A stretch of 64,000 nucleotides of DNA, taken from the NCBI GenBank assembly GCA_900321275.1, contig ONVI01000013.1, forward strand, positions 117 to 64,116, given 5' to 3'. Position numbers and translations under genes: made by a program. This DNA comes from an uncultured Eubacteriales bacterium (GTDB taxonomy: Bacteria > Bacillota > Clostridia > Oscillospirales > Oscillospiraceae). Numbering within the stretch: position 1 is the stretch's first letter; each line of letters starts with the position of its first letter. The notes beneath the pieces were generated by a model that saw nothing but the letters and a program-made list of their open reading frames with translations, made no database searches and was not told the origin of the DNA. Of this stretch, positions 1 through 64,000 are shown piece by piece.

Positions 1-1
1 T

Positions 2-118
2 TTTGATAAAAACAAGGCTTTCCCAAAGGAAGACCGCGGCGAGAGGATTGACACGCCGCCTCTTGTCATGAAGGAGAAGCTGTCATACGCGCAAAAGGGC
101 GCCGTCCCTGCGATTTGA
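2..118 (+). CDS. 3' end of an unidentified CDS cut by the window edge
   Basis: Open frame from the window edge (FDKNKAFPKEDRGERIDTPPLVMKEKLSYAQKGAVPAI) to TGA at 116-118. GC3-rich codons resemble the neighbours. No recognisable motif. Confidence 0.3.
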   Translation, partial: FDKNKAFPKEDRGERIDTPPLVMKEKLSYAQKGAVPAI

Positions 119-227
119 GAAACGGCGCCGCATGTATTCGATTTTTCGTTACAGATCGGGCGCATGATAGAACGAGACGCCTTTTTTGCCCCTGCGCTTG
201 GTTTCGTAGAGCGCCGCGTCCGCGTGC

Positions 228-1469
228 TCAAAAAGCTGCTGCGTCGTCGCGGCTTCTTCGCCGAAGGCGACGCCCGCGCTGACGGAACACCTTGCCTGCG
301 ATCAGCTCCTGATGCGCCCTGCCGGAATGCAGCATGATCGTCACAAACTCATCGCCCCCGATCCGGCAGACGCAGTCGTTGTTGCGAAAATGCCTGCTGA
401 CGACCGCGGCGACCTTGCACAGGATCCTGTCTCCCGTCTCGTGCCCATAGGTGTCATTGACATCTTTGAAGCGGTCGAGGTCCAGCAGGACAAGGCTGGT
501 CGTTCTGAGGTCGACGCCCGACAGCAGCACGTCATAGCCCGTGCGGTTATAGACCTTCGTCAGCTCGTCGTGGCTGGCCTTATAGCTGAGACTTGCGACG
601 CTGCTCTTGTAGACCTCAAACATGCGGTTGTAGGCCTGGGCAAGGTAGCGGAATTCGTTCGCGCCGGTGACCGGGATGGGGCTGTCCTCCCGAATTTTGT
701 CCACGGCCCTTAATATCGGGGAAACGCCGAGGCGCACCGTCGCCCAGGTCATCAAAATGATTGCGATGGCCTGCATGATCGTCACGGTGCGCACGCCCCG
801 CAGGTCCCTTCGCATATCCGCCGTGGATTTAAGCTGCACGCTGCGCGTTCTCTCCTCCAGTTTTGAAAGACTCTGCCTCATGTCGGCGCGAATTCTGTCC
901 AGCCTGCGGTAATAATCCTCATCCGAGACCATGTGCTGCGCCGCGGCTTTCTTCTCCCAGGCGGACAGGTGCGCATGCTCGGGCCGCAGCTCAATATCCC
1001 GGAGCGGCTCCGGCGTCGGGGAATAGCCCGTGGCCTCGATGACAAGCTTCATCGCATAATAATCTGTCTCCGCAAGCTCCTGCGACGCTTCCATCGCCTT
1101 GCGCAGCTTTTCCACCGCTGCCTTTTCCTCATCATAGACCGACATCTTTTCAATCGCGTCCTCGCGGCGGCGGGCCTCAAAAGCCTCGTCAAAATAATTA
1201 TGGAGGTACACGCTGTTACCGTCGAGAGTATAGCGCTGAACCATTTCGACCAGATAATCGGCGGCGTCCATCATCTCGGCGGCGGCCTTATGCATCTCAA
1301 TATACTGATCCGTCGCCTCCGTCACGTCCAGAAAGGTCTCGGTCAGCCGAAAGGTCGAATAGATCAGAAACCAGGATACGATCAGGGCGACAACGATGAG
1401 GACGGAATGAATAAACCGCAGGGAAATCCCCTCGGCCCTGAGCTGCTCCTTGAACGACACGGTCATCAC
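228..1469 (-). CDS. Membrane-anchored diguanylate cyclase (GGDEF domain); 3' end apparently frameshifted, and the conserved C-terminus continues in another frame to 149
   Basis: N-terminal TM helix (VLIVVALIVSWFLIY) and a second TM (IMQAIAIILMTWATV). GGDEF core reads 'DLDRFKDVNDTYGHETGD' and 'RIGGDEF'. The ORF tail after HQELIAGK becomes Arg-rich junk. Confidence 0.85.
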   Translation of the reverse strand: MMTVSFKEQLRAEGISLRFIHSVLIVVALIVSWFLIYSTFRLTETFLDVTEATDQYIEMHKAAAEMMDAADYLVEMVQRYTLDGNSVYLHNYFDEAFEARRREDAIEKMSVYDEEKAAVEKLRKAMEASQELAETDYYAMKLVIEATGYSPTPEPLRDIELRPEHAHLSAWEKKAAAQHMVSDEDYYRRLDRIRADMRQSLSKLEERTRSVQLKSTADMRRDLRGVRTVTIMQAIAIILMTWATVRLGVSPILRAVDKIREDSPIPVTGANEFRYLAQAYNRMFEVYKSSVASLSYKASHDELTKVYNRTGYDVLLSGVDLRTTSLVLLDLDRFKDVNDTYGHETGDRILCKVAAVVSRHFRNNDCVCRIGGDEFVTIMLHSGRAHQELIAGKVFRQRGRRLRRRSRDDAAAF

Positions 1470-1528
1470 CTGCGCTTTTCTGATGGTTAGTTAATTATTA
1501 TAAATGAAAGCACATCACATCGCAAGGA

Positions 1529-2155
1529 TTATTTTTCCCCGGCGCGTTCATGCAGATAACAAAGCGCATCCGAAAGAGAGCCCACGCAGTCGATGAGTCC
1601 CTCTCCCACGGCCTCCTGCCCGGTGAGGATGCTGCCCACGTCGTTTGCAAGCTGGGTGGTATCCGACATAAGGCTTGTAAAGCGCGCTTCCGTGATGCGG
1701 GAGTGCGCCGTCACGAAGGCGGTGATCCGGGCCTGCATCCGCGCCAGATAGTCATAGGTCTGCGCCGCGCCGATCACCACGCCCGTGATGCGTACGGGAT
1801 GCACCGTCATGGAAGCCGTTGGCGCGATGAAGCTCCTGTCCGCCGAGACGGCGAGCGGAACCCCGATACTGTGTCCGCCGCCCAGGACAAGCGAGGCGGT
1901 GGGCTTGCGCATGCCCGCAATCATCTCCGCGATGGCAAGCCCGGCCTCGACGTCGCCGCCTGCCGTATTGAGCAGGATCAACAGCCCGGTGATCTCCGGC
2001 GTTTCCTCGATGGCCGCGATGCTGGGCAGGATGTGCTCGTATTTTGTGGTCTTTACGTCGTCCGGGAGAATCTGGTGTCCCTCAATCTGGCCGATCATGC
2101 TCAGGCAGTGGATGCTCCCCTTCCGCGCCTGTCCCAGCTCCGTAAGCTCTTCCAT
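1529..2155 (-). CDS. Clp-protease-fold serine protease, TepA/SDH-family ClpP-like protein
   Basis: 208 aa. ClpP-like layout: IGQIEGH..., 'LNTAGGDVEAGLAI', 'GGGHSIG'. A separate canonical clpP lies at 28349-28930. Confidence 0.7.
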   Translation of the reverse strand: MEELTELGQARKGSIHCLSMIGQIEGHQILPDDVKTTKYEHILPSIAAIEETPEITGLLILLNTAGGDVEAGLAIAEMIAGMRKPTASLVLGGGHSIGVPLAVSADRSFIAPTASMTVHPVRITGVVIGAAQTYDYLARMQARITAFVTAHSRITEARFTSLMSDTTQLANDVGSILTGQEAVGEGLIDCVGSLSDALCYLHERAGEK

Positions 2156-2215
2156 ACCATCACCTCACGCTTATTCTTGACGAAAGGTGGAAGAAATAAC
2201 CGGAAGAAAGCAGGA

Positions 2216-2306
2216 TGTCATCCTGAGCGAAGCGAAGGATCTTCCCCACAGGCTTTCAAGCCTCCGAAAGGAAGATCCTTCGCCTCTTTGTTTCTCAGAA
2301 TGACAC
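2216..2306. repeat. About 90-bp inverted-repeat (MITE/REP-like) intergenic element, copy A
   Basis: TGTCATCCTGAGCGAAGCGAAGGATC ... GATCCTTCGC...CAGAATGACAC. The same termini recur in opposite orientation at 31349-31427. Confidence 0.7.
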
Positions 2307-2320
2307 GGGAATCTGTTGAT

Positions 2321-3703
2321 TCATTTGTCGTTGTACACCGCGAGCATGCCCTTGTAGGTCATGTAGCAGTCGAGCTTCGCGACCAGCTCAAAGGGAGCGT
2401 GCATGCTCAGAACGGGCACGCCCGCGTCGATGGTGTCGATGTTGCGGTTGGCCATATATTTGGCGATGGTGCCGCCGCCGCCCTGGTCGACCTTGCCCAT
2501 CTCGGAAAGCTGCCAGACGACCCCGGCTTTGTCGAAAACGCGGCGCAGATAGGCCACCACCTCGGCCGAGGCGTCGCTGGTACCGGATTTGCCGCGTGCG
2601 CCGGTGAATTTGCAGATCCCCATGCCGTAGTTGAAGCGGGCGTCGTTGCTCTTCTCCGAGACCTCCGGATAGAGCGGATCGAAGGCCGCGGTCACATCGG
2701 CGGAGAGGCAGAAGCTCTTCTCATAGCAGCGGCGCAGCTCCACATTCTGGGCAGCGCACAGATCCTCCATGAAGGTATCGAAGGCGCTGCTCTGCATACC
2801 GCTCACACCGTCTGAGCCGGTTTCCTCCTTGTCGGCGAGGATGCAGACACAGGTGCGGGCGGGATTTTCCACATCGAGGATGGCCCTGAGCTCGGCATAG
2901 GCGCAGACCCTGTCGTCGTGGCCATAGCCGCCGATCATGCTGCGGTCAAGGCCGATCTCGCACACGTCGAAGGCGGGGACCGCCGTGAGCTCGGCTGAGA
3001 GGAAATCCTCCTCCGTGATACCGTACATATCGTTCAGCACACTCAGCACCGCGAGCTTGACACGGTCCTTGCCCTCGTCGGCATAGGGGACAGAGCCTAT
3101 GAGGATATTCAGCGCCTCGGCGGTGATGCCCTCGGACATTGTCTTCTTCAACTGATCCTTGGCAAGATGAATCAGCAGGTCGGTGATGACAAAGCGGGGC
3201 TCGCCCGGCTCGCGCCCGATGCAGACATCCACGGTCTCGCCGTTCTTGAGCGCGACGACGCCATGCAGCTCCAGCGGGATGGTGACCCACTGGTATTTCT
3301 TGATCCCGCCGTAGTAGTGGGTACGGAAATAGCAGAGCTCATCCGTCTCATACATCGGGGTCTGTTTGAGATCAAGGCGCGGGGCATCCACATGCGCGCC
3401 TGCGATCACCGCGCCCTCAGACAGGCTCTTCTGTCCGATTACGGCCAGCATCAGCGCCTTGCCGCGGTTGTTGGAATAGAGCTTCATGCCGGGTTCAAGC
3501 TTCATGCCGGGCTGATACTCGGCAAAGCCGCAGGCCTTTGCGAGCTTGACGGCGTTGACGACAGCCTCCCGCTCGGTGCGGGAATCGTTCAGGAAAGCCA
3601 TATAGCCGCGGCAGTAGTTTTCCGCCGTGACATGCTCGTCCGTTCTGATGAGGTCATAGCCGTTCTTCTTTTCATAGAAAAGCTGTTTTCTCAGATCATC
3701 CAT
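2321..3703 (-). CDS. M18-family aminopeptidase
   Basis: 460 aa. Motifs 'GAHVDAPRLDLK', 'GYGHDDRVCAY', 'ADKEETGS' and 'SMHAPFE' are typical of dinuclear M18 aminopeptidases. Confidence 0.85.
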   Translation of the reverse strand: MDDLRKQLFYEKKNGYDLIRTDEHVTAENYCRGYMAFLNDSRTEREAVVNAVKLAKACGFAEYQPGMKLEPGMKLYSNNRGKALMLAVIGQKSLSEGAVIAGAHVDAPRLDLKQTPMYETDELCYFRTHYYGGIKKYQWVTIPLELHGVVALKNGETVDVCIGREPGEPRFVITDLLIHLAKDQLKKTMSEGITAEALNILIGSVPYADEGKDRVKLAVLSVLNDMYGITEEDFLSAELTAVPAFDVCEIGLDRSMIGGYGHDDRVCAYAELRAILDVENPARTCVCILADKEETGSDGVSGMQSSAFDTFMEDLCAAQNVELRRCYEKSFCLSADVTAAFDPLYPEVSEKSNDARFNYGMGICKFTGARGKSGTSDASAEVVAYLRRVFDKAGVVWQLSEMGKVDQGGGGTIAKYMANRNIDTIDAGVPVLSMHAPFELVAKLDCYMTYKGMLAVYNDK

Positions 3704-4904
3704 TTTCCGTTATCTCCTTAAAAAGTTCCCGACAGTCCGCCTCAAATTCGGCAATGTCGGCATGATTGTGCAAAAGATGGGTGCAGTTGGTTTCATAGTA
3801 GCTGTTTGGCTTCTGCGCGTTGATGCGGGTCTCGGCCGCCTCTCTCGAGATGTCGTCTCTCGCCATGATGCGCGTGATGCGGGTTTCTCTCCCGGCGAGG
3901 ACGCCGACCACGGCCTTGCAGCGTTCGGACATCCCGGAAGCGATCAGCTCCACCGCGTCGATAGCGGCAAGCCGCCCGCCCTGCATGGCATAGTCCCGAA
4001 GCCTCTGTTCCACGGTCTGTATGACTGCGCACCATGCGATTTGATTGAGCTTTTCCAGTTCTTTCGGGTCGGCAAAGACGATCCTTCCCAACGTTTTCCG
4101 ATCGACCTTCCCATCCCGAACCGCGCCGGGGAAAGCGGCACCCAGATTGCGGATGAGCTCATCGTCGCTCTCCAGCAGTTCGTGATAGATCGCGTCGCAG
4201 TCCAGTACCAGCGCGCCGTGCTTTTCCAATTCCTTAAGCGCTGTGGTCTTGCCGCAGCCGGAGCCGCCGGTGACGCCGATAACCGTAAGTTCCTCCGCGA
4301 GGGCCTCACGGATCGCCTCCTCGGGCAGCGCGCCCCGGCGCAGGATCTTATAGGGGGCCGCGCTCATGTCAAGAAGCGTCGATTCCTTTCCGATGCCGCA
4401 GGGGCCGCCGTCGATCACCGCGTCGATTTTGCCGTCGAAATACGATAAAACCTGCTCCGCTGTTTTTGGGCTTGCCTCTCCGGAGGGATTGGCTGACGGC
4501 GCCGCCAGCGGAAGGCCGCACTGGCGCAGCAGTTCGAGCGTCATGGGATGATCCGGGCAGCGAAGCCCCACCGTCGTCCCGCCCGCGAGGACAATGGAAG
4601 GGATGAAATCCTTCGCCTTCAGTACGATGGTCAGCGGGCCGGGCCAGAAGCGCTTCGCCAGCGCGTGCGCCTGTACGGGCACATCCTCACAACAGAGCTC
4701 CATCGCCGTCTCATCCGGCACCATGAGGGACAGGGGCTTGACCGCCGGTCTCCCCTTCACCTCGTAGATTTCCGTGACGGCTTTCTCGTCAAGGCCGTTT
4801 CCGGCAAGCCCGTAGACGGTTTCGGTCGGCACAGCGACAAGACCGCCGCTTCGGATAATCGAGGCGGCTTCCCCGATGTTTTCCGTAATTCGTTTTGTCT
4901 TCAT
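3696..4904 (-). CDS. Fusion protein: L-threonylcarbamoyladenylate synthase (TsaC/YrdC domain) + dephospho-CoA kinase (CoaE domain)
   Basis: N-terminal half carries 'VAVPTETVYGLAGN...EIYEVKGRP...PLTIVL...SANPSG' (YrdC/Sua5 fold). C-terminal half carries 'VIGVTGGSGCGKTT' P-loop and 'DCDAIYHELL' (CoaE). Confidence 0.85.
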   Translation of the reverse strand: MKTKRITENIGEAASIIRSGGLVAVPTETVYGLAGNGLDEKAVTEIYEVKGRPAVKPLSLMVPDETAMELCCEDVPVQAHALAKRFWPGPLTIVLKAKDFIPSIVLAGGTTVGLRCPDHPMTLELLRQCGLPLAAPSANPSGEASPKTAEQVLSYFDGKIDAVIDGGPCGIGKESTLLDMSAAPYKILRRGALPEEAIREALAEELTVIGVTGGSGCGKTTALKELEKHGALVLDCDAIYHELLESDDELIRNLGAAFPGAVRDGKVDRKTLGRIVFADPKELEKLNQIAWCAVIQTVEQRLRDYAMQGGRLAAIDAVELIASGMSERCKAVVGVLAGRETRITRIMARDDISREAAETRINAQKPNSYYETNCTHLLHNHADIAEFEADCRELFKEITENG

Positions 4905-5975
4905 TTACGCCTCCGTCTGCGCCTGCAGGAGCGCGGCCTGGTCGGCGGTAACAAGGCAGTCGATCAGCTCGTCCAGGTTTCCGTTCATGATCGGCTGTAG
5001 ATTAAAGTTCTTGACGTCTCCGCTGAGGCGGTGGTCAGTCACGCGGTTCTGCGGGAAATTATAGGTGCGGATACGCTCGCTCCTGTCGCCGGAGCCGATC
5101 TGACTGCGGCGCTCGCTGGCGACGGCAGCGTTCTGCTTTGCCTGCTCGGCATCGGCGAGCTTGGCGCGCAGGATCTGCATGGCGCGATCCTTGTTTTTGT
5201 ACTGGCTGCGCTCATCCTGGCACTCAACCACCGTGCCGGTCGGCAGGTGCGTGATGCGGATGGCGCTCTCCGTCTTGTTGACGTGCTGCCCGCCCGCGCC
5301 GGAGGAGCGATACGTGTCGATCTTCAGATCGCCGGGGTCGAGGTGGAAGTCGATCTCCTCCACCTCCGGCAACACGGCGACGGTCGCGGCCGAGGTGTGG
5401 ATGCGTCCGCCGGATTCCGTGACCGGGACACGCTGGACACGGTGACCCCCCGCCTCAAATTTGAGCCGGGAATACGCCCCGGCGCCTTCCACGACAAAAC
5501 TGATCTCCTTGATGCCGCCGAGCTCGGTCTCGCTGATATTGGCGATCTCGATCCTCCAGCCCTTCGATTCCGCGTACATGGAGTACATGCGGAAGAGGTC
5601 GGAGGCAAAGAGCATCCCCTCTTCCCCGCCGACGCCGCCGCGGATCTCCATGATGACGTTTTTTCCGTCGTTGGGGTCCTTCGGGAGAAGCAATATCCTG
5701 ATCTCCTGCTCCAGCCTCTCCTTATCCGCCTTGGCCGACGCGTATTCCTCCTGCGCAAGCTCCTTCATCTCCGTATCGGACATGAGAAGCAGCGCCTCCT
5801 CCATGGCGGTGCAGGCTTTCCGATAGTCCCGATAGGCGGTAACCAGCGGCTCCAGTTCCCGCGACTCGCGATCCAGCCGTGCGTAAACGGCGGGGTCGGC
5901 ATAGGTGGACGGCTCCTCCATACGGGCGCAGATGAGCTCATATTTGTTTTCAAGCTGTTTCAGTTTGTCAAACAT
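4905..5975 (-). CDS. prfA: Peptide chain release factor 1
   Basis: 356 aa. GGQ motif 'SGAGGQHVNKTESAIRITHLPTG' and RF1-type 'PVT' tripeptide in 'RVQRVPVTES'. Confidence 0.97.
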   Translation of the reverse strand: MFDKLKQLENKYELICARMEEPSTYADPAVYARLDRESRELEPLVTAYRDYRKACTAMEEALLLMSDTEMKELAQEEYASAKADKERLEQEIRILLLPKDPNDGKNVIMEIRGGVGGEEGMLFASDLFRMYSMYAESKGWRIEIANISETELGGIKEISFVVEGAGAYSRLKFEAGGHRVQRVPVTESGGRIHTSAATVAVLPEVEEIDFHLDPGDLKIDTYRSSGAGGQHVNKTESAIRITHLPTGTVVECQDERSQYKNKDRAMQILRAKLADAEQAKQNAAVASERRSQIGSGDRSERIRTYNFPQNRVTDHRLSGDVKNFNLQPIMNGNLDELIDCLVTADQAALLQAQTEA

Positions 5976-6045
5976 GGCGTACTCCAGAAAAACAATATCA
6001 GTGAATTATAGCACGGTCAAAATGGAAAGTAAACATGAAAAAGGA

Positions 6046-6083
6046 GCTGTCTCAAAATGCATGGTTATGCATTTTGAGACAGC
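6046..6083 (-). terminator. Perfect 17-bp-stem hairpin downstream of livF; member of a repeated hairpin family
   Basis: GCTGTCTCAAAATGCAT-GGTT-ATGCATTTTGAGACAGC. On the minus strand it is followed by TCCTTTTTC. The same arms recur at 59882-60025 and 63788-63934. Confidence 0.7.
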
Positions 6084-6098
6084 CTGCTTCAATCTGTA

Positions 6099-6797
6099 TC
6101 AGCTTCCCAGATACGCCTTTCTGACCTCCTCGTTGACCAGCAGCTCCCTGCCGGTGCCGGTGAGGCCGATACGCCCGGTTTCGAGGACGTAGGCATAGTC
6201 CGCGATTTTGAGTGCCATGTTGGCGTTCTGCTCGATCAGGAGGACGCCCTGGGCGTTGATTTCCCGGATGATATCGAAGATGCCCTTTACCACCAGCGGG
6301 GCCAGACCCAGCGAGGGTTCATCCATCATGATGAGCTTCGGCTTGCTCATGAGCGCCCGCGCCACGGCCAGCATCTGCTGCTCACCGCCGGAGAGGGTGC
6401 CGGCCAGCTGCCAGTCGCGTTCCTTCAGGCGCGGGAACAGTTCATACACCCATTCGAGATCCTTCTCGATCTGCTCCTTGTCGTTTCGCAGATACGCGCC
6501 GATTTTCAGATTCTCGCGCACCGTGAGGTTTGTGAACACGCGCCGTCCCTCCGGGACCTGGGCGATGCCCTTTTCAAGGATCTTATAAATCGGCATGCCG
6601 AGCAGCTCTTCCCCATCATAGATGATGGAACCGCTGTCTGCCTTGACGAGGCCGGAGATGGTGCGCAGCGTGGTGGATTTGCCCGCCCCGTTTGCGCCGA
6701 TCAGCGTCACGATCTTGCCGTCGGGCACCTCGAGACTGATGCCTCTCAGGGCGCGGATGCCGCCATAGGACACATGCAGGTTTTCAATTTTCAGCAT
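6099..6797 (-). CDS. livF: Branched-chain amino acid ABC transporter ATP-binding protein
   Basis: 232 aa. Walker A 'GANGAGKST' and signature 'LSGGEQQML'. Overlaps livG by 14 nt. Confidence 0.93.
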   Translation of the reverse strand: MLKIENLHVSYGGIRALRGISLEVPDGKIVTLIGANGAGKSTTLRTISGLVKADSGSIIYDGEELLGMPIYKILEKGIAQVPEGRRVFTNLTVRENLKIGAYLRNDKEQIEKDLEWVYELFPRLKERDWQLAGTLSGGEQQMLAVARALMSKPKLIMMDEPSLGLAPLVVKGIFDIIREINAQGVLLIEQNANMALKIADYAYVLETGRIGLTGTGRELLVNEEVRKAYLGS

Positions 6798-7638
6798 CGT
6801 CTACCACCCCCAGATAGGCGTCGATCACCTTTTCGTTCTTCTGAATCTCCTCCGGCGTGCCCTGCGCGATCAGACGCCCGAAGTCAAGGACGTAAATGCG
6901 ATCGGAGATATCCATAACCAGATCCATATGATGCTCGATAAGCAGGATCGTCACGTCGAAATCCTTGCGGATCTGCCCGATAAAATGAGTCAGATCCTGG
7001 GTCTCCTGCGGGTTCATGCCCGCAGCGGGCTCGTCGAGAAGCAAGAGCTTCGGCTTTGTCGCGAGGGCGCGGGCAATCTCCAGGCGGCGCTGCTTGCCGT
7101 AGGGCAGAGAGGTCGCAAGCTCATCCTTGACATCGGCAAGGCCGACGATCTCCAAAAGCTCCATGACCTCCCGGCGCTGCTGCTCCTCCTCGGCACGGTT
7201 GAGACGGAAGGCCGCAGTGAAGAGATTGCTGGTGCGCTTCATGTGCTTGGCAACCAGGATGTTGTCAAACACCGTCATGCTTTTCCACAGGCGGATATTC
7301 TGGAAGGTGCGCGCCATGCCCAGCCTGGTGAGCTCATCGGGCGTGGGCTCCTTCACCTCGCCGAACATTCCGGCATCCTCGCCCAGATAGTTCTTTTTCA
7401 TTTTCCCGCGGGGGTAGTTTTCGACAACGCATTCCCCGTCGAAACGCACGAGGCCGTTTGTCGGCGCGTAGACGCCGGTGATGACGTTAAAAGCCGTGGT
7501 CTTGCCCGCGCCGTTGGGGCCGATGATCGCGACGATCTCCCCTTCGCGGACTTCCAGGCTCAGATTGTTGACAGCCACGACGCCGCCGAACTGCATGGTG
7601 ACATGCTCCACCTGCAGAATGGTTTTCTTCTCGCTCAT
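6784..7638 (-). CDS. livG: Branched-chain amino acid ABC transporter ATP-binding protein
   Basis: 284 aa. Walker A 'GPNGAGKTT' and LivG-type C-terminal extension. Confidence 0.93.
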   Translation of the reverse strand: MSEKKTILQVEHVTMQFGGVVAVNNLSLEVREGEIVAIIGPNGAGKTTAFNVITGVYAPTNGLVRFDGECVVENYPRGKMKKNYLGEDAGMFGEVKEPTPDELTRLGMARTFQNIRLWKSMTVFDNILVAKHMKRTSNLFTAAFRLNRAEEEQQRREVMELLEIVGLADVKDELATSLPYGKQRRLEIARALATKPKLLLLDEPAAGMNPQETQDLTHFIGQIRKDFDVTILLIEHHMDLVMDISDRIYVLDFGRLIAQGTPEEIQKNEKVIDAYLGVVDDAEN

Positions 7639-8792
7639 GACTGCGCCTCCTTTGCCGGGGCCTTCTTCTTTTTCTTAAACAGGTCGGGCAGCTCCTTTTC
7701 GCCCATAATACCCTCGCGGAAGAAGAGAACCACGATCATGATGATGACGGAGAACACGACAAGGCGGAAGCCGTTGCGGAAGATGTTCGGCGCTTCGATG
7801 CCGAGGAATTTGCCGGAATCCAGGCCGCGCAGCCACCATTCGGACGCCGCCACAAACAGCATCGAGCCGATGACCGAGCCGGTGATGGAGCCGATGCCGC
7901 CCAGTACGACCATGAGCAGGATCTCATAGGTCATGGCGGATTTGAAGTTGTTGGCCTGCGCGATGGACAGCACCATCGCAAGCGTCGCGCCCGCGATGCC
8001 TGCGAAGAAGGAGCTGGTCACAAAGGAGATCATCTTGTGTTTGGCAAGATTGATGCCCATGGCCTCTGCCGCGATCTCATCGTCGCGGATGGCTTTAAAG
8101 GCGCGGCCGTAGGTGGAGTTGACAATCAGGACGATGAGCGTAATACACACCGTCGCGATCAATACCGGGACAAAGGTTGACAGGCTCAGCTTCAAGTCCC
8201 CGATTTCCAATTTAAACTTGCTGGCGCGGGCGAAGTTTTTCAGGAGGTTCGAACCGTTGGTGACGGGGCCGAGCTTGCTCCACTGGAAAACCGCGCGGAT
8301 GATCTCGGCAAAGCCGAGGGTCGCAATGGCGAGATAGTCGGATTTGAGGCGCAGCACCGGCAGGCCGATCAGCCACGCCATGAACGCCGCAACGAGACCC
8401 GCCAGCACCAGCGCGATGAACACGCCCAGCGCCGTACCGAAGCCGCCCATATGTCTGGAAAGCACCTCCGGTATGGAGAAGCGGATCGCTGCGTCGAAGT
8501 ACTGGTAGACCGAGTCGCGGTATTTGTCGGGGATCGTAAAGATGGCGTATGTATAAGCGCCGAGAAGCATGAAGCCCGCATGGCCCAGGGAGAAAAGGCC
8601 GGTGTAGCCGTTGAGCAGGTTCATGGATACGGCGGCCAGCGCGTAAACGGAGCCTTTCTGCAGTACGATCAGCAGCATACCGAGGCTGTCGGTGGGCTTG
8701 ATCATCTGGTCGAGAGCGAAAACCACCGCGAGAAAGGCGAGTACCGATATAAAAGCGATCCAGGCGCCCTTTTTGTTTCTTGTTTCGGTCAT
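7635..8792 (-). CDS. livM: Branched-chain amino acid ABC transporter permease
   Basis: 385 aa polytopic membrane protein in liv operon context. ATGA overlap with livG. Confidence 0.9.
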   Translation of the reverse strand: MTETRNKKGAWIAFISVLAFLAVVFALDQMIKPTDSLGMLLIVLQKGSVYALAAVSMNLLNGYTGLFSLGHAGFMLLGAYTYAIFTIPDKYRDSVYQYFDAAIRFSIPEVLSRHMGGFGTALGVFIALVLAGLVAAFMAWLIGLPVLRLKSDYLAIATLGFAEIIRAVFQWSKLGPVTNGSNLLKNFARASKFKLEIGDLKLSLSTFVPVLIATVCITLIVLIVNSTYGRAFKAIRDDEIAAEAMGINLAKHKMISFVTSSFFAGIAGATLAMVLSIAQANNFKSAMTYEILLMVVLGGIGSITGSVIGSMLFVAASEWWLRGLDSGKFLGIEAPNIFRNGFRLVVFSVIIMIVVLFFREGIMGEKELPDLFKKKKKAPAKEAQS

Positions 8793-8806
8793 GTCTTTCC
8801 CCCCTC

Positions 8807-9733
8807 TCAGACCTTGTCGGTGCTCTTCTCACCGAAGAGACCCGTGGGTTTGAAGACCAGAATGATAATCAGCAGCACAAAGGTGAAGGCGTCCGAAAAG
8901 GTCGCCAGACCGATCTGCTCGTCGATGACGCCGTTGACGATGAGAATGGTGTCGAGACCCTTGATGATGCTCTCGGCAATACCGATGATGAACGCGCCGA
9001 TAACCGCGCCGGGAATCGAACCGATACCGCCGAACACCGCCGCGACAAAGGCCTTCAGACCGGGCATGGCGCCGGAGGTGGGCACCACGCCGGGGTAGTT
9101 CGTAAAGAACAGAATTGAACCGACGGCGGCAAGGAAGGTGCCGATGATAAAGGTGGCGGAGATGACGCGGTTGATCTGAATGCCCATGAGCTGCGAGGTT
9201 TCAAAGTCACGGGAAACAGCGCGCATTGCCATGCCGATCTTGGTGTGATTGATAAGCTGCACAAGCAGAAAAACCAGAATGATCGTCAAAAAGGGCGTAA
9301 TAACCGTGACCCTTGAGGTCTCCATCCCGAAAATGCTGATCCGGTCGGAGATCCAGGGGATCGCGGGATAGTTTTTGTTCAGGCCGCCGGTGATGTAGAG
9401 CGCGAGATTCTGGAGCAGATAACTCACGCCAATGGCGGAGATCATGACGGACATGCGCGGCGCGGTGCGCAGCGGCTTGTAGGCAACGCGCTCAATCGTA
9501 AAGCCGAGCAGAACCGTCAGGATGATGACGAGAGGAATCGCGAGATAAAGCGGCAGGGATGCCGCGAGATAGACCATCATAAGGCCCGCCACCATAAACA
9601 CATCGCCGTGGGCGAAGTTGATGAGACGGAGAATGCCGTATACCATGGTATAGCCGATGGCGATCAGCGCGTACTGGCCGCCTACCGAGATACCGGAAAT
9701 GATATAGGGCAGGGTTGTTTTCAGAACATCCAT
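8807..9733 (-). CDS. livH: Branched-chain amino acid ABC transporter permease
   Basis: Start moved to MDVLKTTLPYIISG (ATG at 9733). The 66 upstream codons of the track ORF overlap the livJ 3' end and look non-coding. Confidence 0.9.
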   Translation of the reverse strand: MDVLKTTLPYIISGISVGGQYALIAIGYTMVYGILRLINFAHGDVFMVAGLMMVYLAASLPLYLAIPLVIILTVLLGFTIERVAYKPLRTAPRMSVMISAIGVSYLLQNLALYITGGLNKNYPAIPWISDRISIFGMETSRVTVITPFLTIILVFLLVQLINHTKIGMAMRAVSRDFETSQLMGIQINRVISATFIIGTFLAAVGSILFFTNYPGVVPTSGAMPGLKAFVAAVFGGIGSIPGAVIGAFIIGIAESIIKGLDTILIVNGVIDEQIGLATFSDAFTFVLLIIILVFKPTGLFGEKSTDKV

Positions 9734-9830
9734 AAACAGCTTTCCTTCCTGCGGGAAATATCCGGAGATATACGCATTGCTGGCGGGAGCTGTGGCTCCC
9801 GCCAGCAAAGAATTTGTCTTATTCGGAAAC

Positions 9831-10994
9831 TCAGCCGACGGTAGCCACGGAGACGAAGTCCCAAACGCCAAGCTCGGTGTTGCACTGCTTGACGAAGGCG
9901 CTGTCGCGCAGAGCGTCGCCGATGTCGTCAAAGGCGATGGCGCCGGTCACGCCCTCATACTTGACGGAGGGCAGAACCTCAAGCACGTCGGCGGGATCGG
10001 TGGAGCCCGCGGCCTTCAGAGCCTCGAGGGCGACATAGTAGGCGTCGTAGCCCATGACGGTGACGGCAGCCAGCTCGTCATTGCCGCCGTTGTTGGCAAG
10101 GGCGGTGGGATTGCTGTTCATCCAGCTCTTGATGCCCTGGTCGAAGTCGGGATCAGCGCCTTCCTGATAGAAGGTGGTCACGCAGATCTTGACACCGGTG
10201 CCCTTGGCGGCCTGGAGAATGACGTTGGAGTCCCAGGTGTCGCCGGCAAGGATGGGCATGCCCAGCGCCTGGGTGTCAGCCTTGGCAATGATCTGGGCGG
10301 CAGCCTCGGTGGAGACGGGGGAGAAGAACACGTCGCAACCCTGGTTCTGGGCGTTGGTGATGTAGGTGGAGTAGTCGGAGGTGCCTTCCGGGAACTGCTC
10401 GTACACGCAGTTGTCCTTGCCAAAGGCGTCGATGAAGTAGTTGCAGAGACCGCCGGAGTAGTCGTCGCCCTGCTTGGCCAGGCAGTAGGCCTTGGAGGCG
10501 CCCAGCTCACTCTTGGCGAAGTTTGCCAGAACGGTGCCCTGGAAGGGATCGAGGAAGCAGATGCGGAAGTACACGTCGCAGCCCGCGGTCACCTGGGGGT
10601 TGGTGCAGGTAACGCCGATGGCGGGTACGCCGGCCGCGTCAAAGGTATCGCTGGCGGCGATGGACACGCCGGAGCCGTAGGAGCCGAGAACCACGGAGAC
10701 ACCGCTGGAGATCAGGGTCTGGGCGGCCGTGGGGGCCTTGTCGTTGGAAGAGGCGTTGTCGGCGTAGACAAGCTCCACATCATAGGTGGTGCCGTCGATC
10801 TCGACGGTCGGGGTGAGGCTGTTGGCGTACTGCATGCCCAGAACTTCCTGCTTGCCGCCGGCGCCGTTATCGCCGGACTGGGGCTCAAACACGCCGATCT
10901 TGACAACGGGGTTGTCCGCGTAAGCAACAGCGCCGAAGGAGCAGAGGGCAAATACCATGGCCAGAGCCAGGGTCAAAGACAGAAGCTTTTTCAT
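9831..10994 (-). CDS. Branched-chain amino acid ABC transporter substrate-binding protein (secreted)
   Basis: 387 aa. Signal peptide MKKLLSLTLALAMVFALCSFGAVAYA. Type-I periplasmic-binding fold pattern. First gene of the liv operon. Confidence 0.9.
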   Translation of the reverse strand: MKKLLSLTLALAMVFALCSFGAVAYADNPVVKIGVFEPQSGDNGAGGKQEVLGMQYANSLTPTVEIDGTTYDVELVYADNASSNDKAPTAAQTLISSGVSVVLGSYGSGVSIAASDTFDAAGVPAIGVTCTNPQVTAGCDVYFRICFLDPFQGTVLANFAKSELGASKAYCLAKQGDDYSGGLCNYFIDAFGKDNCVYEQFPEGTSDYSTYITNAQNQGCDVFFSPVSTEAAAQIIAKADTQALGMPILAGDTWDSNVILQAAKGTGVKICVTTFYQEGADPDFDQGIKSWMNSNPTALANNGGNDELAAVTVMGYDAYYVALEALKAAGSTDPADVLEVLPSVKYEGVTGAIAFDDIGDALRDSAFVKQCNTELGVWDFVSVATVG

Positions 10995-11120
10995 TTTATT
11001 TCCTCCCTTATAATGCGTCCGTATTTCAAGGACAACTGTCCTTGATTTAACATATGCTTATTATGTACTTTATGAAGCTAAATTGCAATTGTGGATTTTT
11101 TGAAAAAAATATCAGGCATT

Positions 11121-12374
11121 TTAAGTTTTTTCGTCATTTTTCACAATGGTCGGATTTCGCCGCCAGTCCGCGTCCGGATGCATCCCGGCTCGTGACCTTT
11201 GGCCAAGGCTGTAAAGATTGTGGGCGTCCGCGCCGAGAGTGAAAATTCTCTCGGCCCTGCCGCCGAGAGCGCGCACAGCGGCAGGCTTTGTCAGGACGGG
11301 GATCGGGCTGTCCGCACCGCGTTCCCGCAAAAGCGCCCTCCCCTTCTCGTCTGCCGCAAGGACGCGGAGACAGGGCGGCACCCCCTTTGTGTCTTCTGCA
11401 CAAAGGCCGAGGGCCGCGCAGTACAGCATCCGCCGCATACGGGCGGCGGTCAGACGCTTGGAGCTTGCCGCGGCGATGATCTGATCTGTTCCGCCGCCAT
11501 TCAGCAAAGCTTTGAATAGCCTTCGTCCCGCGCCGCCGCCCGCATCCGGGAGCCGGTCAAACGCCTCGGGCTTCACGAAATATAGGCGAGACAGCAGCGC
11601 TGTCTCCAGCAGGCGGTCATCCCGGATCTTTCCGGCCTCCATCGCGCTGCGGTATACCGCCATCGCCTCCGCCGGGATATACGGCGCCGGGTCTGTTCCG
11701 CCAAGGATCATCTCCCTGAGCTGCATGGCTGAGCAGAACGCGCCCTCTCCCCTGCTGTCGTGTCCTCCGTCCTCTCTTCGGACAATCAGCGGCTTCATGT
11801 CGGCGCCGCTTATTTTGATTGCCTTCAAATACTCCACGCCGAGGATGTCATTCGGGCTGTTCAAAAACAAAGCCGCATCCCCCAGCGCTTCCTGAGCGGA
11901 GATCTGCCTGGCGCGCGCAAAGGAGAGCGAGGCGTCCGCTCCCATGCGGCGGCGAATATCTGTGAGTGCGTCGCTTGAGAGCAGATACGCGGCCAGTTTC
12001 CTAAGCGTCTCCCCATCCCCGCTCTCGCTGCCGAAGGCGAGGTACTCGCAGCCCAGCGCCGTCAACATGGCAACAGCGCCCGAAGCGAAGCCCTCCGCGG
12101 AACTGAGGCACCATGGCAGCGGGAGCTCGAGCACCAGATCGGCCCCGGCGCGGCAGGCGGCCTCGGCGCGGGTAAACTTATCGAAAAGCGCAGCCTCGCC
12201 CCGCTGGACGAAGTCGCCGCTCATGGCACAGACCACCGCCGCATCGCTGCCAAGTCTGTCCCGGCACGTTTCGATCAGATATTGATGCCCCCGGTGAAAG
12301 GGATTGTATTCACAGACAATGCCGACCGCCCGCAACGTATGCACACTCCTTAAAAAAACCTTGCTTTTTCCCAT
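11121..12374 (-). CDS. tmcAL: tRNA(Met) cytidine acetate ligase (UPF0348/YlbM family nucleotidyltransferase)
   Basis: 417 aa with N-terminal 'VCEYNPFHRGHQYLIE' HxGH motif. Confidence 0.85.
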   Translation of the reverse strand: MGKSKVFLRSVHTLRAVGIVCEYNPFHRGHQYLIETCRDRLGSDAAVVCAMSGDFVQRGEAALFDKFTRAEAACRAGADLVLELPLPWCLSSAEGFASGAVAMLTALGCEYLAFGSESGDGETLRKLAAYLLSSDALTDIRRRMGADASLSFARARQISAQEALGDAALFLNSPNDILGVEYLKAIKISGADMKPLIVRREDGGHDSRGEGAFCSAMQLREMILGGTDPAPYIPAEAMAVYRSAMEAGKIRDDRLLETALLSRLYFVKPEAFDRLPDAGGGAGRRLFKALLNGGGTDQIIAAASSKRLTAARMRRMLYCAALGLCAEDTKGVPPCLRVLAADEKGRALLRERGADSPIPVLTKPAAVRALGGRAERIFTLGADAHNLYSLGQRSRAGMHPDADWRRNPTIVKNDEKT

Positions 12375-12446
12375 AAATGTATTAGAATAGGCACAGGCAT
12401 ATTTTAATCAACAAGCGCGTCAATTACAATAGAAAGGGAAGAAAAC

Positions 12447-13643
12447 ATGAAAATTTTAGTTATCAATGCCGGCAGCTCCTCTCTGAAGTATCAGCTCATC
12501 GACATGGAGACCGAGCAGGTCATGGCCAAGGGCCTCTGCGAGAGAATTGGGATCGACGGCCACCTCAAGCACACCCCCCTGGTCGGCGGCAAGCCCGTCT
12601 TCAACGAGGATGTCCCCATGCCCACCCACTCCGAGGCAATCGCCGCGGTCATTGAGAAGCTCACCAGCCCCGAATACGGCGTTGTCGGCTCCATGAAGGA
12701 GATCGACGCCGTCGGCCACCGCGTCGTCCACGGCGGCGAGAAGTTCGCAAAATCCGTGAAGATCGACGCCGACGTTATGGCCGCCATTGAAGCATGCATC
12801 CCCTTCGCGCCCCTGCACAACCCCGCCAACATCACCGGTATCAAGGCCTGCCGCGACGTCATGGGCGACGTGCCGATGGTCGCCGTGTTCGACACTGCCT
12901 TCCATCAGACCATGCCCGGCAAGGCATACATGTACGCTGTCCCCTACGAGTACTACAAAAACGACGGCATCCGCCGCTACGGTTTCCATGGCACCTCCCA
13001 CCTCTATGTCTCCGGCCGCTGCGCGGAGCTGATGGGCAAGCCCATTGAAGAGCTCAAGCTCATCTCCTGCCACATGGGCAACGGCTCCTCCATCTGTGCC
13101 ATCGACGGCGGCAAGTGCGTGGACACCTCCATGGGCTTCACGCCTCTGGTCGGTCTGCCCATGGGCACGCGCTGCGGCGATCTCGACGCGGGCGTCATCC
13201 AGTTTATCATGAAAAAGTACGGCTTCACCATCGACGAGATGCTGAACATCCTCAATAAGAAGTCCGGCGTGCTGGGCGTCTCCGGCGTGTCCTCCGACTT
13301 CCGTGATCTGTCCGCCGCCGCCGAACAGGGCAATGAGCGCGCACAGCTCGCCCTTGACATGTTCGCCTACTGGGTCGCCAAGGTTGCGGGCTCCTACGTC
13401 GCCGCGATGAACGGCGTCGACGCCATCATTTTCACCGCAGGCGTCGGCGAGAACGACAGCGATACCCGCGCCGCCATCGTCAAGTACTTCGGCTACCTCG
13501 GCGTCAAACTCGACAAAGAAGCCAATTCCAAGCGCGGCCAGGATATCATGATCTCCACACCCGATTCCAAGGTCAAGGTCTTCGTCATCCCCACGAACGA
13601 GGAACTTGTCATTGCGCGCGACACCAAGGCCATCGTCGGCTGA
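12447..13643 (+). CDS. ackA: Acetate kinase
   Basis: 398 aa. 'MKILVINAGSSSLKYQL', 'HRVVHGG', 'FDTAFHQTMP', 'PTNEELVIA'. Confidence 0.98.
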   Translation: MKILVINAGSSSLKYQLIDMETEQVMAKGLCERIGIDGHLKHTPLVGGKPVFNEDVPMPTHSEAIAAVIEKLTSPEYGVVGSMKEIDAVGHRVVHGGEKFAKSVKIDADVMAAIEACIPFAPLHNPANITGIKACRDVMGDVPMVAVFDTAFHQTMPGKAYMYAVPYEYYKNDGIRRYGFHGTSHLYVSGRCAELMGKPIEELKLISCHMGNGSSICAIDGGKCVDTSMGFTPLVGLPMGTRCGDLDAGVIQFIMKKYGFTIDEMLNILNKKSGVLGVSGVSSDFRDLSAAAEQGNERAQLALDMFAYWVAKVAGSYVAAMNGVDAIIFTAGVGENDSDTRAAIVKYFGYLGVKLDKEANSKRGQDIMISTPDSKVKVFVIPTNEELVIARDTKAIVG

Positions 13644-13658
13644 TTCTTCCAAAGCTAT

Positions 13659-13688
13659 AAGGCCGCACCAAACCGGTGCGGCCTTTTT
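13659..13688 (+). terminator. Rho-independent terminator of ackA
   Basis: AAGGCCGCACC-AAA-CCGGTGCGGCCTT followed by TTTT. Confidence 0.8.
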
Positions 13689-13712
13689 GAAAAAATGACA
13701 GGAGGTTTCACA

Positions 13713-14645
13713 ATGCCTGCTTTTGAGGATTTCTATTTTGAATCCAGCACCGGCTGCAACACGATCCGGGCACTCAAATGCGTCCCCGACGGGAAGGCGA
13801 AGGCTGTGGTTCAGATCGCCCACGGCATTGCCGAGCATATCGACCGCTACCGCGATTTCATGGCTTTCCTCGCCGAAAACGGCTATGCTGCCGTTGGCGA
13901 CGATCACCTCGGCCACGGCAAAACCATCCGCGATCACAGTGAGCAGGGCTTTTTCGCCGAGAAGGACGGCTGGGATCACGTTGTCGCGGACATGGACAAG
14001 CTGCACGACATGATGAAGGAGCAATACCCCGACATTCCCTATGTCTTCTTCGGTCACAGCATGGGCAGCTTTCTGACCCGTACCTACCTCATCAAGCACC
14101 CCGACAAATATGACGCCGCTGTTATCAGCGGTACCGGCCATCAGCCAAGGCTCATGGTTCTCGGCGGATACGCGGCGGCGTGCCTGTTTGTCAAACTCCA
14201 GGGCGCGCGCACTGTCGGCACAACGCTCAACGACATTGCTTTCGGCTCTTACAACAAGGGCTATAAGAACCCCCGCACGATCTACGATTGGCTCAGCCGT
14301 GATCCCGCGGTCGTCGACGCCTATGCCGCCGATCCTCTCTGCGGTTTCATCGCCACAAACGGTCTGTTCCGCGATATGATGGGCGGCATCAAATTCATCA
14401 CCGATCAGCAGAATATTGAGATGATGAACAAGGAAAAGCCCATCTACTTCATGTCCGGCGACGCAGACCCCGTGGGTGAAAACGGAAAGGGCGTGACCCG
14501 TGCCTACGACGCCTTTTGCAGGGCAGGGCTCCATGACGTGACGCTCCGCCTCTACCCCGGCGGACGGCACGAGATGCTCAACGAGCTCAACAAGGACGTT
14601 GTGTACAAGGATATCCTGAACTGGCTCAACGAGAAGCTTGGATGA
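13713..14645 (+). CDS. Alpha/beta hydrolase (lysophospholipase / monoacylglycerol-lipase-like)
   Basis: 'GHSMGS' nucleophile elbow and 'HGIAEH' oxyanion region. Start set to the ATG at 13713, preceded by AGGAGG. Confidence 0.8.
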   Translation: MPAFEDFYFESSTGCNTIRALKCVPDGKAKAVVQIAHGIAEHIDRYRDFMAFLAENGYAAVGDDHLGHGKTIRDHSEQGFFAEKDGWDHVVADMDKLHDMMKEQYPDIPYVFFGHSMGSFLTRTYLIKHPDKYDAAVISGTGHQPRLMVLGGYAAACLFVKLQGARTVGTTLNDIAFGSYNKGYKNPRTIYDWLSRDPAVVDAYAADPLCGFIATNGLFRDMMGGIKFITDQQNIEMMNKEKPIYFMSGDADPVGENGKGVTRAYDAFCRAGLHDVTLRLYPGGRHEMLNELNKDVVYKDILNWLNEKLG

Positions 14646-14656
14646 TTCTCCCGAAA

Positions 14657-14690
14657 TAAAAGATACCCGCCAGATGGCGGGTATCTTTTT
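14657..14690. terminator. Bidirectional hairpin terminator between convergent genes
   Basis: AAAAGATACCCGCC-AGAT-GGCGGGTATCTTTT, with an A-run and a T-run flanking the stem. Confidence 0.8.
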
Positions 14691-14703
14691 AATTTGAATG
14701 AAA

Positions 14704-16767
14704 TTACTCCTCAACCTCGGGGGCGATGCCGGAAGCAACGCCGTCAGCGGAGACCTCATAAACGAGGGCGTCCTCCTCAGCCTCGGCGGGCGCTTCCTCA
14801 AAAGCCTCTTCCTCAGCCTCGGCGGCCTTGACGGGCGCGGGCTCGGACAGGGCGCGGATGGAGAGGGAAATCTTGTGCTTCTCCTCGTCGATGGCGGTGA
14901 TCTTGGCCTCGACCTCGTCGCCGACGTTCAGCACGTCTTCGGGCTTGCCGATGCGGCGGTTTGCGATCTGGGAGATGTGGATCAGGCCGTCAACGCCGGG
15001 CAGAACTTCGGCAAAGGCGCCGAAGGGCATGAGCTTGACGATCTTGACGTTGGCCACGTCGCCGACCTGGTAGCGGCTGGTGAACTGGGTCCAGGGGTTG
15101 CCGTCGGGATCCTTGTAGCCGAGGGAGATCTTGCGCTTTTCCTTGTCGAAGGAGATGACGTAGACGTCGATTTCATCGCCGACGGAGACGACCTCGGAGG
15201 GCTGGTGGATGCGGCCCCAGCTCAGCTCGGACACATGAACCATGCCGTCGATGCCGCCGATATCAACAAAGGCGCCATAGCTGGTGAGGGACTTCACCAC
15301 GCCGTGATACTTCTTGCCGACCTCGATCTCGTTCCAGATGCTCTCGATGCGCTCACGGCGCTCGGCCTGGGCGACGCGGCGGATGGAGCCGACGACGCGC
15401 TTGCGGGGCTTGTTGACCTCGGTAATCTTGAGGCGGACGGGCTTCTTGAGAAGCTGGCTGAGCTCGGCGTCGCGGGGCAGATCAGTCTGGGAAGCGGGGA
15501 CGAACACGCGCACGCCCTTGACGTTGACGACAACGCCGCCCTTATTTTCCTCGGTGACAATGCCCTCAAGGATCGCGCCGTTCTCAACAGCCTCTTCGAT
15601 GTCGTTCCACATCTTGGCGGCGTCAAGGCGCTTCTTGGAGAGCATTGCGGTGCCCTCCACATCGTTGACGCGGACAACAACGGCCTCGATGGTGTCGCCG
15701 ACCTTGACAACATCTTCGACTTTGATGCCGTCGTCGGTGAACTCGGACGTGGGGATGAAGCCGGAATACTTGGTACCGAGGTCAACGCTGATCTCAGTGC
15801 CGGTAATCGCGACCACAAGGCCGGTCACCTTATCTCCATTATATATAGTTTTCAGAGAATCCTCCAACATTTCGTCAAAAGACATCTCTTTTTCAGCTGT
15901 GGTTTCTTCAACTTTGATCTCGTCACTCATTTTGTTTCTTACCTCCTTAATTATCCACGCAGGGGTCGAGGCGCCGGCGGTGAGGCCCACTGTGTCTGCG
16001 GCCTCAAGCCTGTCCATCTCAAGCTCTTCCGATCTCTCAATGAACTGCACGTTCGAGCAATGCTCCGCGCAGATCTGCGCCAGATGCACGCTGTTCGCGC
16101 TGTGCTTTCCGCCTATGACGACCATTGCGTCACACTCCGAAGCGATTCTCGCTGCTTCCTCTTGCCGCGTGGACGTAGCAAGGCATATTGTATCAGATAT
16201 TTTCGCATTTGTACATCTTTTTTTTATGAAGTCGCAACATTCGGTAAAATTACTGTGCGTCTGCGTGGTCTGCGCCACTACAGTTATAGGTTTTTCCCAA
16301 GGATTGGGCTTGTTTTTCAGCCATTTTTCGACTTCTTGCACATTTTCGCACACCTCATGTTCACCGCACCAGCCGCAGATTGCCGTAACCTCGGGATGGG
16401 CGGGCATGCCGATCACGACGATGAAGCGCCCTTCGTCCTTCGCCTCGGCAACGATTTTGTGGATGGCGCGCACCTTGGGGCAGGTCGCGTCAATGATTTC
16501 GGCCCCGGCGGCGGTGAGCGCCTCATAGATCTCCGGCGCGGCCCCATGGGCGCGGACAAGCACGCGCTCCCCCGCCGTGAGGTCCTTGGGACTCTCCACG
16601 ACGCGCATGCCCTTCGCCTTGAGCCAGCCGATCACATCTTCGTTGTGAATAAGCTCCCCCAGACTTGCGCAGCTTCCGTATTCCTCCAGAAGCTTCGCTG
16701 CCATATCCACCGAACGCCGCACGCCGAAGCAGAAGCCCGCGCTGTCCGCGACGATAAGCCTTTTCAT
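14704..16767 (-). CDS. ispH: Bifunctional 4-hydroxy-3-methylbut-2-enyl diphosphate reductase / ribosomal protein S1 fusion
   Basis: N-terminal IspH (MKRLIVADSAGFCFGVRRSV, three conserved Cys regions) followed by four S1 repeats. Start at the ATG overlapping the cmk stop (ATGA). Confidence 0.92.
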   Translation of the reverse strand: MKRLIVADSAGFCFGVRRSVDMAAKLLEEYGSCASLGELIHNEDVIGWLKAKGMRVVESPKDLTAGERVLVRAHGAAPEIYEALTAAGAEIIDATCPKVRAIHKIVAEAKDEGRFIVVIGMPAHPEVTAICGWCGEHEVCENVQEVEKWLKNKPNPWEKPITVVAQTTQTHSNFTECCDFIKKRCTNAKISDTICLATSTRQEEAARIASECDAMVVIGGKHSANSVHLAQICAEHCSNVQFIERSEELEMDRLEAADTVGLTAGASTPAWIIKEVRNKMSDEIKVEETTAEKEMSFDEMLEDSLKTIYNGDKVTGLVVAITGTEISVDLGTKYSGFIPTSEFTDDGIKVEDVVKVGDTIEAVVVRVNDVEGTAMLSKKRLDAAKMWNDIEEAVENGAILEGIVTEENKGGVVVNVKGVRVFVPASQTDLPRDAELSQLLKKPVRLKITEVNKPRKRVVGSIRRVAQAERRERIESIWNEIEVGKKYHGVVKSLTSYGAFVDIGGIDGMVHVSELSWGRIHQPSEVVSVGDEIDVYVISFDKEKRKISLGYKDPDGNPWTQFTSRYQVGDVANVKIVKLMPFGAFAEVLPGVDGLIHISQIANRRIGKPEDVLNVGDEVEAKITAIDEEKHKISLSIRALSEPAPVKAAEAEEEAFEEAPAEAEEDALVYEVSADGVASGIAPEVEE

Positions 16768-17462
16768 CTTGCCGCCTCCGGTTCTGCGGCGAGGCGCGTG
16801 ATCACGATGTCGCACAGCAGGGCAAAGCTCTCCTCCAGATTCAGGCCGCTTGTGTCCGCCACTATGGCGTCGTCCGCTTTTTTGAGGGGGGCGGCGGCGC
16901 GGTTCATGTCCTGCTCGTCCCGGAGCACGATGTCGCGCAGCACCTCTTCGTATGTGACGTTCTGCCCCTTCTCCAAAAGCTCTTTATACCGGCGCGCGGC
17001 GCGGGCCTCGGGGCTTGCGGTGAGGAAAATTTTCAGCTCCGCCTCCGGCAGAACCACGGTGCCGATATCGCGCCCGTCCATGATGACGTTGCTCTCGCGG
17101 GCAAATTTCCGCTGCATCTCCAGCAGGAAGCTGCGCACCTCCTGATGGGCCGAGACATCGGACGCTGCGATGGAGATCTCCGGCAGACGGATTTTCCGGG
17201 AAACGTCCTCCCCGTTGAGGAACATGCACTGCTCCCCGTTTTCGTTGTAGCGGATTGCGATATCGAGCGTCGGCAGCAGCTCCATCACGGCGGCAGCGTC
17301 CCGGCGGTCGATCCCCGCGCGCACGCACGCGAGGCCGAGCGTGCGGTAGATCGCGCCCGTGTCCACGTAGAGAAATCCGAAGGCCTTCGCCAGCATTCTG
17401 GCAAGGGTGCTCTTCCCCGCCCCGCTAGGGCCGTCGATGGCGATTGCATTATATCCGTTCAT
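16764..17462 (-). CDS. cmk: Cytidylate kinase
   Basis: 232 aa with 'IAIDGPSGAGKST'. Confidence 0.95.
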   Translation of the reverse strand: MNGYNAIAIDGPSGAGKSTLARMLAKAFGFLYVDTGAIYRTLGLACVRAGIDRRDAAAVMELLPTLDIAIRYNENGEQCMFLNGEDVSRKIRLPEISIAASDVSAHQEVRSFLLEMQRKFARESNVIMDGRDIGTVVLPEAELKIFLTASPEARAARRYKELLEKGQNVTYEEVLRDIVLRDEQDMNRAAAPLKKADDAIVADTSGLNLEESFALLCDIVITRLAAEPEAAR

Positions 17463-17480
17463 GCTTTTCTCCTTCTATAT

Positions 17481-18704
17481 TCATATAGCGTTTCCGGCAA
17501 CGAAGCCGGTCGACCACGCGACTTGCAGATTGAAGCCGCCGGTATAGGCGTCCAGATCCAGAACCTCTCCGGCAAAATAGAGGCCCTGTACCAGCTTGGA
17601 CTCCATCGTGCGGGGATTGATCTCTTTTGTGCTGACGCCGCCCGCGGTGACAATGGCCTCGTCGATGGGCCGGAAGCCCGAGACCGAGACCGGGAAAGCT
17701 TTTAATAAATGCAGGAGCTTCATGCGCTGCTCCCGGGTGATATTGTTCACCCGCGTATCTTCCGGGATTTCCGAAAGGCGGATCACGACCGGAATCATCT
17801 TGCCGCCCAGGAGATCGCCGAGGGCGTTTTTGTATTCCTTGTTCGCATACTTCTCAAAATCCCGCAAAAGCCGCGCATCCAGCTTTTTTTCATCCAAACC
17901 GGGTTTGAGGTCGATCTCCAGGCGGTAGGCGGCGCTGCCCATCTTTCCCATGTGTGCGCTCGCCGAAAGCACCAGCGGGCCGGAGACGCCGAAGTGGGTA
18001 AACAGCATCTCGCCCAGCTCTTTATAGATCAACATGCCGTTTTCAAAAGCCGAGAGCGTCACGTTTTTGAGGCTGAAGCCCTGCATCTCGGCGCAGTACG
18101 CATCATCGCTCTCCAGCGGGACAAGGGATGGACGGCGAGGCGTCACCGTATGCCCGCATTCTTCGGCGAAGCGGTAGCCCGCGCCGGTGGAGCCGGTAAG
18201 CGGATAGGAAAGCCCGCCCGTGCAGACTGCGGCAGCGCGGCAGGCGATCATGCCCCGTCCCGTCACAACACCGGTCACAGCCCCGTTTTTTGCAACGATC
18301 TGCCTGGCCTCCGTTTTCAAAACCGTCACGCCCGCCTTGCGGCAGAGATAAGCCATTGTCGCCGCCACATCGTTTGCGTTGTCGGACTGCGGGAAGACGC
18401 GGTTTCCGCGCTCGGTTTTCAGCGACAGGCCCTTCGATTCAAAAAACGCCATCGTATCGGCGGGAGAGAAGCGGTTGAGCGCGCTGTAGAGAAAGCGCCC
18501 GTCGCCGGGGATGTTGGCCATGACGGTCTTCACGTCGCAGGCGTTGGTCAGGTTGCAGCGGCCCTTGCCCGTGATGCGGAGCTTGCGGCCCAGCTTGTCG
18601 TTCGGATCGAGCAGCACGGTCTTCACCCCGCGCTCTGCCGCCTGGTATGCGCACATCATCCCCGCGGGGCCGCCGCCGATCACAACAAGGTCGGTCTGTT
18701 CCAT
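17481..18704 (-). CDS. HI0933/YhiN(BaiN)-family NAD(P)/FAD-dependent flavoprotein
   Basis: Start at MEQTDLVVIGGGPAGMMCA. The C-terminal 'AGEVLDLDAYTGGFNLQ' is typical of the family. Confidence 0.85.
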   Translation of the reverse strand: MEQTDLVVIGGGPAGMMCAYQAAERGVKTVLLDPNDKLGRKLRITGKGRCNLTNACDVKTVMANIPGDGRFLYSALNRFSPADTMAFFESKGLSLKTERGNRVFPQSDNANDVAATMAYLCRKAGVTVLKTEARQIVAKNGAVTGVVTGRGMIACRAAAVCTGGLSYPLTGSTGAGYRFAEECGHTVTPRRPSLVPLESDDAYCAEMQGFSLKNVTLSAFENGMLIYKELGEMLFTHFGVSGPLVLSASAHMGKMGSAAYRLEIDLKPGLDEKKLDARLLRDFEKYANKEYKNALGDLLGGKMIPVVIRLSEIPEDTRVNNITREQRMKLLHLLKAFPVSVSGFRPIDEAIVTAGGVSTKEINPRTMESKLVQGLYFAGEVLDLDAYTGGFNLQVAWSTGFVAGNAI

Positions 18705-18709
18705 ATGTA

Positions 18710-19429
18710 TCACTTCTTCCCTTTCCCGAGAAGACGGCTGATCTCCTCCGGGCGGAGCCTGCGCCAGCAGCCGCTCTTGAGATCGCCGAGCGCGACGCCG
18801 CCTTCCTCCACGCGCACAAGGCGCGTAACCTTGAGCCCGGCCTGATCGCACATTTTGCGCACCTGGCGGTTGCGCCCCTCCGCGATCGTCACGGACAGAA
18901 GCGCGCCGCCGGGAAAGCACTGAACGATATCCACGCCCTTCGCGCAGACCTTGAAGCCGTCAATCTCCATGGGGCGGCGCAGCGTATGCACCGACTTTTC
19001 GATATTCTCGCCCGTGACCCAGGTGTGGTAGATCTTCTCCACCTCATGGGCGGGATGCATGACGCGGTTGGCAAAGTCCCCGTCATTGGTCATGAACAGC
19101 AGCCCCTCCGAGTACATATCCAGCCGCCCCACGGGATAGACGCGGGTTTCGAGGCCGGTCATAAGCTCCGTCACGTTTTTGCGTCCTTTTTCGTCGCGCA
19201 GGGTGGTGACGTAGCCCCGGGGCTTATGGAGCATGAGATAGAGCTTCTCCCCCTCGCGGGGCAGCTCCTTCCCGTCCACGGTGATCCGGTCGAGCGCGGG
19301 GTCGGCCTTATCGCCGAGCTGCGCCTTTTCGCCGTTGACGCATACGCGCCCGGCGCTGATCGCCTCCTCCGCGGCTCGTCTGGACATAAGCCCCGCGGCG
19401 GAGATCAGCTTTTGTATTCTCTCTGTCAT
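18710..19429 (-). CDS. rluB: rRNA pseudouridine synthase (RsuA/RluB family)
   Basis: S4 domain (IQKLISAAGLMSRRAAEEAI) plus catalytic 'GRLDMYSEGLLFMTNDG'. ATGA overlap with the upstream gene. Confidence 0.9.
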   Translation of the reverse strand: MTERIQKLISAAGLMSRRAAEEAISAGRVCVNGEKAQLGDKADPALDRITVDGKELPREGEKLYLMLHKPRGYVTTLRDEKGRKNVTELMTGLETRVYPVGRLDMYSEGLLFMTNDGDFANRVMHPAHEVEKIYHTWVTGENIEKSVHTLRRPMEIDGFKVCAKGVDIVQCFPGGALLSVTIAEGRNRQVRKMCDQAGLKVTRLVRVEEGGVALGDLKSGCWRRLRPEEISRLLGKGKK

Positions 19430-20523
19430 GAGGAACTCTCCTCCCTGTCGAATATGCGGATACAAGGATCGGCAAGCGCGGCGTCCCCGGCATAAATAAG
19501 GGGAAATGTCACGGCGGCGTCCCCGTCCCTCAGTACGGTAAGCGTTCCCGCCGCTTCCCCCGCGCTGACGGGCGCGAAGACAAAGCGCGGAAGCTCGGCG
19601 CGGATCACAGTTTCCCGATCCCGCGGCAGGACTGCAGCGGAGCCCGGAGCGGGGACGACCCTGACGCTCGACCTGCTGCCGGAGATCACCGGGACATCGA
19701 ATGAAAACTCCGCATGCAGATCGTGCAGGGTGAAATTTGCGTATGCCCAGTCATAGAGGGCGCGGTGGTCGTTCCAGTCGTCTGGGTCGGAGAGCGTCAC
19801 GCAGGCAAGGCGCATCCCGTCCCGCTCACAGCAGGAGACGAGACAGCGTCCCGCCGCGCGGGTATAGCCGGTTTTGCCGCCGACGCAGCCCGGACAAAGC
19901 GTAAGAAGCTTGTTGTGGTTCAGAAGCGTCAGGCCCTTTACCTCGGCGCTGCGCTGTACAGCAAGGCTGCGAAACGCGCCGTTTTCCATGCAGACAAGCA
20001 TAAGGCGGGCGAGATCGCTGGCTGTGGAATAATGCGACTTTGCATCCAGCCCGTGCGGATTTTCAAAATGGGTATCACGAAGTCCCAGCTCCTGCGCTTT
20101 GCGGTTCATCATCTGCACAAAGGCGCCCTCGCTGCCCGCCGTGTACTCAGCCAGGGCGAGCGCCGCGTCGTTTCCGGACGAGAGCAGCAGCCCCAGCAGA
20201 AGCTCTCTCACCGTATAGCGCTCCCCCGCCTTCAGATACATGGATGAGCCTTCTACCCGGCAGTGGCGTTCCTGCGCCGTGAACACGTCGTCAATCGAGG
20301 TATTCTCCAGGCAGACAAGCGCGGTCATGAGCTTTGTCGTACTGGCAATGAGGCGTCTTGTGTCCGCATTCTTCGCGTACAGGACGCCCCCGTCCCCGCT
20401 CATCATGACGGCGGCCTCCGCGCGCAGCGTCGGGGCCGACGCCGCAAACGCCGGGACAGTCTGCGTCAGGAGCAGCAGGGACAGGATCATCGTAAAAACA
20501 GCATGCCGAATAATAAGCACCAC
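19426..20523 (-). CDS. D-alanyl-D-alanine carboxypeptidase (S11, PBP5/DacB-like)
   Basis: Signal peptide. 'ASTTKLMT' (SxxK), 'SSGND' (SxN), 'GKTGYT' (KTG). Confidence 0.9.
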   Translation of the reverse strand: MVLIIRHAVFTMILSLLLLTQTVPAFAASAPTLRAEAAVMMSGDGGVLYAKNADTRRLIASTTKLMTALVCLENTSIDDVFTAQERHCRVEGSSMYLKAGERYTVRELLLGLLLSSGNDAALALAEYTAGSEGAFVQMMNRKAQELGLRDTHFENPHGLDAKSHYSTASDLARLMLVCMENGAFRSLAVQRSAEVKGLTLLNHNKLLTLCPGCVGGKTGYTRAAGRCLVSCCERDGMRLACVTLSDPDDWNDHRALYDWAYANFTLHDLHAEFSFDVPVISGSRSSVRVVPAPGSAAVLPRDRETVIRAELPRFVFAPVSAGEAAGTLTVLRDGDAAVTFPLIYAGDAALADPCIRIFDREESSS

Positions 20524-20571
20524 CCTGCAAATATTTTGGGCAGTGCTTATTATTGTCCTGTCTGGCCGTTA

Positions 20572-20955
20572 TTATTTGTCCTTCTTGTTCTTGTCGATGA
20601 AAGCGTCAACCCGGTCGAGCACCTGCGGGACAAGGTCGATGATGCGGTCGACGGTGTTGCTTGCGGGCGGGGTGACGTTGATCATTCTGATCACGCCGTC
20701 CTTGATAATCAGGAAGCCGATGGGGTCGATCCTGACGCCGGTGCCGCTGCCGCCGCCATAGGGACGCTGCCCGGCCTTTTCGCTGTTGAATTCCACACCA
20801 CCGCCGCCGAAGCCGACACTGATTTTGGAAATGGGAACCAGGGTAATCCCGTCCGGCGTATAGATGGGATCGCCCACAACCGTGTCAACCTTGAGAATGC
20901 CTCTTACATTCTCCATTGTGTTTTGCATCAGTTCGCCGATCGGATTGTTATCCAT
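20572..20955 (-). CDS. ytfJ: Sporulation protein YtfJ (GerW family)
   Basis: 127 aa with 'VGFGGGGVEF...GGGSGTGVRIDPIGFLIIKDG'. Confidence 0.85.
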   Translation of the reverse strand: MDNNPIGELMQNTMENVRGILKVDTVVGDPIYTPDGITLVPISKISVGFGGGGVEFNSEKAGQRPYGGGSGTGVRIDPIGFLIIKDGVIRMINVTPPASNTVDRIIDLVPQVLDRVDAFIDKNKKDK

Positions 20956-21775
20956 TGTTGTCCTTCCTTTCCTCTTGCTTCGTTATTTCAATTTCTGTAT
21001 CTGTCGTTTGCTCGTCCTTTTTCTCTTCATCCGGAACAGTCCCGCCGTTCTTTTTCGCAAGCTTCTCCTCTTTTTTGAGGCGTCGTCTGTTCTTAATCAA
21101 CACGCCGATCACCCCGACCGCCACCGCAAGGGCGGCGCGCACGACCTGAATCAGTCTCAGCGTGACGCTCAGTTCTGTCTCGATCTGCATCTTGTCTGTT
21201 GTGAAATCCAGATTCGTCCACACGTCCACATCATCCTTGACGTTCAGGTGCTTCCGGCAGATCGGGGCGAGGATGCAGAGCGCTCCGTTGACGTAGTTGT
21301 AGACCATGACCGTGTTGTAAGGATCCTCTCCCGCCGCCGTAAAGTGGAGCATGAATTTTCGGACCGTGAACTTCCCGAATTTTCCGAGGCCCTTGATGGC
21401 CTTCTTGGCAAGCTCGAGCAGTTCTTCCTTCGTGAAATTGAACTTGCGCGGTTTTTTCTCCTCTTCGGGCTTGTGTTCCTCGGGTTCTTTTTTCTCCTTC
21501 TCCTTTTTGGGCTTCTCCTCTTCCTTTTTCTCCCCTTCCTTTTTCTCTTTTTTCGGGAGAATCTGGATGGCAAAGCCGTCTACGCGTACCGCAAGCCGGA
21601 ATTGCTCTGCGATATATGCCACATCCGCGCCGATCGGGACAAACAGCACCAGCGCGATGATCAGAACCACCAGACCCACGAGGATCCATGCGACAACGGG
21701 CAGGTAAATAAAGAGCAGTATCAGCGCAGCCAGAGCGGCCAGTGCAATGATGCCTATCTTTTTGCCCAAGCTCAT
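20948..21775 (-). CDS. DUF2953 (YtfI-like) sporulation membrane protein with a Lys/Glu-rich insert
   Basis: N-terminal TM helices, then a KE-rich tract (KKEKKEGEKKEEEKPKKEKEKKEPEE), then a DUF2953-like C-terminal half. Overlaps ytfJ and scpB. Confidence 0.7.
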   Translation of the reverse strand: MSLGKKIGIIALAALAALILLFIYLPVVAWILVGLVVLIIALVLFVPIGADVAYIAEQFRLAVRVDGFAIQILPKKEKKEGEKKEEEKPKKEKEKKEPEEHKPEEEKKPRKFNFTKEELLELAKKAIKGLGKFGKFTVRKFMLHFTAAGEDPYNTVMVYNYVNGALCILAPICRKHLNVKDDVDVWTNLDFTTDKMQIETELSVTLRLIQVVRAALAVAVGVIGVLIKNRRRLKKEEKLAKKNGGTVPDEEKKDEQTTDTEIEITKQEERKDNNG

Positions 21776-22398
21776 CCCTCCCCGCCGGGTGCGTCGACCG
21801 TCCCGTCGACGCCGTTTTCATCCGTCTCCTGTGGCTTTGTCAGTTTATCGATGGCACTCTGTATCTTTTCAAGGCCTTCGCCGCCGCTGACCTCCGGCAG
21901 AACCGGGAGCTCGGACAGGCGGCTGATGCCCATGGTGCGGAGAAAAACGTCCGTCGTGCGGAAGACGGCGGGACGCCCGGGAGCTTCCAGCCTGCCGCAT
22001 TCCTCGATCAGGCCGCGCTCCGTCAGCATGCCGACGGAGTAAGAGCTGTCCACGCCGCGCACCTGCTCCACATAAGCGCGGGTCACGGGCTGGAAATAGG
22101 CGACCACCGCAAGCGTCTCCAGGGCCGCCTGGGAGAGCATGGGGGGCTTGCGCTGTTCCAGACAGGCGCTGATAAGCCCGGCATGCTCCGGCGCGGAGCA
22201 CATCTGTACTTTATCATCCAGCCGCAGGACACGCATGCCGCGCCCCTCGGACTCATACAGCTCATGAAGCGCGTCGACCGTGCGGGAGATCTCCTCCTCC
22301 TCCAAGCCGAGGACAAGGGACAAGCGCTTCAGCGGAACGCTTTCCCCTGCGGCGAACAGCACGGCCTCGACGGCCGAAGAAACGTTATCCATCATCAT
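21772..22398 (-). CDS. scpB: Segregation and condensation protein B
   Basis: 208 aa with 'AVEAVLFAAGE...L', winged-helix repeats, directly downstream of scpA. Confidence 0.9.
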   Translation of the reverse strand: MMMDNVSSAVEAVLFAAGESVPLKRLSLVLGLEEEEISRTVDALHELYESEGRGMRVLRLDDKVQMCSAPEHAGLISACLEQRKPPMLSQAALETLAVVAYFQPVTRAYVEQVRGVDSSYSVGMLTERGLIEECGRLEAPGRPAVFRTTDVFLRTMGISRLSELPVLPEVSGGEGLEKIQSAIDKLTKPQETDENGVDGTVDAPGGEG

Positions 22399-23177
22399 TC
22401 CACGATCTTTTCCATAATTTCATCCACATTTCCGCCGACAAAGCTGAGGGTATAGCTCTCCCCTTCGCGCTCGATATGGACGCTGCCGATGCTGCACAGC
22501 TCCAGCACGGACACGAAGGTGGCGACAATCTCAGAGCGCGATGAGCACTCCCGATAGAGCTGACCGAGATCGGCACTCCCCGCGCGCAGGCGGTTGAGGA
22601 TCTGCAGGCTCTTGTCGCGGACGCTGTAGACGATGCGCCGCGGCACCTTGGCGGTCATATCCGGCGGCGCGGCCTTGCCGCCGCGGGCGTAGATCCGGTA
22701 CATGGCCTTCAGAAGATCAACCGGCTCGTGCCGGTACTCGTATTCTTTGCCGAGCTTCGGAAGCGGCTCCGGCAGCTTGGCAAAGTAAAGGATGCCCTGC
22801 TCCGCCGCTTTTTTGAGCTCCGGCACAACCTGCTGCACGGAGGCGAATACGTCCCGCGCCTTGAGCTGCTCCAGTGAGCTCATGAGAAGCTCAAGCTCGG
22901 AGACCTCTTCCTCGTCGCTTGCCAGCAGGGTTCTTGTTTTGATATACAGAAGCTGGGACGCCATCTGCACAAACTCGCTCGCGATTTCAAGATCCATGCT
23001 CTGCGCCTCCTGGAGCCAGGCGAGGTACTGGTCCAGAATGTCGGAGATGCTGATATCGCGGATCTCGATCTTGTTTTTGGAGAGAAGCTGCAGGATCAGG
23101 CTCAGCGGGCCTTCAAAATCCTGCATCTCGTCCTTGTCATGGACGACGCCCTCCAGATAAAAATTGGGATTTTCCAT
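22395..23177 (-). CDS. scpA: Segregation and condensation protein A
   Basis: 260 aa with 'FEGPLSLILQLLSKNKIEIRDISISDI'. Confidence 0.9.
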   Translation of the reverse strand: MENPNFYLEGVVHDKDEMQDFEGPLSLILQLLSKNKIEIRDISISDILDQYLAWLQEAQSMDLEIASEFVQMASQLLYIKTRTLLASDEEEVSELELLMSSLEQLKARDVFASVQQVVPELKKAAEQGILYFAKLPEPLPKLGKEYEYRHEPVDLLKAMYRIYARGGKAAPPDMTAKVPRRIVYSVRDKSLQILNRLRAGSADLGQLYRECSSRSEIVATFVSVLELCSIGSVHIEREGESYTLSFVGGNVDEIMEKIVE

Positions 23178-23879
23178 TTAATAAAACAGCGCTTTCACCA
23201 GATTGCAGCTCCACTGGGCAAGGGGCGCGAGGTGCGTGTAGCACCAGTGAATGGCAGCGGAGAGGGGCTTGCCGAGTACGCCGGACCAGACCAGCGCCAT
23301 CAGCACAATTCCGCCGTAGCGCTCATAACGCATGAGCGTGCGGTAGCTTTCATCCGGAAGAATTGAAAAAAGTACCTTGGAGCCGTCCAGAGGCGGAACC
23401 GGCAAAATGTTGAAAATCGCGTAACCCATGCTCATGTAGGCGGTGAGCTCAAGCATGTCCAGGATATATTTTCCGGCGGCGCTCCCCTGTAACGGGAGAT
23501 ACAGCGCCCCGTAGAGGATCAGAAAAACGATCGTGATCACCACGTTGCTGACCGGCCCGGCCAAAGCGGTGATCGCCATACCACGTTTGGGATCCTTGAA
23601 CTTGTACATATTGACCGGCACGGGCTTTGCCCAGCCGAAGTGAACCGTCAGCAGCATCAGCAGGCCGATAGGGTCCAGATGTTTGAGCGGGTTGAGTGTC
23701 AGGCGCCCTGCCTTCTTTGCCGTATCGTCCCCGAGCCTGTATGCCACAAGGCCGTGGCTCAGCTCATGGAGCGTGATGCAGATCAGGGACGGGATCACAC
23801 CCTGCAAAAGCCCCAGCAAATAGCTGAAATCGAGGTTATTTCGGATTGTTCCCAGAGTACTGATTGCATTCACCCCCAA
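23178..23879 (-). CDS. Site-2 protease family (M50) membrane metalloprotease
   Basis: 'HELSHG' HExxH inside a TM helix. Polytopic protein. Confidence 0.85.
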   Translation of the reverse strand: MGVNAISTLGTIRNNLDFSYLLGLLQGVIPSLICITLHELSHGLVAYRLGDDTAKKAGRLTLNPLKHLDPIGLLMLLTVHFGWAKPVPVNMYKFKDPKRGMAITALAGPVSNVVITIVFLILYGALYLPLQGSAAGKYILDMLELTAYMSMGYAIFNILPVPPLDGSKVLFSILPDESYRTLMRYERYGGIVLMALVWSGVLGKPLSAAIHWCYTHLAPLAQWSCNLVKALFY

Positions 23880-23954
23880 GATATCGCTATTTTAGCAAAT
23901 TTCTATACAAAATACAAGAGCGGCGAGGAAATTCTTTCCCTCACCGCTATGAAA

Positions 23955-24542
23955 TCATACCAGCTTTTCGATCTCCGCAAGCAGTGTCTCCCTGCCCTGG
24001 CCCTTTTCCGCGGAAAAGGGAATGAGCAGAACATCCTCCGGGAGTGCCAGCGTCTCGCGGATCAGCTTCAGATTTGGCTCGATCTCGCTCTTTTTCAGCT
24101 TGTCGAGTTTGTTGGCGACCACGACGAATTTTCCCGGCGCGCTTTTGAACCATTCCGCCATCGTCACATCGTCGGCGGTGGGCTTGTGCCGCGCGTCCAC
24201 GATCATGACGCCGAGCTGAAACAGGCCTGCGGCAAAGAAATCCTCCATGAGCTTTCCCCAGCGCTCCCGTTCCGCCTGGGAGACCTTGGCGTAGCCGTAG
24301 CCGGGCAGGTCGATCAGGTAGAGCCGCCCGTCGATCTGAAAGTAATTGACATGGATCGTCTTCCCTGGCGCGGCCCCGACGCGGGCAAAGTTTTTGCGGT
24401 TGAGCAGGCGGTTGATGACCGAGGATTTGCCGACGTTCGATTTTCCCGCGAAAGCCACGGCCGGGATGCTGCTGCCGATAAACTGGGCGGGCGCGGCGGC
24501 GGATTTGACAAACTCCGCCCTGTTGACATTCAGTGCTTTCAT
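23955..24542 (-). CDS. engB: Ribosome biogenesis GTP-binding protein YsxC/EngB
   Basis: '[14 protein letters not shown]' and 'DLPGYG'. Classic position downstream of lon. Confidence 0.93.
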
Positions 24543-24546
24543 TTTA

Positions 24547-26934
24547 TTACTGCATCACGGCGCGCAGCTCCTGCCCCGTCATCGGAAGGGGCGCTGCGGC
24601 CGGTTCTTCGTTTGTTTTCCGGACGAGCACCAGGTCAAGGATGTCGTCCACGTTCTCGGCCGTCACAAAGCCGAGCTTTGAACGCACGGTCTGGTCGATT
24701 TTTTCCAGATCCGCCTCGTTGTCCAGCGGAATGATGACGGTTTTGACACCGGCGCGCAGGGCGGCCATGGTCTTTTCCCGCAGTCCGCCGATGGGAAGGA
24801 CGCGACCGCGCAGTGTGACCTCGCCGGTCATGGCGACGTCGCGGCGAACCGGCGTCCCCGTCAGGGCGGAGATCAGCGCCACCGTCATGGTGATGCCTGC
24901 CGAAGGCCCGTCCTTGGGCACCGCGCCCTCCGGGAAGTGGATATGGATGTCCCGGTTCTTGTAAAACTCGGGATCGACGCCCAGCACAACGCTGCGGCTT
25001 CGGATATAGGTGATGGCGGCCATGGCCGATTCTTTCATGACATCGCCGAGATTGCCGGTCAGCTCCACCTTGCCGGTGCCGGTGACGACGGCGGCTTCCA
25101 CGTCCAGCACCTCGCCCCCCACCTGCGTCCAGGCAAGACCGCGCACAAGGCCGATCTCATCCCGCGGATGCAGCGTGTCGGGCTTGAAGTCCGGCGGGCC
25201 GAGAAGCGGCGCAAGATCGGCGGCACGGACATTGAGGCTTTTGTACTTTTCCTCTGCAACGCCGCTGGCCGCCTTGCGGCAGACGTTGGCTATCTCGCGT
25301 TCGAGATTTCTGACGCCGGACTCCCTGGTATAGCCCCGGATCATGGCGCGGACAGCGTCGTCCTGGATCTTGAGCTGCGCGGGCTTGAGACCGTGCTTTT
25401 TGCGCTGCTTGGGGATCAGGTGCCGCTTTGCGATCTGGAGCTTTTCCTCGTCGGTATAGCTGGACAGCTCGATGACCTCCATGCGGTCCAGCAGGGCGCG
25501 CGGGATCGTCGAGGTGGTGTTCGCGGTGGTGATGAAGAAGACGCCGGAGAGATCAAACGGCAGTTCAAGGAAGTTGTCGCGGAAGCTGGCGTTCTGCTCC
25601 CCGTCCAGCGCCTCCAAAAGCGCCGCCGCGGGGTCTCCGCGGTAGTCGGAGGCCAGTTTGTCGATCTCGTCGAGCACCATGAGCGGATTGCAGGAGCCTG
25701 CCTGAATGACGCCGCTGATGATGCGCCCGGGCATGGAGCCGATATAGGTGCGGCGGTGACCGCGGATCTCGGCCTCGTCATGCACACCTCCGAGGGAGAT
25801 GCGGACGAGCTTGCGATTGGTGGCGGCGGCGATGCTCTGTGCGATGCTGGTCTTGCCGGTGCCCGGAGGTCCGACGAGGCATAAAAGCCCGCCCTTGATA
25901 TCCGGGCTCAACTGCTTGACGGCGAGGTATTCCAGGATACGCTCCTTGACCTTTTCGAGGCCGAAGTGATCATCGTCCAGCTTCTTGCGCGCTTTCGCGA
26001 TGTTGATGGTCTCCTTCGTGGTTTTGCCCCAGGGGATCTCCAGACACACGTCCAGATACCCGCGCAGGACGGCGGCTTCGGAGGAACCGAAGGGCTGTCG
26101 GGAAAGCCGCCCCAGCTCCTTGAAGAGCTTTTCGCGGATTTCCTCGCTCACGGGCAGGTCTGCGATCTTCTCACGGTAGAGCTCGATATCGTCGTCCTCA
26201 CCCAGCTCGGACTGGATGATTTTCATTTCTTCCCGGAGGTAATAATCCCGCTGATTGCGGTTCATGGCCTCCTGCGTCTGCTCGGACAGCTCCTTCTCAA
26301 TATTGAGGATGCGCAGCTCTCTCGTCAGCATGCGGTTGACGAGAGCAAGGCGGCGGGTGGGATACCGCTCCTCCAGCAGCATCTGGCGATCCTCAATGCT
26401 CAGCCTTACGTTCTGCGCCAGATAGTTGGAGACGTAAGCCGGATCGGGATTGGCCAGCAGATTGATGATCTGCTCGCTGATCATGTCGCTGTTGAAATGG
26501 ATGTACTCATCAAACTGGGACAGACAGCTCCGCAGCAGCGCCTCCGTCCGTTCGGGGCTCACACGCTCGGCCTTGTCCTCCCAGGGTTCGATATAGGCAT
26601 AATACGCTTTGGGGTCGCAGTTCATGCTCTCCGCCTTTGCGCGGTAGAGCCCCTCCACCATCACCCGGCAGATATTGCCGCGCGGCTGACGCAATTGCTG
26701 GCGGATGCGGCAGACGGTGCCGACGGCATAGATTTCCTCCTCCTTCGGCAGATCCGCGCCAAGATCCTTCTGCGCTGCCAGGAAGATGAGCTGATCCGCC
26801 CGTACGGCGTTGTTGAGCGCCGCGATGGAGGCAGGCCGCTCCACATCAAAGGTGAGAAGCATGCCCGGAAACACATGCAGGCCCCGCAGGGCAAGCAGCG
26901 GCATTTTGATCAGTTGCTGTTCGTTCTGTGCCAT
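24547..26934 (-). CDS. lon: ATP-dependent Lon protease
   Basis: Start at [18 protein letters not shown]. Walker A 'GPPGTGKTS' and catalytic '[11 protein letters not shown]'. Confidence 0.97.
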
Positions 26935-26962
26935 GTTGTTTCCTTTCTGTCCGCTGTTGTCT

Positions 26963-28291
26963 TCAGGCGTCGTTTGCGGCAGGCAGCTTTTCTTTTTTCG
27001 CCGTCTTCTTTTCAGGCGCGTCCAGCACAAAGCTGTCGTCCGCATGAATGATAACGGGGCTGGTGCCATCTTTCACGCACTGTGCGGTGATGATGACCTT
27101 TTTCGCCGTCTCGTCGGAGGGCACGCGGTACATGGGTTCGGTCATGACACCCTCAAATACGCTTCTGAGACCGCGCGCACCGATTTTCATTTTGATGGCC
27201 TTGTCGGCGATGGCTTCAAGAGCCTCAGGCTCGTATTCCAGCTCCACGCCGTCATAGGACATGAGGGTCTGGTACTGGCGCGTGATGGCGTTTTTCGGCT
27301 CCGTCAGGATACGCACGAGGTCTTCCTTTGACAGGCTCTCCAGCGTGGCGATCACGGGAAGTCTGCCGATGAGCTCCGGGATGATGCCGAACTGCAGGAG
27401 GTCATGCTGCTGCACCTGGGACAGGATCCGGCCCACGTCCCGGTCGGCTTTGCCGGTGATCTCCGCGCCGAAGCCCATGGTCTTTTTATCCGTGCGCCTC
27501 TCGATGATCTTATCCAGTCCGTCGAACGCGCCGCCGCAGATAAAGAGGATGTTTGTGGTGTCCACATGGATAAACTCCTGTTGCGGGTGTTTGCGCCCCC
27601 CGTTGGGAGGGACATTCGCGATCGTGCCCTCCAAAAGCTTCAGCATGGCCTGCTGCACGCCCTCGCCGGAGACGTCGCGGGTGATGGAGGTGTTCTCACT
27701 CTTGCGGGCGATCTTGTCGATCTCGTCGATGTAGATGATACCCTTCTGTGCGCGCTCCACATCAAAGTCCGCCGCCTGCAGGAGCTTGAGGATCACGTTT
27801 TCCACGTCCTCGCCCACGTAGCCGGCCTCGGTCAGGGTGGTGGCGTCGGCGATGGCAAAGGGAACGTCCAGCATTTTTGCCATGGTCTGGGCAAAGAGCG
27901 TCTTACCGCTGCCGGTGGGGCCGATGAGGAGAATATTGCTCTTTTGCAGCTCGACGTCGTTCTTCCCGCCGTGGAGGATGCGCTTGTAGTGGTTGTATAC
28001 AGCCACGGACAGGACAATCTTGGCCCTCTCCTGGCCGATCACGTACTCATCAAGGCGGGCCTTGATCTGCATGGGCTTGGGGAGCTTCCGGAGCTCCAGC
28101 GGCAGTCCGTCGCTGCCCATGACGGTCGGGCCGACGTTCTCCTCCATCTCTTCGCCGAGGATGCTGGCGCACATACGCACGCAGTCGTCGCAGATATAAC
28201 AGTTGTTCCCGGCGATCAGATGCTCGACCAGGGTCTGGGGCTTGCCGCAGAAGGAGCAGCGTATGCTGCGTCTGTCTTCATTTCTTGCCAT
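26963..28291 (-). CDS. clpX: ATP-dependent Clp protease ATP-binding subunit ClpX
   Basis: Zinc ribbon 'CSFCGK...CDDC' and Walker A 'GPTGSGKT'. Confidence 0.98.
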
Positions 28292-28348
28292 AAATACTCC
28301 TTATAACAAGGAAGGAGGAACGCTTTTCGGTCCCCCCTTCCGCACTTG

Positions 28349-28930
28349 TCAACGCTTATAGATGACCTTGTCGATCAGGCCGTATTCTTTGGCCTCGTCC
28401 GCGGACATGAAATAGTCGCGCTCACAGTCCGCCGCGATCTGTTCCAGCGGTTTGCCGGTATTCTCAGCGAGGATGGCGTTGAGCTTCTTCTTGATCTTGA
28501 GAATATGCTGCGCCTGGATCTCGATATCGGTGGCCTGGCCCTGGCTGCCGCCGGAGGGCTGGTGGATCATGATCTCGGCGTTGGGCAGGGCGATACGCTT
28601 GCCCTTCGCGCCGGAGGACAGCAGGAACGCGCCCATGGAGGCGGCCATGCCGATGCAGATGGTAGAGACGTCGGGCTTGATGTACTGCATCGTGTCATAG
28701 ATCGCAAGACCCGCCGAGACGCTGCCGCCGGGGCTGTTGATATAGAACTGAATATCCTTGTCGGGGTCCTGGGCTTCCAGATAGAGAAGCTGGGCAACAA
28801 TCAGGCTCGCGGTCGTGTCGTTGACCTCCTCCGACAGGAGGACGATGCGGTCATTGAGCAGGCGGGAGAAGATGTCGTACGACCGCTCACCGCGGCTGGT
28901 CTGCTCGACTACATAGGGTACTAAACTCAT
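28349..28930 (-). CDS. clpP: ATP-dependent Clp protease proteolytic subunit
   Basis: 193 aa with 'GMAASMGA' (Ser) and 'MIHQPSGG' (His). Confidence 0.98.
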
Positions 28931-28987
28931 TTGAAATGCTCCTTGATAAATGAAGATCTGAGAGATCTTATCCTGATTCCGGGAAAA

Positions 28988-30277
28988 TTATTCCGCCTTG
29001 GCGACCGCGCTGTCGACGATCAGATTGGTGGCCAGCTCCTTGCGGAACTCGTGGCGCATGAAGTCCTCGCCGAAATACTGCTTGAGCTGTTCGGCCGTTG
29101 CGCCGACTTCCTCTGCGGTCTTGCTGACATAGGCCTCGAAAGCCTCATCGGTATCGGCAAGCTCCTCGGCCTCCATGACGGCATCGAGCAGCAGGTCGGT
29201 CTTGACCTGGGACAGGGCGGCGGGTCGAATACTCTTCTCCATGATCTCGTCGTTGATGCCCATCATCTTCTTGATTTCGTCCAGGGAGACGCTGCGGTCT
29301 CTGAGGCCGAACTGACCGGCATAATTGCGGAGGATATCCTCCTCTTTCTCTTCGATCATGACTTCGGGAATATCGGCTGTGATATTCTCGGCGGCCTGGA
29401 ACATGACCGCGTCCTTGAAGGCGGCCTCGGCGCGCTCGGCACGGGTTTTGGTCAGGTTCTCGCGGATGCTGGCCTTGTACTCTTCCAGCGTATCGAACTC
29501 GGAAACATCCTTGGCAAACTCGTCGTCAAGCTCCGGCAGCTCCGGCATGGTGAGGCTGTTGAGCTTCACCTTGAAGACGACGTCCTTCCCGGCAAGTTCG
29601 GGGACATAGTCCTCGGGGAAGGTGATGTTGATGTCCTTCTCCTCGCCGACCTTCATGCCGACAACCTGATCCTCAAAGCCGGGGACAAAGCTGTTGGAGC
29701 CGAGCTCGAGCTTGTGGCCTTCGGCCTTGCCGCCGTCGAAGCGCTCCCCGTTGAGGTAGCCGTCGAAGTCGATATCGGCGGTGTCGCCCATCCGGGCGGG
29801 GCGGTCGTCAATGTCGATCATGCGGGCGTTGCGCTTGCGGGTGGCGTTGAGCTCCGCATCCACGTCCTCGTCGGTGACATCGGCAGAGGGTTTCAATGCC
29901 TCGACGCCCTTATACTGACCGAGGGTTACCTCGGGATAGACAGACACAGAGAAGGTGTAGGCGACGGCGCGGTCGTCTGTGATGTTGACGTCGGAGATTG
30001 AAGGGGCGCCCACGGTCTTCAGGCCGGATTCCTTCAGGCCGAATTCGTATGCGGCGGGGGCCAGCTCATCCATGGCGTCCTGATAGAAAACCTCGGGTCC
30101 GTACATGCCCTCGATCACGGCGCGGGGGGCCTTGCCCTTGCGGAAGCCGGGAATGCTTATCGAAGATCTGTTCTTGCGGTAAGCGTCGTTGACGGCCTTC
30201 TCAAACTCGGCGGCGTCGGACTCCACCACAAAAGCAGCGGTATTGTTTTCTTTCTTTTCTACGTTCTTCAGAATCAT
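28988..30277 (-). CDS. tig: Trigger factor
   Basis: 429 aa with 'IPGFRKGKAPR' ribosome-binding loop and a central FKBP domain. tig-clpP-clpX synteny. Confidence 0.96.
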   Translation of the reverse strand: MILKNVEKKENNTAAFVVESDAAEFEKAVNDAYRKNRSSISIPGFRKGKAPRAVIEGMYGPEVFYQDAMDELAPAAYEFGLKESGLKTVGAPSISDVNITDDRAVAYTFSVSVYPEVTLGQYKGVEALKPSADVTDEDVDAELNATRKRNARMIDIDDRPARMGDTADIDFDGYLNGERFDGGKAEGHKLELGSNSFVPGFEDQVVGMKVGEEKDINITFPEDYVPELAGKDVVFKVKLNSLTMPELPELDDEFAKDVSEFDTLEEYKASIRENLTKTRAERAEAAFKDAVMFQAAENITADIPEVMIEEKEEDILRNYAGQFGLRDRSVSLDEIKKMMGINDEIMEKSIRPAALSQVKTDLLLDAVMEAEELADTDEAFEAYVSKTAEEVGATAEQLKQYFGEDFMRHEFRKELATNLIVDSAVAKAE

Positions 30278-30358
30278 TGTTTGATTTCCTCCTCAATATG
30301 TGTCTGCGCGTTCTTGGGTATGATAGCAGATTCTTCTATTAAAATCAATGACTATTTC

Positions 30359-31060
30359 TTAAACATCAGACGAAATTGGAATGCGAAACGGGGTAAAATT
30401 GATGAAATCCGCCGAAACAAGCTTAAACTCCGTCCCCTCATGCCAGCCGTTGTACGCCCATGCGCAGCCCTTGCCGTGGATATGGCCGTAGCAGCAGAGT
30501 CCGACGCGGTGCTCCTTCAGAAGATCAAGGATCTCCCCGCAGCGGTAGTTGGCATAGATCGGCGGGTAGTGGAGGAAAACCAGCTTTTTCCTGTCCCCCG
30601 CCGCTTTCAGGGACGCCTCCAGGCGCATGATCTCCCGGCGCATGATCTTCAGGTCATGCTCGCCGCCCTTCTCCTCCTCATAAAACCAGCCGCGGGTGCC
30701 GCAGATCGCGTATTCCCCATAAATAAAAGCGTTGTTGTGCAGGATATCGATGCTCTTGACGCCGATCTCTTCAAAGAAGCGTTTGGTTTTTGCGGCGGTG
30801 GTCCACCAGTAATCGTGGTTGCCTTTTAAGATCAGCTTCCTGCCGGGCAGGGAATCCACGAACAGGAAATCCGGGGCGGTCTCCTCCAGACTCATGCCCC
30901 AGCTCAGGTCGCCGCAGAGAACCGTAATATCTTCGTCCTTCAGATGGGAGAAGGAAGCGCGCAGCTTATCCTCGTGGTTCCGCCACTTGTCGCCGAAGAC
31001 GTCCATCGGCTTTTCCTTGGCAAGAGACAGATGGAGATCCCCGATGGTGTATAAAGCCAT
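30359..31060 (-). CDS. Calcineurin-like metallophosphoesterase
   Basis: 'GDLHL', 'CGDLS', 'GNHDYW', 'GHIHG'. Confidence 0.85.
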   Translation of the reverse strand: MALYTIGDLHLSLAKEKPMDVFGDKWRNHEDKLRASFSHLKDEDITVLCGDLSWGMSLEETAPDFLFVDSLPGRKLILKGNHDYWWTTAAKTKRFFEEIGVKSIDILHNNAFIYGEYAICGTRGWFYEEEKGGEHDLKIMRREIMRLEASLKAAGDRKKLVFLHYPPIYANYRCGEILDLLKEHRVGLCCYGHIHGKGCAWAYNGWHEGTEFKLVSADFINFTPFRIPISSDV

Positions 31061-31132
31061 AAATCCTCCGAATAATCAAAGCGCAAAAGCAGATAATAAG
31101 GCCGAAATCCAAAACGAACGGAGGCAATATCC

Positions 31133-31309
31133 ATGAGCGAAAAGAAAACGCACAAGGAAAATCCCGGCGTCGGCTGCGACGTGATCGCCTGCAAATACAA
31201 CACCGTGGACTGCCGCTGCAGCGCGGAGCAAATCAGCGTCCAGAACGAGAACGCAAGCTCCAAGGGCGAGACCTACTGCTCCACCTTCTGCCCGCGGGGG
31301 AGCTGCTGA
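31133..31309 (+). CDS. Small Cys-rich DUF1540-type protein (58 aa; below the cutoff of the supplied ORF track)
   Basis: GGAGG lies 9 nt upstream of the ATG. Translation is MSEKKTHKENPGVGCDVIACKYNTVDCRCSAEQISVQNENASSKGETYCSTFCPRGSC, with the 'C.V..C.YN....C.A..I.V' and 'T.C.TF' pattern of DUF1540. Confidence 0.75.
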   Translation: MSEKKTHKENPGVGCDVIACKYNTVDCRCSAEQISVQNENASSKGETYCSTFCPRGSC

Positions 31310-31348
31310 CCGCGCCCTGACTGACGCATCAACCTGAGCGCCCACTCT

Positions 31349-31427
31349 GTGTCATTCTGCGTGCAGCGAAGGGTTCCCCGAGTATTGCGTATCCATACGG
31401 GATCCTTCGCTTCGCTCAGGATGACAC
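31349..31427. repeat. Inverted-repeat (MITE/REP-like) intergenic element, copy B (inverted relative to copy A)
   Basis: GTGTCATTCTGCGTGCAGCGAAGGGTTCCCC ... GGGATCCTTCGCTTCGCTCAGGATGACAC. Confidence 0.7.
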
Positions 31428-31451
31428 AATAAAAGATACATAATAATGGTC

Positions 31452-31820
31452 TCACACCGAGAATGCGTTCTCCAGATGGCGGATCGCGGGATGCCGCGTA
31501 TCCGTCCCGTTCGGCGCATAGATCTCGATCACGTCGAAGCGCGGCTGCAGCTCACATGGATTCTTCATAAGCCAGAATTCGGCCGCGCTCACGACGCGGC
31601 GCTGCTTGCTGAAGGTCACGAACTCCCGCGCTTCGCCGAAGTCGGCGTTCTTGCGCAGCTTGACCTCCACAAACGCGACAACGCCGCCTCTGCGGGCGAT
31701 GATGTCGATCTCTCCCGAGCGGCAGCGAAAGTTGCGCTCCATAATATGGTAGCCGTGCAGGCGCAGATAGACCGCCGCGCGATCCTCGCCCCAGGTGCCG
31801 ATCTCTTTCTTTCCGTTCAT
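31452..31820 (-). CDS. yraN: YraN-family (UPF0102) endonuclease
   Basis: 122 aa with 'GEIDIIA' and 'FVEVK'. Downstream of rnhB as usual. Confidence 0.88.
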   Translation of the reverse strand: MNGKKEIGTWGEDRAAVYLRLHGYHIMERNFRCRSGEIDIIARRGGVVAFVEVKLRKNADFGEAREFVTFSKQRRVVSAAEFWLMKNPCELQPRFDVIEIYAPNGTDTRHPAIRHLENAFSV

Positions 31821-32419
31821 CCGTACAGTTTTTTCAGAAAGCTCATGCGATGGATCGGCGAAGGGCCGTATTCCCTCAGCATGTCATAGTGCAGCTTTGT
31901 CCCGTAGCCCTTGTGCTGCTCGAAGCGGTACTGGGGGTACTGCTTTGCCATTTCAAGCATAAAGCGGTCACGGCTGACCTTGGCGAGCACCGAGGCCGCC
32001 GCGATGTCGGCGCACTTCGCGTCGCCCTTGACCACACAGCGGCTGGGAAACGTGATGCCCGTATTCCGGTTGCCGTCGATGAGGGCCAGCGCCGGAACGG
32101 GAGAGAGCTTTTCGATGGCGCGGTTCATGGCGAGGAAGGTGGCGTTCAGGATATTCCTTGTCTCAATCTCCTCTACTGAGGCAGAGGCAATGCCGTAAGC
32201 GATCGCCTGCTCCCGGATCGGATCGAACAGGGCCTCGCGCTTTTTCTCCGTCAGCTTTTTGGAGTCGTCCAGCCCCTCGAGCACAAGACCGCGGGGCAAA
32301 ATCACGGCGGCGGCGTATACGGGTCCGGCAAGCGGTCCCCTGCCCGCCTCGTCCACACCGCAGATCAGGCGATAACCCTCGCCGTATATCTCATTTTCCA
32401 GCGTCCAAAGATCGGTCAT
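31817..32419 (-). CDS. rnhB: Ribonuclease HII
   Basis: 'GVDEAGRGPLAGPV' and 'DSKKL'. Confidence 0.95.
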   Translation of the reverse strand: MTDLWTLENEIYGEGYRLICGVDEAGRGPLAGPVYAAAVILPRGLVLEGLDDSKKLTEKKREALFDPIREQAIAYGIASASVEEIETRNILNATFLAMNRAIEKLSPVPALALIDGNRNTGITFPSRCVVKGDAKCADIAAASVLAKVSRDRFMLEMAKQYPQYRFEQHKGYGTKLHYDMLREYGPSPIHRMSFLKKLYG

Positions 32420-33284
32420 CGGGCATCTCCAGGGTCAGTCTTCCGAGCTTTCCCTCGTGGTATTCCTTCAACAACGTATTCGCCATGCGCTCGATATCAT
32501 ACTCCCCGCGGGAGACAAGAAAGCCTCGCTTCTTCGCCGCCTGCTCCAGCAGCTCATAGCCGTTCAGCGCGGGGTCGGGCTCGATCCTGTATCGCTCGCG
32601 CAGGGCGTTCGGGTAATTATCCCGCAGGCGCAGCATGAAGTTTGCGCCCAGGGTCTCCTTGTCAAGCACATCCGCCTTGATGGCGTTGGTAATGGCCAGC
32701 ATCTCCCCCACCTCCTGGCTGTCGAACTTGGGCCAGAGAATGCCGGGGGTGTCCAGCAGGTCGAGCCCCGCGTCAATGCTGATCCATTGTCTGCCTCTTG
32801 TGACGCCCGGCTTGTCCCCGGCGATGGCGGCCTTGCGGCCCGCGACCTTGTTGATAAAGGTCGATTTCCCAACGTTCGGGATCCCGAGGATCATCACCCG
32901 CAGCGGCCTTCCGACCTGCCCCTTCGCGGCATAGTCGGCAAGCCTGTCCTTCAAAAGCTCCCGCACAGCGGGGACAAAGCCGTTCACGCCCTTTCCGGTG
33001 CGGGCGTCCGTCTCCAGAATGGCGATCCCCTGTTCCTGAAAGGCTCTCTTCCAGCGCGCCGTTGCCTCCGGATCGGCAAGGTCGCAGCGGTTGAGGATCA
33101 CGAGGCGCGGCTTTCCGGCGGCGAGACGGTCGATATCCGGGTTGCGGCTGGAAAACGGGATGCGGGCATCCAGAATTTCGCACACCGCGTCGACCAGCCT
33201 GAGATTGTCTTCGATCATCCGCTGGGCCTTGGTCATGTGGCCGGGGAACCATTGGATGGTCATTTTTTCAAAGCCGTCCGTCAT
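32391..33284 (-). CDS. ylqF: Ribosome biogenesis GTPase A (YlqF/RbgA)
   Basis: Circularly permuted GTPase: 'NRCDL', 'DARIPFSS', 'GIPNVGKST'. Confidence 0.93.
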   Translation of the reverse strand: MTDGFEKMTIQWFPGHMTKAQRMIEDNLRLVDAVCEILDARIPFSSRNPDIDRLAAGKPRLVILNRCDLADPEATARWKRAFQEQGIAILETDARTGKGVNGFVPAVRELLKDRLADYAAKGQVGRPLRVMILGIPNVGKSTFINKVAGRKAAIAGDKPGVTRGRQWISIDAGLDLLDTPGILWPKFDSQEVGEMLAITNAIKADVLDKETLGANFMLRLRDNYPNALRERYRIEPDPALNGYELLEQAAKKRGFLVSRGEYDIERMANTLLKEYHEGKLGRLTLEMPDDRSLDAGK

Positions 33285-33868
33285 TTGATTACGCGCAGCA
33301 CCGACAAGGGATAAATCACCGCATAGGCACGGCCGAGGATCAGGCGGGTATCGAGCATGCCGATCTCGCTCTTGCGGCTGTCGACGGAAGCGTTGCGGTT
33401 ATCACCCATGACAAAGACGCAGCCCTCCGGCACCGTCTTGGGGCCGATGAAGTCCAGCTTGTTGTATGTCAGCTCGTTGATATAGGGCTCTGCGATGGCT
33501 TCACCGTCGATGTAGACAATGCCGTTTGCAAAGTCCATGTTGATTTCCTGACCTTCGGTGGCGATCACGCGCTTGACCAGTGCCTTGTTGGGGTCGTACT
33601 CCTTCTTTTTGAACACGACGACATCCCCCGCCTTCGGCTTGTAGAGGAGGCCGGAAACCAGCATCTTGTCCCCGTTGTGCAGCGTGGGCACCATGGAGGA
33701 GCCTACCACGTCAATCACATGGAACACAAATGCGAACAGGATCACGCACACGATCAGCGCGAACAGAAGACAGTAGATCCAGTCATAAAGCTCTCTGACG
33801 GAGGCATAGTGATCGGGCTTTGCCACAGCGGTCTGGTTTTTCATGTTGTTTGCCATAACAGTCTCCAC
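33281..33868 (-). CDS. lepB: Signal peptidase I
   Basis: 'GSSMVPTL' (Ser), 'VKRVIA' (Lys), 'GDNRNASVDSR'. Confidence 0.93.
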   Translation of the reverse strand: METVMANNMKNQTAVAKPDHYASVRELYDWIYCLLFALIVCVILFAFVFHVIDVVGSSMVPTLHNGDKMLVSGLLYKPKAGDVVVFKKKEYDPNKALVKRVIATEGQEINMDFANGIVYIDGEAIAEPYINELTYNKLDFIGPKTVPEGCVFVMGDNRNASVDSRKSEIGMLDTRLILGRAYAVIYPLSVLRVIK

Positions 33869-33991
33869 TTCCTTAAAGTAGTCATAGTATTATACAACAA
33901 CATTTTGCGAACGGCAACTGTTTTCTTTCATCAGGCTTGCAAAGCTGTATTCGCCTGTGTTATCATGAGGCGGAAAATGAGGTGGTTTGCA

Positions 33992-34981
33992 TTGAAGCTG
34001 AGCATCATCGTGCCCGTCTACAACACGCGGGACTATCTCGCCGCCTGTCTGGATTCGGTTCTGCTTCCGGGTGCAGAGGATTATGAGATCATCGTCGTAA
34101 ACGACGGCTCAACCGACGATTCCGGTGAAATCTGCGCGGAATATGAGCGGCGTTATCCGGACTTGATCCGCGTCATCACGACGGAAAACAGCGGTCTCGG
34201 CGCTGCTCGCAACGTGGGGCTTGAGGCGGCACGCGGCGATTATCTGCTGTTTCTGGACAGCGACGACAGTCTCGAAAAGGGCGCGCTGTCGGAGATTCTC
34301 GCCGCCATTGACGGCGGCTTTGATATCGGGATCTTCGATCTCAGGCAGGTCAACCCCTCCGGCGAGACGGTCGAGGTCATGACCGGCAGCGGCATGGGCG
34401 GTGATTTTACATTTGACGAGTACCCGGAGCTTCTGTCCCAGCCCCCCTCCGCCTGCAACAAGCTCATCCGGCGCAGTCTGTTCACGGACAGCGGCATCCG
34501 CTTTCCCGGCCGCGTCTGGTACGAGGATCTGCGCACCGTGCCGAAGCTCTACCCGCTGGCGGGAACGATCCGCTACATGCCGCGCGCCTGGTACCGCTAC
34601 CTGCTCCGTCCGGGCTCCATCACGAACAACGCGAACACCGCGCGGAATCTGGAGATCATCGACGCCGTGGAGGATCTTTTGAACTGGTACAGGCAGGCCG
34701 GATTCTATGCGCGTTATGAGCCGCAGCTGTGCGCCATGGCCCACTACAACGCCTTTCTGACCGCCTCCGTGCGCGTCAACGCGGCCGATCCCGGAAGCGA
34801 GGTGCAGGAGAAGCTGCTGCAGTGGTTTCTCGCCGCGTTTCCAAACTGGCGGGAGAATCCGTATCTGCAGAACATGATCCCGAAATACCGCCTTTTGAAC
34901 GGTCTGCTCATGCGCAGGATGCGGCGCAGCGTCTACTGCGTCATGAAGCTCAACGACCTTGCGAAGCGGAAAAAGGGATAA
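33992..34981 (+). CDS. Family-2 glycosyltransferase
   Basis: 'LSIIVPVYNTRDYL' and 'FLDSDDSL'. Start proposed at the TTG at 33992, 6 nt after GAGGTGG. In-frame ATGs at 33965 and 33977 are alternatives. Confidence 0.8.
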   Translation: MKLSIIVPVYNTRDYLAACLDSVLLPGAEDYEIIVVNDGSTDDSGEICAEYERRYPDLIRVITTENSGLGAARNVGLEAARGDYLLFLDSDDSLEKGALSEILAAIDGGFDIGIFDLRQVNPSGETVEVMTGSGMGGDFTFDEYPELLSQPPSACNKLIRRSLFTDSGIRFPGRVWYEDLRTVPKLYPLAGTIRYMPRAWYRYLLRPGSITNNANTARNLEIIDAVEDLLNWYRQAGFYARYEPQLCAMAHYNAFLTASVRVNAADPGSEVQEKLLQWFLAAFPNWRENPYLQNMIPKYRLLNGLLMRRMRRSVYCVMKLNDLAKRKKG

Positions 34982-35089
34982 AACCAGCGTTTCCTCAGAA
35001 TATGATTTTTCTTGACAAACCCGGCGAGAGATATTATAAATGCAAAACAGTGATTTTTATTCGTGTTCCGGCAAAAGGGAGGAACGATT

Positions 35090-37372
35090 ATGGCAAAAAT
35101 GGCAGATTTGGAATTCAAGATCCATGAGATCACCGATCGAATCCGGGAGCTGCGCTCGATTCTCGGCATTACCGAGGAGGAGATGGCGGAAAAGCTCGGT
35201 CTCCTGACGGAGGACTATCAGGCCTACGAGGCCGGCGAAGAAGAGCTGAACTTCGCCTTCCTCTATACCTGCGCCCAGATTCTCGGCGTCGACGTAACGG
35301 AGCTCATCGAGGGCGTCACGCCCAACCTGCGCAGCTATATCCTCACCCGCAGCGGCGAGGGGCAGCGCGTGGAACAGGCCCACGGCATGACCTACTATAA
35401 CCTGGCCTACAAGTTCCGCCGCCGTATTGCCGAGCCGCTGTTTGTCCACAGCGTTTTCAGCGAGGCCGCGCAGCTGCGCCCCATCGAGGTCACCACCCAC
35501 GAGGGCCAGGAGTTCGATATCGTCATCAGCGGCTACCTGAAGATCCAGCTCGGCAAGCATACGGAGATCCTCGGTCCGGGCGACACGATCTATTTCGACT
35601 CCACCACGCCCCACGGCATGATCGCCACCAACGGCGCCGACTGCGATTTTTACGCCATCGTGCTCACACCCGAGGAGCAGCTTGAGCCCCAGCCCGAGGT
35701 GCAGCCCGCCATCACCGCCATGCGCGAAACCGGGCGTAAGCGCATCTACGAAAACTTCATCACCCCGCTGGAGGACGGCAGCGACATGCTGCGCGGCGTC
35801 CGCTTTGAAAATACCGACCGCTTCAATTTCGCCTTCGACGTAGTGGACGCCCTGGGCGAGCAGCAGCCGGACAAGCTTGCCCTGCTGCATGTGGACCGCC
35901 ATATGAAGGAAAAGCGCCTGACCTTCGGCGACATGCGGAAGATGAGCGGCCGGGCCGCCAACTACTTCCGCTCTCTCGGCATCGGGAAGGGCGACAAGGT
36001 CATGCTGGTGCTGCGGCGCAACTGGCAGTTCTGGCCGATCCTGCTGGGGCTTGAAAAGCTGGGCGCCGTCGCGATCCCGGCGGTGGATCAGCTTCTGGAA
36101 AAGGACTACCTCTACCGTTTCGAGACCGCGCATGTCAGCGCCATCATCTGCACCGCCGACGGCGACAGCACCCGTCAGAGCGCGCACGCCATCGAGCAGT
36201 ACGGCAAAATCACCAACAAGATCGTCGTCAACGGGGATGTGGAGGGCTGGCGCAGCTTCGACCGCGAGTTTGAGATGTTCTCCAGCCGTTTTGCCCGCAC
36301 GGATGACGCCATCTGCGGCGACGATCCGATGATGATGATCTTCACCTCCGGCTCCACGGGCTATCCGAAGCTGGCCTGCCACAACTGCAAGTACCCGCTT
36401 GGGCATTTCGTCACCGCGCGCTACTGGCACTGCGTCGATCCCGACGGTCTGCACCTGACCATCTCCGACACCGGCTGGGCCAAGGCCATGTGGGGCAAGA
36501 TCTTCGGCCAGTGGCTGTGCGAGGCGGCGGTCTTCGTCTTCGATTTTGACCGCTTCAACGCCGACGAGATCATGCCCATGTTTGCCAAATACAAGATCAC
36601 GACCTTCTGCGCGCCGCCCACCATGTACCGCATGCTCATCAAGCAGGATCTGAGCCATTACGACCTCAGCTCCATCCGCCACGCCTCCACCGCGGGCGAG
36701 GCCATGAATCCCGAGGTGTTCAACCGCTTCCGCGAGGCCACGGGTCTGAGCATCATGGAGGGCTTCGGCCAGACCGAGACCACTGTGGTTCTCGGCAACT
36801 TTGTGGGCATGGTGCCGAAGATCGGCTCCATGGGCAAGCCCAACCCGCAGTATGACGTGGAGCTCATCACCCCCGAAGGCAAACCCGCCCCCGCCGGCGA
36901 GATCGGCGAGATCTGTATCTTTACCGGCGACGGTACGCCCTGCGGCCTCTTCGCCGGGTACTACGAGAACGAGCAGGAGACCGGCGCGTGCTGGCACGAC
37001 GGCTACTACCACACCGGCGATCTCGCCTGGCAGGATGAGGACGGCTACTTCTGGTATGTCGGCCGTGCGGACGACGTGATCAAGTCCTCCGGCTACCGCA
37101 TCGGGCCGTTCGAGATCGAGAGCGTCCTGATGGAGCTGCCCTACGTGCTCGAGTGCGGCGTCACCGCCGTGCCGGACGAGGTGCGCGGTCAGGTCGTCAA
37201 GGCCTGCATCGTCCTTGTCAAGGGCAAGGAGGGCACCGACGAGCTCAAGAAAGAGATCCAGAACTACGTTAAAAAGCGCACCGCGCCTTATAAATATCCC
37301 CGGATTGTGGAGTTCCGCGAGGAGCTGCCCAAGACTACCAGCGGCAAGGTCATCCGCAGCAAGCTGAAATAA
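35090..37372 (+). CDS. Three-domain fusion: XRE-type HTH + cupin + AMP-forming (medium-chain/ACSM-like) acyl-CoA synthetase
   Basis: HTH at aa 1-65 (IRELRSILGITEEEMAEKLGL...YEAGE). Cupin at aa about 70-190 (HEGQEFDIVISGYLKIQLG...GDTIYFDSTTPHG). Adenylation domain from aa about 215 on (MIFTSGSTGYPK, YYHTGD, SGKVIR). GGGAGG precedes the ATG at 35090. Confidence 0.85.
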   Translation: MAKMADLEFKIHEITDRIRELRSILGITEEEMAEKLGLLTEDYQAYEAGEEELNFAFLYTCAQILGVDVTELIEGVTPNLRSYILTRSGEGQRVEQAHGMTYYNLAYKFRRRIAEPLFVHSVFSEAAQLRPIEVTTHEGQEFDIVISGYLKIQLGKHTEILGPGDTIYFDSTTPHGMIATNGADCDFYAIVLTPEEQLEPQPEVQPAITAMRETGRKRIYENFITPLEDGSDMLRGVRFENTDRFNFAFDVVDALGEQQPDKLALLHVDRHMKEKRLTFGDMRKMSGRAANYFRSLGIGKGDKVMLVLRRNWQFWPILLGLEKLGAVAIPAVDQLLEKDYLYRFETAHVSAIICTADGDSTRQSAHAIEQYGKITNKIVVNGDVEGWRSFDREFEMFSSRFARTDDAICGDDPMMMIFTSGSTGYPKLACHNCKYPLGHFVTARYWHCVDPDGLHLTISDTGWAKAMWGKIFGQWLCEAAVFVFDFDRFNADEIMPMFAKYKITTFCAPPTMYRMLIKQDLSHYDLSSIRHASTAGEAMNPEVFNRFREATGLSIMEGFGQTETTVVLGNFVGMVPKIGSMGKPNPQYDVELITPEGKPAPAGEIGEICIFTGDGTPCGLFAGYYENEQETGACWHDGYYHTGDLAWQDEDGYFWYVGRADDVIKSSGYRIGPFEIESVLMELPYVLECGVTAVPDEVRGQVVKACIVLVKGKEGTDELKKEIQNYVKKRTAPYKYPRIVEFREELPKTTSGKVIRSKLK

Positions 37373-37379
37373 TCACATA

Positions 37380-37427
37380 CAAATACTGTCAGGGGCCGAT
37401 CCGAGGATCGGCCCCTGACAGTATTTG
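37380..37427 (+). terminator. Perfect 22-bp-stem hairpin after the acyl-CoA synthetase fusion; first of three consecutive hairpins (to 37474)
   Basis: CAAATACTGTCAGGGGCCGATC-CGAG-GATCGGCCCCTGACAGTATTTG. No T-run, so the terminator function is inferred from position only. Confidence 0.55.
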
Positions 37428-37561
37428 CTGCCTGTGAACACGCCGGCTCACAGGCAACGGCGCCTTGCGCCGTTGAAGATCCGTATTGCAGGTGTCGGTT
37501 CAGTAAAGAAAAGGCTCCGCTTCAAATACGTAAGTAAATGTTTTTATGTGAAAATTCAATC

Positions 37562-37590
37562 TTTACATACGCAGTTTTATGTGTTATACT
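37562..37590 (+). promoter_or_regulatory. Sigma-A-type promoter of the YolD-like/SRAP pair
   Basis: TTTACA-17 nt-TATACT. It lies inside the 5' extension of the track ORF, which argues for the downstream ATG at 37651. Confidence 0.5.
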
Positions 37591-37650
37591 GACGCCGAAC
37601 ATCCGGAAAGGAGGCGGCGGGCAAAGGATTGCGGACGCCGCACGACAGAA

Positions 37651-38136
37651 ATGAACCAGACTGTTGAGCAGAAATATCCCCGCGCTTTTCACGGCTGCCG
37701 GCCGCAGCACGCGCTCTGGGACGATTTTTCCGTCCGTCACCCCAAAATGCCGCCGGAACGCCGTGCAAAGATTTTCTCTCCCTTCGATGCGCTCCGGGGC
37801 TTCGATCTGGCTATTGAGGACAAGCTCCGTCTCTATGTCGACAAACGTGAGCCGGGCGAGGAGGAGCAGCTGCGCCTGAATGAAGCGCTCACACGCCTTT
37901 TCGCGCTGACGCACAATCGGGGAACGGCGCGTGAAAGGCCGGTGCGCGCGACGGTGACCTTTTTTGTCCCCTGTCAGGATGCCAACTGCGACGCCTACGG
38001 CTGCCGCGGCTCCTATGAGACGGTGTGCGGCACGGTCCGGAAGGTCGATCCCCTGCTGACACGGACAATCCTGATCGAAGACAGGACGGTCGATTTCTCG
38101 GAGCTTGCCGAAATCACCATAAACGAGGAAGAATAA
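37651..38136 (+). CDS. YolD-like family protein
   Basis: 'RRAKIFSPFDALRGFDLAIEDK' matches the RA..F.PF.AL.G core of YolD-like proteins. The C-terminal half is 'VTFFVP...G.VRKVD...ILIEDRTVDFSELAEI'. The start is uncertain because the RBS is weak. Confidence 0.65.
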   Translation: MNQTVEQKYPRAFHGCRPQHALWDDFSVRHPKMPPERRAKIFSPFDALRGFDLAIEDKLRLYVDKREPGEEEQLRLNEALTRLFALTHNRGTARERPVRATVTFFVPCQDANCDAYGCRGSYETVCGTVRKVDPLLTRTILIEDRTVDFSELAEITINEEE

Positions 38137-38137
38137 C

Positions 38138-38785
38138 ATGTGCTGCCGCTATTATATGGAGATGTCGCCGGAGCTGCGCCCGATCGTGGAGGCGGCGCAG
38201 CGCTCCGGACTGTACAGAAACAACATCGCTAAAATCGCAAGGCCTCTGGTCACGGAGGGTGAGGTGCATCCGGACTCCCTGGTTCCGGTTCTCGCCTCCG
38301 GCAAGAGCGGGAAAAAAGCCGTCTTCCCCATGCTCTGGGGCTACCATGTGCCGGGGATCGGAAGGCTCATCGCCAACGCGCGCGTGGAAACCGCCTCCGA
38401 AAAGGCCGCCTTTCGGGAGGGCTGGGCCGCCCATCGCTGTGTCATTCCCGCTTCCTGGTATTACGAATGGCAGCATACGCTCTCCCCTTCCGGCAAAGTG
38501 AAGACCGGGGACAAGTACGCCATCATGCCCCGGGACAGCAGGATCACCTGGCTCTGCGGGCTCTACCGCCTGGAAGAAAACTTTCCGCACTTCGTCATCC
38601 TGACGCGCGAGCCGGGAGAAGCCGTCGCCTCCATCCATGACAGGATGCCGCTCATCCTGCCGGAGGAATCCGTCGACGCCTGGATCGACCCCGAGCGCAA
38701 TCCCTACAGGCTGCTGGACGCCGCGCTGACGGATATGATCTGTGAAAAAGCGGACGCGCGGGGTGTTTCCCCGCGCGCGAACTGA
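38138..38785 (+). CDS. SOS-response-associated peptidase (SRAP/YedK/HMCES family, DUF159)
   Basis: Begins MCCRYY, giving the catalytic Cys2 after Met removal. Also 'NARVETA', 'RCVIPASWYYEW' and 'HDRMPLIL'. GAGGAAG RBS. The start is 1 nt after the upstream stop. Confidence 0.88.
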   Translation: MCCRYYMEMSPELRPIVEAAQRSGLYRNNIAKIARPLVTEGEVHPDSLVPVLASGKSGKKAVFPMLWGYHVPGIGRLIANARVETASEKAAFREGWAAHRCVIPASWYYEWQHTLSPSGKVKTGDKYAIMPRDSRITWLCGLYRLEENFPHFVILTREPGEAVASIHDRMPLILPEESVDAWIDPERNPYRLLDAALTDMICEKADARGVSPRAN

Positions 38786-38793
38786 CATGCCGA

Positions 38794-39738
38794 CTATTTT
38801 TTATTTCTGAGATATTTTCCGCACTGCATGGCGGCTACAGCGCCGTCGGCGCAGGCGGTGACGACCTGACGAAGCGGCGTGACGCGCACGTCGCCCGCGG
38901 CGTAAACGCCGGGGATATTCGTCTCCATCTTCTCGTTGGTCACGATATAGCCCCCCTGCATGTCCAGAACACCGTCGAACATGCCGGTCGTCCTCTTGCC
39001 GGTAAAACCGAAGAGGCCGAAGACGCCGTCCTCTTCGTCCGCCTTCAGCACGGTGCGCTCACCGGTACTGACGCTTTGCATGACAATCTCACTGAGCATC
39101 CCGTCGCCGCCAAGATCCGCAACCTCAACGCCGAACATCACCTGGATTTTCGGATTTTCCTCGATTTCCCGCTTGATATCGGGCGACGCCGCCAACTCAT
39201 GCCCCTTATGGAGTATGGTAACCTTCCGTCCGAAACGGGACAGATAGAGCGCCTCCTCCGCCGCGATGCCGCTGCCGCCGACCACATAAATCTCGAGATC
39301 CCGGAAAAAGTTTGCGTCGCATACGGCGCAGTAGCTGACGCCCCTGCCGACATATTCCGCCTCGTGCGCGCAGCCGATAAAGCGGGTCATGGCGCCGGTG
39401 CACACGATGACGCTTCTGCCCTGGTATACGCCCCTGCTGCCGATGAATTTCTTGACCGCGCCGCTGAAATCGCAGGCGGAAACCGTGTCGCTGACGCGCT
39501 CGCAGCCGAATTTCCTGCACTGCTCGGTCATGGGCGCGACGAGCTCCTGCCCGCTCATGCCGTCTATATTGGCCTGCCCGGGGTAATTTTCGATTTCGTG
39601 GGTCAGGACGATCTGACCGCCGTCAACCCCCTTCTCGATAATCAGCACAGACAGCCCGGATCGTCCGGCATACAGGCCCGCCGCGAGTCCCGCAGGCCCG
39701 CCGCCGAGAATCATGACATCATAGATTTTTTCCTCCAT
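38794..39738 (-). CDS. trxB: Thioredoxin-disulfide reductase
   Basis: Start at MEEKIYDVMILGGGPAGLAAG (GGAGGA RBS). Redox 'CAVCDA' and second Rossmann 'VVGGSGIAAEEA'. Confidence 0.9.
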   Translation of the reverse strand: MEEKIYDVMILGGGPAGLAAGLYAGRSGLSVLIIEKGVDGGQIVLTHEIENYPGQANIDGMSGQELVAPMTEQCRKFGCERVSDTVSACDFSGAVKKFIGSRGVYQGRSVIVCTGAMTRFIGCAHEAEYVGRGVSYCAVCDANFFRDLEIYVVGGSGIAAEEALYLSRFGRKVTILHKGHELAASPDIKREIEENPKIQVMFGVEVADLGGDGMLSEIVMQSVSTGERTVLKADEEDGVFGLFGFTGKRTTGMFDGVLDMQGGYIVTNEKMETNIPGVYAAGDVRVTPLRQVVTACADGAVAAMQCGKYLRNKK

Positions 39739-39815
39739 GTTTTTTCCTCCTCTGTAAGTGATCTCCGAAAAGCGCCGGTCTTTCATCCCGGCGGGGGTAT
39801 TATGCGTTTATTGTA

Positions 39816-41009
39816 TTATTTCCCGCAGGCTTCAATGATGGCCTTCATATCCTCCATGTGCCGCATCATATCCCGGAACAGTGCAAGCTGCGCCCTGGCG
39901 CGGACAAGATTGTGCTCCGGATAATCGATGCGGAAGTACTTGTCCCCCACCAGATAATCCCCGAGAAAGCGGGAGGCCAGCTCCAGCGTGATCACGGCGG
40001 CGCCGACGGCGAGGGACTGACGTTCCGCGGCTTCCAGAATCCCGCCCATCTCGCTCAGATACCCCTCGGTATAGGCTTTGAAGAGCGTCAGATCCAGTTT
40101 CATCTTTTCACAGTCCCGCTCGTCCTCCTCCGCCGTACAGGCCGCAAACCGGATCGTATCGCCGAAATCATAGCAGGCAAGGCCCGGCATACAGGTATCC
40201 AGGTCGATGATGACAAGCGGGTCAAGGGTATTTCGGTCAAACAGGATGTTGTTGGTTTTCGTGTCGTTGTGCGTCACGCGGATCGGGAGCTCACCCGCGT
40301 CGATCTGTCTGCACAGTGTACCCGCGAAGTCCTGATTGTCTTTGATGAGGGCAATTTCCGCCCCGGCGGACGCCGCCCTTCCCAGCGGGTCCTCCTCCAC
40401 ATTCCGCAGAAAGCTCTCCATCCGGTAGACCGTATCGTGGAAATGCGGGATGGATTCCACCAGCTGGGAAGCGTCAAAATCCTGAAGCTGCCGGTTGAAC
40501 TTCCCAAAGGCCTTGCCGGACATGCGCAGCACCTCGGCCTTGCCCTCCGCGGTCTCAAAGGAGACGGAGTTTTCAATATAGTTGTACAGGCGCCAGAATT
40601 CCCATTCGTTCTGCGACCAGCCGCTTTCGATGATTTTTTCCTGCTCGTCCCGCGGAAGCTCTTCCAGATTTTCAAAGCCGCCGTCCTTCTCTCTGAAAAT
40701 CAGAAAGTTGTTCCCCGATGCGGTATGATGAAAATGCAGCCGCCGCCTTCTCTCAAGCGTGCGCTCCTTGTTCATGATGTGGCGGGTAATGAGGTCGATG
40801 TTGCGCATCATGCTGATCGGTTCCCGGAACACATACCAGTTCACCCGCTGCACCAGGAACTGCCGAACCTCCTTCCCGTCATACAGGGCCGCGTAATAGG
40901 CTGTATTGATATGGCCGTTGGGGATCAGCCGGTACAGGATCAGCTCACCGGGGATGCGAAACTGCCGGCAGATATAGGCCAGCTTGTCACGGACAGGATC
41001 GGACTGCAT
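39816..41009 (-). CDS. APH-fold phosphotransferase, N-acetylhexosamine-1-kinase (NahK)-like
   Basis: 397 aa with 'VTHNDTKTNNILFD' catalytic loop and 'VIIDLDT'. Confidence 0.65.
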   Translation of the reverse strand: MQSDPVRDKLAYICRQFRIPGELILYRLIPNGHINTAYYAALYDGKEVRQFLVQRVNWYVFREPISMMRNIDLITRHIMNKERTLERRRRLHFHHTASGNNFLIFREKDGGFENLEELPRDEQEKIIESGWSQNEWEFWRLYNYIENSVSFETAEGKAEVLRMSGKAFGKFNRQLQDFDASQLVESIPHFHDTVYRMESFLRNVEEDPLGRAASAGAEIALIKDNQDFAGTLCRQIDAGELPIRVTHNDTKTNNILFDRNTLDPLVIIDLDTCMPGLACYDFGDTIRFAACTAEEDERDCEKMKLDLTLFKAYTEGYLSEMGGILEAAERQSLAVGAAVITLELASRFLGDYLVGDKYFRIDYPEHNLVRARAQLALFRDMMRHMEDMKAIIEACGK

Positions 41010-41091
41010 CTCTTCACCACTTCTTCTTTATAATTCTTCAAAAAACTGAGGATATCATATCATATGTGTCAAGCGGAAGCAAGTTCCGCTC

Positions 41092-41120
41092 TTGCCTGAT
41101 GAGCGCAGATGGTATATAAT
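41092..41120 (+). promoter_or_regulatory. Sigma-A-type promoter of nhaC
   Basis: TTGCCT-17 nt-TATAAT, about 70 nt upstream of the ATG at 41191. Confidence 0.5.
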
Positions 41121-41190
41121 GCTTTGGAAAAAAGTCGATACGACTTATCGGGAAGGCCCCGCGTTTTCCCGGTCAGGCAAGGAGGTTTTC

Positions 41191-42585
41191 ATGAAGAATA
41201 CCAAGAAGAGCGGAATCGCGCTTCTCCCGTTTCTCATTTTTATCGTCATCTATCTCGGCGCGGGACTGATCTACCAGTCCAAAGGCGAGGCCATGGCCTT
41301 CTACATGTTCCCGTCCGTGACCGCCATGTTCATCGCCGTGCTCGTCGCCTTCTTCATGGACAAGGGCAGCATCAGCGAGCGCTTTGAGACCTTCGCGCGC
41401 GGCGCGGCCAATGTGGACGTGCTGACCATGCTGATGATCTATCTGCTGGCAGGCGCCTTCGCCGCCGTCGCCTCCGCAATGGGTGCCAAGGACGCGACCG
41501 TCAATCTCGGCCTGTCGCTGGTTCCCCCGTCTCTGGTGGCAGCCGGTCTTTTCCTGATCGCGGCCTTTTTCGGCACCTCTACCGGCACCTCCATGGGCAC
41601 CATCTCCGCCCTCATCCCCATTGCCATCGGCGTTGCGGAAAAAGGCGGGCTCTCTCCCACCATGATCGTTGCGGCTGTCGTCGGCGGCGGCATGTTCGGC
41701 GACAATCTCTCCATGATCTCCGATACCACCATCGCCGCGACCCGTTCCCAGCGCGTGGAGATGCGCGACAAATTTCGTGTAAACTTCCTTATCGCGCTGC
41801 CCGCTGCCATCCTCACGCTGGTGCTTCTCTTGATTTTCGGGCGCCCCGAGACCGTTGCCCCGCTGGGCGATCTCTCCTTCAGCACGGTCAAAATCATCCC
41901 CTATCTCGCCGTTCTGATTCTTGCGCTGTGCGGGATGAACGTGTTTCTTGTGCTCATCATCGGGATTTTCTCGGCGGGAATCATCGGCATGCTGACAGGT
42001 TCCCTGAACATCTCCGGCTTCGCGCAGGCGATTTACGACGGCTTCTGCGGCATGAATGAGGTATTCTTCCTCACGCTCTTCAGCGGCGGCATGTCGGCGA
42101 TGATTGCCAAAAACGGCGGCATTAACTGGATTCTCGACAAGCTTCGCGGCGTGATGAAGGGCAACAGGTCCGCCCAGGTCGGCATCGCGGCGCTGGTCTC
42201 CGCCTGCGACTGTGCCACCGCCAACAACACCGTGGCCATCATCGTAGCAGGCGACATGGCGCGCGAGGTCTCCCATACCTATAAGGTCGACCCGCGCCGA
42301 ACCGCCTCCCTGCTGGATGTCTTCTCCTGCGTCTTCCAGGGCATGATCCCCTACGGCGCGCAGCTTGTCGTCGCGGCAAGCCTTGCCACGCAGAGCTCCG
42401 TACTCGGGCAGACTTTCTCCGCCGCGTCCTTTGTGCGCGGGATGTGGTACTGCTGGATCCTCGCCGCCTTCGGCCTTCTTTCCATCTTCATCCCCTACGC
42501 CGACGGCGTGATCCGGAAGGATCCCTGGAACTGGGAATACGACTGCCCCGAGTCCCAGGTTTCCGCGAAGAAGGCCGAGAAATAA
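41191..42585 (+). CDS. nhaC: Na+/H+ antiporter, NhaC family
   Basis: Start at MKNTKKSGIALLPF (AAGGAGG RBS). About 12 TM segments with an NhaC-like pattern. Confidence 0.85.
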   Translation: MKNTKKSGIALLPFLIFIVIYLGAGLIYQSKGEAMAFYMFPSVTAMFIAVLVAFFMDKGSISERFETFARGAANVDVLTMLMIYLLAGAFAAVASAMGAKDATVNLGLSLVPPSLVAAGLFLIAAFFGTSTGTSMGTISALIPIAIGVAEKGGLSPTMIVAAVVGGGMFGDNLSMISDTTIAATRSQRVEMRDKFRVNFLIALPAAILTLVLLLIFGRPETVAPLGDLSFSTVKIIPYLAVLILALCGMNVFLVLIIGIFSAGIIGMLTGSLNISGFAQAIYDGFCGMNEVFFLTLFSGGMSAMIAKNGGINWILDKLRGVMKGNRSAQVGIAALVSACDCATANNTVAIIVAGDMAREVSHTYKVDPRRTASLLDVFSCVFQGMIPYGAQLVVAASLATQSSVLGQTFSAASFVRGMWYCWILAAFGLLSIFIPYADGVIRKDPWNWEYDCPESQVSAKKAEK

Positions 42586-42657
42586 AGCTATCCCCCGTTT
42601 TGACAAATCCTGTTGATTCTTTGACCGTCATACACCATCAAGAAAGGAAGATGCACC

Positions 42658-43029
42658 ATGAAAGTCACATCCACGCCCAAAGCTCCGGCCGCCATCGGGC
42701 CCTATTCCCAGGCGATTTCCGCAAACGGCTTTCTCTTCACCTCCGGACAGATCGCCATCATCCCCGAGACCGGGGAGATCGACGGTACGACCATCGAGTC
42801 CCAGGCCGAGCGCTGCTGTATGAATCTCAAGGCGCTGCTGGAGGAAAACGGCCTCGGCTTCGAGTCTGTCGTCAAGACGGTCTGCTTCCTCGCCGACATG
42901 GGCGACTTCGCAGCCTTCAACGCCGTCTATGCCAGGTACTTCACCGGCAAGCCCGCACGCTCCTGCGTGGCGGTCAGGACGCTGCCGAAAAACGTCCTCT
43001 GCGAGATCGAGCTGATCGCCGCGCTCTGA
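42658..43029 (+). CDS. ridA: RidA-family reactive enamine/imine deaminase
   Basis: 123 aa with 'APAAIGPYSQAI..NGFLFTSGQI' and 'ARSCVAV..LPK...EIE'. Confidence 0.93.
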   Translation: MKVTSTPKAPAAIGPYSQAISANGFLFTSGQIAIIPETGEIDGTTIESQAERCCMNLKALLEENGLGFESVVKTVCFLADMGDFAAFNAVYARYFTGKPARSCVAVRTLPKNVLCEIELIAAL

Positions 43030-43045
43030 TACTATCCCCATCGAA

Positions 43046-43080
43046 ACAGCCGCCGTGTCAACACGGCGGCTGTCTTGTTT
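43046..43080 (+). terminator. ridA terminator hairpin; overlaps the 3' end of the convergent Cys-rich ORF
   Basis: ACAGCCGCCGTGT-CAA-CACGGCGGCTGT followed by CTTGTTT. Confidence 0.7.
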
Positions 43081-43246
43081 CATCGGTGTGATTGTTCTCG
43101 CTCTCCTGTCCCCTGCCGCACGCGGCGCAGACCTCGCAGCCTGTGCAGGAGCCGCAGCAGCCGGAGGGCCTGCGGCGGCGCTTGAGAACGGTCAAAACGA
43201 CGATCCCGGCAATGCAGGCGAGAATCAGAATATCCCAGATGTTCAT
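43058..43246 (-). CDS. FeoB-associated Cys-rich small membrane protein
   Basis: 62 aa beginning MNIWDILILACIAGIVVLTVLKRRRRPSGCCGSCTGCEVCAAC. One TM helix plus a Cys cluster, 12 nt downstream of feoB. Confidence 0.7.
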   Translation of the reverse strand: MNIWDILILACIAGIVVLTVLKRRRRPSGCCGSCTGCEVCAACGRGQESENNHTDETRQPPC

Positions 43247-43257
43247 GGCACACTTCC

Positions 43258-45600
43258 CTATCTCAGGCCCAGTACGAGGCAGATCATGCGAAACAGCAGC
43301 GCCATCACCCAGGCAATGCAGCACTGTCCCAGCACCACATAGATTGACCATTTGCGGCCCATTTCCCTTCGGATAGAGGCGACAGCCGCCACACAGGGGG
43401 TGTACAGCAGGCTGAACACCAGCATGGTTGCGGCGGTCAGTTGACCCAGCACCGCAACATTGCCTTTAAAAAGCGTCTCCATCACCGACACGACGCTCTC
43501 CTTGGCCATGAAGCCGCTGACGAGGGCAGTGATGATGCGCCAGTCCCCCAGGCCGATCGGCTTCATCAGCGGAACAAGCAGGCCGGCGATTGCGGCAAGG
43601 ATGCTGTCCTGAGAATCCTCCACAAGATTGAAGTGGAAATCGAAGCTTTTCAGGAACCATACCGCAATGGTCGCGATCAGGATAACCGAAAAGGCACGCT
43701 GGAGGAAATCCTTGGATTTCTCCCACAAAAGCAGCGCCACGTTCCTGGCGCTGGGGAGGCGGTAATTCGGCAGCTCCATCACAAAGGGGACGGCCTCGCC
43801 CTTAAAGAGGGTGCTCTTGAAGAAAAACGCCGCCAGGATACCTGTCAGGATTCCCAGAAGATACAGCCCCGAGATGATCAGCCAGCTCTGCCGCGGGAAG
43901 AAGACGCTGACGAAAAAACCGTAGATCGGGAGCTTCGCCGTGCAGGACATGAAGGGTGTCAGGAGTATCGTCATGCGCCGGTCGCGCTCGCTGGGCAGGG
44001 TGCGGGTGGACATGACCGCCGGAACCGTGCAGCCGAAGCCGATCAGCAGGGGGACGATGCTGCGCCCCGACAGGCCGATGCGCCGGAGCGCCTTGTCCAT
44101 CACGAAGGCCACACGGGCAATATAACCGCTGTCCTCCAGAATGGACAGGAAGAAGAAAAGCACGACAATGATGGGCAGGAAGCTCACCACGGTGCCGACG
44201 CCCTCAAAGATTCCCTCGAGTACGAGACTCTGCACCGCGGGGTTGACCTGCCCGGCCTGCATGCCGGCCTCCGCCAGATCGCGCAGCTTGTCGATGCCAG
44301 TTTGCAGCAGATCCTGGAAGAAGGGGCCCATCAGGAAGAAGGACAGGTAGAAGACCAGCACCATGACCGCGGCAAAAACGGGTATTCCGGTATATTTCCC
44401 GGTCAGGATCGTGTCGAGCTTCCGGCTGCGGATATGTTCCCGGCTCTCGCGCGGCTTGATGACGCAGCGGTCACAGACCTTCCCGATGAAGTCAAAACGC
44501 ATATCCGCGATCGCCGCGCTGTGATCCATGCCGCGCTCCTTCCCCATCTGCAGTACGATATGGCCCAGCATCTCCGTCTCGTTCTGATCCAGATTGAGGC
44601 GCTCCTCAATCAGGGTGTCGCCCTCCAGCAGCTTGCAGGCCGAAAAGCGCAGGGGCAGCTTCGCCGCCTCCGCGTGATCCTCGATCAGGTGGCTGACAGC
44701 GTGGATCGCCCGGTGAACCGCGCCGCCGTGATCGTCGGAGCCGCAGAAGTCCTGTCTTGTCGGGCGCTCCTGATACTTTGCGATATGAACCGCGTGGCGC
44801 ACCAGCTCATCCACGCCCTCGTTCTTCGCAGCCGAGATGGGCACCACGGGAACGCCGAGCATGGCCTCCATCGCGTTTACGTCCACGGTGCCGCCGTTGC
44901 CGCGCAGCTCGTCCATCATGTTGAGCGCCACGACCATCGGGATATCCAGCTCCAGAAGCTGCATGGTCAGATAGAGGTTGCGCTCGATATTGGTGGCGTC
45001 CACAATATTGATGATCGCCTTCGGCGAATTGTCCAGCACGAAGCTGCGGGAGACGAGCTCTTCGCTGGTATAGGGCGACATGGAATAGATGCCCGGCAGA
45101 TCCGTGATCAGCGTATCGCTGTGTCCGCGGATGACGCCGTCCTTCCGATCGACCGTCACACCGGGGAAATTGCCGACATGCTGGTTGGAGCCGGTCAGCT
45201 GGTTAAAAAGCGTGGTTTTGCCGCTGTTCTGGTTTCCCACAAGGGCAAAGGTCAGCGTAGTGCCCTCGGGGAGCGGATCGCCGCTGCCCTTCGGATGGAA
45301 TCTTCCCCCCTCGCCCAGTCCGGGGTGTTCCGTGACAGCCTTCTCCCGGCTCGTCGGTTTTCTCTCTGTCGTTTCCCCGAGCAGGGCAACGCTGATTTTT
45401 TCCGCGTCCGCCATGCGCAGGGTCAGCTCATACCCGTGGATGCGCAGCTCCATCGGATCGCCCAGCGGGGCCAGCTTGACCATCGTGACAGCCGCCCCGG
45501 GGAGTAGACCCATATCCAGGAAATGCTGCCGCAGGGCGCCCTCACCGCCGACTTCTTCCACGCGGGCGGACTGTCCGGGCTTTAATTCATTCAGCTTCAT
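43258..45600 (-). CDS. feoB: Ferrous iron transporter FeoA-FeoB fusion
   Basis: N-terminal FeoA SH3-like domain (LKPGQSARV...LLPGAAV...GDPMELRIHGYELTLR). G domain 'GNQNSGKTTLFN' followed by a polytopic permease. Confidence 0.93.
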   Translation of the reverse strand: MKLNELKPGQSARVEEVGGEGALRQHFLDMGLLPGAAVTMVKLAPLGDPMELRIHGYELTLRMADAEKISVALLGETTERKPTSREKAVTEHPGLGEGGRFHPKGSGDPLPEGTTLTFALVGNQNSGKTTLFNQLTGSNQHVGNFPGVTVDRKDGVIRGHSDTLITDLPGIYSMSPYTSEELVSRSFVLDNSPKAIINIVDATNIERNLYLTMQLLELDIPMVVALNMMDELRGNGGTVDVNAMEAMLGVPVVPISAAKNEGVDELVRHAVHIAKYQERPTRQDFCGSDDHGGAVHRAIHAVSHLIEDHAEAAKLPLRFSACKLLEGDTLIEERLNLDQNETEMLGHIVLQMGKERGMDHSAAIADMRFDFIGKVCDRCVIKPRESREHIRSRKLDTILTGKYTGIPVFAAVMVLVFYLSFFLMGPFFQDLLQTGIDKLRDLAEAGMQAGQVNPAVQSLVLEGIFEGVGTVVSFLPIIVVLFFFLSILEDSGYIARVAFVMDKALRRIGLSGRSIVPLLIGFGCTVPAVMSTRTLPSERDRRMTILLTPFMSCTAKLPIYGFFVSVFFPRQSWLIISGLYLLGILTGILAAFFFKSTLFKGEAVPFVMELPNYRLPSARNVALLLWEKSKDFLQRAFSVILIATIAVWFLKSFDFHFNLVEDSQDSILAAIAGLLVPLMKPIGLGDWRIITALVSGFMAKESVVSVMETLFKGNVAVLGQLTAATMLVFSLLYTPCVAAVASIRREMGRKWSIYVVLGQCCIAWVMALLFRMICLVLGLR

Positions 45601-45662
45601 ATTGCGCTCCCGTCCTGTTTTTTCTTTTTTATGTATTTATGTATCAAAATCAATCGTCCCGG

Positions 45663-46328
45663 TCACAAAACATACCGAAGAATACAGACCGCCTGCAGCA
45701 TGCTGCCCAGGACAACGAAGACATGAAACACCGTATGGAAATAGGGTTTTTTCTTTCCGATCCCGTAAAGCACCGCGCCCACCGTATAGGAAACTCCGCC
45801 CGCCAGAAGCCACAGGAAGCCCGGCATGGTTACAGCCTCGATCGTGGGCTTGAGGGCAACCACGATGAGCCAGCCCATGGCGATGTAGCAGAACATGGAG
45901 GCTTTGCTGTATTTTTTCATATCGATCGCCGTCAGGATTCCCGCCAGCAGGCCGAGGCCCCATTCCGCCGCGAAAATTACCCAGGCAAGCGTCGGGTGCT
46001 GCGGGCGAATCGCGACCAGCAGCGTCGGCGTATAGGAGCCCGCGATAAGCGCATAGATGGTGCAGTGGTCGACAATGCGCATCACCCGCTTCGCGTTTCC
46101 GACGGGCAGGCTGTGATAGACGCTTGAGACAAGATAGAGGATGAGCATGGACAGGCCGTAGATCCAGCAGCTCTCCACCGCAAGCTCCCGCCCGTGAAGA
46201 CGCGCAAGCTTCAGTCCGTACACGAGCACCCACACAGCAAACGCGGCGCCGAAGATGTGCGTGGCTGTATTCAAGCGTTCCTCCCGTGCGCTGTATTGCG
46301 GAATGTCGATCTCTCGAATGCGGCGCAT
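45663..46328 (-). CDS. Hemolysin-III/PAQR-family membrane protein (TrhA-like)
   Basis: Start at MRRIREIDIPQYSAREERLNTATH (GGGAGG RBS). 7 TM segments, 'DHCTIY' and 'HVFVVLGS'. Confidence 0.85.
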   Translation of the reverse strand: MRRIREIDIPQYSAREERLNTATHIFGAAFAVWVLVYGLKLARLHGRELAVESCWIYGLSMLILYLVSSVYHSLPVGNAKRVMRIVDHCTIYALIAGSYTPTLLVAIRPQHPTLAWVIFAAEWGLGLLAGILTAIDMKKYSKASMFCYIAMGWLIVVALKPTIEAVTMPGFLWLLAGGVSYTVGAVLYGIGKKKPYFHTVFHVFVVLGSMLQAVCILRYVL

Positions 46329-46396
46329 GTCTTGTCCTCCCTTCAAATGATATTTTATCATACTAAAAAAAACGCGGAAAATCAATGGGCGGAAAG

Positions 46397-46430
46397 CCGA
46401 TATTGACAAATATCGGATTCACGATAGAAT
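46397..46430 (+). promoter_or_regulatory. Promoter of the aldose-epimerase gene with an 8-4-8 palindrome over the -35
   Basis: CCGATATT-GACA-AATATCGG embeds TTGACA. TAGAAT lies 16 nt downstream. Confidence 0.45.
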
Positions 46431-46471
46431 AAGATGAAACAATCCGGAAAAACATATCGGGAGGGTAAACG

Positions 46472-47365
46472 ATGGACAAAACACATATTCTGGAGACAGA
46501 ATGCCTGCGAATTGAGATCGCCGACGCCGGGGCGGAGCTCAGTCGTGTTCTGGATAAGGAGTCGGGCATGGAACGCCTGTGGTGGGCGGATCCCGCCGTA
46601 TGGAACCGGCATGCGCCGCTTCTGTTTCCCTTTGTCGGCAAGGTAATCGACGGCAAATACCGCACGGACAGCGGAGAGTATCCCATGAAGACGCAGCACG
46701 GCTTTGCGCGTGATCTGGATTTTGACTGCGTGGAGGAGACCGCGGACGCCGTTGCGCACCGCCTCTGCTCGTCGGATCGGACGCGGGAGATCTATCCCTA
46801 TGATTTCCGCCTCACGGTCCGGCACAGCGTCGACGCCGCGCGTCCCCGTGTCCTGCGGATCGCCTGGACGGTGGAGAATACCGGCACCGGCCGCATGTAC
46901 TATTCCATCGGCGGGCATCCGGGCTTTCTGCCCCCGCGTGACGTCAAAAAAGAAGACTGCCTGTTCGTCTTCCCCGGACATGACGGGCTTTGGTATTTCG
47001 GCGCCGACTGCGAAGGCTTTGCGCTGCCGGAGCAGAAGAAAAAACTCACGCTGAAAAACGGTGCCGCGCCGTATCAGCCGGATATTCCCGCTACCTGGAT
47101 CTTTGAGAATCAGGGCATTGAAACCGTTCAGATCGCCGCGCCGGACGGCAGGCCCTACGTCACCATGCACTGCGCGGGCTTCCCGCAGCTTGCGATCTGG
47201 GCTAACGCAAAGGGCCCCTATGTCTGCCTCGAGCCCTGGTACGGCAGAACCGACGACGCGGGCTTTGCTGGAACCCTCGCACAAAAACCGGGTGTTCAGA
47301 TTCTTGACAGCGGAGAAACGCAGGAGATTACTTACGAAATTGAGTTCCATTCAGAATGCGATTGA
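46472..47365 (+). CDS. Aldose 1-epimerase family protein (LacX/YihR-like)
   Basis: 297 aa with 'LLFPFVGKV', 'HGFAR', 'GGHPGF' and 'EPWYG'. Confidence 0.85.
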   Translation: MDKTHILETECLRIEIADAGAELSRVLDKESGMERLWWADPAVWNRHAPLLFPFVGKVIDGKYRTDSGEYPMKTQHGFARDLDFDCVEETADAVAHRLCSSDRTREIYPYDFRLTVRHSVDAARPRVLRIAWTVENTGTGRMYYSIGGHPGFLPPRDVKKEDCLFVFPGHDGLWYFGADCEGFALPEQKKKLTLKNGAAPYQPDIPATWIFENQGIETVQIAAPDGRPYVTMHCAGFPQLAIWANAKGPYVCLEPWYGRTDDAGFAGTLAQKPGVQILDSGETQEITYEIEFHSECD

Positions 47366-47440
47366 CGATTGTCGGGATTTCATTTATAATACAAACACAG
47401 TTTGAGTTTTTTTCAAAATGTATCAAAAAGGAGAATGCGT

Positions 47441-49423
47441 ATGAAGAACATTTCCCGCCGCGACTTTCTGAAGGGCGCCCTGGCCGGCACCGCCGCCGCC
47501 GCGCTCAGCACCGTCACCGGTATCCCCGCCTCCGCGGAGGAAGCGAAGCTCTACACCCCCGGCACCTACACCGCCAGCGCCAAAGGCATTGCCAGCGACG
47601 TCAAGGTCACCATGGAGTTCAGCGAGACCGAGATTCTCTCCGTCGTCATCGACTCTGCCGGCGAGACACCCGAAATCGGCGGCAAGGCTGGCCCCCTGCT
47701 TGAGAAGGCCATCCTTGAGGCCCAGGGTCCGAACGTCGACGCTGTCACCGGCGCGACCGTCACCACCGACGCGGTCAAGAAGGCCGTAGCGGACTGCATC
47801 TCCCAGGCCAGCGGCAAGGCCGTTGTGGTCCAGGAGGCCGCCCCCGTTGTTTCCGACTGGCTGGGCGAGGCTCCCGAAATCGCGGAGGGCGATATCACCG
47901 AGACCCTGGATACCGAGATTCTGGTCGTAGGCTGCGGTACAGGCGGCTGGATCGCGGCGATGACCGCCGCCGAGGAGGGCGCAAAGGTCCTCGTCGTTGA
48001 GAAGGCCGAGACCCCCACCAAGATCAAGGAGGACATCGGCGCCATCAACTCCAGACTCCAGCTCGAGAGCTTCGATCAGTACCCCGAGTTCAAGATCAAC
48101 AAGATCGAGGCCCTGCAGGACATCGTCCGCTACGCCAGCGGCTATGTGGATTCCGATCTTGTCAAGGTCTGGATCGACAACTCCGGCGAGACCGTGGACT
48201 GGCTCACCGACCTGCTCGAGGGCACCGGCCACTGGTACATGAGCCTCGAGGGCGGCGTGGGCGACCTCAACCACCCCGAGCGCGACAAGGCCTATGCCAC
48301 CGGCCACAGCCCCCATCCCGTGGAGGGCAAGCCCGACGACGTGGACCTCAACTCCGATATGACCGAGTTCGTCACCAGCCGCGGCGGAGAGATCCGCTGC
48401 AACACCTGCCTCGTCAAGCTCGACCAGGACGCGGACGGCAAGGTCACCGGCATCATCGCCCAGGACATGAAGGACGAGCATTACATCCGCATCAACGCCT
48501 CCAAGGGCGTCATCATGGCCACCGGCGGCTACGCCTCCAACGGTGACATGATGCTGGCTCTCCAGCCCCAGACCATGAAGATGAAGATCAATGTCCCCAT
48601 GGGCTCCAAGTCCGACGGCGCGGGCATCAAGGCCATGCTCTGGGCGGGCGGCGAGATGGATCCCTGCCACGCCTCCATGATGTTCAACCGCTGCTCCTGC
48701 CTGCCCACCGAGACCGCCGGCTACAAGACCAACGGCAAGTGGTACTGGTTCGGCGAACAGCCCTTCCTCAAGGTCAACCTCAAGGGCCAGCGCTTCTGCA
48801 ACGAGTCCGGCCCCTATGAGTTTATGCTGCACTCCATGTACATGCAGCCGAACCACACCTACGTCGACATCTTTGATGCCAACTGCAAGCAGTATGCCGA
48901 GCAGTTTGACGAGGTCGGCTGCTGCCGCCTCTTCCCGTTCCCGAACGGCGCGATTTCCAACCGCGGCTTTGACGCCTGCTGGAAGGAAATGACCGAGGGT
49001 GAGAACTCCCACCTGGCCCTGGGCTACCTGCAGAAGGCCGACACCATCGCCGAGCTTGCCGAGAAGCTGAACATCCCCGCCGATGAGCTGGAAAAGACCG
49101 TCGCCCGCTACAACGTCCTGTGCGCCAAGGGCGAGGACGAGGATTACGGCAAGTCCGCCCACCGCATGACCCCGGTGGACACCGCCCCCTTCTACGGCAT
49201 CCGCACCGGCGCGTGGCACCTGACCACCCTGGACGGCTGCCGCATCAACACCGACATGCAGGTCATCCGCGAGGACGGCACCCCCATTGAGGGCCTCTAT
49301 GCCACCGGCGACTGCACCGGCGGCTTCTTCGCCAACAACTACCCCAACCTCTTCACGGGTCTCGCCTGCGGCCGCACCATGACCTTCGGCCGCCGCGCCG
49401 CCAAGATCCTCGCGAAGAAGTAA
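47441..49423 (+). CDS. Tat-exported flavoprotein reductase: FMN-binding domain + FAD-binding (fumarate/urocanate-reductase-like) domain
   Basis: Twin-arginine signal MKNISRRDFLKGALAGTAAAAL...ASA. FMN_bind motif 'DAVTGATVTTDAV'. FAD Rossmann 'ILVVGCGTGGWIAAMTAAEEGAKVLVVEK'. C-terminal 'GLYATGDCTGG'. Confidence 0.85.
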   Translation: MKNISRRDFLKGALAGTAAAALSTVTGIPASAEEAKLYTPGTYTASAKGIASDVKVTMEFSETEILSVVIDSAGETPEIGGKAGPLLEKAILEAQGPNVDAVTGATVTTDAVKKAVADCISQASGKAVVVQEAAPVVSDWLGEAPEIAEGDITETLDTEILVVGCGTGGWIAAMTAAEEGAKVLVVEKAETPTKIKEDIGAINSRLQLESFDQYPEFKINKIEALQDIVRYASGYVDSDLVKVWIDNSGETVDWLTDLLEGTGHWYMSLEGGVGDLNHPERDKAYATGHSPHPVEGKPDDVDLNSDMTEFVTSRGGEIRCNTCLVKLDQDADGKVTGIIAQDMKDEHYIRINASKGVIMATGGYASNGDMMLALQPQTMKMKINVPMGSKSDGAGIKAMLWAGGEMDPCHASMMFNRCSCLPTETAGYKTNGKWYWFGEQPFLKVNLKGQRFCNESGPYEFMLHSMYMQPNHTYVDIFDANCKQYAEQFDEVGCCRLFPFPNGAISNRGFDACWKEMTEGENSHLALGYLQKADTIAELAEKLNIPADELEKTVARYNVLCAKGEDEDYGKSAHRMTPVDTAPFYGIRTGAWHLTTLDGCRINTDMQVIREDGTPIEGLYATGDCTGGFFANNYPNLFTGLACGRTMTFGRRAAKILAKK

Positions 49424-49453
49424 TATAACAGAACTTTTCATAACATAATCATC

Positions 49454-49499
49454 GCATCCCTCATGGCCTTTCAGGCTGTGAGGGATGCAGCATCTTTTT
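49454..49499 (+). terminator. Rho-independent terminator of the flavoprotein gene
   Basis: GCATCCCTCA-(15 nt)-TGAGGGATGC followed by AGCATCTTTTT. Confidence 0.75.
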
Positions 49500-49810
49500 C
49501 GTGCCTGCATGGCTGTTTATCGCTCCCCTGCCGGTATGGTCATTATTCATAAAATTCGTTTGTGTATTTCGTACATTTTCCCTCTTGCCAAAAGCATGAT
49601 ATTCATGTATTGTGTGGACACGATAAAGAATGAGTGTGTGTAAAACAGCCGCTGAGGATCAAAAAGAGAAGGACTCCACATCAGGTCTATCCCACCTAAC
49701 GGGAATTGCGCGAGCCGCAGTTATTGTGTTTTGAGTGTTTCGGTGTTTGGTTCAGCGGTTTTATATATAAGAAAGCAGAGGTTAAAAGATGTTAGATACC
49801 AAAAATTTAA

Positions 49811-49866
49811 AGAAGTAAGCCCTGATCTGTTGTTGATGACGGTCGGGGCTTACTTCTTTTTTATCT
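49811..49866 (+). terminator. Rho-independent terminator ending an orphan plus-strand transcription unit
   Basis: 12-bp stem AGAAGTAAGCCC / GGGCTTACTTCT with a 23-nt loop, followed by TTTTTTATCTTTTTT. Confidence 0.7.
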
Positions 49867-50033
49867 TTTTTCTTTATATGGGTATCGGCTTGACACAGCA
49901 AGCTTCTCTGTATGACTGTAGGGGCGATTCACGAATCGCCCGGCGGCAGAGGCCACGTCCGGCGAATGCGCCTGGTTGTTTGCTGAATAAACCCGATACC
50001 CAGATTATCTTTTTTCTTTATTTATGCTTTCCG

Positions 50034-50062
50034 CCTGCCGTACGGCAGGTTTTCTTTTTTTG
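50034..50062 (+). terminator. Plus-strand terminator facing the 3' end of the convergent ABC ATPase gene
   Basis: Palindrome CCTGCCGTACGGCAGG followed by TTTTCTTTTTTT on the plus strand only. Confidence 0.65.
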
Positions 50063-50070
50063 GGCAGCGC

Positions 50071-50808
50071 TCACAGAACCTTGTTGAGGAACGTAACCAG
50101 TCGGGGACTTTCGGGGTGGTCGAAGAGCTCATGGCTGGGCTTGTCCTCTTCGATCCGACCGCCGTCCAGGAAGATGGTGCGGCTGCTGACTTCGCGGGCA
50201 AAGCGCATCTCATGGGTGACGACGATCATGGTCATCCCATCCTCGGCAAGCCGCTTCATAACGTCCAGCACCTCGCCGATCATTTCGGGGTCGAGTGCGC
50301 TGGTGGGCTCGTCAAACAGCATAACCTCCGGCTCCATCATCAATGCCCGCACAATGGCGATGCGCTGCTTCTGCCCGCCGGAGAGCTGATAGGGCCAGGC
50401 GTCCGCACGGTCGGCCAGACCGACTTCACGCAGCAGCTTCATGGCCATCTCCTCCGCCTGGGCCTGGGGCTTCTTCTTGATGCGCATGGGCGCGTCGATC
50501 AGATTGTGCAGGACATTCGCGTTGTTGAAAAGGTTGAACTGCTGGAACACCATGCCCATCTTCTGGCGGTGGAGGTTGATGTCCTGATTCTTGTCGCAGA
50601 TATCCACCCCGTCGAAAATCACCTGACCGGAGCTGGGTTCCTCCAGCAGGTTCAGGCAGCGCAGGAAGGTGCTTTTGCCGCCGCCGCTGGGGCCGATGAC
50701 GGAGACCACCTCATTGCGGCTGAAGCTGGTGGTGATGCCCTTGAGAACCTCCAGCTTGTGGAAGTTTTTATGCAGGTCGATTACTTTGAGAAATTCATCC
50801 TTTGCCAT
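50071..50808 (-). CDS. Polar amino acid ABC transporter ATP-binding protein (GlnQ-like)
   Basis: 'GPSGGGKST', 'LSGGQKQR' and '[10 protein letters not shown]'. Confidence 0.93.
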
Positions 50809-51490
50809 GGCTCATCCTCTTTTCCATCCATGCAATCAGCCGTCCGCCCAGGAAGGTCATGCAGAAATACAGTATGGCGGCGATGGCGAGACTTGCAAGC
50901 GTCCGGTAGGTGACGGCGATCACATCCTTGGTCCGGAACATCAGATCCGCAATGCCGATCACGGACACGATGGAGGATTCCTTGATCACAGTCACAAATT
51001 CATTGCCGAGGGCGGGGAGAATATTCCGGACCGCCTGCGGCAGTATGATGTACATCATCGCCTGGGTGTGGCTGTAGCCGATGCTGCGCGCCGCCTCCAT
51101 CTGGCCGCTGTCCACCGCCTGAATGCCGGAGCGGATCACCTCCGCCACATAGGCGCAGCTGTTAAGACTCATGGCGACGATGCCGGCGGTAAAGCGGCTG
51201 AAATCCGGAATAAAGGGAATGTCCGGGAAAGAAACGCCGATCATCGGCAGACCGTAAAAAATGAACATAAGCTGAACCATCAGCGGGGTGCCGCGGATGA
51301 ACTCGATATAAGCGGTGGCGATGAGGCGCAGCGGCATAAACTTGCTCATGCGCAGCATGGCAAGCAGCGTGCCCAGGATGGTGGCGATGAGCACCGAAAA
51401 GGCCGAGATGATCAGCGTGTTGCGGATACCCTCGGTGAAAAAGCTGTGATAGCGGGAGAAGAGCAGTGACATATCACTGAAAAAAGACAT
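50795..51490 (-). CDS. Polar amino acid ABC transporter permease (His/Glu/Gln/Arg family)
   Basis: 231 aa. '[10 protein letters not shown]' and an EAA-like loop '[22 protein letters not shown]'. Confidence 0.9.
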
Positions 51491-51579
51491 TGTTATGATT
51501 CCCTCCGAATAACAGAAAGCCAGCCAAGACGGGTTTTGCCGCCTTGGCTGTGCTTGGCGTCAGCATGAAGACAGAAGCA

Positions 51580-52404
51580 TTACAGGCCCATCTTGGAGGC
51601 CAGCGCGACGGCATCGTCGTAGGCCTTCTGATAGCTGCCGTCGGCCACCACAGCGGCGATGACCTCATTGACCGCAGCGATCAGATCCTCGTTGCCCTTG
51701 GAAATGACGACGGATTTGCCGAAGGAGGCTTCCTCGGCGGAGAACTCGAACTTGGACACGGCAAGGGCGCCGTTGCTGTTGGCGACGATGGAATCGCCCA
51801 CGGCAGAGTCAACCACCAGACCGGCAATGTTGCCGACGGTGACCTCAAGGGCCAGTTCGGGATACTTGTCCAGCTCGAAGAGCTTGCTGTCGGGCAGGGC
51901 CTTGGTGATGAGCTGGGACTGGATGGTGCCCTTCTGCGCGCCGACCTTCAGCCCGGCCAGAGATTCCTTGGTGGCGTATTTGTCAACGTTGCCCGCGGCA
52001 ACCACCAGATACTGCATGCTGGTCTCATAAAGGTCGGAGAAATCAATGACCTCCGCGCGCTCCGGCGTGTTCGTGAAAGCGGCAATGCCAAGATCGACCT
52101 GACCTGCCTGAACGGCGGGAATGATGCCGTCGAAGCTCATGTCGACGATCTCAAGCTTCACACCGAGGGCGTCGGCGATCTTCTGGGCGAGGAACATGTC
52201 GCAGCCGACAAAGTTTGCATCCAGATCCTTGAACTCATAGGGGGCGTACTGGGCCTCCGTGCCGACGACGAGCTTGCCCGAGGATTTGATCTTGGCCATG
52301 ACAGGGCCGTCGGCTTCCGCGGCGGATGCGGGGAAGGAAGCGAAGAGGGAAATCATCATCAAAAGGCAGAGAAGCAGTGCGCCGATTCTTTTTACGTTTT
52401 TCAT
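51580..52404 (-). CDS. Polar amino acid ABC transporter substrate-binding protein (family 3)
   Basis: Signal peptide. 'LVVGTEAQYAPYEF' and 'GFDVD-like IADALGVKLEIVDMSFDGIIPAVQAGQVD'. Confidence 0.9.
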   Translation of the reverse strand: MKNVKRIGALLLCLLMMISLFASFPASAAEADGPVMAKIKSSGKLVVGTEAQYAPYEFKDLDANFVGCDMFLAQKIADALGVKLEIVDMSFDGIIPAVQAGQVDLGIAAFTNTPERAEVIDFSDLYETSMQYLVVAAGNVDKYATKESLAGLKVGAQKGTIQSQLITKALPDSKLFELDKYPELALEVTVGNIAGLVVDSAVGDSIVANSNGALAVSKFEFSAEEASFGKSVVISKGNEDLIAAVNEVIAAVVADGSYQKAYDDAVALASKMGL

Positions 52405-52477
52405 AGGGAAACCTCACTTTCAAGCAATTATGCATATACACAGTGAATATTCATTTTATTCCCTTTGTACATACATA

Positions 52478-52505
52478 ATTATACAGGTTTTTTGGCATTT
52501 GTAAA
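52478..52505 (-). promoter_or_regulatory. Sigma-A-type promoter of the amino acid ABC operon
   Basis: Minus strand reads TTTACA-16 nt-TATAAT, with TG immediately upstream of the -10. Confidence 0.55.
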
Positions 52506-52722
52506 GTTTCAGATTTGACAAAAGACATCAGGGAGCAGGTTCGTTTGTTGTACAAAAGTACCGAACCATATATAGCTCCGCACCCGTCAACGGTTTTATA
52601 CTATCCGGATCGGAGGCGCGGAACCGGAAAACCGTCGGCACTGTCACTGCGGCCGTGCCGGCGCATTTCCTTGCCCGCACCCACAACCATGACGGCGCAA
52701 AACGCATGAAGTGCATGATGAT

Positions 52723-53271
52723 TTATATTTGGCTTTTTGCTGATTCCATGATGCCCTCAACATCCGCCCCGACAATGTCGAGTCCCGCAGCTGATATCAG
52801 TCTGAATTCGGGAATGCCGTAAAAACCCTGTGCCAGCGCTTTGACATATCCGGCCCCGTATTCCTCCGGAAAGCAGTTCCCGCCGACAGTCGTGATATAG
52901 GTAACGCATTTCGCTCTGCACAAGCCGGTCGGTATCCCTTCCGGCGTGTAATAGAACGTGATTCCGCGAACATTGATCTGCTCAAAATACTGCTTCAGCG
53001 CAGCGGGGAAAGACAGATCCCAAAACGGTGCGGCAATCACGATATCATCCGCATCGGCAAATTGTCTTGCAAGATCAAACATCGGATCGTTGAAATCCCT
53101 CTGCGCAATCAGCCGATCCCGCCTGTTGAGAAAGCTTTCATCGACGGTCGGGAAGTCGATTGCATTCAGATTTACTTCCTCGTAAGCTTCCTTTTGTTTT
53201 GACAGGAAATGATCCGCCAGCTCTTTTGTTCTGGATCCTTTCCTTACACACGCATTGATAAAAAGATTCAT
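52723..53271 (-). CDS. Flavodoxin-fold NAD(P)H-dependent oxidoreductase (azoreductase/ACP-phosphodiesterase-like)
   Basis: Start at MNLFINACVRKGSRTKEL (AAGGAGG RBS), plus 'DIVIAAPFWDLSFPAALKQYFE'. Confidence 0.8.
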   Translation of the reverse strand: MNLFINACVRKGSRTKELADHFLSKQKEAYEEVNLNAIDFPTVDESFLNRRDRLIAQRDFNDPMFDLARQFADADDIVIAAPFWDLSFPAALKQYFEQINVRGITFYYTPEGIPTGLCRAKCVTYITTVGGNCFPEEYGAGYVKALAQGFYGIPEFRLISAAGLDIVGADVEGIMESAKSQI

Positions 53272-53511
53272 CCCCGTCCTCCTTCTGTTGATAATACGCA
53301 AACGCCCCTGCGGATGAACGATTCCGCGGCGGCGTTTGAATGTTAAGGCAATACCGCACAATTCGGCAAGAGCAGATTTCGAGAAAAATTGAGTTCTGAT
53401 GAAGGCAGTTTTTCGCAGGAATACTCTGTGTATTTCAAGACGCAATTTTTCCGAAAGATGCCGAAGACGGATTATGCGGTGTTGCCTTAAGGCAGCGGAA
53501 AGCGCTCAGTA

Positions 53512-54975
53512 TCATTTGCCGGCGTAAAACTCAGTCCTTGTCGGGTTGGCCTGAATCAGAACCGAGCTCTGCTGGAAGGTCTCGAGCATTTCATCCGCCG
53601 CGGCATGAACGGCTTCCTCGGTCGTATCGCTCAGATAAATCACCAGGGTGTATTCCTGATAAAGCTTGTCGTCTCCGACCCAGCCGCCAAGCGCGTCCTG
53701 TATGGTATAGCCGCCGAAATGGCGAATCAGAATGTCCTTCAGCTTCTCCTGCGCTTCGGCCTGCGTGAACACCGGTCTGTTCGTGTCCTTGTCGTTCGTG
53801 CCGAGATACAGCACATACTGAACACCCTCGCTCGTCTCCGGCTCAGCCGCAGATTCAGCCGGGGCCGGAGCCGGAGCCGCCTCCCGGTTCTCCGCCAGAT
53901 CCTCAGCCCAGTGGAATACGCCTGTCTTGATCACATTGTCGCCGTAGATCGTGCGGAAATCGTCCCGCATGGAAATCACATGGAAACCGTTCTCTGCCCA
54001 CTTCTCCTTCAGCGGCGCAGTCTTTTCGGGGTTGCCGTAGTCGCGCACATCGTCGTCCGCGACCAGCATGAAGGCCGCGCTGCGATAGGGATTGTTGTTG
54101 ATCGTGTACATGTGCATGCTCACGTCGCCGCTGCTGTTGCCGAAGGAGAGCACCGGCTTGTGACCGATCTCCTGGACAATCTGCCTGACCTTGTTCATTT
54201 TCAGGTTTTTGATGAGGAGTCTGTCCGTTCGGACGATGTCGTCCCCTGCTTTGAAGACGTATTGCAGCCCGTCCTCACCGTTCTGGCCGGTCGCCTCGAG
54301 CTCCACATCCATGCCGATGATATTCTCATAGGGGATGTCCAGGACACCTTCGGTAAAGGTACGGCAGATGAAGCGATCGGTACCCGAGCAGATATAGACC
54401 TTGAAATCGTTGTCCTGCAGGTACTCTACGACCTCGATCATGGGCAGGTAGAAGGACAGCGCCCAGGTCATGCCCTCAAAGCCGTCCGCGCTGCGGAGCA
54501 GACACCTGTTCACAAAATCGGCAAACTCCTTGAGCGTCATACCGGCATAGGCGCCGGCCGCGTGCCGGGCGTGCAGCAGATCCATGCCGTCGGGATAGGA
54601 CTTGTCGATCGCATGATCGCGCAGCATGCGGCCGAACTCCAGCATCTCGGCGTCCGGCGTATAGGTGGGATCCTTCAGGATGCGCCAGGCCAGCAGATAG
54701 TATTCCAGATAGGTCGGGCACAGCTCGGCACAGAGCGTCCCGTCCATATCGAATACGGCGATGCGGTCGGCAGGCGGAATATAGTCCGGTGATTTTTTGT
54801 CCGTCACAGCCTCTACATACTCAATCAGCGCCCCCAGCGCAGGCGCGCCGTCGTTCCAGTCTGCGAAGATTTCCTCATACTCGTACGTTTCCTCAGCCGA
54901 GGCAAATGCGCCGCCGAAGCAGCACAGGCCGAGCATGATTGCCAGGACAAGGCAGCTCGTGATAAGTCTTTTCAT
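53512..54975 (-). CDS. Secreted two-domain protein: HAD-superfamily phosphatase + C-terminal DUF3574-like domain
   Basis: Signal peptide ending AFA|SAEE. HAD motif I 'FDMDGTL' and motif IV 'GNSSGDVSM'. Ala/Pro/Glu linker. C-terminal 'YVLYLGTN...FGGYTIQDALGGW...TFQQSSVLIQ'. Start set to the second ATG after AAGGAG. Confidence 0.75.
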   Translation of the reverse strand: MKRLITSCLVLAIMLGLCCFGGAFASAEETYEYEEIFADWNDGAPALGALIEYVEAVTDKKSPDYIPPADRIAVFDMDGTLCAELCPTYLEYYLLAWRILKDPTYTPDAEMLEFGRMLRDHAIDKSYPDGMDLLHARHAAGAYAGMTLKEFADFVNRCLLRSADGFEGMTWALSFYLPMIEVVEYLQDNDFKVYICSGTDRFICRTFTEGVLDIPYENIIGMDVELEATGQNGEDGLQYVFKAGDDIVRTDRLLIKNLKMNKVRQIVQEIGHKPVLSFGNSSGDVSMHMYTINNNPYRSAAFMLVADDDVRDYGNPEKTAPLKEKWAENGFHVISMRDDFRTIYGDNVIKTGVFHWAEDLAENREAAPAPAPAESAAEPETSEGVQYVLYLGTNDKDTNRPVFTQAEAQEKLKDILIRHFGGYTIQDALGGWVGDDKLYQEYTLVIYLSDTTEEAVHAAADEMLETFQQSSVLIQANPTRTEFYAGK

Positions 54976-55052
54976 GATTCTACTCCTTTTGAAGCGTCTT
55001 TTCATAGGGTCAGCCGCGCGCGGGCGCAGGATATCGCTGTGCGCCGCTGTGT

Positions 55053-55985
55053 TTATGCGTCATCACACAGGATCTTGAAGGCGGAGGTATAGGCGTAGAT
55101 GAGCGGATCGTCGTAACGGAAGAAAATCATGCCGTCCGCGGGACTCTGCATGGTTTCGAGAATTTCTCCGGTGCAGGGATCAATGATTTCCGCCAGCGCC
55201 TGTCCGGCGGTGACACGGACGTTTTGGGGAACCAGATTGCGATACAGGCCGGATTGACCGGTACGGACATTCAGCAGCTCGTCATATCGGAAAATACGCC
55301 CGTGCGCGGCGGGAGCCGGGCTTCCCTTCAAAATACCGCTGCAGATCATAAAGCGCTCCACCGCGTCGACGGCCAGCTCCGCCTCCAACGCGCTGATCTC
55401 TGCGGTGGTGCCGGAGTAGATGCTGTAGGCGTCGGTCTCCCAAATCTGCCAGTTGTAATTCAGGGTAGCGGTATCGTAGGGCCGCGGCTCGCGCACCACG
55501 ATGTACGGCAGGCCGAAGCCGCGGGCCTTCTCCGGATCTTCGTAGCCCGTGTGTATCATCTGGACATAGGGCTGGAACTCTCCAGGCATGTAGAAGGAGG
55601 TAAACTGAATGCCGATGGGATATTTGTTGACGATCTCAAAGATTGCGCCCGCGATCCGCTGGGTGGTCTCGCCCAGCGCGTAGCCGGGAAACATCCGGTT
55701 GATGTCGGTGTTGTCGATGCACCAGAAGCGCTTGCCGATGTTCATGGACGCGGGGTTGACGGTAGGGATCACCATGACCTGCCTGTTCTCCGCGAAACGC
55801 CCCTGAGCCTCCAGCTTTTTCAGGCGCTGCAAAACACGGGAGCAGGTGTATAGCTGCTGGTACTCGTTGCCCCGGGAGCTGCCCACGATGCACAGCGCCT
55901 TTTCGCCCTCGCCGAAGGTAAAGGCGCGGATGCGGAAGTCGTCCCGGTAGATATTGGATATCCGGAAGATGATGCTCTCTTTCAT
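55053..55985 (-). CDS. Degenerate M14 (succinylglutamate desuccinylase/aspartoacylase-type) paralog lacking metal and catalytic residues
   Basis: 310 aa and colinear with the upstream paralog. It reads 'GSSRGNEYQ' where 'GIHGDELEG' is expected, 'IQFTSF' for 'FDIHAS' and 'SIYSG' for 'VVEMG'. It keeps 'DINRMFPG'. Confidence 0.75.
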   Translation of the reverse strand: MKESIIFRISNIYRDDFRIRAFTFGEGEKALCIVGSSRGNEYQQLYTCSRVLQRLKKLEAQGRFAENRQVMVIPTVNPASMNIGKRFWCIDNTDINRMFPGYALGETTQRIAGAIFEIVNKYPIGIQFTSFYMPGEFQPYVQMIHTGYEDPEKARGFGLPYIVVREPRPYDTATLNYNWQIWETDAYSIYSGTTAEISALEAELAVDAVERFMICSGILKGSPAPAAHGRIFRYDELLNVRTGQSGLYRNLVPQNVRVTAGQALAEIIDPCTGEILETMQSPADGMIFFRYDDPLIYAYTSAFKILCDDA

Positions 55986-56914
55986 CGCGCGCCGCCTCCT
56001 ACCAGGATTCGCCCCATGAGCGAGCCCTCATCCACCAGCGGGTAATCCCGGATTGTGAACAGGAGCCCGCTCTTTTCGGCGTTTACGTATTCCAGCACCT
56101 GTCCCTCAAAGGGATCGAACACATAGCCGACGGTCTCCCCTTTTTTGACCCGCGAGCCGTGGCATTTTGTTTTCATGAACATCCCCGAGCAGCGCGCGTT
56201 CAGGAAGATGACCTCATCCTGGGTGTCCGCGACGATGGGCGTGCTCACGGGCAGGACTTCCCCATCCCACATGCCAAGACTTTTCATGGTGTTCAAAATC
56301 CCGGTGGTGAGCTGCTGGCCGTAGTCCCCGGTCAGGCGCATTCCGACGCCCATCTCCACCACAAGGCAGGGCGTCCCGATGGCGTTTAACGAGTAGGCCA
56401 GCGTGGATTCCAGCACTGTGCTGGCGCCGTGCACCCATATCAGGTCTACGTTGGCCTGACGCGCCAGCGGCAGCAGCGTGTCCTTGTGGAGCTCGTTGAT
56501 ACGCACCTGCGGGATCTCCGTCAGGAAAATATTGCTGGCGTGGATATCAAATACCAGGTCGGAGCCGGCCAGATCGGACACAAGGGCGCTGGCGACAAAC
56601 TCGGTCATCACGCCGGTATCGGAGCCCGGGAAGGTGCGGTTCATATCCAGGTCAAAGCCGGGGATGCCCCTCTGGATGGAGCCGATGCCCAGTGGGTTCA
56701 CTGCCGGATAGATCTCCACGCTGCCGTGCAGCAGTTCGGGATTCCGGTTCAGGATCCTGTTGAGCAGAAAGCAGACATACTGGCCCTCCAGTTCGTCTCC
56801 GTGAATGCCGGTCACCACGCAGATCCGCTTCCCCTCTCCGTTTCGGATAACATTTTTTCGGATGCGGAAGGTCTCCTCCACCGGGAGGGGGATGCTGACG
56901 ATATCTTTTAGCAT
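55982..56914 (-). CDS. M14-family zinc deacylase/carboxypeptidase (succinylglutamate desuccinylase/aspartoacylase type), catalytically intact
   Basis: 'VVTGIHGDELEG' (HxxE), 'DMNRTFPG', 'FDIHAS' (third ligand) and 'VVEMG' (general base). Confidence 0.8.
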   Translation of the reverse strand: MLKDIVSIPLPVEETFRIRKNVIRNGEGKRICVVTGIHGDELEGQYVCFLLNRILNRNPELLHGSVEIYPAVNPLGIGSIQRGIPGFDLDMNRTFPGSDTGVMTEFVASALVSDLAGSDLVFDIHASNIFLTEIPQVRINELHKDTLLPLARQANVDLIWVHGASTVLESTLAYSLNAIGTPCLVVEMGVGMRLTGDYGQQLTTGILNTMKSLGMWDGEVLPVSTPIVADTQDEVIFLNARCSGMFMKTKCHGSRVKKGETVGYVFDPFEGQVLEYVNAEKSGLLFTIRDYPLVDEGSLMGRILVGGGAR

Positions 56915-57714
56915 AGGCGCCTCTCTTCGCTCTCCGTGACGATGACGGAGATGTCCGTTTTCTGTTTTGCGCCGCCTCGGAAAATGCCGCGGTTAATGGC
57001 GCAGTCCTGCGCGTCCCGCCCGTGGGAGAGCTTGATGTGCTGGTCAGACACGACAAGGCAGTTGGCGGGATCGTACCCCGTCCAGAGCCCCTCGTGCAGC
57101 ACCTCCACCCAAGCGTGGCTCTCCCCTTCGCCCAGCAGCATACCGGCCGCATAGCGGGCGGGAATGCTGTGTACACGCAGCGCCGCAAGCATGATGTGCG
57201 CGTAATCCTGGCACACGCCGCAGCCCATGGAAAACGCCTCGGCGGCCGTGGTATGAACCGTTGTCGCGCCGGGCTGATAGGACAGCGCGTCGTGCACCCT
57301 GCGCATGACGGTCTCCATCTCCGCGGGCGCGCCGGTGCGGACGGAAAGGCTTTCGGCGAAATCCCGGAGCGCGCCGTCCGCCTTCGTCAGCGGTGTGGCA
57401 AAGGAAAAAACCCGTTCCCTCTCCGGATTTTCCGTCGGGGTACCGAAAGCCGGCCCGACGTCCGTCAGCCCGCACACGTTGGCCTCGAAGCTGCTCTGCA
57501 GCCCGCGGCAGCAGCCGTACAGCAGGGCATTGCCCCACTGATCCCGGCCGCAGCTCAAGTCGTCCACGGGAGACAGAAAATGCCGCAGCTCCGTGATATG
57601 CTGCCTTGCGTCCGATGAGGGGACGCAGCGCAGCGTAAAGTGATGGAAGCTGACGGGGGCGTCCATCGTGATCTTCAAATGGTAATGGAAAGACAGCCTT
57701 TTCACGCTCAGCAC
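56908..57714 (-). CDS. Transglutaminase-like cysteine protease (Bact_transglu_N + TGase core)
   Basis: 'GCGVCQDYAHIMLAALRVHSIPARYAAGM' (Cys) and 'ESHAWVEV...YDP' (His/Asp). Confidence 0.85.
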   Translation of the reverse strand: MLSVKRLSFHYHLKITMDAPVSFHHFTLRCVPSSDARQHITELRHFLSPVDDLSCGRDQWGNALLYGCCRGLQSSFEANVCGLTDVGPAFGTPTENPERERVFSFATPLTKADGALRDFAESLSVRTGAPAEMETVMRRVHDALSYQPGATTVHTTAAEAFSMGCGVCQDYAHIMLAALRVHSIPARYAAGMLLGEGESHAWVEVLHEGLWTGYDPANCLVVSDQHIKLSHGRDAQDCAINRGIFRGGAKQKTDISVIVTESEERRLC

Positions 57715-58376
57715 TCCACCAGCGCATCCACGATGCGGATGATCTCCAGGTAATCAAGCTCCGGCGCGTCCGCCAGCTCCTGCAGCCTTTGAAGCCCCGC
57801 CTCGGAATAGATCAGCTCCGTGCGGCGGATGCGCCAGCTCAGGCGGCGGATTTCCCGCCGGATCACCGCCCGGTCCCTCCGCAGACGGGCATAGAGGTCG
57901 ATCCGCTCCACGCGTTTGCCGATCTTGATGATGTTGCGGGTGTTTTCATCGTCGATCTGGTCGTCCGCGCAGCCCCAGAAGGCCAGTATCGCGTCCGTGA
58001 TCTTCTGAAAATGCAGCAGCGGCGCTTCGCTGCGCATGGCGGACTTCATCTCATAAATCGCCATCTGGATGAAGGAGAGGGTTTCGCTGCCGATCTCCTC
58101 GCGCAGCTCGATCGCGTTGTCGTAGGCCCGGTACAGGTTGGAGATGATGGAATTGGGGTCGTCCAGGCCGAAGGGGTACCGGGCGATGAAATCGTCCTTG
58201 TCCCGATAGATGTCCGGGATCTCCAGCGACTCGCAGAAGACCCTGTGGTCGTCCTCGCGCTGCTCAATAAGGGTGTCGAAGGAAGAAGAAAACAGCTTGA
58301 GCGTGGTATAGACCCGCTCGGAATACCGGCCCAGCCAGAACAGCCGGTCGGTATTCATTACAGACTTAATACCCAT
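57708..58376 (-). CDS. Alpha-E domain protein (COG2307-type), short form
   Basis: 'DRLFWLGRYSERVYTTLKL' is the signature start of alpha-E domains. At 222 aa it is shorter than the usual roughly 300 aa. Confidence 0.75.
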   Translation of the reverse strand: MGIKSVMNTDRLFWLGRYSERVYTTLKLFSSSFDTLIEQREDDHRVFCESLEIPDIYRDKDDFIARYPFGLDDPNSIISNLYRAYDNAIELREEIGSETLSFIQMAIYEMKSAMRSEAPLLHFQKITDAILAFWGCADDQIDDENTRNIIKIGKRVERIDLYARLRRDRAVIRREIRRLSWRIRRTELIYSEAGLQRLQELADAPELDYLEIIRIVDALVEC

Positions 58377-59680
58377 GTGTCTTTAAAGCCTCCCCCCTGA
58401 GAAGAGTTGACGATGAAGGAATCCGGATTTCTCGAAAAACGGGTAAGCCCGCTTTTCCAGACCACCGGCTCCTCGCTGCTCAGGACAAAAGCGCGCAGAT
58501 CGGCCTTGCGCTCCACCTGTCCGCCCTCGTCCAGGATCGGAATGTCGCAGAAGTCGATGACCTCCTGCGCGATGAAGCGGCGCGGCTGTGCCGCAATCAT
58601 GGCGCGAAGGCGTTCCTTCTCCCCTGCGCTGAGCTTGCTGCCGAACACGACGCCGTAGCCGCCCGCCTCCGCAACGTCCTTGATGACCAGCGTATCGAAG
58701 TGCTCCATCACATACTTCCGATCCGCCTCATAGAAAGGCAGATAGGTGGGCGCATTGCGCAGGATCGGCTCTTCGCGCAGGTAATATTCGATCATCTTCG
58801 GGACGAAATAGTAAATCCCCTTGTCATCGGCAATGCCGTTGCCGGGGCTGTTCAGCAGGGCGACGTTGCCCTTTCGATAGACGTCGAAGATGTGCGGAAT
58901 GCCGATCAGAGATTCCGGCCTGAAGGTCATGGGATCCATGTACTCGTCGGAAATCCGGCGATACACGGCGCCGACGCGTTCTTTCCTCCCGGCGTAGCCG
59001 GTAAAGAAGAGCGTATCGCCCTCAACCTCCAGATCACTGCAGGTGACCAGCGGGACGCCCATCTGCTCGGCGAGATACGAGTGTTCAAAATAGGCCGCGT
59101 TGTAGCGCCCCGGCGTGAGCACGACACTGATGCCGCCCGTGTTTACAAAGTCCATGACGTGCCGCAGAAGCAGCGGATAATTCCGGTTGTCCTCGATGGG
59201 CGTGTCATGGAAGGTGCGCGGGCTGCAGCGGCGCTCCAGCCCGCGGACGATCGTGGGATAGGAGGCGCCCGAGGGGACGCGCAGATTGTCCTCCAAAATA
59301 TACCAGACCCCGTCCTTTCCGAGTACGAGGTCGATGCCGGACACATGGGAAAAGATTTCCTTCGGCGGGACAATCCCCTCGCAGGGGGCCAGATAGCCGC
59401 TGGCGGCATAGACAAAATCCGCGGGCACGACGCCGTCCGAAATGATTTGCTTTTTGCCGTAGACGTCCTTCAAAAACAGGTTCAGAGCGGTGACGCGCTG
59501 TTTAAGGCCCCGTTCCAGATAGGAAAACTCATCCTTCCCGATGATGCGGGGGATCGGATCAAAGGGGAAAAGCTGCTCCTTGAAGACGCCGTTTTTGTAG
59601 ATGCCGAATTTTACGCCGTAGCGGGCCAACAGACCGTTGATATCATCCGTGCTCTTCAGCAGCTTGTCAAGATTTACCAA
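58358..59680 (-). CDS. Circularly permuted type-2 ATP-grasp protein (COG2308-type amidoligase)
   Basis: 'FPFDPIPRII...E...LERGLKQRVTALNLFLKDVY', 'DLVLGKDGVWYILEDNLRVPSGASY' and 'LNSPGNGIADDK'. Start proposed at the TTG at 59680, downstream of a TTGCTT-17-TATAAT promoter. The track ORF extends to 59911 but runs into a repeat element. Confidence 0.8.
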   Translation of the reverse strand: MVNLDKLLKSTDDINGLLARYGVKFGIYKNGVFKEQLFPFDPIPRIIGKDEFSYLERGLKQRVTALNLFLKDVYGKKQIISDGVVPADFVYAASGYLAPCEGIVPPKEIFSHVSGIDLVLGKDGVWYILEDNLRVPSGASYPTIVRGLERRCSPRTFHDTPIEDNRNYPLLLRHVMDFVNTGGISVVLTPGRYNAAYFEHSYLAEQMGVPLVTCSDLEVEGDTLFFTGYAGRKERVGAVYRRISDEYMDPMTFRPESLIGIPHIFDVYRKGNVALLNSPGNGIADDKGIYYFVPKMIEYYLREEPILRNAPTYLPFYEADRKYVMEHFDTLVIKDVAEAGGYGVVFGSKLSAGEKERLRAMIAAQPRRFIAQEVIDFCDIPILDEGGQVERKADLRAFVLSSEEPVVWKSGLTRFSRNPDSFIVNSSQGGGFKDTWVLSL

Positions 59681-59881
59681 TTTGAACCACTTCTTCCTTC
59701 TGTTGTCGGAGCTGCGCTCTTCATGTCTGGTATAGCTATTATAGCCGCAGTTTCCGGATAAAGCAAGAACAGAACCGTAATTGAGTGCGCCATATCCGAT
59801 GCCGCTCACCCTTTTGAGACTCGTATGGGCGTATTGGTTATTGATTTTAAGTGTGGGCATAAGTGTTAAAAAGTCGGACGC

Positions 59882-60025
59882 GTTGCAAAATGCATGTTGA
59901 AGCAAAACCATAGGGGTCGATCCCCGGATCGACCCGTTGCATTACGCACATTGTCGTAAAACAGCGGGCCGATGAGGGCATCGGCCCCTGTGATTTCGCA
60001 TGGTTATGCATTTTGAGACAGCCTG
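59882..60025. repeat. About 145-bp composite hairpin repeat, copy 1
   Basis: About 93% identical to 63791-63934 by my manual alignment. Contains GGGGTCGATCCCC.GATCGACCC and GGGCCGATGAGGGCATCGGCCC hairpins plus the ATGCATTTTGAGACAGC arm. Confidence 0.8.
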
Positions 60026-60038
60026 ATGTATTCTGCCG

Positions 60039-62372
60039 TTACGCGGCGATCGGCAAACTGACGTCCGCGCCGGTATACGTCTCAAGCAGCGCATCATAGG
60101 CGTCGATGGCGTTCCCGAGGCAGTCAAGCACGTCGTCCAGGCGATAATACCCGTCTGCGTTCCGCTCCAGGCCGGGGAGATCCAGGTCAAAGGACACGGG
60201 GGGATTGTCCAGCGTAAGCGGGATCATGCCGCGCAGCTGTTCGGTGCTCTGGTAGATCAGCCGCACTTTGGCATAAGCCTGGCCGTCCTCCGACGTCCAT
60301 GTTTCAAATACAAGCTTCACACCGATGGGCGTTCTGGGCTCCACCGTGTCGGGCAGCTCATACTCTCTCACGCCGAGCGCGGACAAGACGCTCGCGAGGT
60401 TGGAGTCATGACCGCACAGGAAGCTGAACTTTCGGCCTTCCGCCGTCAGCTCAGAACGGATCTCCTGAAGCAGCGGATGCGCCACGTTCACGGCAATCAA
60501 CGGAGTTTCAAACAGGATCCCGGTATAGGTGTCCACGATGCTGTGGATCTTCAGCCAGTCGTCCCGGGTCAGATCGTGGCCGAAGGCGGCCGCCTTGTCG
60601 TCGGCGGTCTCATAGTATTGAAAGGTGAGAGCGTCCGCCACCGACGTCGCGGTCTTGATGGGACCGGATATGCCCGGTTCACTTTCGGGTCCAAGGATGA
60701 GAGTCGTCCCGTCTTCCAGCAGGTCGCCGAACTTGCCGGACTTGTATGCCTCGCTCTCATCCATGTCGGTCACATCCATCAGCAGCTCAATGGCGTCCAG
60801 CAGCCCGGCGTGTATCCCCTCCAGCCCGGCCTCGCCGCCCAATTCGGCGATCTGGGCGGAGACATCCTCCGCGTACGCATCATTGAAGAAGTTCAGCATG
60901 GGATGGAAGGTCGGATCCATCGTATCGTATTCCGCGCGGCACTCGACCGGCACCGACGCCACGGGCAGGAGCCCCGCGGAGAAGTAACGGGCCGTCGCCT
61001 GCGTGCGCTGCTTGGCGTTGGCATAGAAGCGCACCGCGCCTTCTTCGGGCCGGTAGTTCTCCGGGAAGAGTCCCTCGTCCTCCAGCCACAGGCGGAAATA
61101 CTGTCCCATCTGGGTTTCCAGTATCGCGCCGCGCAGGGAGAGCTCACTGGGATTGCTCGTCCACGCAAACCATGTGTGCGGCGTGATGTCACCCAGCATC
61201 GAACCGCTGCCCGACAGCGGGGAGCGGATATTGTGGCGGCTCAGCACAACCACCTTGTCCAGCGTGTAGGCAGACTCCGCACCGTTCTCTTCCGCCGCGG
61301 CTTCCGGTTCTGTCTGCGCCGCGTCTGCCATCTTCACGCCGTCGCCGTAGATGGTATCGAACTCATCCCGCTCGGAGACCGTATAAAAACCGTTGGCGTC
61401 GCATTTCTGCTGAAAGCTTGCGGCGGTCTCCGGAGAACCGTAGTCCCGTTCGGTATCATCGCAGAGCAGCATATACGCCCTGCCGCCGTACTTTTCGTTT
61501 TGCAGGGTATAGGTCGCCATGGAGAAATCGCCCGTGGAATTGCCGAAGGCCAGCACGGGCATCCTGCCGATTTCCTGCTGGATCATCGTGGCTTTGTTGG
61601 TCTTCTGATTCTTGAGGAAGAGCTCACCGGCGATCACCAGCTCATCCTCCGGCTTCAGCTCATAGAACATGCTGTTCTTGTCCGCGTCGCCGGAGGCTAC
61701 ATACAGAAGATCCGTACCGATCACATGATCCCGGGGGATATACTCGTCCAGCACGCCCTCGGTCAGCACGCGGACAGCGTCCCGATAAGTCGCGCTGACA
61801 ATATAAATCGTATAGTCATTGTCATATAAGTACTTTACCAGCGAGACCATCGGCCGGAAAAACGCCTCGCCATAGGTCATGCCCTCAAACCCCCAGACCG
61901 GCAATTGCTTGAAGCGGCGGACGACATCGTCGTATTCGTCCGGGGTCAGGCCCTCATAGAGCTTCGGGCCGAGCTCGCGTTCCTTCGCGTCAAAGTCCTC
62001 GACAGGAACACCCCGGAGCACCTTATCCTCCCACGCCTGCGCGAATGCTTTCAGTTCTTCGGGTGCTTCATAATTCTCGTCATAGAGCGCCCGCTGAATA
62101 TACAGCCAGTCGTTGAAGTAAGTCGGAAAGCGCTCGCCGTACAATGTGCCGTCGTTGTCGAAAACGGCAATTCTGTCTTCCTTCGGAATATAGCCATCCG
62201 AAGTTTCGTCCACAGATTTTTCCACAAAGTCTATGATGGATTTCATCGCCGGGGAATCCTTCGACCAGTGCTCAAGGACTGTCGCTTCCTCTGCTGCGGC
62301 AAAGGCATTGCCGAAGCAGCACAGGCCCGGCACCATGGCAAGGATCAGGCAGATCGCAGCAAGTTTTTTCAT
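60039..62372 (-). CDS. Secreted two-domain phosphatase: HAD-superfamily domain + histidine acid phosphatase (Agp/AppA branch-2) domain
   Basis: Signal peptide ending AFA|AAEE. HAD 'FDNDGTL' and 'GNSTGDFSM'. C-terminal half has 'VVLSRHNIRSPL' (RHxxR) and 'CGHDSNLASVL' (HD). Start set to the second ATG after AAGGAG. Confidence 0.8.
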   Translation of the reverse strand: MKKLAAICLILAMVPGLCCFGNAFAAAEEATVLEHWSKDSPAMKSIIDFVEKSVDETSDGYIPKEDRIAVFDNDGTLYGERFPTYFNDWLYIQRALYDENYEAPEELKAFAQAWEDKVLRGVPVEDFDAKERELGPKLYEGLTPDEYDDVVRRFKQLPVWGFEGMTYGEAFFRPMVSLVKYLYDNDYTIYIVSATYRDAVRVLTEGVLDEYIPRDHVIGTDLLYVASGDADKNSMFYELKPEDELVIAGELFLKNQKTNKATMIQQEIGRMPVLAFGNSTGDFSMATYTLQNEKYGGRAYMLLCDDTERDYGSPETAASFQQKCDANGFYTVSERDEFDTIYGDGVKMADAAQTEPEAAAEENGAESAYTLDKVVVLSRHNIRSPLSGSGSMLGDITPHTWFAWTSNPSELSLRGAILETQMGQYFRLWLEDEGLFPENYRPEEGAVRFYANAKQRTQATARYFSAGLLPVASVPVECRAEYDTMDPTFHPMLNFFNDAYAEDVSAQIAELGGEAGLEGIHAGLLDAIELLMDVTDMDESEAYKSGKFGDLLEDGTTLILGPESEPGISGPIKTATSVADALTFQYYETADDKAAAFGHDLTRDDWLKIHSIVDTYTGILFETPLIAVNVAHPLLQEIRSELTAEGRKFSFLCGHDSNLASVLSALGVREYELPDTVEPRTPIGVKLVFETWTSEDGQAYAKVRLIYQSTEQLRGMIPLTLDNPPVSFDLDLPGLERNADGYYRLDDVLDCLGNAIDAYDALLETYTGADVSLPIAA

Positions 62373-62561
62373 CGTCAAGCTCCTTTTCATTTTTTGATGT
62401 TATAATTATTTTACGGTTCTGCATCGTCAGTGTCAAGGGCTTTTTCCGGAGAATCAAGCCTGAAGTCTTTGCCGTTTTTTCCGACTTGTCTGCTTCAATC
62501 ATGAGCAGAGAATACCCCCGGCAGGATCGAAGACACAGCTGTATGATGCCCAAATATCCTG

Positions 62562-62590
62562 TTGCCTTCAGGCGGGGGTTCTGCTATAAT
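62562..62590 (+). promoter_or_regulatory. Sigma-A-type promoter upstream of the DUF3089 gene
   Basis: TTGCCT-17 nt-TATAAT. Implies a leader of about 150 nt. Confidence 0.5.
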
Positions 62591-62749
62591 TTGTCTGTCA
62601 TGATATGCTCATGCGCAAGGGTAAAAATCCGCCGTCAGGATGTGCGCGGGGATTTTTCAGCGTTTCCCTAAAGAAAACCGAAATCTTTCCCCTTGTTTCC
62701 CTGCTGCACAGGGACGGGGATGAGGATAAATTGAAAGGAGCTTCATACC

Positions 62750-63709
62750 ATGAAAGAAAGCAAGGCCCCCGACTACGCCAAAAAGGAATGCTGGCAGCAT
62801 TTTCCGGAGATCACCAAGGACGTTGACACGTTCTACATTTTCGCCACGGATTACATCCTGGCCAGCTTTGAGGAGGGCGCTCCCGATTACGCACCGCTCG
62901 ACAACGAGGAGTTTCTCTTCGGCACGAAGGTGGAATACAGGGACCACGCATCCGCATACGAGGATGCCACCAATGTGTTTGCTCCGTATTACCGCCAGTC
63001 CGGCCTGCGGTACGCGGGGGAAGTCATCAAGGAGACCGGGAACTTTGACAATGCGCTTTTGAGCCTGCCCTATGAGGACATCACAGCCGCGCTCGACTAC
63101 TACTTTGAAAACTGCAACGGCGGCCGTCCGTTCATTCTGGCGGGCCACAGCCAGGGCTCTGCCATGGTTCTGCTGCTGCTGAGGACGTATTTCAAGGACC
63201 ATCCCGAGTACTATGCGCGCATGGTCGCGGCCTACACCATCGGCTATTCCGTCACGAATGACTATCTTGAAGCCAACCCGCACCTGAAGTTCACCACCGG
63301 CGAGACCGATACGGGCGTCATCATCGCCTGGAACACGGAGGGGCCCGAGAACGTGAAGACGAATGCCCGCAATATCGTTGTGCTGCCCGGGACAAGGAGC
63401 ATCAACCCCCTCAACTGGAAGCTGGACGAGACCTACGCCCCGGCGAGCATGAACCTGGGTTCCATTATAGAAGATCCGAAAACCGGCGAGACCTCGATCG
63501 GGGATGTCGGCGCGGACGCGCAGATCAACCTCGCCCGCGGCGTGGTGGTGACGAACGCCAAAACCGCCCCGATGCCCGAGGAAGCGGCCAGAATCGGCGC
63601 CTCCTTCTTCGGGCCGGACGGCCGCCATGCCAACGACTACACGTATTACTACAACAACATCAAGGCCAACGTGGCCAAGCGCGTCGCGGCTTATATGGCA
63701 AACCGATAA
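62750..63709 (+). CDS. DUF3089-family alpha/beta hydrolase (lipase/esterase-like)
   Basis: 'VFAPYYRQ' and 'ILAGHSQGS' nucleophile elbow. AAAGGAG RBS. Confidence 0.75.
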   Translation: MKESKAPDYAKKECWQHFPEITKDVDTFYIFATDYILASFEEGAPDYAPLDNEEFLFGTKVEYRDHASAYEDATNVFAPYYRQSGLRYAGEVIKETGNFDNALLSLPYEDITAALDYYFENCNGGRPFILAGHSQGSAMVLLLLRTYFKDHPEYYARMVAAYTIGYSVTNDYLEANPHLKFTTGETDTGVIIAWNTEGPENVKTNARNIVVLPGTRSINPLNWKLDETYAPASMNLGSIIEDPKTGETSIGDVGADAQINLARGVVVTNAKTAPMPEEAARIGASFFGPDGRHANDYTYYYNNIKANVAKRVAAYMANR

Positions 63710-63790
63710 TACCAGACAGTTTCAATCGGGCAGGAGGGGTGACGAATCCCCTCCTGCCCGATTTTAATGCCCGGCACACATAGAGGGGCT

Positions 63791-63934
63791 GTCTCAAAAT
63801 GCATGATAAACCAAAACCGTAGGGGTCGATCCCCAGATCGACCCGTTGCATCACGCACATTGTCGTAAAACAGCGGGCCGATGAGGGCATCGGCCCCTAC
63901 GATTTCGCATGGTTATGCATTTTGAGACAGCCTG
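63791..63934. repeat. About 145-bp composite hairpin repeat, copy 2 (complete outer hairpin arms)
   Basis: GCTGTCTCAAAATGCATG-[106 bp]-GTTATGCATTTTGAGACAGC. The inner part is shared with 59882-60025. Confidence 0.8.
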
Positions 63935-64000
63935 CAGACTGTAGACAAAGTCCGTTTATGTCATTGCGAACATTCTGACGCGCGGGAAGCGTGCGACAGT

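Follow-up and report, generated by a model that had tools for sequence, protein, structure and literature searches.

The minus strand of the 64,000-nt stretch of DNA that we analyzed (the window) carries, at positions 55053 to 59680, five abutting genes. They represent a variant form of an orphan system built from ATP-grasp, Alpha-E, and transglutaminase-like proteins, in which a pair of M14 proteins occupies the position classically held by Anbu. The same cassette is found across hundreds of Clostridia from the gut and rumen. We favor, with some confidence, a model in which this conserved and self-contained operon serves a cytoplasmic ligase/hydrolase cycle, whereby a product would be built, cut, and finished, or a modification would be written and erased.

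Organization and co-conservation of the five-gene cassette

In the 5′ to 3′ direction of the operon, the genes encode a circularly permuted (CP) ATP-grasp ligase (58358–59680), a short Alpha-E protein (57708–58376), a transglutaminase-like thiol peptidase (56908–57714), and two M14 proteins, called M14a (55982–56914) and M14p (55053–55985). The successive open reading frames overlap by 19, 7, 7, and 4 nt. Profile searches against Pfam place every one of them in the family named by the initial annotation. The conserved gene order and the form of the junctions suggest that all five genes are co-expressed from a single transcript.

Two terminator-like hairpins detected by a pattern scan (59987–59966 and 59935–59914, minus strand) stand after the upstream HAD/His_Phos_2 gene, and this 59914–59987 region is predicted to mark the upstream operon boundary. 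A weak candidate promoter, TTGCTT-17-TATAAT (59738–59766, minus strand), lies approximately 60 nt ahead of the ATP-grasp start; it was noted on reading the sequence and falls below the threshold of the scan. No Rfam elements were found between positions 50000 and 64000. The location of the cassette between two paralogous HAD phosphatases had been considered a distinguishing feature. The flanking HAD proteins are indeed paralogous (43% identity over 355 aa), but HAD genes are absent beside the cassette outside the source species, and these flanks are incidental.

The cassette is near-universal across whole families of Clostridia. When related loci were sampled from the M14p side, all five genes were found in the same order in 50 of the 55 species genomes with enough DNA, and two further genomes hold all five genes. 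Sampling from the ATP-grasp side recovered the M14 pair in 52 of 58 metagenome loci (37/43 of the Clostridia type and 15/15 of the Sulfuricurvum type), leaving six close relatives from which the pair is missing. The triad and the M14 genes are conserved together across hundreds of genomes from two phyla; with this result and that of the profile searches, the initial proposal withstood both computational tests named as able to refute it. Their adjacency is not due to chance, and the M14 pair is a frequent accessory of the triad. Because the pair is missing from these six relatives and from a version of the system in Bifidobacterium, it is not essential to the core reaction, a point that weighs against the favored model. 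Anbu, a proteasome-like Ntn-hydrolase, is absent from the window and from approximately 150 related loci, where M14a and M14p follow instead. None of the five proteins matched the PADLOC models for anti-phage defense.

Ligase, Alpha-E protein, and peptidase

The 440-aa ATP-grasp protein contains a full-length circularly permuted ATP-grasp domain that matches Pfam PF14403 (CP_ATPgrasp_2; E = 4.8e-132) over profile positions 1 to 373 of 374, as well as PF04174 (E = 8.7e-121) and PDB 3N6X (E = 1e-106). Translation from the TTG codon at 59680, which is preceded by GAAGGAAG, yields an N terminus equal in length to those of its homologs and approximately 32 residues shorter than that of 3N6X. Conservation within the set is highest for this protein, with 111 of its 440 positions invariant among 131 homologs and a dN/dS value of 0.07.

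The Alpha-E protein (222 aa) matches PF04168 (E = 1.3e-20) over only profile positions 7 to 169 of 294. Its ER motif is nonetheless retained, with E20 present in 94 of 95 sequences and R21 in all 95. An AF2 model of the protein is all-alpha (pLDDT 87.9), and no relative was found in the PDB by sequence or by fold. The description of this system as a compact variant therefore holds for the lengths of both proteins, but the short Alpha-E is not particular to it, as the Bifidobacterium version that lacks M14 genes has one as well.

The junction between these two genes is dual-coding (58358–58393). The conserved Alpha-E start (MGI(K/I)S...) uses the ATG at 58376–58374, which lies within the codons for Thr and Trp in SSQGGGFKDTW, an invariant motif at the C terminus of ATP-grasp, and an SD-like GGAGG (58393–58389) lies within the QGGG codons of the same motif. 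The 19-nt overlap is fixed because both signals reside inside this invariant motif, and the same overlap is observed in 48 of 53 related loci and also in a Sulfuricurvum locus (L099). The two proteins are naturally fused in Bifidobacterium and in larger systems. Their translational coupling here and their fusion in relatives suggest that ATP-grasp and Alpha-E work jointly.

The third protein carries a Transglut_core domain (PF01841; E = 1.1e-15) and a Bact_transglu_N domain (PF08379), and it is related to PDB 3ISR (E = 4e-12). Its catalytic triad, formed by C168, H200, and D215, is invariant (113/113). Although the open reading frame can begin with the GTG at 57714 to give 268 aa, the gene more likely starts at the GTG at 57705, because a GGAG sequence is located 10 nt upstream of 57705 but only 1 nt from 57714. 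The resulting protein would have 265 aa, which is also its length in one metagenome gene call, and a 2-nt gap to Alpha-E would therefore replace the 7-nt overlap. Thus, the gene coordinates and overlaps reported in the initial annotation stand, except that the second overlap of the series is likely a short gap.

A catalytically intact and an inactive M14 protein

M14a (310 aa) matches AstE_AspA_cat (PF24827; E = 2.2e-21), PDB 3CDX (E = 1e-16), and DoeB (6TWM; E = 1e-9). The protein retains a zinc triad (H38, E41, and H125), a general base (E187), and the N92-R93 pair, which are equivalent to H50, E53, H179, E251, and N112-R113 of CphZ. Residues H38, E41, H125, E187, and R93 are kept in 128 to 130 of 130 sequences. 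M14a is therefore a catalytically intact zinc deacylase or carboxypeptidase of the AstE/AspA type.

Its paralog M14p, likewise 310 aa (AstE_AspA_cat, E = 8e-9; 23% identity to M14a, E = 4e-17), carries R38, F128, and Y190 at the sites of M14a H38, H125, and E187. Two of the zinc ligands and the general-base residue are consequently lost, but the fold is kept, as the AF2 model of M14p (pLDDT 88.7) matches DoeB 6TWM (3.8e-19) and 3CDX (TM 0.72–0.74) in Foldseek searches. The catalytic set is missing in 133 of 133 sequences, wherein the first His is replaced by R, S, or N, the second His by F or L, and the Glu by Y, V, or F. These findings agree with the earlier assignment of an active and an inactive partner and identify M14p as a pseudoenzyme. 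The protein has invariant motifs of its own (YRDDFR, GETTQRIA, and LNYNWQxWE) and evolves under purifying selection (dN/dS 0.12–0.23). M14p is thus dead in every sequence examined, yet maintained by selection. In 46 of 74 loci, the M14a and M14p genes overlap by either 4 or 8 nt.

No assignment to succinylglutamate desuccinylase, aspartoacylase, DoeB, or CphZ could be made by a match above a curated equivalog cutoff or by specificity residues. The DoeB model TIGR02994 scored 62 bits against an equivalog cutoff of 402.7, and the match of M14a to CphZ is marginal (E = 0.0033 over 55 residues) and less close than those to 3CDX and DoeB. A system specific for Glu or Asp had been suggested from the M14 genes, but this reading finds no support among the nearest characterized relatives: DoeB releases diaminobutyrate, and CphZ cleaves beta-Asp-Arg.

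Relationship to known systems and possible roles

Operons for CP ATP-grasp, Alpha-E, and transglutaminase-like proteins, with or without Anbu, reportedly correspond to the COG2308-COG2307-COG1305 systems of Valas and Bourne (in 2008) and Iyer et al. (in 2009). The initial annotation described the triad as a predicted but uncharacterized ATP-grasp peptide ligase with a transglutaminase-like peptidase, an account that matches the literature (PMC3495828, PMC5666114, PMC3235984), in which tags made by ATP-grasp are predicted to be reversed by the peptidase (PMC3495828). Its function is still not given in later papers (PMC6376114; bioRxiv 10.64898/2026.04.15.718621), and for a Yersinia homolog of ATP-grasp only phosphate release from ATP is reported (PMC6376114). 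The literature that we searched provides no function for the triad and never mentions a link to M14 proteins. The classical gene order is ATP-grasp, Alpha-E, transglutaminase, and Anbu (PMC6376114, PMC5666114). The cassette shares with this operon the three families and their order, an intact ER motif and Cys-His-Asp triad, and the predicted pairing of a ligase with a reversing peptidase. It differs in its Alpha-E protein of approximately 220 aa, whose profile match stops after the first 170 of 294 positions, in its shorter ATP-grasp N terminus, in the replacement of Anbu by an active/dead M14 pair, and in its Clostridia hosts.

Two other versions are informative. Outside the clade, the ATP-grasp proteins nearest to this one (60% identity) are found in Bifidobacterium, where a fused ATP-grasp/Alpha-E gene (~727 aa) is followed by a transglutaminase-like gene. 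Alpha-E is of the same short type there and the peptidase is shared, but ligase and Alpha-E form one polypeptide and there is no M14 gene within 8 kb. In Sulfuricurvum (Campylobacterota), a compact ATP-grasp (55–57% identity) has the 19-nt overlap with a short Alpha-E, and an active and then a dead M14 protein follow, but without a peptidase gene between Alpha-E and M14a, which counts against the model favored above. In several of these loci, a second and larger system stands immediately upstream, composed of a transglutaminase-DUF2126 amidoligase, a fused ATP-grasp with full-length Alpha-E, and a transglutaminase.

In the favored cycle, the ligase would use ATP to activate a carboxylate and couple it to an amino group, thereby extending an acceptor, presumably encoded outside the cassette, by at least one amino acid. 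The Cys-His-Asp peptidase would cleave the resulting amide or isopeptide link, and M14a, probably as a hetero-oligomer with the noncatalytic M14p, would take the terminal amino acid off an N-acyl or isopeptide-linked fragment. No signal peptides are visible in the five translations, and the apparent lack of export signals and of a precursor gene is consistent with this scheme. Tubulin provides a parallel, in which TTLL glutamylases and CCP deglutamylases represent an ATP-grasp writer and an M14-clan carboxypeptidase eraser; these are eukaryotic enzymes from other subfamilies of both folds, and their target is known. The TTL analogy has been drawn before (PMC3495828). RimK is an ATP-grasp enzyme that adds glutamates to a protein C terminus, and its gene accompanies that of a peptidase that takes them off again (PMC11957051). 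The RimK/RimB pair has the same writer/eraser logic, but RimK is a classical, nonpermuted ATP-grasp, erasure relies on a retropepsin-like aspartic peptidase, and Alpha-E, transglutaminase-like, and M14 proteins are lacking. In cyanophycin metabolism (CphA, CphB, and CphZ), a polymer made by an ATP-grasp-domain enzyme is cut by an endopeptidase, and the isopeptide dipeptide is split by a dimeric M14 enzyme, although no CphA or CphB homolog occurs in the cassette. Both pairs, RimK/RimB and cyanophycin/CphZ, may serve as precedents, and the fact that CphZ, an AstE/AspA-type M14 enzyme, is a homodimer (PMC9974463) would fit an M14a–M14p complex.

It is possible, but unlikely, that the cassette instead degrades an imported amino-acid conjugate (N-acyl, or a gamma- or beta-linked peptide) and so liberates free amino acids or nitrogen, with the two hydrolases doing the main work and ATP-grasp/Alpha-E providing ATP-dependent activation or re-ligation. 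The characterized AstE/AspA enzymes (AstE, DoeB, and CphZ) are all catabolic, and a leader hairpin is common to the cassette and a Peptidase_C26 gene in two loci. In approximately 11 to 12 loci, the cassette has same-strand genes for polar amino-acid ABC transporters as neighbors, either upstream or downstream, the window has one 2.6 kb downstream, and seven of the binding proteins are nearest the PEB1 Asp/Glu type, though under the curated cutoff. However, only about one locus in five has a transporter, and the types are mixed. The classical operon of Pseudomonas putida is increased 16- to 22-fold with nitrate versus ammonium (PMC8050072), and an RpoN site is predicted ahead of the Bradyrhizobium gene (PMC13207237), but these nitrogen-limitation data concern Proteobacteria that carry Anbu, and hence another variant. 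Furthermore, the most conserved protein is the ligase, with its 111 invariant positions, which would be unusual in a purely degradative route.

A role in making a ribosomal or non-ribosomal peptide natural product, with ATP-grasp as a macrocyclase or ligase and the peptidases processing a precursor, is very improbable. Other ATP-grasp families, in the 2009 account of Iyer et al., are said to make lactam- or lactone-cyclized ribosomal peptides, and in one subclade a small FUSC_2/ArAE_1 exporter-like membrane protein is encoded directly upstream. However, the ligase is a circularly permuted ATP-grasp rather than one of the microviridin-type family, and related loci have no sixth conserved gene. 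Among approximately 150 loci, no small ORF of 20–95 aa located up to 600 nt from the cassette ends is shared by more than seven, and the few shared ones are antisense shadows. Biosynthetic clusters are also patchy in distribution, whereas the cassette is near-universal in whole Clostridia families. Least credible is a merely adjacent M14 pair unrelated in function to the triad: some close relatives lack the pair and three remnant loci keep M14 genes without a ligase, but the remnants are visibly decayed operons with Alpha-E fragments, neighboring genes overlap or lie close together, and in Sulfuricurvum the M14 genes have remained beside ATP-grasp/Alpha-E although the peptidase gene has moved. 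The neighborhood statistics (same order in 50/55 and 37/43 sampled loci) contradict this reading.

A further, more tentative proposal is held with low confidence. The cassette may make and recycle a new intracellular product in most gut and rumen Lachnospiraceae and Oscillospiraceae, either a short tag of amino acids attached to carboxylates of proteins or an oligomer joined by isopeptide bonds that would act as a nitrogen or stress buffer. The dead M14 protein could then be a reader through which the modified substrate is presented to M14a, and a so far undescribed terminator hairpin close to the promoter may gate expression in many species.

Composition and co-inheritance of the cassette

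Descriptions of the ATP-grasp/Alpha-E/transglutaminase system date from 2008–2009; it occurs across bacteria, among them Mycobacterium tuberculosis and Pseudomonas, and is still without a substrate. The triad was described together with Anbu by Valas and Bourne (PMC3235984). Citing Iyer et al. 2009, PMC3495828 interprets it as a peptide-ligating system, in which tags added by the ATP-grasp are undone by the transglutaminase-like peptidase. In structural work on Anbu, no peptidase activity was found, and the ligase showed only ATP hydrolysis (PMC5666114, PMC6376114); expressed Rv2411c and Rv2567 were inactive in the reaction tested in a 2026 preprint (10.64898/2026.04.15.718621). In Pseudomonas putida, growth on nitrate instead of ammonium strongly induces the operon (PMC8050072), and a predicted RpoN site lies 5′ of a Bradyrhizobium homologue (PMC13207237). 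The full-text literature searched makes no mention of the triad with a succinylglutamate desuccinylase, COG3608 or M14 gene; the figures of Iyer et al. 2009 may show one.

Pfam profile searches put all ORFs of the cassette, which lie on the minus strand, in the families named by the initial annotation. The circularly permuted ATP-grasp (58358–59680) matches PF14403 (4.8e-132) and PF04174 (8.7e-121), both over their full length, and the Alpha-E protein (57708–58376) matches PF04168 (1.3e-20) over profile positions 7–169 of 294 only. The transglutaminase-like protein (56908–57714) matches PF01841 (1.1e-15) and has the bacterial N-terminal region PF08379. The last two genes encode AstE/AspA-type proteins, the catalytically intact M14a (55982–56914) and its paralogue M14p (55053–55985), which match PF24827 at 2.2e-21 and 8e-9, respectively. 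No NCBIfam model covers the ATP-grasp, Alpha-E or transglutaminase-like protein, PADLOC gave no match to a defence system, and each of the five genes occurs only once in the window. An N-terminal signal sequence is absent from all five translations, and thus the system is predicted to be cytoplasmic.

Patterns specific to M14p yielded at least 576 confirmed stretches in records with one genome per species. The best 80 of these, which we examined, come almost entirely from Lachnospiraceae, Oscillospiraceae, Ruminococcaceae and other Clostridia, and include the isolates Pseudobutyrivibrio, Eubacterium plexicaudatum ASF492 and bacterium 1xD42-87. Among the 55 loci of this best 80 with at least 4.3 kb upstream, 50 hold all five genes in the order of the window. 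The remaining five comprise one with a cyclically permuted order (L012), one with a split Alpha-E gene (L029) and three visibly decayed loci (L024, L027 and L079) that still hold Alpha-E or peptidase fragments. When metagenomes were sampled from the ATP-grasp side, the peptidase, M14a and M14p were found in 37 of 43 Clostridia-type loci with room for them; five others have the triad only, and one has the ligase and Alpha-E only. The M14 genes are hence co-conserved with the triad elsewhere, and the core interpretation offered initially, that of a ligation and trimming system, survives both this comparison and the profile assignments.

Several irregular loci were recorded. The order in L012 (8260–13053) is peptidase, M14a, M14p, ligase, Alpha-E, and in L079 (Lacrimispora indolis SR3; 8544–10936) and L027 (8698–10930) the M14 genes are accompanied by fragments only. 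A 419-aa metagenome protein that joins Alpha-E to M14p (P0095, 18 member sequences) was considered as a Rosetta-stone fusion and rejected, because its joint, from Alpha-E residue ~155 to M14p residue ~53, sits at a short shared sequence (GKRVxR); it is probably a deletion product or an assembly chimera. L024 (6379–7606) carries a similar remnant, an Alpha-E C-terminal fragment just before M14p, and both forms resemble products of deletions at GKRVxR that span the peptidase and M14a genes. In L017 (8577–9071) and L018 (6830–7355), the peptidase gene is separated from M14a by an insertion of ~500 nt, perhaps a repeat or a mobile fragment, with an antisense ORF shared by the two loci.

Junctions, leaders and neighbouring genes

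Overlaps of 19, 7, 7 and 4 nt had been read from the ORF coordinates, and all agree with those coordinates, but the 7-nt overlap between the Alpha-E and transglutaminase-like genes needs correction. The GGAG 5′ of the latter gene is 1 nt from GTG 57714 and 10 nt from GTG 57705, a spacing that makes GTG 57705, 2 nt past the Alpha-E stop, the more probable start. A single independent gene call also yields the resulting 265-aa product.

In 48 of 53 loci, and also in Sulfuricurvum, the ATP-grasp and Alpha-E genes overlap by exactly 19 nt. This length is constant because the start of Alpha-E is embedded in invariant C-terminal codons of the ligase, wherein the Thr-Trp codons of ...KDTW form the ATG and the QGGG codons form a Shine–Dalgarno-like GGAGG. 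This fixed junction points to translational coupling of the ligase and Alpha-E, which occur elsewhere as a single fused protein. M14a and M14p overlap by 4 or 8 nt in 46 of 74 loci, and the other two junctions range from small overlaps up to a few hundred bases. As judged from these sequences, the proposed obligatory co-expression is reasonable for the ligase/Alpha-E and M14a/M14p pairs, but the variable junctions make it less firm for the whole five-gene set.

Upstream of the cassette, a pattern scan found two terminator-like hairpins (59987–59966 and 59935–59914, minus strand) that close the preceding gene, and a possible promoter, TTGCTT-17-TATAAT (59766–59738, minus strand), was read from the sequence on weak evidence. 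An Rfam search of positions 50000–64000 and of three related loci revealed no riboswitch or other known RNA upstream. A weak match to the eukaryotic microRNA family mir-3913 at 63798–63921 (minus strand), whose 32.7 bits fall well short of the gathering score of 100, is taken as chance.

About one-third of 99 distinct upstream regions from related loci carry a consensus-like promoter, TTGACA-17-TAnAAT, with a hairpin 10–20 nt later, an arrangement absent from the window. This 12-bp, terminator-like hairpin (AAAGGCGYYCUGC-loop-GCAGRRCGCCUUUUU; sequence GGCGUUCUGC) lies 20–130 nt before the ATP-grasp start, as in L043 (~6190–6240), L058 (~6130–6180) and L072 (6171–6222). Its 5′ arm is nearly invariant and its 3′ arm varies between A and G opposite U. 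It matches no Rfam family, and is a candidate attenuator. The same hairpin (GGCGTTCTGCAGTGGCAGGGCGCTTTTT) occurs in L037 (~3700–4464) and L038 (~4766–5545) 5′ of a Peptidase_C26 gene (Pfam 2e-63), which is gamma-glutamyl hydrolase/PuuD-like and lies a little 3′ of the cassette; regulation of the two may be shared. Among the 99 upstream regions, operator searches gave one TnrA/GlnR match and no sigma-54 or ArgR-like match, and the 22 CodY-like matches (up to three mismatches) are uninformative in AT-rich leaders with no background comparison. A full-length Rfam 5_ureB_sRNA match in L072 (E. plexicaudatum ASF492; 18361–18658, minus strand; 96 bits, E 7e-24) is unrelated to the cassette.

The two HAD genes on either side of the cassette in the window (53512–55005 and 60039–62390, both minus strand) were initially described as paralogous and secreted. 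These secreted proteins are confirmed as paralogues, with a shared 355-aa HAD-type N-terminal part (43% identity). Their C-termini differ, with a DUF3574/S-AdoMet-lyase-like domain in the downstream protein and a histidine-phosphatase (His_Phos_2) domain in the upstream one. The scan predicted no terminator separating M14p from the downstream HAD gene. HAD genes do not stand beside the cassette in other loci. We found no universal sixth gene, the best candidates being transporter genes in at most 17 of 78 loci, and no precursor-peptide gene or conserved small ORF beside the cassette.

Polar amino-acid ABC transporter genes on the same strand adjoin the cassette upstream in L042, L044, L054, L077, L085 and L086, and downstream in L052, L064, L047, L022 and the window (50071–52404). 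Often they are accompanied by a Cytidylate_kin2-family gene directly adjoining the start of the ATP-grasp. The transporter binding proteins resemble PEB1 (Asp/Glu) most closely in seven cases and are otherwise generic, all scoring below curated cut-offs. In one subclade (L126, L136, L141 and L148), a FUSC_2/ArAE_1 (aromatic-acid-exporter-like) membrane protein of 182–212 aa is encoded directly 5′ of the ligase, with a 4-nt overlap in L141; in L052 (15087–16436) a single protein combines this domain with a Cof-type HAD hydrolase.

Catalytic residues and the M14p pseudoenzyme

Residue conservation was counted on homologues drawn from ~150 related loci. In the ATP-grasp, 111 of 440 positions are invariant, including the C-terminal SSQGGGFKDTW. 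Alpha-E retains its ER motif (E20 in 94/95, R21 in 95/95), and C168, H200 and D215 of the transglutaminase-like peptidase are present in all 113 sequences. No PDB relative of Alpha-E was found by sequence, and the best fold match of its confident model was no better than E 0.15.

The proposed pairing of an active with a dead M14 protein is borne out by these counts. M14a retains H38, E41, H125, E187 and R93 in 128–130 of 130 sequences, and its residues match the zinc triad, Asn-Arg pair and general base that are essential in CphZ (PMC9974463). The catalytic set is missing from M14p in 133/133, with R/S/N, F/L and Y/V/F at the corresponding sites. The AF2 model of M14p (pLDDT 88.7, pTM 0.88) is matched by Foldseek to DoeB (3.8e-19) and to PDB entry 3CDX (TM 0.72–0.74), and thus M14p is predicted to be a still folded AstE/AspA family member. 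Its dN/dS of 0.12–0.23 lies inside the range of its neighbours (0.06–0.35), and M14p is under purifying selection. It also carries invariant motifs of its own, and is 23% identical to M14a over the whole length. Together, these features mark M14p as an old, maintained pseudoenzyme rather than a decaying gene, and make it a clear case for the study of how pseudoenzymes work.

Distant versions of the cassette and its proposed function

In an exhaustive profile-free search with the ATP-grasp, members of the compact clade share at least 55% identity and all others at most 46%. Many species of Bifidobacterium (ATP-grasp 60% identity) fuse the ligase to a short Alpha-E (~727 aa), followed by the peptidase, and have no M14 gene within 8 kb. 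In Sulfuricurvum (Campylobacterota; 55–57% identity), the ligase and short Alpha-E are followed by an active and a dead M14 gene, with no peptidase between. Several Sulfuricurvum loci place this cassette directly 3′ of a larger second system of the ATP-grasp/Alpha-E kind. For example, the Sulfuricurvum-type metagenome contig L099 (1059–11945) encodes two ligase systems one after the other on the same strand. The first comprises a transglutaminase-DUF2126 amidoligase of 1137 aa, an ATP-grasp fused to a full-length Alpha-E (824 aa) and a 297-aa transglutaminase; the second comprises the compact ATP-grasp, short Alpha-E, M14a and M14p.

The compactness noted initially stands, in that Alpha-E is short and the ligase N-terminus is ~32 residues shorter than that of PDB 3N6X. 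However, the pair-less Bifidobacterium version shares the short Alpha-E, and so these appear to be features of the clade and not of the M14 link. The same comparison suggests that the M14 pair is an accessory travelling with the ligase and Alpha-E across phyla, and that it was already active/dead before this spread. Nature offers three versions to compare: Clostridia have the pair, Bifidobacterium lacks it, and Sulfuricurvum lacks the peptidase in between.

To our knowledge, all characterised AstE/AspA enzymes act on small substrates, in which they hydrolyse a single amide bond adjacent to a free alpha-carboxylate, and every such member splits a single amino acid off an N-acyl or isopeptide-linked small molecule. 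Their substrates include succinyl-glutamate, acetyl-aspartate and, for DoeB, the relative found by our search, acetyl-diaminobutyrate. Such hydrolysis is the reverse of the ATP-grasp ligase reaction. A ligase with a dedicated hydrolase is known experimentally for RimK/RimB (PMC11957051) and for cyanophycin synthetase with cyanophycinase and CphZ; CphZ, the last cyanophycin enzyme, is a dimer of the same family as M14a that acts on beta-Asp-Arg/Lys (PMC9974463).

On the strength of this reversal and these precedents, we favour a three-step cycle, wherein the ATP-grasp and Alpha-E would ligate, the thiol peptidase would cleave internally, and M14a would release the terminal amino acid with M14p as its non-catalytic partner. 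The M14 pair would then fill the role presumed for Anbu, the fourth gene product of the classical operon. The main rival, a salvage pathway for imported conjugates, is weakly suggested by the amino-acid ABC transporters adjoining the cassette in about one-fifth of loci and by nitrogen-limitation data, which come from Proteobacteria. A Glu/Asp-containing product had been put forward initially; nothing supports acidic residues specifically, and M14a falls far short of the cut-off for each named enzyme.

The cassette is an M14-bearing form of a known system, widespread, compact and self-contained, in which a pseudoenzyme is conserved and a dual-coding junction is fixed. Co-inheritance of an AstE/AspA-type enzyme with the ligase in two phyla is a new chemical constraint, which restricts the candidate products to those ending in an amino acid with a free alpha-carboxylate. 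It overturns nothing, and no chemical clue to this system, unassigned for over 15 years, has been clearer so far. Because the hosts are dominant bacteria of the gut and rumen, a widespread modification or metabolite there would be of general interest.
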